A stretch of DNA of 64,000 bases, taken from positions 70,246,001 through 70,310,000 of the forward strand of contig OZ024742.1 of NCBI GenBank assembly GCA_964016885.1, given 5' to 3'. Of the stretch, positions 1-64,000 are shown piece by piece. The notes under the pieces were generated by a model, which was given only the letters and a program-made list of their open reading frames with translations, searched no databases and had not been told where the DNA came from. Numbering within the stretch: the stretch's first letter is position 1; every line of letters starts with the position of its first letter. Source of the stretch: Eledone cirrhosa. Taxonomy: Eukaryota. A program made the position numbers and the translations under genes.

Positions 1-511
1 TGGTAGAATATCATCATCATCACTGTCAAGCAACAATAATTACACAACATGTGGTCTGAGAATACAGGTTAGAAAATAAGTTAGAGTTCAGATAAGAATA
101 TAACAGATTTTATTTTACAAGATCAATCAAAGCAAAGTTTACATAAATTTGATGCGAAATGTACGCAAGATATTTTTGTGTTTTACAAAGTCAATTGTGC
201 TGGAGAAAGTGTTTATATATATTTTCTTATTTGTGTGCAAGCAAATAAATGGCTATTATAAAAGAGAAAACTTAAATAAACTTATTTGTATTTAAATTAG
301 TGTAAATTATTCTGTCAAAGCTAAACCAAAGGTGATATCTTAAACAGAAAGAGTACCAAATAAAACAAAACAGCAGTTGCAATTGCCAAAAAGAGACTTA
401 TAGACTATCAGTCTTTGATTGGCTAAAATAACACGTCTGACATTGATCTCATTAACCACCCTCCTTTATATTTGTCTCTGAATCCACCAATTTCTTTTAT
501 TCTGCTTCTAG

Positions 512-619
512 CTGAGTATGCCAAAAGATGAAAGCTATAAACATTTCTGGGTTGATTTTAATTCCACCAGTCAACGTATAACTTTCTACTGTGAGCAGAT
601 TAATGCTGATGAAGATTTT
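512..619 (+). CDS. SYCP2: SYCP2-like exon 1 in window (Spt16M-like domain, FWVDFN)
   Basis: ttctag|CTG...TTT|gtaaga; phase 0-0. Confidence 0.85.
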
Positions 620-3600
620 GTAAGATATTTTTATATTTTATTTACATTAGAGTTGATTAACAGTAATTTATCCTCATTTATTACTAAATTATTGATCTCT
701 AAATAGTAGATTTTTAAAAAATCTTTTTTAGAGTAGGTGGAGCAGTATCAATGTCATTTTTCAGGCTTTCCAAAACCAGTGAGAGGGAAGAAAGTAGCTC
801 CAAACTAAAGATCTGGCTTGAATGCTTGTGACAGAGTGGGCTCTGCTAAAGGCACTTAATATGTAAACAGATTAAGGTTTACTACTTAAATAGGCCACTG
901 TGAGATTTGAACTCAGAATACAAAGTGCGGGAAGAAATACTGTAAGGCATCTTGTCCAGTGCTCTAACAATTCCACTAATCCACTCTACTTCAATTGTAC
1001 ACTAATTTCTCATTGACATATCTTTCTGGATAGTTCACAAATAAAACCTCAAAGTCTCAACAATTACTAGACCTTACTATCTCTGAATAACTTTCTTGGT
1101 AATAGTGTGACTAAAATTGTCAAAACCACATCTCGCTGGCTGGAACAGAAATGTTTCACCACTAATCAGTTACTGATGCTCCACAAAGTAAGATCCACAC
1201 TAGTGTACAGCTCACACAACACGATGCAGACATGACTGAGTGTTAAGAAGTTTGCAAGTTTGACTACACTGCATGGCATCTTAGACAAGTGTCTTTACCA
1301 TAATCTCAGGACAACCCAAGCTTTATAAGTGAAATTGAGCTGGTGGAAACTGGAATTGCATCTGTAATTCAAAGGAATTGTATCTGTAATTCAAAAGTCA
1401 CATATTGTGTCATGGTGATTTGACATGAGAATTATGTTAAGTGTACATGCGTCTGTGGAATACTCAACCACTTACAGATTAATTTATGAGCTGGATGTTC
1501 AGTTGATCAAACAACTGAATGCTCATCTTCAAAACCATTGCTACTCGTACAAACATCCTAAATCCTATCCTAAATAAAGCAAATATTGAATCAGTAATAC
1601 TATGGTTTCTGTTCTTCAGCACTTGCAACTTTGCACCATTACTTCCCCAAGACACACATGACCTACCCATCTCCTTTCCTCCCATCAGAATTACTGAGTC
1701 TCTTCACATTCAACAACTTCAATTCCTTCCTCCCTAGAATGCAACCATCAGGAATTAACTTTTCACCCACAATTTTTCCCACAGATACAAAGCTTCAAAT
1801 GTTATAACCAAACATTAACTGCATCCATCACAACAGTTTGAGAGGATCTTTCAAAAGACAATGGCATTACCCCATTTTCATTAACTTTTTAAAAATATGA
1901 AAAAGATTAGTATTGTTATTGGATGATTAAAATGAAGGGAAAATGCCTTTGTGGTATTTGTTGTGACTCTTTACATTCTCAGATTATTTCCCACTGAGGT
2001 CAATTTTGCTTTCATCCTTCTATGTCAATAACAAAAAGAAGCAGTAAAGCACTAGGGTTGATACAATCAACTTCCCCTACCTCTCAATTGCTGGTCTTGT
2101 GACTAAATTAGAAATCAAGGTGGTGTTCTGATTCAAATCCTGCTAGGATTAGCGTTGCCTTTTATCCTTATGGGATCAATAAAATAAGCACCAGTAACAC
2201 ACTGAGGTTGATTTAATTGACTTTCTTCTCTGCTGCCCCCCCTCCCAAATTGTTGGCCTTGTGCCTAAATCAAAAACCATTATTATTGTTTTTGCTGTTG
2301 TGGTTGATATTATTATTCATCTATCCATTTTTCCATGCTTGCATGGGTTAGATAACTCTTTCTCCAATACAGCATCTCTCCACTTGTCCCTTTCCTTTGT
2401 CATTTCCTTCTGTCCACATCTTCCTTGGTCTTCCTCTTCCGTGGCTTCCTTCCATCTGGAACTGCTGGCACTGCTTTACCCAACAATCATCATTCATACG
2501 AGCACAATATTCTCTCCTGCATGCAATATTTGATTCCTCGTATGCCCAGTTTTTCTCTGAGCTCATCTGTGCTTCATCATTCATACACAATAACATTACA
2601 CATCTAATATCCTACAATGGAGTGTATTTGGTGGCAAAACTAGGTAGGTACACTCTCATCAATCACCAACATCTCCTAAATTTAGAAGAAGACTATTTCA
2701 CTGACTGCTAAATGATCATTCACACAAATATTCTCTAATCTTTGGCCCCCCTTTATACAGTTGTCCCCTGGTATTCACAGGTATTGTGTTCTTAGAGCAC
2801 CAGAGAAGAGTGAAAAACTGCGAATATTGGACATAATCCATAAAAATGCCTATAAATGTCAAAATATAACGTAAAATATAATTAAAAAAAAGGAGGGGCA
2901 TCTTATGCAAAGGGGCATTTAATATGCCAGCAAATACGGTATATTGTTATTAATAATTTATTGTTAAAAAAATATATATTGCCACAAAAAAAATCATAGA
3001 AGCTATTCATGATTCCACAAATATGTGGTGGTTTCCACAAACAATCATTAGTTAGGTTCTAAGGAAAATTCCATGAATAATCGGGACCACGAACGCCAGA
3101 GGTTCACTGTATTCCTATTCACAACTCATTCAACCCATGTTTCCCTTCAATAAATCTCTCTGCTTCACAATTAATGAACAGACTCCATTTTGCACCTGTC
3201 ATTATTGACATCACCAATGTCCTCAATCCCAGGACTTATGCTTTCCTCTGCCTAACTGGGATGAAGTCATCATACCAGAGTTTAGTGAGATACTGGATTG
3301 TATGAATGTAACAAGGAGACATGGTTTGGCGGAAAACTGGGTTGTATGAATGTAACAATGGGAGACATGGTTTGTGTGTATAATATTTAATCAACAATTT
3401 AACAGTATAGTTGACATGTCAATGAATAAACGAAAGAATGAAGCAAAGTTAGTAGTTACCGTTTTGATTGCCAGGCAAACGCAGCTGGCAGAAGACGCCT
3501 GGCGAAGGCCAGGCGCCGGAAGGGCAAATGAGAGAGTGAGAACTTAAAGTTGTTAGTTTTATAGGGTTCTGACCGGAAGTTACAGAAAGGGTTCTACTTC

Positions 3601-6600
3601 CTGTCTAGATGGTGTTAATCTATTGGGGTTGTGAGTGTCACAACCAGGGAGACAACTCCTGCTACATAACCTCCCGCCAGAATTTTAGAATATAAAAATC
3701 GAATGAAATATGTATGCAGCAGGTTGGCGAGAATGTTGTAACAGGCATGAAAATTACGACTAAAAAATAATGTTTGCAAAAATCAATGATAGATATCAAG
3801 GTAGCCAACCGCTCTTGGCCAGAGAACGACTGGACATCTATCTATCCATCACCCAAAGATACAATGTAACAAAGTAAGAGAAGAGCTCAAAGTTCAAATG
3901 TACAAAATATAGTTCACAGGTGTGCAATCACATGACAGCAGGAAAGAAAGTGTGTTCCAGAGAATGAATGCAGGTGGTTTCTGTTCTGTGGTATATCGTG
4001 AAATTTCCAACCTCCGAATGGATTTTCTCACAGGAAGAATGCTGCAAAAATAAATTCTCTGGCTTGTTCTGCTGGTTTTGGTTGTTCGTGAAGCTGTGTT
4101 GCTGTTGATGTTGTTGTCTCGCGGAGTGAGCGTATTCGGTGTTTAAATTCACAGTAAAAAAATTTTTTTTTTTTTTTCGGACAAAATGAGTTGCGCAAAG
4201 TGCTAGAAATAACAGCCGAAGTTGATGGTCGATGTTGAGAATGCGTTGACCTGGAAGGGTCAAGAGGCCAGCGACCAAAGAATTAAGCATTCTGAATAAA
4301 TGCGCAGTTTTCAACGGCAAATTTACGTGGTAAATTTTTAAACCGGCAAATAGGAGAATATAGCTTAAGGCTGAAGAATCCTTGGCGAGAAACGTTATCT
4401 CTGGCGTGCGGCTATCTCTGTGAGTCGAGATATCTCCGTGAGTTGAGAATTTGTGCTGCCTACACGTGCCAATACAAGGTTAAGTTAGGTTGAAAAAATA
4501 ATATTTCTAACGCGCGAGAAAATGATAGTGCAAGTGTGAAAGTGACAATGATGAAAAAGAAAGGCTTCACTTAGCATAATTATTGGTGTGAACTTTTAAA
4601 AAAAAAAACTTGAACGATGAAGAAAACGATGAAAAAAAAGGCAATGGTTCATCGAAAATAAATGTTCCTGTTGAAATGTTTTAAAAAAAAAAAAATATCA
4701 AATTTCTTTTTTTTTTTGTTTTGAAAGTGTTCGTTGTAAGAAACGAGAAACATATATATATATCGTGAAATGCGACAGTTAGTTGATGCGTGAGAGAAAA
4801 AGTCTGTCTGAACGCGAATTTCACATATGCGTGGTGTGTTCGTTTCTTGGAGAAACATATATATATATACAGCAAACTGCAACAGTTAGTGGATGCATGA
4901 AGGAAAAAGAGTGTCTGCACGAAAGTTTCGCATGTGCGTGTGTGCGTTTCTTTGACTGAGTATGTTCATAGTTTGTCAATAAATTTGCTGTGTATTCGTA
5001 ATGTTACTCACACAACACCAGATTCTGCTATTTTTTTCTTTTTTGGGGGTGACCACTTATAACAATGAACGGCTGCGTGTTCGTATCACGTCAGGGTTAC
5101 CAATATAGCGATGAATGGTTGCGTGTTCGTATCACGTTGGGGTCACCAATTATAGCGAGATACTGGGTTGTATGAATGTAACAAGGAGACATGGTTTGGC
5201 GGAAAACTGGGTTGTATGAATGTAACAATGGGAGACATGGTTTGTGTGTATAATATTTAATCAACAATTTAACAGTATAGTTGACATGTCAATGAATAAA
5301 CGAAAGAATGAAGCAAAGTTAGTAGTTACCGTTTTGATTGCCAGGCAAACGCAGCTGGCAGAAGACACCTGGCGAAGGCCAGGCGCTGGAAGGGCAAATG
5401 AGAGAGTGAGAACTTAAAGTTGTTAGTTTTATAGGGTTCTGACCGGAAGTTACAGAAAGGGTTCTACTTCCTGTCTAGATGGTGTTAATCTATTGGGGTT
5501 GTGAGTGTCACAACCAGGGAGACAACTCCTGCTACAAGAGAAAGGAGCCTTGTAAGGCAAAATGACTGATGCAGTGTATATTGATGGCTGTTCTTCATGG
5601 TAATGCTTTTGCATTTTGTCTGTAATGCATAACTAAGATGTGTTGTTCAACCAAGGGTGTAGAGTATGCTTTTTATTATTTGTTCCCCTTTTTCTTTTTC
5701 ATTTTTTCTTCTTTGTTTTCATATTTTGCAATGTATCTTTGAAAAACTTATTACAATTAGTTGTTCATGGAAACTATTAAAAGATCTGTAAGACAGTAAT
5801 TCTTTCTTTTTCTCTAATTCTTTATTTTCTTAGGATTTTGATGATGATGTATGGGAAACTGTTAACATTTGTAAAGAAGATGTAATGGAAATTCTAACTG
5901 AAGGTAAGGATTTACCATTTTCTATGTATTTTACTATCATATATTGTTTTTTTTATTTTTTATTTTTGTTTTCACCAAACTTTCTCTTTAGGATTTTTTT
6001 GTCTACCACTATTACCCTGAATCTGTTGTACTGCAGTTTTCAAACGTTCCGTTGTCCACAGATATCTCTCTTCTCTCTTACGCTTCACACTCTCCCACAC
6101 CCCCCTCTCTCTCTTTCTCTCTCTCTATATATATATAGGCACCTCTTAACAAAATACACCCCGTCCCACTACCCCCACCCCATCCACACCACCCTTTCGA
6201 TGTAAAGTTATGTTGGTACCACAACATCCAGTCCTAAATAAATGAGGTCGTGTAGGTGTCACGATAAAAAAACACACAATCCACGCTGTAATGTGGCCAT
6301 GTAGGTAACATGATAAAAACCTCCCAGTTCACACTGTAAACGTGGTTGGTGTTAGGAAGGGCATCCAGCCGTAGAAAACCCGCCAGACAGTCCTATACGA
6401 GCAAGACAACCAATCTTGCCTCAAGTGGGACAATTCCCGTCCAAACCCATGCTAGAGTGGAAGATGGACGTTAAACGATGATGATGATGATGATGATGAT
6501 GATATATATCTTTGCAAATTCCATCACATCTAAACATGTAGATATATCACAACAAAATACTCTTTTTAATGCTTAGGATTATATTTCTGTGAACTCTGTA

Positions 6601-9600
6601 AAATAGATAATATAAGGTTATATAATAGATAATATATGTTGTTTACTCGAGAGAAGGCTACGTTGGTACGGTCACGTGATGCGCATGAAAGACGACAGCT
6701 GTATAACAAAGTGCAGGGCAATAAAGATAGACGGTAGCCACGGAGTAGGCAGACCCAGAAAAACATGGGACGAGCTGATAAATTCCGACCTCACACGCTT
6801 ACACCTCTCCAAGACAATGTCACTGGACCGAGACCTTTGGCGGTACTCAGTAATAGAGAAGACCCGCCTTACCTAAATACAAAGTAAAAACCTACTACAG
6901 TCAGTAGGCATCTCTATCAAAACACCCCCCCCCCCCCCCGTCCCACCACCTCCACCCCATCCACACCGCCCCTTTCAATGTAAAGTTATGTTGGTCCCAC
7001 AACATCCAGGCCGAAACAAATGAGGTTGTGTAGGTGTCACGACAAAAAAACACACAGTCCACGCTGTAAATGTGGCCGTGTAGGCAACACGGTAAAAACC
7101 TCCCAACCCCACACTGTAAATGTGGTTGCTGTTAGGAAGGGCATCCAGCTGTAGAAAACCCGCCAGACAGTCCACGCTGTAATGTGGCCGTGTAGGCAAC
7201 ACGGTAAAAACCTCCCAGCCCCACACTGTAAATGTGGTTGGTGTTAGGAAGGGCATCCAACTGTAGAAAACCCGCCAGACAGTCCTATGCGAGCAAGACA
7301 ACCACTCTTGCCTCAAGTGGGAAAACCCCCGTCCAAACCCATGCAAGCGTGGAACACGGACGCTAAACCTGATGATGATGATGATGATGATGAAGGTTCC
7401 ATTGCATTCCATGGCTAAAATAGATGGGTAATTAGCAGTTTGTCTCCGTGTTGGTACTTATCCACTTGAATTCTAATGCTATGTGGAGATTGCTTTCCCT
7501 GCTTCCATCACATATCAGCCCATACAACACGACCAACATACCAACTAACATTCTACTAAACATTCTTGGTTGTTGTTGTTTTTTTCTAGTGTCTAATACT
7601 GAGGATTTGAGCATAGTCTTCCTGTTTTTTCCATCACAAAAAGAAATTTTACCAGGATATACTCTCAAAAAGGACTCTGTCATGAAAATGGCATTCCAAG
7701 ACAAAGAAGCTGTCTTTAAGGCAGTTCAGGAAATTTTCTCTGTAAGTATTGATATAAATCAAAGAGAGAAATATTATTTTACAATTCATTCTTATACATG
7801 ATACATAAATCTTCATCAATTTGTTATCCTCGCTAATTAATTTATATCTTTATCCAATGGTGAACTGCTGAAAGTTTAACAATTTGTTCACTGAGCTACA
7901 AAAATGTTATCTACGGGTTCTGCATTCAGTTGTAAAATTTCTCTTTATTAATATAATAGTAAAATGAAGTGCAAATAGGCATAGCCAAATGGTTAAGAAA
8001 TTTGATTCACAATCCCAGAGTTCTGGGCTCAATCCCATTGCATGACATCTTGGGAAAATGTCTTCACCATAGTTCCAGGTTAACCCAAACCTTGTGACAT
8101 AAACTGTGTGGAAGCCTGTCAGGGGAATTATACTTGTTATTCGAAGGTCCATCTTTGTTACATACTGTGTTCCCTTGTTTTAGCCTTAGAACTATACATT
8201 GTCTATAAAATGTTTCAATTAATTTTGAAAATAACCAAAAATTAGGGGAAATTCAATAAAATAACTAAGGTTTTTCATTAGTAAGCTGTTATTTAGAACA
8301 TTACTCAACAAAAATTGGAAGGTTTCAATATAAGGGTCAATATTTTAAAATGAGCAGTTTTGTATCATAAATCCAGTGCAATTTCAAACAGTTAAATTAT
8401 TATAGAGAGGAGGGAATGAGGCAGAGGTAAAGCAGTAGAAAGTGGTTATGGGAACATATATGCACACACACAATTACACTGATATACAATAGCATACACA
8501 TATATTTATATGTGGATGATTATGTATCTATATAGCATACTATATAGATACATATCATCCACATATAAATATTCATGTACACTTCCTTGCTGTCATCACA
8601 GTAAATAAACTTTACCAACTTTCCAAACTTAATATATAGAAAATATTACACAGCAACTTTCAATTCAAAACATTAAAGGGCTAACTGAAATGTTATGGCA
8701 AGCAGATGGAGTCAATTATTTGAATCTGTAGATCGATTGATATAACTTTGCTAAGCATCCAGCAAAAAGTGCTAACAACCAGTTCTTATTTAAAAAAGAT
8801 GTTAGCACCTAGTTTGTGCAAACCAGTGAGAACCAGGTCAAGCTCACCATTGCATTTACCTAATTATCCTTGTGGAGTTTTTTTTCAGAACCCAAAATGT
8901 TCAGTGGCACAGATATCAATTCCTGTCAATGATGGCTATAAGGCGGACTCACATCATCAAATAGATGTGAAGAAAAATCGTTATGAGCAAAGTAACATTT
9001 TGAATGTATGTATAGCAATAATTTAATATGTCATCTTCTCTGTAGCCAGAAATGAATGTGCAGTATTATGTTGTAATGTTGTACTTTAGTTTAGTGTACT
9101 TCTTATAGTTTCTCTTCTTTAGTTTCTAGATCATGGAAATGTTTAAGTTAGATAACATACAAACACTGCCTGTATATAACTGTGTTTTATTAGAGTCAGT
9201 GAATCAACCTCTATGTGGTCATTTGGCCTTTTATAAATAACAGCAACTCTTCCTCAAATCATATTCAACTATCCTTTAAAAAAGTTGTATTCCGGAATAT
9301 TGTAGTCCTAGAAAAACTATGCGAAAATAAAGATGAAATAGTTATAGCATGAATGCTTCTTGCTGGATCAGGGTTTGCCTAGAGCTAAATAATTTTAATT
9401 AAAATTAGATATAGCACTGCCCTTAAGTTCATATTAGGTTTCAACAAAATGTTATACTTTTATATAATTAGTTCATCACTTATTGGTTAGAACATTGGGC
9501 TTACAATCGTGAGGTTGTGAGTTCGATTCCTGGATCAAGCAATGTGTTACATCCTTGAGGAAGACACTTCATTTCATGTTGCTCCAGTTCAGACAGATGT

Positions 9601-12600
9601 AGAAATGAGTTGTAATGCCACTGGTGCCAAGCTGTGTTGGCCATTGCCTTTCCCTTGGATAACATTGATGGTGTGGGGAGGGGAGACTGGTATACAGGGT
9701 GACTGCTAGTCTTCCACAAAAACACTTTGCCCAGACTTTATCTCAGAGAGGAACTTTCTAGGTGCAAATCCCATGATATTCAGGACCAAAGAAGTCTTTA
9801 CCCTTTTAATCTCTTTTAACTTTCTCCACTTCTTATATACAGTCTCTTCCTTGAAGACACTTTTCTAGATATAATTTAATCTTTGAAATAGCTACATTTC
9901 ACTCATTGGATATCTTATCTTTTCTAAGCAAAAGGAAATTGGGTGACATGGTTTCAGGTTCAGTGCCACTATGAAACACCTTCAGCAAGTACCTTGTCTA
10001 TAACCTTAGACTGACTTATGACTTGTGAGTGAAATTTGGTAGAGAGAAACTGAGCAAAAGCCCATCATATATATATATATATGTGTTTATATGTCTGTGC
10101 CTGTCCATATCCATGTTTGTTTATTTCCCATAAGTACCAGACTTGTAAAAAATAAGTACTGCAGTTTGATATGGAGACTAAATCCCTTTAAGGAGGTGCC
10201 CAGCATAGCTGCCATCTAATGACTAAAAACAATAAAAGAATAAAAGAAAAAGAAAAGGAATTTTGAACTGGAAAAACAAAAAACAAAAAGAAACAAACAT
10301 TTTTCATATCTTCGCCCAGTTATCTTTGCAAGGGTAAGACGAAATACACAGTGAACAGCTGCTATTTTGAATGCTTAGCTACATAGGTAATTAAAAAAAA
10401 TTTTTTAATTGTGTGTCAGATAGAGAGGAAAGACAAATGGTTGTGCTCAGTATGTAATTATATGGCCATGTGTTTACAGTTTGCTGAAATATAGAGAGAC
10501 TCAAAGATGATTAGTACTAGGAAAACAAATAGACTTACAATGGAAGATGTTAAAAAAACACTGAAATTTAAGTTCAATCATCCTTCCATGATAAACTATT
10601 CTCATCTCCTGCTAACAATTTGAAAGCTTCAGCTTGTTTCACTCCTCAATTGGTCATATATCTATGACATATTCTTGTACATATCTCCTAATATGATATT
10701 AAATATTTGATAATTCAGTAATCATAACTCAGTGAAAGACTGATTAACTGACTTTACAGATATGTAATAATGAAGAGATGCTGCTTAGTTATACCAATGT
10801 GTTTATGTGTAAACACTAATATATATATCAGCAGAAGGGAATAAATAAGAGGAACCATTATCCATGTGGTAGAAAATGGTATAGTGGGTGAGAATGATGG
10901 ATTAAGGGTGAATTATAATAATGGATTTAAATTCAAATGAAACCAAATTAAATATCTTACTCTAATATGAAATCAAAGTGACAAGAATTAATCGTAGCAC
11001 ATCGAAAATAAATCCCAGTAACATGGTCGCTTGACCTGCTAGAAATAGCAGCCAAATCTCATTCAAATCACATGCTACCAAATTTTGAAAATATAGGATG
11101 GCTGGATCGTCCTAGTTCGTAAGTTTGTTTAAGTAAGTAGTTCAATTACTGTTTATTTGAGCATAGACAACAACAAATAGTTTACTTTTTAATTTTATGT
11201 ATAAATGTATTTCAGGAATCTTTTAGTTCTTCGCACACCAAGAGCTCAAGGAAATGTTCTATTCCAAGTGATGCTATGACACCATTTTTGCTAAAACAAG
11301 AACCACAAACAAAAGCTCTGAATATGAATACATCCAAACCAGCTAAAGGTTTCACTAACATTACTAAAACAAATGCAGTTAATGCGTCCCAGTCGTCCAA
11401 AAATGCTGACAAAAGAAAGACAAACTCACCAAAAGTACAGAGCAAACATGAAGTATTCACTAAAAGAAATTCTCAAGGTAAATTATTGGTTTCGTATTTC
11501 AGATTGAACATATAAACACATGGGGGAAACAGCTATTTAAAGCAATATAAATAATGAACCATTTTGATACCAAACCACATGAAACTGGCCCTGGTTCTAC
11601 CATACAAATCAATTTATTTTAAAGTATTCGTCATCATCATTATTTAAAATCTGTTTTCCCTGCTAAAAATCTGTCAATATTTTATGTAAGAACCATTGTT
11701 AAGTTATGCTTCAAAGACCACCTTAATAATGAGAAGGTTAGTTATACTATTAAATCTCTCTAAATTCTTGATTATTTTCAAATTTATTTGAAAATCATAG
11801 GCTGTATAATTCATTATAAATGGGGTAATGAAAGTGTTAATGTAAAAAAGAGTGGATATGGTATACCCACTTACCTACTGACCCACTGTATCCTATTTTC
11901 CTAAAATATTTTATACCTAATCTCCTTTTAAGTAAACTGAGGTGTGTATTAATGGGTAATAAATGCACTTTATGGGGAAGATAATTATTTCTTTATATAT
12001 TTTGATGCCATCTCAACACTTTCTCAACCCATCTCTTCCCCCACACACTTGTCATATACACATGACATCTAACTTGTCACTCCCCTCCCACCTTTTGTCA
12101 CCCAAGATACATTTATCATTCTTTTTACCTCCCCATCCTATTTCCACCTTACACTCCCCCTTCCCTTAGTATTTGACTGACAATTTCCCTAGTGCTGGTG
12201 CCATAATAAATCATACCCAACACATTCTGTAAAGAGGTTAGTACTAGGAAGGGGTCCAACCAAGACAAAGAAGGATCGAGAGGACTTTTCAGTTGTGTCA
12301 AGGGTGTTGGTGATCTACACAATAAATGCACCCAGTGCACTCTGTTGTTGATAGGAAGGACATCTAGCCACAGAAGACCTGCCAAACAAAGGGTTGGAAG
12401 GACTCTTCAGTAGTGTTGAAGACACAGCAATCACCTTAATGCTGGTACTAAAATAAAATGTATTCAGTAGAGTGCTATAATGTATATGTGATGTACAGGT
12501 CCCCTCACCAGCCTTCTGACAAGTAAAATGCACCCAGTGCACTCAATAGTGTGTAGGAGTGTATGTAAACACAATGCAAATCCCTGATCCCATCTGAGAG

Positions 12601-14512
12601 ATCAGTAGCTTTATTTACATACTAACTTGATCCATGATGACTGGTTCAACTCTTACTGGCAGGGAAAAACATGTTAAATGATATGATGATATAAAAGTTC
12701 TTCAGCGTATGTATATTTATTTATATAGTATTTATTTCATTATATCTTAAGTAAAATTATTAGAGTTCCAGACTGAATGCTTAACAGTGCCTAATTTTTC
12801 CATGCATCTCTTTGGGAGTTGATAATATAATATCAGTAATATACTAGGTTCAATTGAACCAATTATATCATTCTTTTATAAAGTTGTGGAATTGAGCCAA
12901 TATAAGAGATCATTATAGTACAAGCAGAGGGTTTCTTTTTTAAATTGTCTTTATTAAGAAATTATGATTCATATGAAAATATTTTGAAATATATCTTGTT
13001 GAAATTTAATTTTCTAATATTTATAGAACTAAAGAAAAAAGATGAAAACAAAACAACTGTTACCCAACCCAACAACTCTCTTGCTTCAAATTGTCCCAAA
13101 ACAAAACTAACCACTACTAAAAGTACACAAATGTTAAGCTTATCTGCTAAAAAGCCCCCCAAAAAACAGTCATTGAAGACAGATGAAAAACCTCCAACTA
13201 CTAGAAGATCCACTAGATTTTCAACTAAATGCCAGGATCCTTCTCCATCTTTAGGAAAAGATGCTCCTCTAAAATCTCCTGTTAAGAATACCCCAAAACA
13301 ACTTCATTCAAAGAGTAGAGATAATAACATGATGATAAGCCAAGATTCCAATTCAGATTTTGTAATAGCTTCCACTGCAAAAAATGCTGACAATAAAAAT
13401 AAGAATGCAGCTTTACCACCCTCAAAAGCAGATGAAAGAATAAAACCTGTCATATCAACTCCTCTTTTGGATATTCCAAATATTTCCTACAGCAAGAAAA
13501 AAAGAGAAAAAGAGAGAACTCCTAATACAAGAAGTAACTCTGTTCTAACATCAATGGAAACTACAAAAGCCAACCTTGACCAGACTGACATATCAATATC
13601 TCAGTTTGGAAACAACAAATGTAAGCTTACCAAAACAAATTTATTTTTTTTAATTGCCACATTCATTTTGAAATAGTTATAAATTTTGTAGTCTGAAGTC
13701 AAGTTTTGCAAAATATTCTTCATAATGTTAGTGTATCATTATAAGAACTTGTTTTCTATCTATAGTCATTAGTACTCCTGGTCCTATTTGCTGGAGTATT
13801 TCTGGTTAAACCATCAAGCTCTGCTTACATTACCATCATGTGTTGGAGTGGATATGAATACATTTGGCCAGTCAATCAGCTGGTTATGGTCTCTTCAATG
13901 ATGTGTTAATCTTGCAGATGTTAATGACATAAGGGCTCCTCTGTGGTCGTTTTATATTAATTAAAAATAGCTGTTCAATGCTCATTCAAGACAAAGTAAG
14001 TTCACAAACCTGTTTAAATGTTCAATTGGAAATATTTCACTTCACCCAAGCTTTGTGAAAGACATAAACACCATAACTCCCCATTTTAATTCATAAGATT
14101 GTAGTTTTATTACTAAAAAAATGTTTAATTAGCATTAAATACCTTAGTAATTAATTTAAGTCTTGATTATATTTCTTAATCATGTTTTATTATCTATATT
14201 CATTCTTCTAAATGCTATAGAGTTTATTAATTCTCAGCTGGACACTGAAGGTTTTCATTTTCACATTATTCTTCTATGTGTCTTTTATTAGCTTACAAAA
14301 TAAAGATATTTCTTATTATTCATTATATCACCATTCATTTCCAGCCCAAACAGCTGCTGCTAAAAACACATCTAATAAGACAAGGCTGAGATCATTTGAT
14401 AACTTAAACTTTCTCCCAGAAAAGTATCCACTTCACAAAGACAACCCCAGTAAGATATACACAATATATATATAAACTTCACTTCATGTATGATGTGCTC
14501 AGTTCTTTTGTT

Positions 14513-14569
<57 letters not shown>

Positions 14570-17500
14570 GGTGTGGACGATATTTGTTCGCAATTTTCAA
14601 CTGCTAATTTTATGCAAATTTTTTTACTTCCGTTGACACTCTTGTCTTCATAAAAACAGTGACTATATTTCCATTATTTATTTTCAGAATAATTGATTAT
14701 GAATAATTTTGAACCTCCAAATTTGTGGAAGAGACACAGAGTTCTTCTTGGAATACATGCCGGGAGGACAAATAAGGAAATTTCAGACTTTCTCAGCGTC
14801 AGCAGGAGAATGATTGAAAAGGTCAGAAAGGAATTGGAAGATTCAGGATTCGACTACGAAGTAACATCAGAGAGGAAAACACATGAACGACGATCTGACG
14901 CCTTCAGAACGCCCGAGTTCGTCGTTGAAGTTCAGGATATCATCATCATCAATAATGAACCTAGCAAGTCGATGCGTGCCATTGCAAGGGAGAAAGGCAT
15001 GAATGAAAAGCTCATTAGGCTGGTGGTACATGAAGACATTCACTACGTTTCATACAAGATGAGGAAAGAACAATTTCTGTCAAAGGCGATGCAAGAAAAG
15101 CGACTGAAGCATGCAAAGAAGCTGATCAACAAGTTGAAACACCCACTGGAGCCAGACATGCTGTGGTTTTTCTCCGACAAGAAAAACTTCTGCCAAGACC
15201 AGAAGATCAACTCACAGAACAACAGGTGGCTCGCTGTCTCATCCAAAGACGTGCCCAGAGTCATGCAGACAAAGTTTCCAGCGACAACATTGGTCTTAGG
15301 TGTCGTCAGCAGTCAAGGTGACGTCGTGCCACCTCACTTCTTCCCTGAGGGCTTCAAGCTGAACACCGATGGCTACATCCGCGTTCTGAGCGAGGTAGTA
15401 AAGCCCTGGATCGACCAGGTAGATGCAGGTAGGCCGTACGTGTGGCAGCAAGACTCAGCATCCTGCCATACCAGCCGAAAGACCCAAGCCTGGCTGTCAG
15501 AGAACTTCGTCGACCACACTTCACCTGACATCTGGACTCCCAGCTCGCCTGACATCTGGACTCCCAGCTCGCCTGACATCTGGACTCCCAGCTCGCCTGA
15601 CATCTGGTCTCCCAGCTCGCCTGACATCTGGTCTCCCAGCTCGCCTGACATCTGGTTTCCCAGCTCGCCTGACTGCAACCCCCTCGACTTCTTTGTGTGG
15701 GGCGCAGTGGAATGAGACACCAACAGATCTAGCTGCAATACGAAAGACGATCTGAAGGCCAGGATCACAAGTGCCTTTAGGGGCCTAAGTCGGGGGACAG
15801 TGATGAAGGCCTATAGCCGGTTCCGAGGCTTCCTTGAGGCCGTCATCAAAGCCAATGGCGAGTTTATCGAGTGAGATCAAAAGAACAAGTCATGAAGACA
15901 AACTGACCCAAGTTTGATAAATATATCTTAAAAAATAAAACTACTGTTATTTTTTTCTAGACAGTAATCTTGCGAACAAATATCGTCCGCACCCTGTATA
16001 TCATCATCATCATCATCATCATCATCATCGTTTAACGTCCATATTCCACGCTTGCATGGGTTTGGACGGGAGTTTTCCCACTTGAGGCAAGAGTGGTTGT
16101 CTTGCTCACATAGGACTGTCTGGCGGGTTTTCTACGGCTGGATGCCCTTCCTAACACCAACCACATTTACAGTGTGGAACTGGGAGGTTTTTACCGTGTT
16201 ACCTACACAGCCACATTACAGCGTGGACTGTGTGTTTTTTTGTCGTGACACCTACACAACCTCATTTGTTTCGGGCTGGATGTTGTGGTACCAACATAAC
16301 TTTACATTGAAAGGGGTGGTGTGGATGGGGTGGGGGTAGTGGGACGGGGGTGTATTTTGTTAGAGGTGCCTACTGACTGTGTAGGTTTCACTTTGTACTT
16401 AGGTAAGGCGGATCTTCTCTATTACTGTGTAGCGCCAAAGATCTCGGTCCAGTGACATTGTCTTGGAGAGGTGTAAGTGTGTGAGGTCGGAATTTATCAA
16501 GTCGTCCCAGGTTTTTCTGGGTCTGCCTACTCCGTGGCTACTGTCTATTTTTATTGCCCTGCACTTTTTTATACAGCTGTCGTCTTTCATGCGCACCATG
16601 TGACCATACCAGCGTAGTCTTCTCTCGAGTAAACAACATCTGATCCCTCTTATTTCTAATTTTTTCCTTAGTTCGTTTATGCTTTGCCGTTCACGTATAT
16701 TACTATTACACAGCCAGCGGAGCATGCAAGCTTCGTTCCTCTCCAGTCTGCGTATATCCTCTGCACACAATGCCCAGGTCTCACTGCCATGTAACATTGC
16801 TGTTCGTATGCAGGCATCATACAGCCTGCCTTTCATTTTTAGGGAGAACCCTTTAGCGGCTAATAGTGGTATAAGCTCTCTGAACTTTTTCCATCCCGTT
16901 CTGACTCTAGCTACTGTACTTTCAGAGCACCCTCCCCCACTGCTGATTTTGTCACCCAGGTAACGGAAGCTGTCCACTATTTCTATAGAACCATCTGTGC
17001 AATGGAATGAGCTAGTATTCTGTGGGCACTTGCTGCTACTTATTGCACCAGAGCACCGGCCACATATAAAATCTATGTTCTTAGTTAGCTTACCTGTGAT
17101 CCCACTACATCTTTTATGCACCCATACTTTGCATTTAGGACATAAAATGGAGTTTCTACCTACTCATTTCCTACACACTGAGCATGGCCATTTCCCGGAT
17201 GGGACCAGTGCCCTATTTTCCTTCCTACAAACTAGAACTTTAGTCTTAGACAGGTTAATTTTAAGGCCTTTTGATTCTAGACCGTGCTTCCATGTTTGGA
17301 ATTTCTTCTCTAGCTCGGCCATTGATTCAGCTATGAGCGTTACATCATCTGCGTATAGGAGTTCCCATGGGCAGCCGGTCTTGAACTCCACTGTTATAGC
17401 CTGAAGGGCAATAATAAATAGTAGGGGGCTAAGAACCGAGCCCTGATGAACACCAACTTTTACGCTAAACTCTTCACTATATTCGTTGTTAATTCTAACC

Positions 17501-17781
17501 TTGCTGACTGTTTCTTTATACATGGCTTGTATAGCTCTCACAAGCCATTCGTCAACACCTAGTTTTCTAAGAGCCCACCAGATAATGGAACGGGAGACTC
17601 TGTCGAAGGCTTTCTCCAAGTCAACAAAAGCTAAGTATAGGGGTTTACTTTTAGCTAGGTACTTCTCCTGTAGTTGTCGTACAATGAAAAGAGCGTCTGT
17701 GGTACTTTTACCTGACACAAACCCGAACTGCATTTCATCTAGATCAATTCTCTCTCTGATTAGTACCTAGATCAATTCTCT

Positions 17782-17841
<60 letters not shown>

Positions 17842-20131
17842 AAACAGACTGAGAGTAAAGATAATTAGTATCTAGACAGAGAAATGACTATAAATCCAAA
17901 GCTGGAATTTCTAAGGCAGTTTGCTTTCAACTTCATTCTAGTAATTCCTGCAACTGTATTGCACTTTTCCCTTACCTTAGACAACATCAGAGACATGGAG
18001 AAGATAGATCTGCAACTGCTAGCCTTCCATACAACCTCGCCATGCCTATATTCTGGAGAGAAAACTTCAGTGTTACCTCACTGGTCTTTCAACACAGACC
18101 AAAATAAGACTTTGCAGGTGCAGATCTATAGTTTCAAGTTACCAAAGTATACAAAAAAAATGAAGAGAAAGGAGTCCTGATCAAAGACACCTGCCTATTT
18201 AATTATGAAAACATAGAGCACTCTTCTTTCACTTATTATCAGCATCCATCACTCTCTGTTACTAACCATCACCTGCTCATTTGCTTCCTCTCTTACCAAC
18301 AAACATGTAGCTGCCACCCATGTTTCTCATCTATTACTCCCTGTCATTACTGCCTCTTTTGTATTACTCCTTCCAGCACTGTCTCTCTTCCATTGCCCTC
18401 TTCTTTGGCACTCTGTCTCTCTAACCATACTCAGTTTCCTTCCATTACTCTCTCTTATTACTGTTTCACTTCCATGTACTTCTTTCTCTGCCACCTTCTC
18501 CCCATCACTCACACTGTCTCTCCCACTATACTCTCACTCATTTCCTCTCATCCTGGTTCTTCTATCATTGCTTTCTTTTCAATTCACCATCTTGGTCAAT
18601 ACTGTCTCCAATGAATGGAAACAATAGAGAGTAATGAGCACCTTTTATTTATGTGAGAGGTAATCTCACTATGGCTGGCATCATGATAAAATTCATCAAG
18701 TGTACTTTTTAAGTGCTGACTTGACTAGTGGATGTTTGGTCAATGTCCTTCTCTACTGACTATATGGTCAGTAATTTTGACAGTCCTTGCTACTACTGCA
18801 GCTATTATGTTCTGCCTCTAGGCAAAATACAGAACTCTGTTCTACTTCTATTGTATGAAAGTGTATTCATTCATAAAAGTTATCCATATATGTATGAAAA
18901 AATGTGTGTAAAATTCTAAAATTCTGAAACTATAAAGAACAATAATGAATACTTAATCATATATACATTTTTATTTTTACACACATTAAAAAATATGAAA
19001 GTGTTAGATTATAAAGAAAGATACTTAAGATTATTAGTTGCTTATGAGAGTGGTGGATTGAGAAAATCATTAGAGCATTGGAAAAAATGCTTTGCAGCAT
19101 TTGTTCTGAGTCTTTGTATTAGTTCAAATCCCATTGAGGTCAACTTGCCTTTCATCCTTCCAAGGTTGATAAAATAATATACTGATCAGATATGGGATCA
19201 ATATAATCATCTTCCTTTTCCCCTTAATATTGCTGGCCTTGTACATAAATTAGAAACCAGTATTAATTATTAGTCTGTTAGCCTTGTTAACACAAGTTAC
19301 AGATGTGTCTGTTATTTCATTTTTCTCTTAGTTTCACATCGCTAATGGGTTGAATAGAAACTACTTAGAAACAGTTTCTCCAGTTATCTTCTCTTTACCC
19401 CTTTTTTCTGACCTCTCAATGTGCTTTCTAAAGTTGACTCTGATCATAGAACATATATCTCTTAATTTTGATTTTTTTTAAATATTTTTAGGGAAAAGAA
19501 AAACTGAAAGTAAAAGTACATTGTGTCCCACAGCTGTACAATTAAAGAACTCCTCAAATATATCACAGTTGAACTCCCAATCTACCCCCAATATCAAGGA
19601 AACCCAACAAGGTGAGTTTTTTTATTATCATACTAAATTATCTCATTATATGGCTGTGTGGTTAAGAAGTTTGCTTTACAACCATATAGTTTTGAGTTCT
19701 CTCCCAACACATGGCCCACTGGACAAATGTCGTCTACTATAGCCTCAGCTTAACTATCAACATCATCATCATAATCGTTTAACGTCTATCTTCCACGCTA
19801 GCATGGGTTTAGATGGGAATTGTCCCACTTGAGGCAAGATTGGTCGGGTGACCATGTCTCACTCATATAGGACTGTCTGGCAGGTTTTCTACGGCTGGAT
19901 GCCCTTCCTAACACCAACCACATTTACAGTGTGGACCGGGAGGTTTTTACCGTGTTACCTACATGGCCACATAACACCGTGGACTGTGTGGGTTTTTTTT
20001 GTCGTGACACCTACATGACCTCATTTATTTTGGACTGGATGTTGTGGTATGCAACATAGCTTTACAGAGAAAGGGCTAATGCCTTAGAAATGAATTTGGT
20101 AGACAGACACATATATTCAATGGCTCATTGA

Positions 20132-20172
<41 letters not shown>

Positions 20173-23100
20173 GGTGGGTGGGAATGTTTTCATTTTGCTT
20201 TTGACACTCCCGAGCAGTGACATTTGTTTATGTTCCACATTAACAATATTTTCTGTGATTCAGCAGTTCAACACGAAGATTACTTAAAAATCAAGTAAAA
20301 TACTGCCTCAAAAAACTTTCACCAAACCCATGCCTTCTCTTTGAGCTACGAAAACTTGATTTTTAGTTCTTCTTCTCGCTATTTGCTATTGTTCTTCACT
20401 GCCTCTTTTCTTCTAGTCTTTGTAGTCATTCATTTTGGCTTTTATGGCTCTATTTACTGTAAAAGCTTTTCTCCGCTGTTTCACATTTCGCCAGGTTTAC
20501 ACTAGCTAGAGATTTTGTCAGTGGTTCATAATAGTCTCATTAGAACTACTTCTATTTATTCTTTATATTATAAGCATCATTTCCTCCTCCATCTCATTAT
20601 ATGACTCAAATAGAACATATTTAAGCCTATGTTTAGCAGAGGAACCTTCCAGTTTCTACATCGTATTTTTCCAGATTGTCCTATGTTTAATTTTTGTACA
20701 AAAACATGTGAGTACTTAATCCATGCTTATGCTAAAATTACATAGTGACTAGTATATGTATGTATAAGTGGTATGAAATTCATCCACATAGGTATGTATG
20801 AAAGAATAAGTGTAAAAACACTAAAATCATTGAACTATAAGCACAATAGGGAATACATCAACTTATATACATCATATATACAGTGTATATTACACTGTAT
20901 ATTTATGTGAATATTGTTAAGAAAGTTTCTTAACATTATTAGTTGCTTGTTGGATTGGCAGTATCGGTAGAGAGTCGGACACCATGCTTTGCAGCATAGA
21001 GTTACGGCCCTTTACGGTCTGAGTTCAAATCCCGTCGAGGTTAACTTTGCCTTTCATCCTTACAGGGTCGATAAAATAAAGTACCAGTGTTGCACTGGGG
21101 TAATTGCTGGCCTTGTGCCAAAGTAGAAACAATTATTAGTTGGTTCTGTTGACTAAGTTATGGATGTGTCTGTCATTTCATTTTTCTCTTTGTTTTACAT
21201 CACAATTGAGCTGAATAAAAACTACTCAGAAACTATTTTGAAACTATTGATAATAAACTGGTTGAGGCTTGCCCCTTTTCTCTTTCACCTTCCTTTGACT
21301 CCTTTATGTGTTTTAATTTTATCAACTGAAAGTTAATTGGTAAAATCATTAGAAGGGTGGTGTGTCATTAGAATATAGGAGAAAATGTTTTGCGGTATTT
21401 GTTCTGGCTCACTGCTCTCTGGGCTCAAATCTTACCATGGTCATCTTTACCTTCCATCCCTTCAGGATTGCTAAAATAAAGAACCAGTCCAGGTGGTGGA
21501 TTAGCTGAATTGTCAGAGTATTGGATGAAATAACTTACTGTATTTGTTCTGTCCCTCTCTGTTTTGAATTCAAATCCTACTGTATCCTATTTAGATGTTA
21601 GACTTAATCAGTCACCTGGTTTAACACCTTCCTTCCTTGACTAAACAGAAAAAATTCTAATTCAGATCAAGGCTGACCTATCTCATAATTTTTATTTGTC
21701 TTTCATGGCTTCAGAGAAACCTGAAAGTAAAACTACAAGCTGTTTTCCTGAACCAAATATAACATTGTTGAACACTCAGTCCATCCTTAATATCAAGGAG
21801 ACCCAACAAGGTGTGTTTTCATTATTATACTAGATTTTCTCTTTATAATTAATTATATACAAGAATGACTGACTTTCTGAAATTGACAAGATAAATTTCT
21901 TTATTAGCCACAAGGACACAAAAGAAGGGAACAAATACAATTGGGGAGTTTACATACAGGTATATGAAAATAAAACTATTAATAAAATAACAAATAACAA
22001 TTGAAATACACAATAGGGGGGAGGCGTTACACAAGGGTTGTACACACCCCGAAAAAATGTACAACCCTCATCTCCAGGAGCACCAAGAGTGAATACTCCC
22101 TTCCTCTCTTCAACTTTTTCCTCAACCTACAGGCTTATATAGAGAGAAGGCCCAACCACTCGTGCCATCTTTGCCACATTCACTCACCTTTTATAAAATT
22201 TGCTGGGGTACAGCACCTCTCTATCCATTTTGATTCTTCTTCCAAAATGATATTTTAAAAAACGAATCAGTTGTTCGCCGGAGAGAAAGGTGTCGAACCT
22301 CAGCCCTTTTAACCTCGTCCACCATATAACCTCTATAGGAAAACCGCCTCTCCTTCGTTTTTGAAGGAGGGTGGTGGTTTGATCATGACAATGGACTCGA
22401 TGGTCAACTGGATTGGTCCCACCCACGACAAAAGTCGTTCTACATAGCCCTACAGGTCGGTAACACCCGGGCAGTGTACAAATGCGTGCGCGACAGTTTC
22501 CTCGTCGCGCACACATCTCGGACAGATCTTTTTCGAATGGTCCCTGCCTGGGCGCCCGTGTCTGTAGAGCTTGTCTCGAACTGGTAGAGCTCCTTGGTAG
22601 CACTGCCATACCAGGGACTTTTCGAAGTGGTCCATCGGTCCCAGGCGGAAGGTCCTACCGAACAGACTGGCAAGTTCGTCCTCCTCTATGCCTAGAGTTT
22701 CTCCGAGCGCATCGTCGCACTTGCTGCGGACCAACCCTCTATAGAATCATGAAGTGGAGTCTCCACTGATCGCCAGGTCTGTTTGCCAGAGGACTGTGAG
22801 CGCCTGAGCACATTCGATGTGCCAGTCGCCCATTTTCCTCGGTCTTTGCTTGACCCAGGACAGCTCGGTCAGCGAGATGAGTCATGGGAAGGCTCGCCTC
22901 ACGAACAGGGCCCACACCAGTTGTCCGGTGAGGAATATGTGGAGGTACCACAGCCTGAGCGCGTGTTTGCGCATCGTCAGCCACGACATCCCCAGGCCTC
23001 TGTTTGAAGGGTGTTGGCAGCAGATGGATCTTCTCACCAAAGGAGCCCGTTTCTTCCAAAGGAATTAGAAGAGAGCGCACTCCATTTTGGTGAGCGTTTT

Positions 23101-26100
23101 GGCTGGACAAGGCACGACGGTCAAGCGGTAGTAGATGACGGATGCTATAAAAGTGTTCGCCACCTCCGCTCGACCTTTCAAGGATAGTTTGCACTCAGCC
23201 CACTTCTGGGTGAGCGCAAACACCTTGGCCGTCACCTCGTTCCAGTTCTCCACCTGGATGTCCAGACCAAACCAGACCCCGAGCAGCTTTACCAGTCCTT
23301 CCATCCAGCATCCGACGACGCCATCGGAAGGCATCGGTTTGCCTCTCCGCGTTCCGAGTTGCAAACCGACGGATTTGTCCCGGTTCAGCTTCACTCCTGT
23401 GAACCTTTCGTATTCCTTCAGTAAGGTGTCGACCTCCCCAATTTGCAAGATGCTCGACACCATTACTGTCAAGTCATCGGCGTACGCCAACGCCGCTTTT
23501 CACAGTCCCGGTTCCAAAGGGATGCCCTGCAATAGCTCCAACTTCTGCAGTAGTGGCTCGAGAGTCTGTACGTACAGATGGATCGCGTGATATGGAATGG
23601 CTCCGAGAGGTAGCCGTTCACCTTGACCCTTGCGCAGATGTTGCTGCTGTGCATTGCAGCAATTCAGCCCCTGAACACGGGTCCGAAGCCTGCCGCCTCG
23701 AGCACCGCATCCAGGTAACGATGGTCAACCCTATCGAAGCCTTAGACTGATCCAAGTTGATCAGGGCCCCACCGAAGCCGGGTTTACACCCAACCCTCTC
23801 TATGATGTATCGCATGAGGTGGAGGTTGTCGTGTATGGACCTGGTCGGGATTGCGCATGTCTGCGCTTCTCCCACCAGGTTTTTGACAACAAGCGCCAGC
23901 CTCTTTGATAACACCTTGGCCAAAATCTGTAACTCTGTGTTTAGCAGACTTATGGGCCGGAAGTTGCCTATGTCATCCCCCTTATTCTTGTCCTTCCTGA
24001 CTAATGTGACTACGCCTTTGGTTACAGAACTGGGAATTCTCCCGTTCTGCTGCCAGTTGCAGTAGACCGCTTCCGGGAGACCGGATAACAAGTCCGGCAT
24101 TGCTACGTAAAATTCGTAGGGTAGACCATCGAGACCTGGAGATTTGCGATTTCCGCATTGGCTCAGCACGTCTCCTATCTCAGCGGCCGAAATCGGTCTT
24201 TCGCAGAACTTCGCCTCGCTGTCCGAGAATCGCGGCAGGCCGTCAAGGTATGGATTGAAACCCATAGCCCCTCCCGGCACGCTGCCCTGCCCTGCCCTGC
24301 CTGAACAGTTGAGCAAAGTGCCGCTGAAAGGCCGCACACATCTGCTTTGGCTCACGTATCACGTCTCCATCTTGGTCCTTCAAAGACCGAATCATGGACT
24401 TGTTGCCACTTTTCACCTCTGTCACTCAGGCCCAGCTAACAGCTTTGGCTCCTTCGTTTCCCAGAGCACGTATTTTGCTCCTGACAACACAGCCTTCATG
24501 CTTTGCATTGAAGAACTGGTCCAAGGCCGTTCTCGTCGCTAGCACGCTGGCTATATTGCCACTCCTAAGTGCCTCTTCTACTTTATCTACCAGTTCTTTT
24601 TTGGTCTTATTTCTATCTAACACTAATTCTTTACTAAAACCTATCGAGTCAAATCTAACTGCCCTCTTGAGGGAGTACCACCATCTGTTGTTGACAATGG
24701 CCCCCGTCAAGTGCTGCTTAACTAAAGTGCTAATCCGTCTACTGTAGGCTTTGCATGTCGGTAACGACAAGTTCAGCTTCCAGTAGCCGGGTCCCTGTCT
24801 ATGGATTCTGTCAAGGTTGACTAAGCAGGTCACTAGTTTGTGATCTGAATAGGCAACCATGAACATTTGTGGACAGCTTAACATCTCCCTTTCGCTAACT
24901 CTAACTAGAAACCTATCTAGGTACGATCTAGATGTTCCGCTGTGGTTGGTCCACGTCCACAGTGGCACAGTTGGAAAATCTAGTCGATATCTATCGGCCA
25001 GTTGAAATCGGCCGATTAACTGTTTGAGGATGTTACACCCACTCTATCGGGACATGCTCCAACATAGTCCCAACTTGCATCTAGGATTCCATTCCAATCC
25101 CCCACTAACAGCAGGGAGCGGGACGTTCCCAGAAAAGTCTCTAGACGTTTGAGGAAGTCTGGCCGCGGTGTTCCGGATGGGGCATATGCGGCCACCAGCC
25201 TGAAGGCTCCACCTTCACTACCGTCAATGTCTAGGACCACCAGTCGGCCCTCTTGGTCCAGATGTATTGTCTGTGTTACGAGGTCCAGGTGTTCCCGCAG
25301 CAAAACGACAACCCCACCCCCACCTCCCGGCTGACAGAGAGATGCGTAGATCTCAAAGTCCTCGAAGATGGGGGCCAGTTGTCGCTCGCTGTGGATCCTG
25401 GACTCGTAAATGGCTACTACATCCATACTGTGCGACCTGAGGTCGTTTAAGAGTTTACCCTGTTTCCAGGGCATCCCCAGACCTTTCAAAAGGACGCAGT
25501 TATAGGGTTTGACACAGGGGTTACCTACATCGTTAGGAAATTTTTCTTTTAACTGTTTATGTGTGTCGATGGAGATCCTAATCATTTTAAGATTAGGATT
25601 CTCCAAAGAGTGTGTAAATGTTTTCTCTTCGGTCTCCACCGAAGGGTTTTTATATATGGTGTCTGTTAAAGTTTTATTGTTAGTATTTATGTAGGTGTAA
25701 CATTTTTATTGTGTTGTGTTGCTTTTTGTCTGTGGTTCTTGTGTGTGTTTACGTTTTGTAGTAGGTGTTTTGTTTTCAGGGGGCGGTGTTTTTGTTTGTG
25801 CTGTTTGCATCGTTGGTGTTTGTGTGTTTGTTGCATTTTTGTTTGTGTTATGTCTTTTCTTTTTCCTTTTTACTGGTCGGAAAGGCTCTCCCTCATCATC
25901 ACTGGGTGACGATGATGAGGCCTCATCCGTGTTGTTGGGGAGGGGTACATTTTGGGGAGCTGTTATGTGTGTGGGTGTTTCTGGAGTTGTTTTAGGTGGG
26001 GAGGGTAGGGTGGGACTGTGGTTGTCGTTTGTTTTGTTGACACTATTTTTATATGTTGTTGTTGTGGTGGTGGTGGTGATTGTTGTGCTGGTGTTGCAGG

Positions 26101-29100
26101 TGTTGGCAGTAATCCCTTTTTTGGCTAGTTAGCCGAGGACAGGAAGCTCTCAGGTGACTCCTGCTTAGGCAGTGGTAACATGAGGGCCGCCTACCCTCGA
26201 CCGAAATGTTTATGTATATAAGCCCATCCAGCAGCACACGTTCCGGGATCCTAGCTATTCGTTCTGGTGTCATTTGGACCAGAATTTCCAGGCTAGTTCC
26301 GCTGAACAGGTCGCCGGAGGACCTACCTACCGATATTATTGAGTCTTTTTCAAGGTTTAAAAATCCACATAGTACCCACCAAATATCAATATTTGGTGTG
26401 ATACTGTGGATTTTTATTTTCTGTGTGGTGAACAACGGTGACACAATTGTCGACACAGAATATTTCTGTGCCGTCAGTTGGTCTTTCATCAGAATGGATA
26501 AACTCTCGTAGAGTCTACCCTTCTGAATGAATGCAATGTCTTTTAAGGCATCTTCTAAAACCAACTCAATTTCGCCTTGTGAAAGTTGAGTCGGTTTTCG
26601 GGTTTTGTTTGAGACTGTCCTGAAAACCACAGTTTTCAAAGCAGCTTCTCTTCGCAAATCTGGGCGAGAGTTTATGGAGAATGATCTGTTCTCCCCAAAA
26701 GTTATGTACTGTCTGGCGTTATTCAAAAGCTCATTTGCATTTGAAATATTTCTGAAATTGATAAGATAGCCTAGTAAAAAGTGTTGCCCTAATCCCACCA
26801 TATTTCTGGGATTCTGTTAACTTTTTTTTTACAGTTTTACATATATTTTGCTGTGTTTGCATTGCACTATAGCATCTTAAATAAATAAAATACATTAGTT
26901 AATGTATTCACTGACTGTGGTCATGGCTAGAATACTTTTGGTCATAGATATGCTCAGCCAATGCTGACCTGAGAGTTAAACAACATAGAGGGAGATATAT
27001 AACACTTGTTAGGTAACACTACAAATGTTTGTGTATATTCAATTGATGCTATAATCTAACTAAATTTGTATATTATAAAAGATAAACAGGCTTAGTAGCT
27101 GTGAGGTTATGGTGATGGAGTATTAAACAATTAACAACAAGGTCTTAAGTTCAGTTCTTACTACAGCTGTTGTGCTCTTGTTACCTAAGCAAGACAATAA
27201 ATTCAGCTATTCCAGATTACCTGATTGAACAAAGGATAGGTTCCTCTCCTTATTTTACAGTTGAGTAATTAGTGATTTAAAAATAAAAAAGCATTTATCC
27301 AGCTGCAAAAAAACATTTGCTCAAACAAACCCCATCTATGGAAGAATGGATATAAAACAGTCAAAATACACCATTTTGTTTTATCTAGTTTTTTTTTCAT
27401 TATTTTTGATAGGTTACCTTCTTTATCTGCTTATATCTCATATATTCACAAGACAATTTGTCAATTTCAAACACTCTTCTAGAAGAAACTTAATAGAAAT
27501 GAAGCGACACTAGATGTGTGTGCGTAGGTGTGTATAGGTGTTATTTTTATAGCTAATTGCTCTATCTACCACTAATCACTTAACTACAAATGTAAGCACA
27601 GCTGAGTGGTTAAAAAATTTGCTTTGCAATCATGAGATAGTGGCTATGATCCCACTGCATGGCATCTATCATAGCCTTGTGAGTGATATTGGATAGACTG
27701 TACCTGTAAGTCAAAGGTCCAGCCTTGTCACATATTGTGTCACACTGATTCAGCTTGGGACTTACATGAAGCCTACATGTGCCTGTAGAATATTTATGCA
27801 TTAATTTACAAGCTGGGTGGTGGATTGGCAGTATCGGTGGAGGGTCGGACGCCATGCTTTCCAGCATAGTTACGTCCCTTTACGATCTGAGTTCAAATCG
27901 CGCCGAGGTTGACTTTGCCTTTCATCCTTACGGGGTCGATAAAATAAAGTACCAGTAATGCACTGGGTAATTGCTGGCCTTGTGCCTAAAGTAGAAACAA
28001 TTAATTTACAAGCTGAATGTTCAGTTGATAAAACAACTGAATGCTCATCATTAACATCATTGGAGGATCCATCAACTATGAAGAACAGAATGGAATTTAT
28101 GTTATGTTTGTAAGACAAATTGAAGAAGAATTTGAATCCTTGTTCATGGATGCAATATAATGACAATAGTAAGGTTTGTGTGAGAGATAAGTTAGTGTTA
28201 ATATGTCGATCCCTTATCTTGGCCGAACGCTTGTTTTTGAGAAATGTAATGTATTTCACCATATTTTCTTGTTCCTAGTCCATTCACATATCAGTATTAT
28301 ATCGTCCGTTTAACTTAGAATCCAATCTTTTCAATGTTATTCGATAATTCTGTCAGACCCTCGAAAACAATCTTCTACTTGTATTTAAACTCTGATTACT
28401 GTTATATGCTCGTTTGTATTTAAACTCTGATTACTGTTATATGCTCGTTTAATTATGGCCGAATTTCTAGGATTATATTATAAAATAACCTTCTAGACGT
28501 TTCGCGAAACTTCTTCCTACTCCCTTCTCTGTTTAGTTAATGTGTTTATGGTCTGATTACTGTTATATGCTCGTTTAATTATGGCCGAATTTCTAGGATT
28601 ATATTATAAAATAACCTTCTAGACGTTTCGCGAAACTTCTTCCTACTCCCTTCTCTGTTTAGTTAATGTGTTTATGGTCTGATTACTGTTATATGCTCGT
28701 TTAATTATGGCCGAATTTCTAGGATTATATTATAAAATAACCTTCTAGACGTTTCGCGAAACTTCTTCCTACTCCCTTCTCTGTTTAGTTAATGTGTTTA
28801 TGGTCATAAGGTTCCAGTTTATCATGCTGCGATTTTTCAGCCATTTTTGCCTGTATCCTTTCAATGGTTAGTACTTGTTTATTGCTATGTTCGAACTGAA
28901 CAAACATACTGACACTTATATACCTACCACTGTAGCCACACTATTTAATTTCCTTTATCACAGGTAGTCCGTATGCTGCATTGCCCCTAACTTAAATCTT
29001 GAAATTTGACTGGTACACAAAATCTTGCAAAACATACCCACTTTCTCAGACCACATAGATTTATCACATTTTTTCACAATTTATATCCGTGTTTAGATTT

Positions 29101-32100
29101 GCTTACTTAAACGTTATTTGTCCACTATTTATCGTTCTCCCTGGTTAATTTTCTAAAAACAATGCCCCCAAGAAAAGAACTTTCATTGGTCAATTATCTA
29201 ATGATGCAAGTAGGTCTAAGCGAAGGCGTCTCACCGAAGATGTAAATGCGACTGCGATCAGGCTCTCACAGAATGCTGTGCAGACGGCAGCTGCAAGAGC
29301 GGAGGAGGATGACAGTCAACGTGAACTTTGATGGAACAAAGATGCTGCCGCGACTGCTGCTGCTCGCGCACGAGAGGATGAAGGACGATGTGCCGTTTGA
29401 CGTAGCAGGGATGCCACTGCAACATTTGCTGCTCGCACTCGAGAGGATGAAGAACGGCGCACCGTTTGATGAAGCAGGGACGCCGCTGCAACATTCGCTA
29501 CTTGCGTTCAACAGGGCGAAGGACGACGCACCGTTCGACGAAGCAGGGATGCCACTGCTGCTGCATGAAATACTGAAACCATAGAGCAACGAAGTGGCCG
29601 ACTTCTGCAAAGTGAACAGCGGCGATCATTGTTACGTGGCATTTCTAGGACTTGCAATTCACGATGGTTGTTGAAGGCCTTTAACTACGACCCCTCCTCC
29701 GACTACGCCATCCATGCAGATATTCAAATTGGGGAAATGACCTCTACTTGCCAGTTTTGTCATATGAAAAAGGGGCCAGAGGAGAGAGATGGAATGTGCT
29801 GTTCAAACAGTAAAGTTAGACTACCTCCTATTCACGACCCTCCAGAGACATTGCAACTCCTTTTGACAGACACGAAGGAGGAATCATCGAAGTTTCTGCG
29901 TAATATCTGCTGCTACAATTCCGCGTTTCAGATGACATCCTTCGGAGTAAAGCTTGCCTCGGAACGTGGGTGCATGCCAACTTTCAAGGTCCACTTGATT
30001 GGGTCTATTCAGCCTCTGGCAGAAAAGTATCCTCAATTTCTTCAGTTGTACTTCGTTGGAAACTATCAGGAGCAGGCAGAGATGCGAAACTCTATTTCGT
30101 CCGAAACTAACATTGGAACCATAATAAAACTTCAAGAAATGCTTCATGACAAAAACAGCTATGTTCACAGTTTCAAGTATGCTTTGGAGACAGCCACCAA
30201 CCAAAACTTTAGTGTGGTCATACATGCTGACCGAAGGCCATCTGGAGAACACGCTGGTCGGTTCAACGCACCAACATATAATGAGATTGCTGCGGTTATT
30301 TGTGGTGAACAGCACAAGAGAGATATCATTCTAAAGCACCGAGACAGCACATTACAGCATATCAATGAGACACACAGGTCCTACGATGCACTCCAGTATC
30401 CATTGCTATTTGTCAACGGCGAGGACGGATACCATTTCGGCATTCCTCAACATTCAGCAGGCAATGGTGAGGCACATCTTAGCAAAACTGTCACCTCCAT
30501 GGATTTCTAAGCTTTCCAATTTATAGTCAGGGACAATTCATTCAACCATCTACACCGTTCTCAGGACCTTTTCCAACAATTTGCTGTTGATATGGCCGTT
30601 AAAATGGAGTCCGAGAGATTATGGTTCATTAAATTAAATCAAAAGAAACTTCAATCTGAATGCTTCATTCATCTACGCAATGGAATTAATAACGACGTAT
30701 CCCCAGACAATTTAGGGCAAGTGTGTATTTTGCCTTCAACATTCACGGGGGACCCCGATACATGCACGAGAGGACACAGGACGCCATGACTTACGTACAA
30801 CATTATGAGCACCCCAACCTTTTCATAACGTTTACATGCAATCCCAAGTGGAAGGAGATTCAACCGAACTGTTCCACGGTCAAGCGCCAAGACACAGGCA
30901 CGATCTCATAGCAAGATTGTTTTGCCTGAAATTATCGAAATTAATGGATTTATTAAAGAAAGGACAGGTTTTTGGGCCTGTCAGGTGCGACATGTACACG
31001 ATTGAATGGCAGATGCCACATGCCCATATCTTGATTTGGTTGGTTACAAAAATCAGTTCAAACTACATCGACAAATTCATTTCTGCCGAACTACCTGATC
31101 CGTCGATTGACAAGGACTCTTCTCTATAGTCACATCAAACATGGTCCATGGTCCTTGCGGACATGGACCCAATATGAAGTCCCCATGCATACACGACGGA
31201 AAGTGTACAAAACGATATCCCAGGTCGTTTTTACAGAAAACACAGACTGGCGGTGATGGATATCCGTTGTATAGGCGCAGGAGACCTGAAGACGGTGGGT
31301 TCACAGCAAAAGTTGGTCAGCGCGAAATCGACAACAGCTGGATAGTGCTATATTGCCCCCTCCTCTTGAAAGCGTTCAATGCCCATATAAACGTCGAATT
31401 TTGCAACTCAGTAAAATCAATTAAATACGTTTGTAAGTATGTAAACAAGGGATCGGATGCTGCCGTCTTTGGTCTTCGTCACGAAAACAGTAGAGACGAG
31501 GTATCTGACTACCAAGCAAGCCGATACATTAGCAGCAATGAAGCCTTTTGGCGCATTTTTAGCTTCCCACTGCACCAACGACACCCCGTCATTAAACAAC
31601 TTGCCATTCACCTTGAAAACGGTCAATAGGTGTATTTCAATGATGCAACAGCTGCTCAGCTAGCGATCTCACCAAACGAAACTACACTCACCGTTTTTTT
31701 CAAACTTTGTCTACCCCAACTCCCCCACCCCCATCAACACCACCCCTTTCTCTGTAAAGTTATGTTGGTACCACAACATCCAGTCCTAAATAAATGAGGT
31801 CGTGTAGGTGTCACAACAAAAAAAAACATGCAGTCCACGCTGTAATGTGGCCATGTAGGTAACACGGTAAAAACCTCCCAGTCCACACTGTAAACGTGGT
31901 TGGTGTTATGAAGGGCATCCAGCCGTAGAAAACCTGCCAGACAGTCCTTTACGAGCAATCTTGCAAGTGGGACAATTCCCGTCTAAACCCATGCTAGCGT
32001 GGAAGATAGACATTAAACGATGATGATGATGATGATGATATATAATGCAAAATAGTGTTTACAAAATAACTAACTATAAATAAGTATGTCAATATGACAA

Positions 32101-35100
32101 TATTAGTTTCTGACTAATGGTATTTTAATTATTTTGACAAGTACAGCAGACAACTCTGGGTATGTTTCAATCTTGTTATGACCAAAGTAGAGGTGGAAGA
32201 ATCAATAGATAAATGCACAAGATTGTACACTGGCTGGTTATAAAAATAGAATAGCTTAAAGAATAGAGATGCCATTATCATCATACATCTGGCTTGGATT
32301 AGGCAAAGCCAGTTCTTATTCATATTTAGTGCCCTCAAAGATAGGTTGGAGGACTCTGTCACACAAATGGCTGGTGATAGGAATGGCATCTGGCTGAAGG
32401 AAACCTGCCAAATAGATGATAAGGAGGACTCTTCAGCTGTGTCAAAGGCATGACAAGTTCTCTGGTGAAAGTGCCATGATGCACTCATTAGAGTGCAGTA
32501 ATTTATGCAAGCAAGATGTGGGCCTCCAGCCCATCTGAGTACTTGGTACAGTTCTGTAGTTCTGCTCCAGCACTGACCCAGTCTCTGATGACCTGTCCAA
32601 CTCTTGCTAGCATGGAAAATGTTAAATGATGATAATTCTGATGGTAATGATGATGACTGGATGCCTTTTATTCTGGCCCCAGAACTAGAGAGGTTGTCAA
32701 GTCTTTGACATAACTAAAGAGTTCCTCTCTACCCTATATTGTCTTGTTCAAGAGCTAACACCTTTACAGAGTGTACATCCACATTCAGTATAAAGATGCA
32801 GCGGTCATCTAGAATACTAGTCAATATGATACTTGCTTCAACTTGAAATATGAAACTACTTTTATTTGTATATCTTATGTATCAACTCTGCAGATTTACC
32901 CTTAATATCTTTCGGCTCAATGCTTCTTTACTGTAATGTTCAACAACAATAATAGCAAAAACAGCATTAACTGTAATTAATATCAAAAAAGGCAATTAAA
33001 TATTTTTGATCACTGAGATTTACATCCATTATCATATTTCTACACTGTTTATGATTTTCAAATAGCTTTTTAAATAATCAAGAATTTGGAGGAGTTTAGT
33101 AATATAATTTTCTTATTATTAAACTGGGATTTGGAACAGCATTTGATGGTAAGAGCGCCAGTGATTACTGTTGTGAAGAGAAATAGAAGATGGTTTGGTC
33201 ATGTATTGAGGCAGGATGAAAGTGACTAGGTAACAGGAGTAATGACAATGAATGTGGAAGGAAGTAAAGGATGGGGGAAACCAAGAAAAAACATGGCTAG
33301 GGATGATGGAAGAGGAAATAAAAGCCTGAGGTTGATGAGAAGGAATGCAGATGATAGTGCGAAGTGAAAAAGCTTGTCACAAGGCTAACTGCAGCTTAAG
33401 CAGGGGAAAATGGCTTTAAAACACTTGTTGTTTCTTGGGACATAGCTTAGCAAGATTTTTACTTAAAATTAAAATGAAAGGTATAAATATAAACTTTAAA
33501 ATAACAGCTTAGTATCATAAAACCGGGACTGGTTTCAGATAGTTTGGTATCAAAAGAGTAATATTTTCATCATATACATTTAAGATTGTTGAATTTTAAA
33601 ATATTTTCCCTATAAACAATAGATTTCTAAAACATATAACACAAATGTTTACTTTTCAGACTGTACACATGAAGAGGACAATATAATTATTCCAGAATCT
33701 GCTCCACTCAAACCTTCTATCATTAACAAATCGGCTAATCAGTAAGTTGAAGTCCAATATTTTCATCATCATCATCGTCGTCATTTAGCACTTGTTTTCC
33801 ATGTCGGCATCAGTTGTATGGGTCATCACAACCAAATCAGCAGATAATAAGAGCTAATGTTCCTATCTTACATAATTATCTCACATAATATCGAATCTAT
33901 GAGATTTTGATATTATTTATCTTAAGAACAATACCTTAACATCAGTATAAATGGCCAGTTACAGCCGATTTGAACAGAAAGAGGTGAGACATTTCTGGCT
34001 GGATATGGCTGGTTTGAGATACATTTGCATATTTTTAAAATAAACATTTTGAAATATACTTTTCATGCTAGTTTCATCTTAGTCTGTTCAATCCATTTTC
34101 ATGAAGTTTTGATACAAACACTATAGAACAGTAGTAAATTCTTAACTAGGTAAATTTGCAATACAAATTCAATCCACATATCATTTACCTTAATTTCTAC
34201 AGTTTCCAGCAAAACTTACCAACCAACAGAGGGAAAATCAACAAGAAAGCGTCTGCAAAGGTTTTGAACCTGATAGAAATAGCATCTTAAACAACATTCA
34301 AATAATATCCAGTTTTAAAATAATGTAGACCTAGATACACTATTTCTAAACAGAAGAAAAAATGGTCATCACTAGAATGTTTCTGATTATAAGTTTGCTG
34401 AAGATGTTTTGTCTTGGGATTAAACAACAATCTAGAGAGGGTTAGGTTCTGCCCATCTATCTTAGCATTAAAAGTTTTATCTGCAGTTAACCCAAAGAAC
34501 CATACAAAAGAACTCACATGAAAAATTTTTCTCTACATTTCCATCTTTTATTTTTCTATCTAATTAGATAAAATGGACTATGAAATTTGTTTGGAATTTT
34601 GCAACTCTGTGCCTTCACCATTTGTTCTGTGGTCACAACTGAGTTTTGCAAGGTACAAGGCCTTGCATGTTTGATGTTGGTTAATCATTCTGCATCAGCA
34701 TTGTGTTGTTTCTCTACACCCCAGATAATAACTAAAATTTATTGCTTTCTTCTGTATCTGGAATTAACCTTTTTTTTTTTAAATCACCATTAACCTCTTC
34801 AAAAAACCTTTTCTGATCAGTCATGAATGTACTTTTCTGTCTCTTCTCTGGTTGTACATTGTGATTTTTGCTGCTTTGGCTTTAAGTCTTTGTTTCAGCT
34901 CTTCTAAAGCAACAACCAATCCCTTTCTTCTTATTTTGTACTTCTTGTTTGATTCTTCAAACTTTCGCTCATTTTGTAACTGTCCCTTTGCCTTCCTTTC
35001 AAGAATATTAACATCTGGTCACAACACCTTTATGGTCCCCTGAATGTTTCTTTTCTGCCATGGCTCAGCCGTTTTATTCTTTTTGTCCTTCATACCAAGT

Positions 35101-38100
35101 GTCTTTGCCACATATACTGTGCCATCCTTAATCAAGTCATTTATTTCTGTGATGTCTTTCACCTCAATGTAATAAAGCAAACTGTCGTCTTGGCTAGTCA
35201 CACCCTTTAACCGTTTGATATCCACCTTTTTAAAATCCTTGTAATCAATAAATTTCTCTGGTCATGACTTGATATGTTAACCGCACCAGTTGTTTTTCCC
35301 CACTTTCTGTATCATGGCCACCACTTGTTTTGACTTCTTCATTTCTACCAATTTCTGCATCTTCTATTTCTTCATTCTGACCTGGTTGTGTTACCAGGGA
35401 GCACTGCCAGTTCAAGACAGACTCTACAGGCATGGAAGCGCCGTCAGACAGTTTTCCTGTCTGGTGGCTATGGCAAAAGAGTTTGTGTGGTGGACACAAT
35501 TGAAAGGTCTGAAGACAGACACATTCTATTATGACCAAACCTTCATCGAATTTTTCAAATTCCCTTTGGAAAGGTGGGACAGGGGGAGAGTGAAGTTCTG
35601 TCTCCTCCCCAGTACATTTCTTAAAAAGTGGGTGAATGTAGCAATGATGGCCCTGTGAGTGGACTTACACTGAACATGCACCTCTAAGTTGAAGAGTGCA
35701 GAGAGAGGAGTGGGACACTTTCCCATGAATCTCTTGGTGTTGAGAGTTGTGTTGGATCTGTGTGGTTCCAAAATGAACCCTGGGTGATGCTCCCTGCTAT
35801 TGGGGATTTTTTATTTTTTTTATTTTTCGCTGTTTATTGTAACTTGTTATTAATTGTTTACATGCTTTTATATGCAAATCCACTCTGTCCCTGTCCTTTG
35901 TATTGTTCATGATGTGTTCAGCCTTAGTGGCCAGTAAAGAAATCATTATCATCATTATTACTATTCCCAGGTATGTGCCCACTTTTGATAGCGGTGTAGC
36001 TTCAAGTGCTGATTCTCTAAACACCAAAATTACAACAGTTATGAAGGTATGTGATGTAATTAGTACAATGTAGTAAATTTTGTTATTCACTAAACTTTAC
36101 TGTTTGGTATGATATTTATGTAATTGAGCAGGGTGACATGTACAGCCAGTTGGAAGTGGTATCAAAACTAGTAAGTATAGGATAGTCAGCTGGAATTTGC
36201 AGACAACATGGTACTATTTAGCTCGTCGGAAGGTGATCTCTGACATGCACGATAGGTATGCTGCTGAATGCTGCATGGCAGAAATGAAAATCAGTGCTGT
36301 GAAATCTGAGACACTCATCCTCTCAAGAAAGCCTGTGCTATGCACTCTACATGTGAGTGGAGTTTCACTAAAGCAGGTGGAGAAGTTCAAGTATATCAAG
36401 ACTTCATTCATGAGTGATGGAAGGACGTGGCTGAATTAAGTGCAGAAATTGCAGGAGCTGGTGCAGCAATGCAGCTTCAGCATTTGCTTATTAGAAGAAG
36501 GGAAGTAGGTGTAAAAGCCAAACTTGCTATCTTCAATTTAGTATTCATGCTAACCCTTACCTATGGTAATATTATGCCCTGTGTATTTGTACATTTCTGT
36601 ATATATATATATATATTTGTTTTGCGAGGTTTTTGATATGAAAGCGTGTGTCGAAACAAATATTGTTATACTTGGGGAGGGTCATATTGTTGTAATAATA
36701 TTGCCAGAATTAATAACAGAACACACTCACTGTTTGGTTGGTTTTTGCTTCTGTATCTTTTATATCAGTTAATTCATTTGGTCCTCAATGTTTACCAGTG
36801 ACTGACCAACGGTCAAAAATACAGATTTAATATAGATATAAACACATATATATAGTCTAATAAAGTTCTTTCGTTGCACATCTGCAAAATCGTCAATGGT
36901 GCTATTATGTTCCTCCTGTTGTATTGTATATTTACGCCATCTTTATTTAATCTGTTTATTTATTTATTTATTTATTTTTGTCTTCTCTGCGTTTGCGTGT
37001 GTTTATAGTGTTTGGTGTATGTTCGCGTTTGGGTGACTGTGTTTTGGTTATTGTATTCTATCTTAGTTTACTAGTGTGTGTTTATATGTGTTTGTTGTTA
37101 TTGTGCTTGTGTATATATTTATTTATTTATTTATTTATATTTCTCTTAGGTCAGTATTGTTTGTTTGGGTGTTGTTGTTATTCCATTCATTTTTTCTGTT
37201 TAGCTATGGCCTTCTAAATTCTATTTCACTTGCCTCTCTGATTTGCCTATCTGCTGGGTCATTTCTATGTTGTCTATGTTACCGTCATGTTGTTGTCTGG
37301 CGTGTTTGTATAGTACTGAATCGTTTTTTTGTCCTTTCAATTCCCCCCAGTGTTGGTCTATCCTTTCACCTATGCTACAAGCTGTCTCGCCTATGTATGT
37401 TGTTGTCATGTTTCTGCAAGTACCCTCTGTACATCTTATGCTATAGACTACGTTTCTAGTTTTACAGTTTATCCGTTTATATATATACAAGGTAGACTTT
37501 ACTTCTAACCCCACATGTAAACTACTAAACCCGGCATGCACTGATATGGGACTAGCCAGTAAGGCCATACTTAGAAACATAGTTAAGACCATTAGGACCA
37601 AGTCCAACTGTCCCAGTGGGAGAACAGCGACTCCGTAATTAAGTGGTTTAACTCCTTCAAATCCCAAAAAGTGAAGTTCACACAGTTTGACATTGTTGAT
37701 TTTTACCCGTCGATCTCAGAGACCCTGTTAAACAAAGCGTTGGACTTTGCTACCACTTACACTACCATCCATGGTTTAGACAGAGAAATCATCGCTCACT
37801 GCCAGAAAACCCTCCTCTTCAACAACTGAGTAGCCTGGGCAAAGAAGTCAACGACTTCAGACCTGTTTGACATCTCCATGGGATTATTTGAGAGTGCTGA
37901 CGTATGCGACTTGGTTGGCCTATTTATTTTAGACATATTACGTGTTAGATTCCCGGACTTCCACATGGGAATATACCGATGATGGACTGACCTTATCGAG
38001 CCATAAAAGTGGTCACGACGTCGACCGGTTTAAAAAAGACTTAGTTTCTAGCTTCAATGAGTTAGGACTTAGGATAACAGTAACTACCAACCTCTCTAGC

Positions 38101-41100
38101 GTAGATTTCTTAGACATTAATTTAGACCTTCACACACACGCCTACAGACCTTTCCATAAGTTTAACGAAAAATCAATTACATTCACAAAGACTCATGCCA
38201 CCCTCCCACTGTTTTTAGAAACTTCGTAAATAATATCAGTACTAGAATTTCAAACCTTTCTTCTAATAAGGCTATCTTTGACAGAGCGGCACCTTACTAT
38301 AACACGGCGTTAGCTAACAGCGGCTTCTCGCAACCTATCACTTACTCTCCCACTAACAACAACAGCAATAAGAAAAGAAAGCGTAACAATAGACAAACTA
38401 TTTGGTTCTTTCCTCCCTTCTCACTCAACGTTAAAACCAATGTAGGCAAAAAATTTCTAGCCCTCTTAGATAGACACTTTCCCATAGGTCATAAATACCG
38501 CTCCATCTTTAACCGACACAAAGTAAAACTAGGATACTCCTGCGCTAAGAACATGAAGACCCACATCACCAACAGCCCTAAGAGCAACACTCCACCAGAG
38601 TGCTCTTGCCATAAGCCCGAAGCTTATCCCCTTCAACAGCAATGCAACACACCTGCTGTAGTTTATGAAGCTGTGGTCACTTCCAACCGACCAAATCAAC
38701 TACAGGAGGTCAAATCCTATGTGGTTATGGCAGAGGGCCGATTTAAGGAACGCTTCCTGAACCACCAGTCGACCTTTAGGTACCCGGACAGACGTTCATC
38801 CACAAAACTCACGAGCTATGTATGGTCCCTCAAGGACTCAAGTATAGACTACTCCATTCAATGGAAAGCCATCACTAAGTCCAAGCCATACGCAAGGGGC
38901 AATCCATTGTGTGGACTATGTATTGATGAACAAATAAATATTCTAAAGAGATTACGCAATAGCGATTGCCTAAACTCAAGAAATGAATTCTTCACACATT
39001 GTCCACACGTCTGGAAACACCCCTTACATAACTACAAAGCTCCGGATTGAATTACAACATCCTAATTTTCTTATCAACTAGAAACTTTTGGACTTTCGCA
39101 GTTATCTCTTACACCTCTTGCACGCAATTTAGTATTGCCTGAGGGAAGTGACCATTTCTACGCATGCGCGTTCGTATGGTTGTCCTTCCTGTTCCATATA
39201 ACCATGTCCATTATGAGCTGAGGATCCGCTAAGGTGAAACAATTGTTCTCGGTATGGTGAACTAACTGTTGTGTAACCACTTCTACCTGACTCGTCTCAT
39301 GGACTGAGTGCTCTACCACTACGGATATTACGTTCTAGTGTTCTACCACTATATATATATACACACACACACACACATCTGTCACACTTTAAAATAAGGT
39401 TTCTCTTATGCAAACCATAAACTTATCAAAACACAAATTTCCCAGTTAGTATGATTGTTCATATCTGGTAATCCTGGTATATATGGCATCTCAATTCTGT
39501 ACTCTTATTGATGATTTCTAACATAAGTCATAAATTTGTAGGAAGGAGTGTAGTATATATTGGCCTTCATATTTGACTGGTATCTTATTTTATCAAACTG
39601 TGAAGGATGAAAGATAAAATTATGTACTATGGGATATGAACTCATTATAGAAAAGGACAAAACCAATTACTGCAGAGCATTTATGCTGATGTTCTACTGA
39701 TTTGATTATCCACTACTGTAAAAAAATAATAATAATTCTTTCTAATATTGACACAAAGCCAGCAATTTGCAGAAAGGGGAAAGTCAATTATATCAATCCA
39801 CTACTTGACTGGTACTTTATTTTATCGAATTCAGAAGGATGAAAGACAAAGTTGACCCCAGCAGAATTTGAACTCAGAACATAAAGAGCCATAACAAAAT
39901 GACACTCCAATGATTCTGCCAATTCACTAATAGTAATAATAATTTCTCATTTAGGCATAAGGTGAAGGTCAGCGATTTGTAGTAAGAGGAAAGTTGAATA
40001 ACAATAAGCAGGATTTGTAAAATAAGCTGAAGACTAAAAATTAAAGAGACAAGTGTAGTAGTTTAAATTGCAACCAATATATTGCTGGTATTTATTTTAT
40101 CAAAGCTGGAATGATTAAAAGCAAAGTTGGTATAATAACATATTTATACAAGATTGTCTTTAATTATCTTTAATTATCTATATTGATTTACCTGTTATTT
40201 ATTGAATTTTCATTTACCTGTTATTTCTTGAATTTTCTTTTAGAAAACAGTAAAAAATGTGTCTCCTACAACAAAAGATAAAAGGAGTACTTCACACATA
40301 TGTAAGTTGCTTTTTCACTTTTGGGGATTTGTTTTTTTATTAAAGATAGTCATTGTTGGCAGCTTTCCTTATTGAAGTCTCAGGTGGTGCATATGATGGT
40401 ATTTAGCTATTCAAGCACATTAGCCTCACTACTGCCCATGCTAATGCAGTGAATGGAAAGAGATACTTAAAAAAAAGTTTTAATAGAGAAACACCAGCAT
40501 TCATCATCATCATCATCATCATCGTCATCGTCGTTTAACGTCTATCTTCCAGGCTAGCATGGTTTTAGACGGGAATTGTCCCACTTGAGGCAAGATTGGT
40601 CGTCTCGCTCGTATAGGACTGTCTGGCAGGTTTTCTACGGTTGGGTGCCCTTCCTAACACCAACCACGTTTACAGTGTGGACTGGCAGGTTTTTACTGTG
40701 TTACCTACACGGCCACATTACAGCGTGAACTGTGTTTTTTTTGTTGTGAGAGAGGTGTAAGTGTGTAAGGTCGGAATTTATCAAATCGTCCCAGGTTTTT
40801 CTGGGTCTGCCTACTCCGTAATTTCCGTCAATTTTGATTGCCCTGCACTTTTTTTATACAGCTCTCATCTTTCATGCGCATCACGTGACCATACTAACGT
40901 AGTCTTCTCTCGAGTAAACAGCATCTGATCCCTCTTATACCTAATTTCTCACTTAGTTCATTTATGCTTTGGTGTTCACATATATTACTATTACACATCC
41001 AGTGGAGCAAGCATGCTTCGTTCCTCTCCAGTCTGCGCAGATTCTCTGCACACAATGCCCATGTCTCACTGCCATGTAACATAGCTGTTCGTATGCAGTC

Positions 41101-44100
41101 TGCCTTTCATTTTTAGAGAGAAACCTTTAGTGGCCAATAGTGGTATAAGCTCTCTGAACTTTTTCCATCCTGTTCTGACTCTGGCTACTGTACTTTCTGA
41201 GCACCCTCCACAACTGCTGATTTTGTCACCCAGGTAATGGAAGGTGTCCACCATTTCTATAGAGCCATCTGGGCAATAGAAGGAGCTAGTATCCTGTGGG
41301 CACTTGCTACTTATTGGACCTGAGCACCGGCCACATATAAAATCTACATTCTTAGATAGCTCACCTGTGATCCCACTACATCTTTTATGCACCCATACTT
41401 TGCATTTGGGACATAAAATGGAGTTTCTGCCTACTCCTTTCCTACACACTGAGCATGGCCATTTCCCAGAGGGGACCTGTGCCCTATTTTCCTTACTACA
41501 TACTAGAACTTTAGTCTTAGACAAGTTAACTTTAAGGCCTTTTGATTCTAGGCCATGCTTCCATGTTTGGAATTTCTTCTCTAGTTCAGCCATCGATTCA
41601 GCTATGAGCTATCATCTGCATAGAGAAGTTCCCATGGGCAGCCAGTCTTGAACTTCTTTGTTATAGCCTGAAGGACAATAAAAAATAGGACGGGCCTAAG
41701 GACAGAGTCCTGATGAACACCAACTTTTACGCTAAATTCTTCACTATATTCGTTGTTAATTCTAACCTTGCTGACTGTTTCTTTATACATGGCTTGTATA
41801 GCTCTCACGAGCCATTCATCAACCCCTAGTTTTCTAAGGGCCCATCAGATAATGGCGCAGGGGACTTTGTCAAAGGCTTTCTCCAAGTCAACAAAGGCTA
41901 AGTATAGGGGTTTACTTTTAGCTAGGTACTTCTGTAGTTGTCGTACAAGTTGTGGTACTTTTACCAGACACAAATCCAAACTGCATTTCGTCTGGATCAA
42001 TTTGCTCTCTGATTAGTTGCGCTATAACTTTTTCTGTGACCTTCATGACCTGGTCAATTAATTTAATGCCTCTATAGTTTCCCCTATCTAGGGCATCTCC
42101 TTTACCCTTGTAGCAGTTAATGATAATGCTGCTATGCCAGTCATTTGGTATGACCCCATTCTGTATGACTTGGTTTACTATCCGGGTGACCATAGTGTGT
42201 TCCACCATTCCAGATGCTTTCAGCAATTCAACAACTATCTCCGAAAGCCCAGCTGCCTTGCCTGTCTTCATATCTTTGATTGCCTTACTTATTATACTAC
42301 CTTCAACTTGCACTGCTGGTCCTTCTATTGGATCGATGTGGGGCAGACTATCTTTTCCCCATTTATTCTTCTCATTTAGTAGCCTCTCGTAGTGACACTT
42401 CCAAGCTACCTTCTTATCAGCGTCAGTGATGGCAAGTACACCGTCATCATTACAGACACACTTCTCCTCGACAATATCACGGTTTTCCTTGACACATTGC
42501 CTAGCAATCCTGAACACCTCACGTTTTTGGTCCTCGCGTTGTAGAACATGCTTGAACTTTCTTTCCTCTGCTTCCCTTCTTGCAAAGTACACTTGCTTCC
42601 TAGCTTCCCTCCTGGCCACTTGATAGTCTTCTCTACTTCCCCCATCTCGCCATACTTTCCAAGCCTGCTTTTTGGCCTTGATTGACTCCTCCACCTTACT
42701 GTTCCATCACCATGTTACTCTCCTCCTGCCTATAGGTCTGCTCCAGCCACAGATTTCATCTGTTGCCTTCAGCAGGTTAACTTTCAGGAAATCCCACTGT
42801 TCCTCTATATTGTACGTCTCTAATTGCTCTTCCTTACTGTCAAAAGCATCAAGTAATATGCTTTTAAATTTATTACTGGCTGATGAATGGAGGCACATGG
42901 CTTAGTGGTTAGAGCATTGACCTTGCAATCGAAAGGTTGTGAGTTCAATTCTCAGACCGGGTGATGTGTTGTTTTCTTGAGCAAGACACTTTATTTCACA
43001 TTGCTCCAGTTTACTCAGCTGTAGAAATGAGATGATAGGGACTGGGGTCCCTATCATTCCACTGCAAACTGGTCGTGGAGGTGCCATTGCAAAAAAGCAC
43101 CCAGCACTCACTGTAAATGAGGTTGGTGTTAGGAAGGGCATCCAGCTGTAGAAATCAAGCCAGAATCAGTTCCCGTCCCACCCTTGCAAGCAGGGAAAGG
43201 TGGACGTAAAATGATGATGATGATGATAATGTGTGGTCCTTTAACTTCCATATTCTTCTCCTTAGGGTAGTCCTCCTCTGTTGTCGAGTACGTCTCGTCC
43301 TGACTATGAGGTCGCTAACTATGAGGCTATGTTGGGAGGTGTATTCTTCACGGAGGAGGGATTTAGTGTTTACAACAGACACTCTGTCATGTCTTCTGGT
43401 AAGGATATAATCTATCTGACTGGCGTTTTCCCCTGACTTATAGGTGATCAAGTGATTGTCTCGTTTTTTTAAGTTAGTGTTACAGATAGTTAGGTTATTT
43501 GCGTCACAGAATTCCAGGATTCTGGAGCCTTCCTCATTTCTACTACCAAACCCATAACCTCCATGGATTCCGTCATAACCGTCACAATGTTGTCCAACAT
43601 GACCATTTAGGTCACCAGCAATAATTTTGAAGTGACTGTCGGTTATTTGGGAGGTAGTGAGCATTAGCGACTCATCGAATCTGTCTTTTATAACGCCAGG
43701 CAGTCCGGATTGGGGTGCATATACGGATTTTATTGTCACAGTAGTTCTATTGAGGACAAATCTTATTTTAATTATTCTGTCATTCCCTCTATTTACGTCT
43801 ATTACCCTTATCTACCCATTTTTCTGTTAACATGATTCCTACTCCACCCAGCCCATTGTCATTTCCACCCAGAAAAGTTTATAGCATCGTTTTTTATCCA
43901 CAATGAATCTAGCAGACCCACCCCTCTTGAACACAGCAAACATTAACTTCCTTACGTTCAAGCATCTCTACAACCTCGTTGAGTGACCTTTTAAAGTGCC
44001 TACATTCATGGTACCAACTCTGAAGTTTTGGATTGCGTTTGGTGGGTGGGAAGGATGGGACGCAGGGAGGGGTGAAGGAGATGGGGTTATGTTAGCCATA

Positions 44101-47100
44101 CGCGGCCAAAATAAAGAGGAGTCCTTGCATTCTCGTCCGGCAACATGAGGTGAATATATCTTTATCATTGACATTGTCATTGAGTGTCCAGATCTTTCAG
44201 ACTCTCCAGAATTCTATAGTCCATCAACCAGGTCTAAAATTAAGGAGTGATAGCTGAGCAGTGGTTTTGTGAAAGAGATTGGTAAGAGAAATATATTATA
44301 GCCGCTGAATTATGATTGGACCAAATAATAATGGTGGCGTGTGTGTGTGGGGGGGGGGGTCTGGGGGAGTAAGCGAGAAGGTTATTTTATAATATAATCC
44401 TAGAAATTTGGCAATAATTAAACGAGCATATAACAGTAATCAGAGTTTAAATACAAACGAGCATATAACAGTAATCAGAGTTTAAATACAAGTAGAAGAT
44501 TGTTTTCGAGGGTCTGACAGAATTATGGGAGTTTAAAATACAAGATTGTTTTGAAGGTCTGACAGAATTATCGAATAACATTGAAAAGATTGGATTCTAA
44601 GTTAAACGGACGATATAATACTGATAGGTGAATGGACTAGAACATTGTAATGTGTAATTGAGTGTGTGTCTTTTTGAATCTTCTTTATTGGTTTGTTTCT
44701 TTTGCAAACCATAAATATTATGTAATGAAATATATAAGTTATTGTTCCTTTCATACTTTTGTATTATATAAACAGGTTTTCTTAAATCAATCATCATCAT
44801 CATCATTTAACATCTGTTTTCTCTGCTAGCAAAGATTAAACGGGTCATCACTACTGACTTTTTATATGTTCCTGCACTCTACAAAGCATCCTCCTCCACC
44901 ACTAATTAGGCCACCTAGGTATCAAAAACTGTTAACAACTTCTAGTGAGCCTCCCAGGCAATTGAAGTAGTTTAATTTACGTATGTTCTTAGTGCTTACT
45001 TCTCTTGTGTATCTATCACATACAAAATCTATCTTCTCCATTAACCTGCCTATAATTCCACGACATCTCGTGTGCACCTAACAGAATTTCTACCCACTCT
45101 TTTTTGAAATAGGAAAAAGGACTTAAAGCTAAGTTTACTTTTCAGCCTATCAATTCTAGGTTTTTCTTCCACTTTTGGAATGTTGCCTCTAACTCTCCCA
45201 CAGATTCAGCTATAAGAACTAGAACATCAGCAGACAGCAGTTACCACTCCATGCATATTTTTATATATGTATATTTATATATAACATCTTGTTCTTTTTA
45301 TATCTGCACTCACTTTTTAAATGTTATTTTCACACCACATGGACGCAATTTGAAATTCTTCCTCTGGTCAAATATATAGCTTTTTGTACAGTGTGAGACA
45401 TATATGAAGACAATCTCCACCAATGAGTAAAATTTTGTCTTTTAATGATAGTTGGTAATCTATAATAGATTACTTAGATCAATATTTTGCATTAATCTTT
45501 GATTTTATGAAATGGCCATCTGGAGATCTATAAATTTAGTACCCCATTAAAGTATGTATATTTTCCTACATATTATTTACTCTTTATATCATCATCATCA
45601 TCATCGTTTTACGTTCGTTCTTCCATGCTAGCATGGGTTAGACAGGTTGTCCTGTTGTGGGCAGTGTCTAGTCGGCTGACCATGCCTTGCTCATACAGGA
45701 ACTGATTTAACTGTACAAATTTATGTGTTTCTCAAAATATATATGCCTTTTACTCCTCTCTCTATATATATCTTTTAAACTTGTATAATTGATGCTCTGA
45801 ACTAAGAACTAAAAGGTTCCTTGAGATTTGTTATTGAGAAACATGATTGTTACATATTTAATATGTATCAATACCTTTACATAGTATATATATATATATA
45901 TATCACATATTATACTCTGCTCTGTAAGAGCACCGAGTGCCCAAATGGCCTACCGCTTATGGGTGCTTTAAGCATCTTACACCAATTATATATATATATA
46001 ATATATATATATATTTGAATTTCGTATTTTTAAAGAAATACGGTATGTTTATAAATAAACATTTAGAAAGCCATAGCTATGAATGACACTGACAGTTAAT
46101 GCCACCAAGCGGTGTTTGGCAGAAGCAAGGGGGACAATTGTCGATGCATTTTGATCCCTCCCACTCTTGCAACTGCTGAACTTTGAAAACAGGCGAAAGT
46201 ATATAGTTTTTATTGTCTGTGTAAATGAAGCGATTAATCTCATTTGCATATGAAGCTGTATAAGTTGGCTTAACTTAATAATAATAATGAAATATTGTGT
46301 ACAGTGCTCAGGTGCACTACAACTCATCAAAAAGTGTATGTATAGTACATAGGGTAATGTACAAACGTCAGGAAAATGAACAGTGCATGAGTCATGATAT
46401 ACACAAGTGTGCATGTGTATGGAAGGAGTACATCAGGTGTAGTTAATATAGAATAGAATTAGAATTTAGCTTCGAACATAGCTGTATACAAATATGTATT
46501 TGAATTTCGTATTTCTAAAGAAATACGGTATGTTTATAAATAAACATTTAGAAAGCCATAGCTATGAATAACATATATATATATATATAATGTTTGTGTG
46601 TTACACGATCACTAAGTTAGACTGTTGCAGGTGTTGTGTAATTATAGTCAAGTATGTCAGGATTATTAATTAATAAATGAAATACTGAATAACAACCTTT
46701 CAGCCTCAGTGTTTATTCCAAAACCTAAGCTCACTCTGTATATATACGTGTGTGTCAGCATGTTTGTTTGTCTCTGTGTCTTCACCTTGTACTTGATATC
46801 ACTAGCACAAGCAATGATGTTTTTAATGCATAAACAGAAGTTCCATAGCTTAGTTATTAGAGATGCAATAATTCATACCTTACTTAAAGAAATGTAAGGT
46901 TTGGCTTCAAGCAAGGTATACATCTGCAGAATTTTGCCTAAAAAAGCCTCCGTGAATCTGTGCCAACATGGAGAAACAACAATAACAAAATAGGATATTC
47001 TTCTTCTTCTTCTTCTCCTCATTATTATTATTATTGTTATTACTCTTTGAGTCTCAGTCATTGATGTTAGTTAACTGGAAAGTTTGTTGAAATGAATATC

Positions 47101-50100
47101 AAGCCACTACCTGCAGCCTCAGATATTCAGGATGTATCGGAGGGTTCTTGCTGTTCCCAGCAAGCATGCCTTTTGAAGCGTTCCAAAAAGCGTGAAGGGG
47201 CCAATTTTCTTTAACCATCCCTGGAAACTTTTTGAGATAGTCCCTAGTGCGCCTATGACAATCGGGATCACTTTGACTTCATGGCAGTTCCAAATTCTTT
47301 TTACCTCCCACTTTAAGTCATGGTATCGGTTAATTTTCTCCCTCTCCTTCTCTTGCACTCTCGTGTCGAATGGGCAGGCTACATCCACAATCAGGCATGA
47401 TCTTTTTTCTTTGTCCAAAACCACCAGGTCAGGTCTATTGTGTTCCAGTTTCTTGTCCGTCTGTATCCTAAAATCCCACAGCACCTTCACCTGATCGTTT
47501 TCTATCACCGCCTCTGGCTTATGCTCATACCACTTCTCAGAATGTGGTAAATTGTTTACTTTGCATAGGTGCCAGTGGATCACCCTGCCCATCACATCAT
47601 GTCTCCAGCCCTTATAGTGAGTCTGGGCTAGGTGTTTACACTCGGATACAATGTGAGCCACAGTCTCCTCTTTCTCTCCACAGATCCTGCACAGTGGGCT
47701 AGCCTCCTCCTTGTAAATGTGGTGTTTCAACCACTTCGTTTTGAGGGCCTGCTCCTGTGCAGCCATTAACATTCCTTCTGTAGCCTTTTTAAGGTCTCCT
47801 CTTTTCAACCAGTTCCATGTCTGTGGATCTCTAAATTCAGTTCTCTCAAAGAAGGTACTATGAAGGGATTTTTCCTGAAGGCTGCTCTTTCTCCTTGATG
47901 TTATTTCCTCCTTGGACATCCCCTGGCCTATTGTCCCCTCCTTCAGTACAGTTCTGAGCATTGGCTCCTTACTATCAGTCACGTATTTGTGTAGGTTGTT
48001 TTTCTCCATCTGAACACAGTCCTCTATGCTGATAAGACCTCTTCCACCCTCAGATCTCCTTAAGTAGAGTCTATCGACATCACTCCTCTTGTGGAACATG
48101 TTGTAGATAGTCAATTCTTCTTCTTCTTCTTCTTCTTCTTCTTCTTCTTCTTCTTCTTCTTCTTTTTCTTTTTCTTCTTCTTCTTCTAACTACTGATGAG
48201 ACTTGTGGCTGGAACAGGTACATTCTACTCCTATGACTACCACCCTCAATGTTGGTACCCTGAAAAATAAATCAGGTGAAATTGTGGAACTGTTAAAGAT
48301 GAGAGAAGTGGATGTATGCTGTATACAAGAGGTGAAATGGAGGGATGCCCTCAGAGAAACTACTCACATGTAAATAACATGCATACAAACTTTACTGGGT
48401 AAGAAATGATGGTGGGGTAGGTAGTGTAAGCATTCTACTAGCTGAGAAATGGATAGATAAGGTGATAGAGGTGGTTAGAGTAAGTGACAGAATTATCAAG
48501 CTTAGAATAGCTGTAGGAAATAGAATGGTGACAATTACATCTAACAACACACCACATGTGGGACTCTGTAAAGAACAAAAGGACAGGTTCTATGAGAAAT
48601 TTCTACAGACAGCTTTAGTTACTGATGAAAGAGACCTCATCATCCTGGCAGGCGACTTCAATGCCCATGCTGGACATTAACAAATTAACAAGACAGATTC
48701 AGTGGAGTCCATGGCAGCTATGTTTATGGATCAAGAAATGAAGAGGGAGTGAGGCACCTGCAATTCTGTGACACAAATGAACTAACCATTTGCAACACAA
48801 ATTTCAGGAAACCGGTTAGCCATCTGATCACATACCAATCAAGCGAACAAACAAGCCAAATTGATTTCTTACTTGTAAGATGAGATAATCCACTGCAATG
48901 AATACTAAGGCCTTCCCTGGGGAAGAATCATCATCATCATCATTTTACGTCTGCTTTTCCTTGTTTGCAAGGGTGGGACAGGAACTGATTCTGGCTTGTT
49001 TTCTACAGCTGGATGCCCTTCCTAACACCAACCTCATTTACAGTGAATGCTGGGTGCTTTTTAGCCATGGCACCTCCACGACCACTTTGCAGTGGAATGA
49101 TATGGACCCCAGTCCCTATCATCTCATTTCTACAGCTGAGTAAACTGGAGCAATGTGAAATAAATTGCTCAAGAAAACAACACATCCCCTGGTATGAGAA
49201 TTGAACTCACAACCTTTTGATTGCAAGGCCAATGCTCTAACCACTAAGCCATGGTGTTGCCAAATACAAGTTAGTTATTAGTGATATCAGAATAAACATT
49301 TAACGAGCATAAAAGTTTGTCGATTTTATTTAGTGTTTACGTTATTTAGTCATCAATTTAGGAATAAAATAATTAAATGAAACATGCTGAAATATCTCAC
49401 ACTAGTGTCTATAATTGTCTCATCTGTATTGATATGAGTGCATGTTACAACTTGGAAATAAGACATACCTTTTGAAATAATATAATGTGTATAATTTGTA
49501 TTATTAGTTGTAGAATTGGCAACGAGGTGAGAGAAAAAGTTAGTCTCCGCATAGTATTATTGGTTTTCTGTTCCGAAGCCTGAGAGAGAGTTTCTCTTAA
49601 TATGTTCACTCCACATGGTGTGGGTGAAATGAAAAGTGGGAGAAGGCAAAATTACATATTAACTCCTGGACGGCTAGCTTTGTAAGAGAGCGGGTACTTT
49701 CAGTTTCTCAATTTATAGTCTCCATGGGACGTAACTCTCATTAACTCTCCTTCTCGACCCAATACCCTCCTCCAGACGGTAGGCAAACAACCCGAAGGTA
49801 ATTGTAGCGAACCCGCAAGAATGGGATCAAGGCAAAGGTATGAAATATACATACACAATACACAAAAAAGAAACTCTATAGTTAAAGAAAACTTTCAACT
49901 GTTAAGAAACAAGGTAAAGAAAAGCATGTAATATACAATACAAAAAAGGCTCCATAGTGGCCAGTTCAGATGAAAACTGTTTGACAAAGTCTTTTGGGCC
50001 AGTGGACTCTTCAACCAGAACGGGTCGTGGACTTGTATGTAGGTGAAGGTGGGGCAGAAGGAGCAGGTGTATGTACAATAGAGAAAGATGGGGATATTTG

Positions 50101-53100
50101 TGGCCCAGGTGTATGAGCATCTGTGAATGCCCTTTTCAGTCTGTCAACCAAAATTGTCTCTCTGGATCCCTTAATGTCTACAGTAAAGTGTTTGTCAGCA
50201 CGTGCTAACACACAGTAGGGTCCAGAGTATGGTTGTGTGAGAGGTGGTCTAACAGCATCGTCTCTGACAAAGACATGTGTCCACGAGGCAATATCCCTCG
50301 GGACTGCAATTTTAACAGTTTGTTTCCTGGTATCCATAGGCGGTAAGTTCTGAAAATACGAGCGCGCACGAGACACATAGGAAAGGGGATCTTGAATAGC
50401 AAGATCGACGGGCAAGCATTTGCCAAGGCAATACTAGAGGAGCACCATACAACAATTCAGCTGGGGAGAACCCAAGGTCCTCCTTTATTGAAGACCGAAT
50501 TCCTAACAACACAATAGGAAGGTACTCGCTCCAACATAGAGAGTCTGGATAGGCACGGAGAGCGGCCTTTAATTGGCGGTGAAAACGCTCCACCATTCCG
50601 TTTGAAGCAGGATGATAAGATGTGGTCCAAATGCGTTGAGTGCCAATAATTTTTGTTAACTTTGAGAAAAGATGTGATTCGAATTGCCTACCACGGTCTG
50701 TTGTAATTGTGGTTGGCACGCCATAGCAGGCAATCCACCCTGATACCAGGGCATGCGCTATCATGTCAGCGGTAATGTTCTTTAAGGGGATGGCTTCAGG
50801 CCATTGCGAAAAACGATCAATGCAGGTCAAAAGGTAAGAATATCCACTACTGACTGGCCAAGGTCCAACGATATCGATGTGGATGTGTCGAAAACGAGCA
50901 TCTGGAGTACTGAAAGTACCAAGTGGAGTCCGGATGTGTCTGTGGACTTTAGATTTTTGACACTATATGCAGGAACGGCACCACGCAATAATTTTGTGCC
51001 TCATATTTGGCCAGAAAAATCTAGCTGTTATGAGCTTTACTGTGGCTGAAGTTCCTGGGTGAGAAATGCTGTGCAAAGCAAGGAACACAATTCGACGGTG
51101 AGTCTCAGGAACATAAGGTCGTGGTGAATCCATAGATACATCGCAGAGAATCTGCCTGTCGGTAGTCGACAAGGGCAGATATTTTAGGTTCCAAGTCGCA
51201 AATTCGGCTGATGAAGTATCCTACGATTTGAGTGCAAGTTGGTCAGCTGCTAAATGACTTAAATCTATCTCCTGGGATGACGAAATCGAGCTGATTGGCA
51301 AGCGTGATAAGGTGTCTGCAGCTGTATTTAGCGAGCCAGAAATGTGCTGGATATCATTGGTAAACTGCGAAATGTAATCGAGGTGCCTTGTCTCTCTGGG
51401 CGAATATCTGTCGGCTTTAGCCCTCAAAGTGAAGGTCAGAGGTTTGTGGTCAGTGAAAACTGTAAAATTTCATCCCTCAAGAATATGAGAAAAATGTTTC
51501 ACCGACAGATATATGGCTAATAACTCCCGACCAAACGTGCCGTAATGAGTTTCTGCCGATTTCAGCTTCCTGTAGAAAAATGCCAAAGGTTGTTTGTGTT
51601 CAGCGTTATACTGTTGTAAAACTGCTCCCACAGCGGTATCAGATGCATCGACACAAAAAAGCGAAAGCTTGGCATTGGGTACTGGGTGGGCTAGCAAAGA
51701 TGAATTAGCAAGTGTTGTCTTAGCAGTCTGGAAATCTTCGAGTTGTGCTTGTGTCATGGAAATATCCTCATTCTTCTTACAATGATCTTTCAAAATCTCG
51801 GTAAGGGAAAACAGTAATTTTGCACATTGAGGAACGAAACGTCTATAAAAATTGATTAGGCCTAGGAAATGACGCAACTGGCGAAGTGAGGTAGGCGGAG
51901 GTAAATCTTGTATAGCCTTAACTCGCTGTGGAAGGGGTCGAATACCCTTGGCATCGATGATGTGACCTAAAAAATTCAGAGAAGCGGATCCGAAAACACA
52001 CTTTGCAGGATTCACTCGAACGTGGTAATCCTGGAGTCGGCAAAATAAAAGGTTCAGGTGACGCATATGCTCTTCTGGAGAGGAACTAGCAATGAAAAGA
52101 TCATCTATATATGCATAAACGAAGTCCAGACCATGAGTGTCCTCATCTATGAACCGCTGAAAAGTGCTAGCGGCATTCCTGAGTCCAAAAGGCATGGTCA
52201 AAAACTCGAAGGATCCGAAATGAGTCGTAATAGCTGTTTTCGGAATGTCTTCCTTCCTGACTGGCATTTGGTGGTAAGCTCGCACTAAATCGAGTTTGGA
52301 GAAAATCTTACAACCCTGCAACGAAGATGCAAAATCCTGGAGGTGGGGAATCGGATATCTATCCGGGATGGTCATCGCGTTTAATCTCCTATAATCCCCA
52401 GTGGGTCTCCAGTCGCCAGAAATCTTGGGCACCATATGTAATGGGGAAGCCCAAGGACTTGTAGATGGGCGAATAATGCCCAGCTGCAGCATATGGCCGA
52501 ACTCGGACCGTGCTGCTTTTAACTTATCCACCGGTAAACGACGTGGAGCTGAAAATACTGGAGCACCGGTTGTGGAAATAAAATGTTCGGTTGAGTGAGT
52601 TGGCTCGGTAACACGAAAATTCCCATCAATGAGCTCCGGGAACGATTCTAACAACGTATGGTAAGCGTTTCCAGCGGCAGTGATGAAAAAGGTTGGGCTA
52701 ACCGTTGAAGCATCGGCTCTTCAGCCACGAATTGAGAAACCGGTGATGTCATCCACTAGACGTTGGCCTTGGACATCCACAGTCAAGGAGAAATTGTGGA
52801 GGAAATCTGCTCCCAAGATTGGGTATGGCAAGTTAGCGACCGTAAAAATCCATTTAAAATCCCTACGAAGATTTTGGAATTTGAGGGGAAGCGAGATTTG
52901 TCCATATGGGCGAGTGGTTAACGGCCTGCAGAGTAACGGATGACTCCATGGGGGTCTCCTTTAGGCAATGGACCGGCCAAATACTACAGGAGGCTCCTGT
53001 ATCCACAAGGAAGGCTCTTCCAGACAGGAGGTCCTTCATGAAGAAGTGGCGGTTTGGGTGCTTTACGCTGAGGTCGACTGCCGCCCTCAGCGAACCTCTC

Positions 53101-56100
53101 TGTCGTTTCCCGACTTCACAAAAGAACAAGGCTGTACACAGTGGTTCGCGTTCTCAGCAAAACGCTCATGGTACCAGCATAAAGATGGGGCGGTGTCTGA
53201 AAGAGGTAAATCTACCGCGGCTGCGTGAGCGCGAATGAGCATTACCAGAGGCCTTCAACTTCTGTAGCTCGAGGGTGAGTTCTTGAATAGCTTTTTGAAT
53301 AGCCATTATAGCTGTGCTGTCTGCATGAGTTGCCGCACAGGAGGCATGGCCAGGTGTGGTCTGAGCTGGGGGAGAAACAGCAGCAAGGGCCTCGCTGGCT
53401 CAAGCACCCATGACCCCAAAAACCTCTGCAGAGGCAGCCAGTTGGTCCACAGAACATGTATCCCTAATGGGGGCCAAAATTGTTTGAACGTTGGTCGGTA
53501 GCTGCGAGAAAAACAACTGCTTCAACATCGTGGTTTCTTCTACCAACCCCTCTGTTAGGTCATTCATCCGGCGTAAGAGGTCTGATGGAGTGCCATCCCC
53601 GATATGCTCTAAATGAACCAGAGCTCTAAAGCGTTTCTCGGCGGACTGTGCAGTCTGGCTGAGTATTTCAGTCTTCAACGACTTGTAAGTAGCGTCAGTA
53701 TCGGCGATGTTGTTAGCCTCGAAAAATGCTTCTGTTTGAGCGAACCATAATTTCACGTCGCCCGTATAAGTAGGGAGAATAGATTGAGCTGCCATTGGTG
53801 CAATCTCAGTAAGCGGCAAAATGCATCTCCGTAAAGAAAAATATCTTGAACACAAGGGAAAAAGAAAATAAACCCACTTGTTTTATTTATTTATTTTTTT
53901 TTTTTTGTCTTTTCTTCAAACAACCGGACAGGAAAAAGAAATATTGTGTAAATGAGCGACTAAGCAAATAATGGCATTATCAATACATCTACAGAGAACT
54001 TAATGCAAAAACCAACATGGCGCACTGTTTTGCGCCAAAAAACTGTTGAAGAAGAAAGCAGCCATGTTGACATCTTTAAAAATTTCAGCAAAGGAAAAAA
54101 AAAATCGTCTAACACTTTTTTTTTTTTTTTTAGTAGTATATTTTCCATATACCAACGTCTGGGTCACCACTTTAATGAGCATAAAAGTTTGTCGATTTTA
54201 TTTAGTGTTTACGTTATTTGGTCATCAATTTAGGAATAAAGTAATTAAATGAAGCATGCTGAAATATCTCACACTAGTGTCTATAATTGTCTCATCTTTA
54301 TTGTTATGAGTGCGTGTTACAACTTGGAAATAAGACATACCTTTTGAAATAATATAATATGTATAATTTGTATTATTAGTTGTAGAATTGGCAACGAGGT
54401 GAGAGAAAAAGTTAGTCTCCACATACTGTTATTGGTTTTCTGTTCCGAAGTTGAAGTCGCCTGAGAGAGAGTTTCTCTTAATATGTTCACTCCACATGGT
54501 GTGGGTGAAATGAAAAATGGGAGAAGGCAAAATTACATCTTAACTTTTGGACGGCTATCTTTGTAAGAGAGCGGGTACTTTGTTTCTCAATTTATAGTCT
54601 CCATGGGACGTAACTCTCATTAACTCTCCTTCTCGACCCAAGGAGTCACTACAAACACAAGACAGAACAAGATACGCAGGAAAATTGGACATGGAGTGTT
54701 TGGAACTAAAGGACCTTTCAATTAAATACAGGTAAAGAAAGGCCCTACAGAATGCAGTTGATGAGAGGGGTGACAAGCTAGATACATATAACATGGAGGG
54801 GAATTGGAAATTCATGTGTGAACTACTGATGAGATTTGTGGTTGGAACAAAGTACCAGCCAGACAGTGGGTGACCTTGTGGTTGAATAGAACAGTGGATA
54901 GAGTCATTAAGGCCAAGAGACAGGTGTAGAAAGACTGGGAAAATAGAGGTAGCAGAGATCGGTACCAGGTAGCTAAAAGAGAAGCTAGACAACAGGTCAA
55001 CACAGCTTGGAGAGAGGCTGAAAAAAAGAAAGTTTACCAAGTGTTTTCATTGCAAGGCAATATATCTGTGAATCGGGATGTTTTTTTTGGGGGGGGGGGG
55101 GTTAGAAATGACACTGGTGCACTTAGCACCGATGATGCCTAAAAGAAAGAAGCCTGGAAATGTTACTATGAATGGCTGATGAATGAGAGGAGAAAATACC
55201 CCAAACTTACCCAACAGGAGGACCAGCTTTTGTAGTTGATAGTTATAGGGTCAAAGAAGCAATCAAGATGAAGAATGGTAAAGCTATGGGACCGTCAGAG
55301 ATAGTTGCCAAGGTGCTAAAAGCATTGGGAGAAGAAGTCAAACTAGTTATTCACATAGTCAATCAGGTAATACAGGGTGGTTATACCCAAAGACTGGAAC
55401 AGCAGTACAATCATAAATTGCTACAAGTGCAGAAATGAGGCTCTAGAAAATAGCAACTATAAAGGAATTTAACTAATGGACCAAGTTATGAAAGTGAGGA
55501 AAAGAGTTATAGCACAGCTAATTAGGAAAATAGTCAAATTAGACATGTAGTTTGGTTTCATGCCTGGGAAAATTAATAGTGAGGCAACTACAAGAGAAGT
55601 TCCCAGCCAAAAATAAGCCACTATATTTAGCTTTTGTTGATCTAGAAAAGGCCTTTGACAGAGTACCTCGATCTATTATCTGGTGGTCCATAAGAAAATT
55701 AAGTGTAGAAGAATGGCTTGTGAGAGTAGTGCAAGCCATGTATAGAGGAGCTGTCAGTAAAGTGAAAGTAGGAAATGAGTTTAATGAGGAATTCAAGGTA
55801 CAGGTAGGAGTTCATCAAAGTTCAGTTCTTAGCTATTCATTATAGTCTCTATGTAATAACAGGGGAGTTTAAGACCAGCTGTCCATGGGAACTTCTCTAT
55901 GTGGATGAACTGGTCCTAAAAGTTGAATCCATAAAAGAGAATAAATTCTGACTATGGAAATGGAATTTGGAATCAAAAAGCTTCTGAGAGTAAACTTAGC
56001 CAAAATTAAAGTGCTAGTAAGTAAGGAAAGGGTCCTGCTCAATATGTAAAAAAGGAGTGAGCATAAACTCTATACGGTTTACACAAGGTAAATCTTGGAT

Positions 56101-59100
56101 ACATAAAAGATGTAGTGGAATAACAGGTAGACTAATAGGAATGGAAAACTTTGTATCTAAATGATGCACAGGGGTAATCAACGGAAAAGGTGTCAGTGAT
56201 ATAAGCCGTTTCTAATCACATGAAGGAGTGATAGAAGTGATTTATTGCTTCTGCTATCTAGGTGATCTAATTAGCCGTGGGGGAGAGTGCTCCGAGAGCA
56301 TAATAGCTAGAATAAGGATAGGATGGAAGAAGTTTAGCGAGCTACTCCCACTGTTGACAAAAGGTTTCTAGCTACATACAAAAAGACGACTGTGTGTGAT
56401 GCTGCAGAGTCATGAAACATGGGCAATGGCTGTAGGGGACATGCATAGGCTGGAGACAAATGAAGTAATCATTCATTGCTGGATGTGCAATGTAAGTGTG
56501 AGAGAAAGGCAGAACTTGGATAACCTGAGGGAGAAACTGAGTTTAAGATAAATCCGAAGTGGTGTACAAGAGAGAAGACTATTGATACAGACGTGATGTG
56601 CATGGTTGATGATCACTGGGTGAAGAAGTGCCAGAAAATCCCAGTGGAAGGAAGCCACAGTAGAGGTAGACCATGGAAGACCTGGACAGAAGTGGTGAGA
56701 GCTAATCTCAAATTTCTGAGACTCCCAGAAGAGATGACGAAGGAACACAGTGAGTAGAGAGATGCTGTGCTGAAAAGGACCCATCCAGCCCATGCACGTG
56801 AGGAAAAACAATGATGATGTTTTGTATAGAAACATCAGGGCAACAAAAAGCTGTCCATCAATCTCATACTCCTGCACAACCTTCCACAGCAGGTCCCATG
56901 GAATACAGTCATATTCCTTTCTGAGGTTTACAAAACAAGCATATACCTCTTAGCAATACTCCCACAAATTCTAAAAGACCTATGGCTGGTGAATATTTGG
57001 TTGGCTCTGCTGTGTCTGGGCGCAAAAACCAAATTGTTCGCGAGCTAGCTTGGATTCAACAATCATCATCATCATCATCACCGTTTTACGTCCGTTCTTC
57101 CACGCTAGCATGGGTTAGACGGGTTGTCCTGTTGTGGGCAGTGTCTGGTCGGCTGACCATGCCTTGCTCATACAGGAACTGATCTGGCTTGATTTCTACA
57201 GCTGGATGCCCTTCCTAACACCAACCTCATTTACAGTGAGTGCTGGGTGCTTTTTCGTGGCGCCTACACGTCCACTTTACAGTGTGGGCTGGGTGCTTTT
57301 TTGCCGTGGCACCTCCACGGCCACCTTGCGGTGGAGGGGGGGGGGCATATTGTTTATATGCTTCAGCATGTACCCATGGGAGGTCGGGTACCCTGTATTA
57401 CTGCGTGACGCCAGAAGTCACGGTCGTGTGTCATTGACTTTGAGAGGTGTAGTTGGGTAAGGTCGGCTTTTATCACCTCATCCCAAGTCATCTTGGGTCT
57501 CCCCACTCCGCGGTTTCCATCAACTTCTAGTGCTCTGCACCTTTTTATGCAGCTGTCATCCTTCATACGCATCACATGTCCATACCAGCGTAACCGCCTC
57601 TCCTGCACGCAGCATTTGATTCCTCTTATGCTCAGTCTCTCTCTCAATTCATTTATGCTTTGTCGTTCACGTATATTACTGTTACACATCCATCGGAGCA
57701 TGCAGGCTTCGTTTCTCTCTAATCTACGTAAGTCTTCCACCTTCAGCGCCCAGGTCTCACTACCATGCAACATAGCTGTTCGGATACACGCATCATACAG
57801 TCTGCCTTTCATTCTGAGGGAGAAGCCTTTTGCAGCTAGCAGTGGTAGTAGTTCCCTAAACTTCTTCCATCCCGTTCTTACCCTAGTTATTGTACTTTCT
57901 GAGCACCCACCTCCGTTGCTAATTCGGTCACCTAGGTAGCAGAAGCTGTCTACTGTTTCTACAGGGCCCTCCCAGAGATTGGTGGTACTTGTTTCCTGTG
58001 GCTGTTTGCTTGCTGTTTCAGCACAGCTGCTGCATGTGAATCCTACATTCTTAATTAAGCTTCCTGAGATCCCGCTACATCTCTTGTGTACCCATTGTTT
58101 GCATTTGGGGCAGAGAATGGAGTTTCTACCTACACCTTTCCTACATACTGAGCAAGGCCATTTCCCTGAGGGGATCTGGGTTCTGTTTTCTCGTCTACTT
58201 ACAAGGACCTTAGTCTTTGTCATGTTGACTTTGAGGCCCTTTCTCTCTAGTCCCTGCTTCCAGGTTTGGAATTTATTCTCTAGTTCTACCATAGATTCAG
58301 CTATGAGTGCGAGGTCATCAGCATACAGGAGTTCCCATGGGCATCCGGTCTTAAACTCCTCCGTTATTGCCTGCAGGACTATGATGAACAGGAGAGGGCT
58401 AAGAACAGAGCCCTGGTGGACCCCAACCTGTACGCTAAATTCCTCGCTATACTCATTGCCAATCCTAACTTTGCTGACTGCTCCCCTATACATGGCTTGT
58501 ACCGCTTTCACAAGCCATTCATCTACTCCTAGTTTTCTAAGAGCCCACCAGATTACTGCACGTGGAACTCTGTCAAAGGCTTTCTCAAGGTCGACAAATG
58601 CCAAGTAGAGTGGCTTACTTTTAGCTAGGTACTTTTCCTGTAATTGCCTCACAAGGAAGAGGGCATCAGTGGTGCCTTTCCCTGGTACAAACCCAAATTG
58701 CATCTCGTCTATATTCACCCGGTCCCTAATCAGCTGTGCTATAACTCTTTCTGTTACTTTCATGACCTGGTCCATCAACTTTATACCTCTATAGTTTCCT
58801 CTATCTAGTGCATCGCCTTTACCTTTGTAGCAGTTGACAATGATGCTACTGCACCAATCTTTTGGTATGGCCCCCTTCATTTCTTTGCCAGACACTTAGC
58901 GAATTTTCTCCTCCTCAGAGGTCTTGCCACATTTGAGCTCTTTAATAGCTCTTGTGACCTCAGCCTCTGAAAAGTTAGTCATCACTCGCTGATGCACCTC
59001 CAATACATCAAACGATGTTGTTGTGACCAGGTTTAGGAGATCTCCACCTCACAAGGATGCACATCTTTGAAGAGAGAACACCAGACACGTTCCTGATAGC

Positions 59101-62100
59101 AGGGGTGGAGGAGGACTTCTTATTATTATGAATTTAGTGGATTGTCTGCCAGACAATTTACTGATCTGAAGTTGGATTCCAACCTCAAAGTACTATTATG
59201 TCTTAAACTTGGATGCCTTTATTGTTTCTGCTTCAACTTTTTCTGCCTGCTTGTACCACAAATCCAAGAAGAAGGACTTATTTCCATGTAAGCCTCCTTC
59301 TATGCTCAGATGACATCTTTGACCTCTTGAATGATTCAAGGAATCCTCTTGCCACCCAAAACTACACTAAGCCACATTTGCTTGCAGCATATAACAGCTG
59401 AAGCAGAAACTGCTGTGCTGAACAGTCCCTGCTTAATTTAATATTTACTCAGGGAGTTCTCTGAATTTGGATGCAGTAGTATCTCCATACCGTGTCCTGC
59501 CTTCCTTATCTGCCAGTGATTCCCACTTTTTCCTGTACGTCGAGCTCAACCAGCTAGTTTTTGATTCTGTAATTTTATTATTAATTACAGTTATACATAC
59601 AGAGAGAGAGAGACACACACACACTTAACTACAAAATCACATAAATATATTGTTGGCAATCATGTGTATCTGAAATGAGTAAATGGGTCAGGAATTCATA
59701 TTAAATAGCGTTAAATTTCCTGCCCAAATTAGTAATAAATGCAACCTGTAAGGTGATGATAGGAAGGGCACCACACTGTAGAAACTATGCCAAAAAAGTT
59801 GAGAGGATTTTGTAGTTGTTCCATGGGTACACAGCCTCTCTTGTTTTTGGTGGTTTACACAATAAATGCACCCAGTACACTCTGTAAAGTGGTTGGTGAT
59901 AAGAAAGCCTGCCAAATAAATGTTTGGGAAGACTCTACAGCTATGCCAAGGACATGACATCTTCTCTAGTGTTGGTGTCATGATAAAATACAGGCATTAG
60001 ATGACAACAATGATGATGATGATGATGCTACAATATCATGTTTTAAGCGTTCTATTGTTTTCTTTGTCAAAATACTTCATAATCTACAAAATTCGTAAGA
60101 AATCATTTATTCTATTTTTCTTGTCCACTAGATCATTCTATAATACAGAAAAACTCTGAATTAAAGTCCAGCAATATTGATAAAATAAAAGAAATAAACA
60201 AGAGTGTTCTGAAAGAAGTAACAAAAGCTTGTGAATCTCAACAGGCAGCTGTAGAGAAGAATTCTACATTACTCAATAGTACGATGGAAAAGAGTGCTGT
60301 TAGAAAGCCACCTTTTTATTTCACAAGCCCTGAAAGTGTAAAAAGTCCTTACATTAAAACTATGGATTCAAAATACTCTACCATCACAGAGGAAAATCTC
60401 AAGAAATTTAACCAGCAAGGAAATAAATCCTCAGTAAATAATTTAACTGCCAGAATTAAGGGTTTTGTGAAATCATCATGTGAGACTGTTTTTAAAGACA
60501 TTCATAATAATGATGTGAAACAGACTACAAAGAAAGATGAACTGTCAAAGAATACTCATCCATCTTCCCCACTTCACACATCAAAAACTCTTAATGTAGA
60601 AAATGACAAAAACATAAGCCCCCAAACTACAGCCATCACGTCAAAAATGAATGTTTGTGATGATAACAGTGACATATCAAGTAAGTCTGCATTGGCATCT
60701 AGTAATATATCTAGTCCTGTTTCTGAGAGGAAGAAATCATCAGAATTTAAAAGTCAACAACAGAAAGTTGCTACTCCAGAGAACAAGGTACAAACACCAG
60801 TAGAGGATGAGCTAACTGTTGTCCCCAAAACAAAACGTAGTAGCTCCAAATTTGAAACTAGCTCAAAACAGCAAACAAAAACACAAAGGGACTTTCCAGA
60901 AAGATTTTACTCTAATTCATATAACCACACACCAAGTGACAAAATGGGGAGCAGTAGCCCAAGTTTTAAACTATTTGAAATGACTCCAGCTAAAGCAAAG
61001 AACCATACAAAGACATATCGCAAATCCAAGAAACAAACAGACTTTTTACATTATCATGACCCTTACAACTTTGACAGTAACAGTGATAAGTCTTCCAATC
61101 TTGGACAACCTACCCAATACAAATTTTTCAAGTGTAGGCAAAATTCTCAAAGAACTGCTCTTTCAAACTACTTAGATACCACCAAAAAACCCAAACCAGC
61201 AAAAGAATCTAAACGTATGCCACCAGCTGCCACTTTGAAGGAAACCAAACAATCTTTAAACACCAAATATAAAACTACACAAAATCCAAACCCAGCTGCT
61301 TCAAATCAGAGATCAAAATCTATCTTGAATGAATCTAACATAGGTCAATCCAGTAAAACATACTCTAACCTCATATCTTCTGAATATCTGGATCTAAATA
61401 ACAAACAGCATGGTGGTTTGGAAAGAAATAAGGGAAGTTCCATAAAAGCTTCAACCTGTCCTGTTAATTCTAAGGTGAGGGACAATATCTTTTCTTGATT
61501 TAATTCTATGATAATGATAATCTTTGCCAAAAATGCAATAACTTTACAGCACCATTATTGATGTCAATTCAATGCAATTTATCTTTTTAATTATTATTAA
61601 AAATGTCTTTTCTGTATTTCTATTGATTCCACTTAAGTTGTTCTAAGTTTTATCATTATTTCAACACACCTGTGGGAATAAGAAAATATTAAAATTAATT
61701 TCATTGTGTTGTTTTTATATTGTCTTGTTATCGCTGTGCATTCCCACCTACCCCAGTCAATCCTGTATTAACTAAAATATATAATATTCCTGTAGTGGTT
61801 AAGGTGTTGGTCTCATGATTGTAATGTTTTGGGTTTCATCCCTAACTAGGTGATGCATTGTATCTGTGAGCATGCCACTTGATTCCTCATTACACCAGTC
61901 CATTTAATTGAAAATAAGTGCCAGCAGCAGCAGCTGAGGAGGGAGTTGACTGGTGTCCCATTTATGGGGAATTCTTGTACCCTTAACACCACATGAAATT
62001 GGATTAAGTTCCTACCTGATGAGCCTCTAGGAAGGGCACATTAGATAATATAAACTTAGATATATAGTTTATGAATGAAAGTGCTGTAGAGGTATGCTAT

Positions 62101-63111
62101 AATGATATTACATGATATTGTAGTATCATTGTAGCATACTTGTAGATGATATTATCAAAGGTGCTTCTTGTGACCTATTGCACAATGCTAGCTAATCTGA
62201 ATACCACTCACAAAGCCAATATTTCAGATATTCATGTTATTCAAAACATATTCTAACTGTGTTAATCCCATATGCTTTCCAGATATTTTGCTATAATATA
62301 TTTATTTTGGGAGGATTTGGTTGTTATTGCTAGCAGGTGAAGTAACCGTGTTACCATTCTTTTAATAGAAACTTTAAATAATTTTCATTGTTTTCTTTCC
62401 ACAAATCACAGTTACAGTATCCATTTCCTGTCCCAAATTTTAATTGTTGTTTGCTACAGAGTGTTCTATATTTGGTTTAACCCTTTTGTAACAATATTTT
62501 CTAATGAAAGACACTGCATATGATATGCAAATTATTTTCAAAATAATCAAGAATTTGGAGGGATTTAGCAATACAACTTACTTTCTCATTATTAAGCTGG
62601 TGTCTGGAGCATAAATTAACAAAGGTTTTTAGCAGATAAATCTTTAAAGTATTTTTTTTTTTTGTTTACGGGAAGGATCCTTAAGAAAGATTAGGTTATA
62701 ACGCTGTGTATTTAATGTTGGTAGCTCATATGAAAGGATCAGAGAGGAAAGCACAGCGAGGAAATATAACAAAGGATTTATTTTTCTCTGTAAAATATTA
62801 CTAAGCGCTATTGTGGCATATATCTAGGTAGGATGTTGTTGGGCCCTTGCCGAGAGGGCCAAGGGCCCTTGGTAAATGTTTCATCTTGCCAGTCGCTCCA
62901 GGGAATGAATTTAGTAATGTTCTGTTTGTAATGTCCTATCAAAAGGGTTAATCACTAGATCTACAGCTATGTTTGTTACTAAAATAATGTTTTTATTTTT
63001 TTTTTATTATTAATTTCTCTAAATCTATTTCTTTTACATGAAGAAGGCAGCTAGTAAGACCCGTCCAACTCGCAAGCGGAAACCTGTTAATTATAAAGAA
63101 ATTGATTCATC
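512..63111 (+). CDS. SYCP2: SYCP2/SYCP2L-like synaptonemal complex axis protein, partial; 14 exons in window
   Basis: Exons 512-619, 5834-5903, 7590-7741, 8889-9005, 11216-11477, 13027-13620, 14345-14449, 19492-19611, 21715-21810, 33660-33741, 34203-34260, 40244-40301, 60132-61474 and 63044-63111 all have AG/GT ends and compatible phases (3233 nt, no stop). [26 protein letters not shown]...[10 protein letters not shown] resembles vertebrate SYCP2 [26 protein letters not shown]...DDHQWEAVTV (recalled, not searched). Confidence 0.8.
3281..5536 (-). mobile_element. Non-autonomous Gypsy-type LTR element (TRIM/LARD-like)
   Basis: 386-bp LTRs at 3281-3666 and 5151-5536 with 5 mismatches; AGAG TSD (3277-3280, 5537-5540); minus-strand PBS TGGTGACCCC beside the right LTR; PPT TCTGGCGGGAGGTTA beside the left LTR; 1.48-kb interior without a recognisable gag/pol ORF. 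Confidence 0.9.
5045..5148 (+). repeat. Tandem 46-47-bp units, each a tRNA-Trp 3' fragment with CCA plus an LTR-end fragment (multiplied, extended PBS)
   Basis: GG(C/T)TGCGTGTTCGTATCACGT..GGGT(C/T)ACCA at 5071-5102 and 5117-5148; remnant GGGGTGACCA ending at 5055. Confidence 0.8.
5834..5903 (+). CDS. SYCP2: SYCP2-like exon 2 ([23 protein letters not shown])
   Basis: cttag|GAT...GAAG|gtaagg; phase 0-1. Confidence 0.85.
6136..6503 (+). mobile_element. RTE LINE 3'UTR only, (GAT)n tail
   Basis: Matches the 3'UTR that follows the RTE ORF ends at 6876 and 16399; flanked by ATATAT. Confidence 0.85.
6636..7393 (+). mobile_element. 5'-truncated RTE LINE (ORF end plus 3'UTR with ~113-bp internal duplication)
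   Basis: [12 protein letters not shown]...GRPRKTW; (GAT)n tail; duplication about 7054-7285 bounded by ACAGTCC. Confidence 0.9.
7590..7741 (+). CDS. SYCP2: SYCP2-like exon 3
   Basis: ttctag|TG...TTCTCT|gtaagt; phase 1-0; ends AVQEIFS (cf. VTQKIFG). Confidence 0.85.
8889..9005 (+). CDS. SYCP2: SYCP2-like exon 4 (candidate closure motif [11 protein letters not shown])
   Basis: tttcag|AAC...AAT|gtatgt; phase 0-0. Confidence 0.8.
9478..9808 (+). mobile_element. tRNA-derived SINE
   Basis: A/B-box-like TGGTTAGA...GAGTTCGATTCC head and TCCTTGAGGAAGACACTT core. Related decayed copies near 1225-1540, 7975-8200, 19650-19755, 27595-27810 and 61790-62040. Confidence 0.7.
11216..11477 (+). CDS. SYCP2: SYCP2-like exon 5
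   Basis: tttcag|GAA...CAAG|gtaaat; phase 0-1. Confidence 0.8.
13027..13620 (+). CDS. SYCP2: SYCP2-like exon 6 (K/S/T/P-rich disordered)
   Basis: ttatag|AA...AAAT|gtaagc; phase 1-1; lies within ORF 12945..13676. Confidence 0.85.
14345..14449 (+). CDS. SYCP2: SYCP2-like exon 7
   Basis: tttccag|CC...CCCA|gtaaga; phase 1-1; symmetric, so not required by frame. Confidence 0.7.
14693..15715 (+). pseudogene. DD37D transposase, premature TGA and in-frame 24-bp repeat expansion
   Basis: N-terminal HTH-like region; D-to-D spacing is 37 after removing 5 extra 8-aa units; homologous coding continues past the stop to about 15873. Confidence 0.85.
15521..15673 (+). repeat. 24-bp tandem repeat, about 6 copies (SPDIW[T/S/F]PS)
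   Basis: CAGCTCGCCTGACATCTGG(A/T)CTCC repeated. Confidence 0.95.
16001..17788 (-). mobile_element. 5'-truncated RTE LINE (RT, PHD insert, 3'UTR)
   Basis: ORFs 17164..17733 and 16399..17121 (QFGF, DLEKAFD, QGSVLSP, YADD); CAT tail; 22-bp duplication at the 5' junction. Confidence 0.93.
19492..19611 (+). CDS. SYCP2: SYCP2-like exon 8
   Basis: ttttag|GG...CAAG|gtgagt; phase 1-1. Confidence 0.75.
19761..20075 (-). mobile_element. RTE 3'UTR fragment inserted in a tRNA-SINE
   Basis: Same UTR as 16001-16398; host SINE resumes after 20075. Confidence 0.8.
20950..21138 (+). mobile_element. tRNA-head SINE with Nin/Deu-like core
   Basis: GAGTTCAAATCCC B box followed by GCCTTTCATCCTT...GGTCGATAAAATAAAGTACCAG. 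Close copy at 27818-28003; older copies near 1930-2290, 19050-19265, 21340-21490, 39500-39930 (-) and 63300-63410. Confidence 0.75.
21715..21810 (+). CDS. SYCP2: SYCP2-like exon 9 (duplicate of exon 8)
   Basis: ttcag|AG...CAAG|gtgtgt; phase 1-1; ends NIKETQQ like exon 8. Confidence 0.65.
21894..26748 (-). mobile_element. Tx1/L1-clade LINE, degenerate, 5'-truncated in ORF1
   Basis: ORF1 zinc knuckle [14 protein letters not shown]; APE domain (VGDWN, SYLDR, SDH); RT (KSPGLDG, AYADD); C-terminal Cys motif; AATAAA at the 3' end; 20-bp TSD TTTCTGAAATTGA(C/T)AAGATA at 21874-21893 and 26749-26768. Confidence 0.92.
28426..28805 (+). repeat. 126-bp tandem repeat x3, apparently identical, each with palindrome GTTTCGCGAAAC; preceded by a 35-bp duplication
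   Basis: Units start at 28426, 28552 and 28678. Confidence 0.95.
29162..31710 (+). pseudogene. Helitron RepHel N-terminal and Rep (HUH endonuclease) region; helicase absent
   Basis: 69-bp N-terminal repeats (29341-29560); [65 protein letters not shown]; several stops and frameshifts. Confidence 0.92.
33140..33430 (+). mobile_element. Old RTE 3' fragment inside a decayed MITE
   Basis: RRWFGHVLR...VEGSKG.GKPRK remnant. Confidence 0.55.
33660..33741 (+). CDS. SYCP2: SYCP2-like exon 10 ([10 protein letters not shown])
   Basis: tttcag|AC...AATCA|gtaagt; phase 1-2. Confidence 0.75.
34203..34260 (+). CDS. SYCP2: SYCP2-like exon 11
   Basis: ctacag|T...GCAAAG|gttttg; phase 2-0; needed to bridge the frame between exons 10 and 12. 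Confidence 0.65.
34800..35370 (-). mobile_element. Decayed R4/Dong-like LINE N-terminal fragment
   Basis: EINDLI...YVAKTLG...EPWQKR resembles the pre-RT region of RLE LINEs. Confidence 0.5.
35378..35960 (+). mobile_element. Tx1/L1 3' fragment
   Basis: [15 protein letters not shown] and 3' end GTGGCCAGTAAAGAAAT match the 21.9-26.7 kb element. Another fragment lies at about 63540-64000. Confidence 0.75.
36197..36570 (+). mobile_element. Expander/RTE-like RT fragment
   Basis: [11 protein letters not shown]...LKQVEKFKY. Confidence 0.65.
36617..37477 (-). mobile_element. Penelope-like element 3' part (Neptune-type GIY-YIG)
   Basis: [15 protein letters not shown]....YIGET...ER..QH; bounded by (TA)n. 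Confidence 0.75.
37489..39350 (+). mobile_element. Penelope-like element (Naiad-like), 5'-truncated: RT plus C-terminal GIY-YIG
   Basis: [20 protein letters not shown], disrupted YRDD-like motif, VVYEA..FKERF..H, CGLC..E..I...LNSRNE; (TA)n on both sides. Confidence 0.85.
39213..39250 (+). ncRNA. Minimal type I hammerhead ribozyme in the PLE terminal region
   Basis: GAG-CTGAGGA-tCC gctaa GGt-GAAA-CAATTG-TT-CTC: conserved core, short stem II, palindromic stem III, GAG/CTC stem I. Confidence 0.65.
40244..40301 (+). CDS. SYCP2: SYCP2-like exon 12
   Basis: ttttag|AAA...ATAT|gtaagt; phase 0-1. Confidence 0.7.
40501..44644 (-). mobile_element. Near-full-length RTE LINE (APE, RT, PHD), frameshifted; ~0.2-kb deletion at about 40750; SINE inserted
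   Basis: [33 protein letters not shown]; CAT tail; leader 44190-44644. Confidence 0.92.
42889..43227 (+). mobile_element. tRNA-head SINE with RTE-derived 3' tail
   Basis: TGGCTTAGTGG / GAGTTCAATTC boxes; GTTAGGAAGGGCATCCAG and (GAT)n tail shared with RTE. Confidence 0.88.
46012..46569. repeat. 73-bp direct repeats (46012-46084, 46497-46569) in (TA)n, enclosing a probable LINE 3' end
   Basis: One mismatch between copies; internal fragment about 46277-46440 with an (ATT)n tail on the minus strand. Confidence 0.8.
47021..48114 (-). mobile_element. R4/Dong-like RLE LINE, 5'-truncated
   Basis: Open 331-aa C-terminus: [34 protein letters not shown]; (TAA)n tail; (TTC)n on both flanks. Confidence 0.88.
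48115..48187. repeat. (TTC)n microsatellite
   Basis: Seen directly. Other microsatellites: (TA)n 14527-14566 and 17787-17838, (TG)n 20136-20168. Confidence 0.95.
48927..49253 (-). mobile_element. Same SINE family as 42889-43227
   Basis: Near-identical reverse complement. Confidence 0.88.
49299..54653 (-). mobile_element. Gypsy LTR retrotransposon, full-length but degenerate
   Basis: LTRs about 49299-49762 and 54171-54653; AACA TSD; PBS TGGTGACCCAGACGT; PPT TCTGGAGGAGGGTA; gag ([14 protein letters not shown]), protease (FLVDTGAS), RT (YIDD), RNase H (DAS, RELLA), integrase ([15 protein letters not shown]). Confidence 0.95.
56820..59560 (-). mobile_element. Old Expander/RTE-like LINE interrupted by a younger RTE
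   Basis: [15 protein letters not shown]...KCLAKK continues across the insertion to VESKL..EQFGF...CFVNLRK.YD. Confidence 0.65.
57063..58875 (-). mobile_element. Young 5'-truncated RTE LINE with uninterrupted RT/PHD ORF
   Basis: ORF 57363..58895 is open for about 500 aa; CAT tail. A 3'-end fragment of the same subfamily is at 45588-45705. Confidence 0.93.
60132..61474 (+). CDS. SYCP2: SYCP2-like exon 13 (1343 nt, disordered; KTYRK...DPYNF)
   Basis: cactag|AT...TCTAAG|gtgagg; phase 1-0; contains most of ORF 60284..61498. Confidence 0.85.
62481..62947. mobile_element. piggyBac-like MITE
   Basis: TTAA|CCCTTTTG ... CAAAAGGG|TTAA. Decayed relatives near 8200-8400, 11560-11840 and 33050-33560. 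Confidence 0.6.
63044..63111 (+). CDS. SYCP2: SYCP2-like exon 14 ([16 protein letters not shown])
   Basis: atgaag|AAG...TCATC|gtaagt; tandem AAG AAG acceptor, alternative start 63047. Confidence 0.75.
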
Positions 63112-64000
63112 GTAAGTTGATCATAATTTAATTTTAGATGTATTAGTTATATGTTCTTCTGGGGATGTTTCCTCTAATGGAATGGCACTTTATTCAAAGA
63201 AAGGTTTACCACTGGTTCATCTAACTCTTCTGAAGTTGGAGTTGAACACCAGCTTTATAAGTATTTGTGACTTATGCAGACATCATCATCACCACCAAGG
63301 ATTGGCAGAATCATTAGAGTAAATGCATTGTGGTATTTGTTCCAGCTCTTTATGTTCTTAATTCAAATCCCTTTGCCTTTCATTCTTCTGAGGTTGATCT
63401 AATCAACTGCCTTATCCTGGTCCATGTCTGACTGCACTGGTAGCGGCTACTCTTTTGCTTTTTGTGGAAGTGAAAGATTCCACTAGTCAAGTTGTCCTTT
63501 TGCTGTCAGTACCGGCTGCATGGAGGACTGGGCATGCCATAGCTAATGATGCACTGAAGCTACAATATCTTCAACTTTTCCTTGATGTTGAACAGTAGTC
63601 ACTCTTTGCTAGATGTATTTTTTCCTAGCTCATCTCCTTGGTGGAGCCGCAGTCCTGAGTCAAGCGAAGACTGAGAGGTAGTACTTAGAAACTGGAATGT
63701 CTTCAAATGCTCACAGCCTTCTGCCACCTTGGCGTTCTATAGAGGGTTAGTTGCAGATAAAAGTGACAATATTCCTGAGGAAACTCTGGGCATCAACGAT
63801 AATCAAATAGCCAATCAGTTCTGGAGAACTTTCGATCCAGGCTCCCGTAGATAATTTCCAGAAATCTCTGGCCTGGCAGTGCTATCAAGGAACATTGCCA
63901 GTTCAAGATAAACTTTACAGGCATAGAAGTGCCATCGGTGCTGAAATTGTCCTGCTCTCACTCATCAAGTGTCGGAGCATTGCTGACTTGTGGGTTTATA

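What the first reader, a model, noticed from the sequence alone, without database searches (positions are those of the whole stretch)
28171..32039. Helitron Rep gene enclosed by RTE-LINE ends: candidate retro-mobilised rolling-circle/LINE chimera
Seen: 28270-28494 is the near-identical reverse complement of 44375-44644, the distal leader of the near-full-length RTE, including the same 35-bp duplication. It is followed by 3x126-bp repeats and a Helitron ORF from its ATG (29162) through the HUH Rep motifs. The ORF breaks off at 31710, before the helicase, and joins directly, in the same orientation, to the RTE 3'UTR and (GAT)n tail. A possible degenerate TSD flanks the unit: ATATAATGACAATAGT (28155-28170) vs ATATAATGCAAAATAGT (32040-32056). 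Inference: either a bipartite non-autonomous RTE carrying an HUH nuclease as cargo, or a template-switch chimera made by RTE machinery on Helitron RNA.
Basis: partly seen in the sequence, partly recalled or inferred. Interest (0 to 1): 0.75.

Follow-up and report, generated by a model that had tools for sequence, protein, structure and literature searches.

The report
One-off Helitron piece inside LINE ends
A broken 2.9-kb middle piece of a rolling-circle transposon sits between the two ends of a retrotransposon at a single place in this genome, likely left by one DNA repair or nesting accident, and it has not spread into a family.

Summary
The layout is real: LINE 5' leader (28204-28532), Helitron piece (28783-31711), LINE 3' UTR with (GAT)7 (31711-32039), all in one orientation. 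The leader is a true LINE leader monomer (19 of 19 other loci run on into the LINE), not a free repeat. The family reading fails. Each junction occurs only here. The Helitron piece is internal: about 1.8 kb of 5' end and the helicase are missing. Rep is dead (7 stops, 4 frameshifts, motifs in three frames). The pieces are as decayed as ordinary copies (3-4%). The flanking duplication is modest (15 of 17, p about 0.005) and lies 33 nt off the leader, as in two other copies. The 35-bp duplication exists only here and in the LINE 16 kb away, and the Helitron piece shares patches with two copies 2-3 Mb away; both fit later local gene conversion. Best reading (0.55): a full-length LINE copy whose interior was replaced by Helitron DNA, through gap-filling or nesting plus deletions. 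A double template switch by reverse transcriptase stays open (0.33). The scan noted tandem RTE leader monomers and a one-off U1/RTE chimera elsewhere in this genome. Low interest.

The parts
28155..28170 (+). Left copy of the possible target-site duplication
   Evidence: 15 of 17 match to 32040-32056, p about 0.002-0.006 in three nulls
28171..28203 (+). 33-nt spacer of unknown origin between the duplication and the LINE leader
   Evidence: No match to this part among 40 scored genome hits; longest local exact match 13 nt; offset duplications also in L079 (90 nt) and L084 (37 nt)
28204..28532 (+). LINE 5' leader, upstream-monomer type, from the monomer start; holds the 35-bp duplication (28379-28450)
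   Evidence: 19 of 19 other loci with this sequence continue into the LINE; 28495-28532 matches the upstream monomer of two-monomer copies
28428..28805 (+). Three identical 126-bp units, each 105 bp of LINE leader plus 23 bp of Helitron: a later triplication of the left junction
   Evidence: 100% match; junction pattern found 3 times in the genome, all here
28783..31711 (+). Internal piece (positions 1808-4841) of a 7.5-kb canonical Helitron, cut at both sides
   Evidence: 3.2% from the family majority against 2.6-4.0% for 6 copies
28907..28963 (+). Predicted branch point and splice acceptor in the Helitron 5' UTR (read by eye, untested)
   Evidence: Consensus-like sequence; acceptor AG present in 19 of 19 copies; conservation in a young family does not show use
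29162..31711 (+). Dead Rep reading frame; the three Rep motifs start at 30828, 31016 and 31423 in three different frames; 9-bp deletion just before the HUH motif
   Evidence: motif names are recalled
31711..32039 (+). LINE 3' UTR (last 330 bp) and (GAT)7 tail (32019-32039)
   Evidence: 4.0% from the majority against 3.1-7.8% for 13 copies; junction pattern unique at up to 2 mismatches
32040..32056 (+). Right copy of the possible target-site duplication
40500..44645 (-). Neighbouring, separately inserted copy of the same LINE; the only other carrier of the 35-bp duplication
   Evidence: its two flanks are continuous in 2 copies of an old repeat, so it is a clean insertion

Best explanation
This is a single, decayed composite in which the interior of one LINE copy was likely replaced by Helitron DNA after the LINE had inserted. 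Shown: LINE leader, internal Helitron piece and LINE 3' end lie in one orientation, both junctions have 1-2 nt of overlap and occur once in the genome, and Rep is inactivated. Inferred: a two-monomer, near full-length RTE-like LINE inserted here and left an offset target duplication. About 3.8 kb of its interior was then lost and 2.9 kb of Helitron took its place, either by one gap-filling repair or by a nested Helitron insertion followed by two deletions across the Helitron ends. Later the left junction was triplicated by slippage, and short gene-conversion tracts passed between this locus and nearby copies. The unit makes no enzyme and has left no copies.
For: Junctions unique. Helitron piece lacks both termini. 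Overlaps of 2 nt (left) and 1 nt (right) match the median of 2 bp reported for gap-filled single-copy Pack-TIRs (PMC8277862, passages). Large deletions are common here: 3 of 20 leader-bearing LINE loci lack 0.9-2.6 kb of interior, and a second Helitron copy shows three internal gaps and ends in a LINE-type tail with no further helicase sequence in 8 kb. The piece starts about 150-180 bp upstream of a predicted splice acceptor, so it may hold intron sequence (weak). Local DNA exchange is evident: the leader pair is the closest of 190 pairs (1.4%, median 6.1%), and the Helitron piece shares 16 derived bases with each of two copies 2.1 and 2.9 Mb away, the top 2 of 406 pairs. 0 of 36 private substitutions are A-to-G, so there is no RNA-editing mark.
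Against: Same orientation, intact LINE ends and similar ages of all parts are equally expected from a template switch. No single donor Helitron was found: sharing is patchy, split between two neighbours and nearly absent from the first 900 bp, which points to later conversion and so does not decide the origin. The nesting route needs three events. None of the 3 internally deleted LINE copies has foreign filler. The intron is only predicted. The target duplication is imperfect.
Confidence: 0.55

Rival explanations
1. Double template switch: the LINE reverse transcriptase primed on its own tail, stalled after about 330 nt, copied 2.9 kb of Helitron RNA, then finished on the LINE leader, all in one insertion.
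For: All parts in sense orientation; both outer ends are LINE ends with a TSD-like pair; parts are of like age; the right junction lies in the C-rich stretch where other copies also start or break. U6/RTE chimeras and triple chimeras are described (PMC4476161, passages).
Against: Two switches are needed; the Helitron piece starts and ends inside the element, apparently within a predicted intron; no splicing-type deletion and no A-to-G mark. PMC4476161 itself notes that tripartite structures can also come from two separate events.
Confidence: 0.33
2. Two unrelated LINE insertions on either side of a Helitron were brought together by deletions, and the flanking match is chance.
For: A Helitron cut off by a LINE-type tail occurs at another locus; the window is dense in this LINE family; the duplication is imperfect and 33 nt off.
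Against: Match reached by about 0.5% of null trials; offset duplications occur in L079 and L084; both outer ends are the natural ends of one family.
Confidence: 0.07
3. The leader at 28204 and the LINE body at 40750-44645 were one element, split by inversion.
For: The private 35-bp duplication is in both; the parts are non-overlapping consecutive stretches of a two-monomer element.
Against: The flanks at 40500 and 44645 are continuous in 2 copies of an old repeat, with a few bases at most gained or lost. That excludes one inversion, and two inversions would need a break exactly at a primary insertion junction. No other flank pairing beats the present one.
Confidence: 0.03
4. A mobile family: a bipartite non-autonomous RTE that carries an HUH nuclease as cargo.
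For: It keeps both LINE ends, as bipartite RTE derivatives do (PMC5786205, passages).
Against: No second copy of either junction after about 3% divergence; Rep dead.
Confidence: 0.02

Closest known systems
Single-copy Pack-TIRs formed by gap-filling (PMC8277862, passages)
   Same: Single copy; element ends enclose a filler; 1-2 nt overlaps; no transposition needed
   Different: Ends are those of a LINE, the filler is another transposon, and no single parental copy was found
LINE template-switch chimeras, U6/L1, U6/RTE and tripartite forms (PMC4476161, passages; bioRxiv 10.1101/2025.02.02.635956, abstract and outline)
   Same: Foreign sequence in sense orientation 5' of a LINE 3' end, inside a TSD-like pair
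   Different: Cargo is 2.9 kb of Helitron interior, not a small RNA or spliced mRNA; a LINE leader follows on the 5' side; RNA origin not shown
Bipartite non-autonomous RTE elements such as RTESINE1/2, WALLSI3, Bov-A (PMC5786205, passages)
   Same: 5' and 3' parts of one RTE-type LINE kept, coding interior lost
   Different: Those are short multicopy families made by internal deletion; this is single-copy with foreign filler
Non-allelic gene conversion between neighbouring Alus (PMC8230782, passages)
   Same: Neighbouring copies share derived changes
   Different: Range given there is about 10 kb; here 16 kb for the LINE leader and 2-3 Mb for the Helitron, where local hopping may contribute

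Membership tests
Bipartite non-autonomous RTE family | Keeps 5' and 3' parts of one LINE family | tested here: met
Bipartite non-autonomous RTE family | Many copies with the same internal junction | tested here: not met
   Left junction 3 hits, all in the local triplication; right junction 1 hit
Bipartite non-autonomous RTE family | Simple internal deletion without foreign filler | tested here: not met
   2.9 kb of Helitron between the ends
LINE template-switch chimera | One target-site duplication around the whole unit | tested here: inconclusive
   15 of 17, 33 nt off the leader, p about 0.005
LINE template-switch chimera | Cargo in sense orientation joined directly to the LINE 3' end | tested here: met
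LINE template-switch chimera | Cargo copied from RNA (spliced, transcript ends, editing marks) | tested here: inconclusive
   No intron-type deletion, 0 of 36 private changes A-to-G, predicted acceptor kept; transcript structure unknown
LINE template-switch chimera | All parts arrive together (empty orthologous site) | not testable with these tools
   The genome has no relatives in the genome search
Gap-filled single-copy element (Pack-TIR type) | Single copy with short junction overlaps | tested here: met
Gap-filled single-copy element (Pack-TIR type) | Identifiable parental copy, usually on the same chromosome | tested here: inconclusive
   Two same-contig neighbours share patches, none the whole piece
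Gap-filled single-copy element (Pack-TIR type) | Terminal inverted repeat transposon ends | tested here: not met
   Ends are LINE leader and tail; it works like one, it is not a member
Canonical Helitron (parent family) | 5' TC, 3' hairpin and CTAG, Rep plus PIF1 helicase | tested here: met
   Seen in full-length copies; definition recalled
Canonical Helitron (this unit) | Own termini and intact RepHel | tested here: not met
RTE clade (parent LINE) | Single ORF of about 1,050 aa with AP endonuclease and RT, short 3' repeat tail | tested here: met
   (relatives carry PF03372/PF00078/PF00628); definition recalled
RTE clade (parent LINE) | RT groups with named RTE elements in a tree | not tested
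   No named reference among the 120 listed homologues; the label RTE rests on architecture and recall

The most novel reading that the evidence does not exclude
A LINE reverse transcriptase copied 2.9 kb of Helitron Rep RNA between its own tail and its own leader in one insertion, a triple chimera in which retrotransposon machinery packaged a rolling-circle nuclease gene between both LINE cis-ends; a fossil of a route by which LINEs could gain an HUH domain.
Probability: 0.33. Interest if true: 0.4.

Novelty: new member of a known kind. Interest (0 to 1): 0.2.

Why it matters
As it stands it is transposon debris: one dead locus. If the RNA route were proven it would extend LINE template switching to long DNA-transposon transcripts with a return to the LINE's own leader, a step towards hybrid elements. 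The side result may be worth more: transposon copies up to a few megabases apart on one chromosome share patches of derived bases, which bears on dating repeats in this genome.

Tried and rejected
Family search by both junctions: none (the tool warns that counts of repeats are lower bounds). Single Helitron donor: the 15-bp deletion is shared with one copy 2.1 Mb away, the 9-bp deletion with none, and overall identity to that copy is ordinary, so no single donor. Inversion models: rejected. Assigning the neighbour's body to one or the other 3' UTR by shared changes: no diagnostic sites. Sequencing runs: no RNA holder listed. Contigs of X1 and X3 bridge 28203|28204 and a low-depth X1 contig matches 29732-29806 exactly, but no listed piece spans the two chimeric junctions (tables were cut). 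The 7.6% divergence printed for the leader is an alignment artefact of the 35-bp and 45-bp repeats and was replaced by pairwise counts. Pfam found nothing in the 313-aa and 172-aa Rep fragments. The protein atlas gave no result. Paper searches listed no LINE-ends-around-Helitron element, judged from titles and abstract openings only; PMC6007223 was seen as abstract only and PMC13282606 as passages, neither bearing on the origin; no supplements were read. Earlier-findings look-ups near the locus and by words were empty.
Full report
Place and approach. The window is G000:C3:70246001-70310000 in a 3.0-Gb assembly. An earlier, unchecked note of this scan calls the genome an octopus. I read the region, searched the genome with each part and each junction, and compared the parts with other copies.

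Left part. The query 28171-28420 had 429 candidates, 40 scored. All 19 non-self loci fetched continue into the 5' UTR and ORF of the LINE seen at 40500-44645, so this is a LINE leader. Homology starts at 28204, where L008 and L012 also begin, with L015 and L020 within a few bases. The family leader is built of tandem monomers of about 420-450 bp. After 28494 the window follows the upstream monomer to 28532. The LINE has one endonuclease-RT-PHD frame, and its relatives are proteins of about 1,050 aa without names. The label RTE rests on this architecture and on recall; no tree was built.

Middle part. 28783-31711 is positions 1808-4841 of a 7.5-kb element with TC-type 5' ends, a 3' hairpin and CTAG, a Rep domain and a PIF1 helicase, a canonical Helitron by the recalled definition. 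39 of 39 other hits start at 28783-28787, and 18 of 19 fetched share further Helitron sequence upstream that the window lacks. 39 of 39 other hits stop at 31711-31717, and 19 of 19 fetched read on as Helitron. The ATG frame stops at 29243. The Rep frame has stops at 29329, 29398, 29467, 29470, 29566, 30508 and 31627 and frameshifts near 29164, 30746, 30860 and 31116, plus deletions of 15 and 9 bp. The three Rep motifs lie in three frames.

Junctions. Left: 2 nt shared by leader and Helitron. The junction pattern has 3 hits at up to 1 mismatch, all in the local 126-bp repeats, which each hold 105 bp of leader and 23 bp of Helitron. The three units are identical while the parts are about 3% from their families, so the triplication is later. 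Right: 1 nt shared; 1 hit at up to 2 mismatches. There is no family in this assembly. Read support is partial: contigs bridge the 5' flank junction, none listed bridges the two chimeric junctions.

Target duplication. 28155-28170 and 32040-32056 match at 15 of 17. The score was reached in 88 of 19,922, 44 of 19,885 and 113 of 20,000 null trials. Of 16 near full-length copies, L079 and L084 show clear duplications 90 and 37 nt upstream of the leader; L089 shows a microsatellite-like one; the rest show none or only TA runs. An offset duplication is therefore in character, and one LINE insertion footprint is the likelier reading.

Age. Against the majority of other copies: Helitron piece 90 of 2,826 (3.2%; 6 copies 2.6-4.0%), 3' UTR 12 of 302 (4.0%; 13 copies 3.1-7.8%), neighbour's RT half 62 of 2,125 (2.9%; 10 copies 2.3-4.3%). 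Both families spread at about the same time and the unit has decayed like any other copy.

The shared 35-bp duplication. It occurs twice in the genome, at 28400 and 44441, and this leader pair is the closest of 190 pairs (3 of 220; median 6.1%). I tested whether the two were one element split by inversion. Two copies of an old repeat run straight from the 44645 flank into the 40500 flank (2 of 9 loci fetched for this), so the neighbour is a clean primary insertion and inversion is rejected. The neighbour cannot be the sole donor of the leader either, since it lacks 28204-28269 and the upstream-monomer end. A short conversion tract between the inverted leaders fits; conversion between neighbouring Alus is reported within about 10 kb (PMC8230782, passages). 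A shared rare source inserting twice is not excluded.

Helitron mosaic. The 15-bp deletion is shared with one copy 2.1 Mb away. Over 29720-31711 the piece shares 16 derived bases with that copy and 16 with a copy 2.9 Mb away, the top 2 of 406 pairs among 29 sequences; together they cover 30 of 57 derived bases, while the two neighbours share 3. The first neighbour was picked for the shared deletion; the second was not. Sharing comes in alternating short patches and is nearly absent from the first 900 bp. In the 5' part several top pairs of 378 are also same-contig neighbours. This shows local DNA exchange or local hopping. It does not single out a donor and does not decide the origin.

Mechanism. 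DNA route (0.55): single-copy Pack-TIRs are reported to form mostly by gap-filling, with a same-chromosome bias and a median overlap of 2 bp (PMC8277862, passages). Here 3 of 20 leader-bearing LINE loci lack 0.9-2.6 kb of interior, none with filler, and 1 of 73 Helitron-bearing loci shows another Helitron-to-LINE-tail join with no helicase remainder in 8 kb (loci overlap in part). The piece begins upstream of a predicted acceptor (by eye). RNA route (0.33): orientation, ends and ages fit, and U6/RTE and triple chimeras are described (PMC4476161, passages). But two switches are needed, and 0 of 36 private substitutions are A-to-G, a mark that earlier notes report in other LINE copies of this genome (unchecked); its absence is weak evidence.

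Comparison and verdict. Bipartite RTE derivatives are multicopy products of internal deletion (PMC5786205, passages); this unit fails that test. Five paper searches listed no element of this layout, judged from titles and abstract openings; no supplements were read. Interest 0.2.

Noticed in passing
window 29710-31630; G000:C3 near 72.36 and 73.12 Mb: Helitron copies 2-3 Mb apart on one contig share alternating patches of derived bases (16 each, top 2 of 406 pairs); several other top pairs are also same-contig neighbours. Long-range gene conversion or local hopping.
   Followed up: partly
L078-L097, first 1,100 bases: The LINE leader is a tandem of 420-450 bp monomers with an inner 45-bp repeat; several copies begin at or near the monomer start, and many sit next to (TA)n runs.
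   Followed up: partly
L079 and L084 flanks: Duplications of 30-38 bp of the 3' flank lie 90 and 37 nt upstream of the LINE 5' end, with spacer sequence between.
   Followed up: partly
L134-L153: 12 of 20 Helitron loci stop matching at window position 29705-29708, suggesting a common internally deleted non-autonomous derivative.
   Followed up: no
L155-L156 (G000:C1 near 211.8 Mb): Another Helitron cut inside the helicase and joined in sense to a related LINE 3' end with 48-nt tandem repeats; no Helitron remainder within 8 kb.
   Followed up: partly
window 40749-40750 and 42883-43229: The neighbouring LINE lacks about 236 bp of 3' UTR and carries a 347-bp nested insertion of short repeats.
   Followed up: partly
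window 57062-57632 and 57879-58058: A LINE of another subfamily is 99.5-100% identical to a copy near G000:C3:73.13 Mb: very young.
   Followed up: no
window 3283-3666 / 5153-5536 and 49299-49762 / 54171-54641: Two local direct duplications, 384 bp at 99% and 473 bp at 94%.
   Followed up: no
L076-L077: Two Helitron pieces in opposite orientation about 8.5 kb apart.
   Followed up: no
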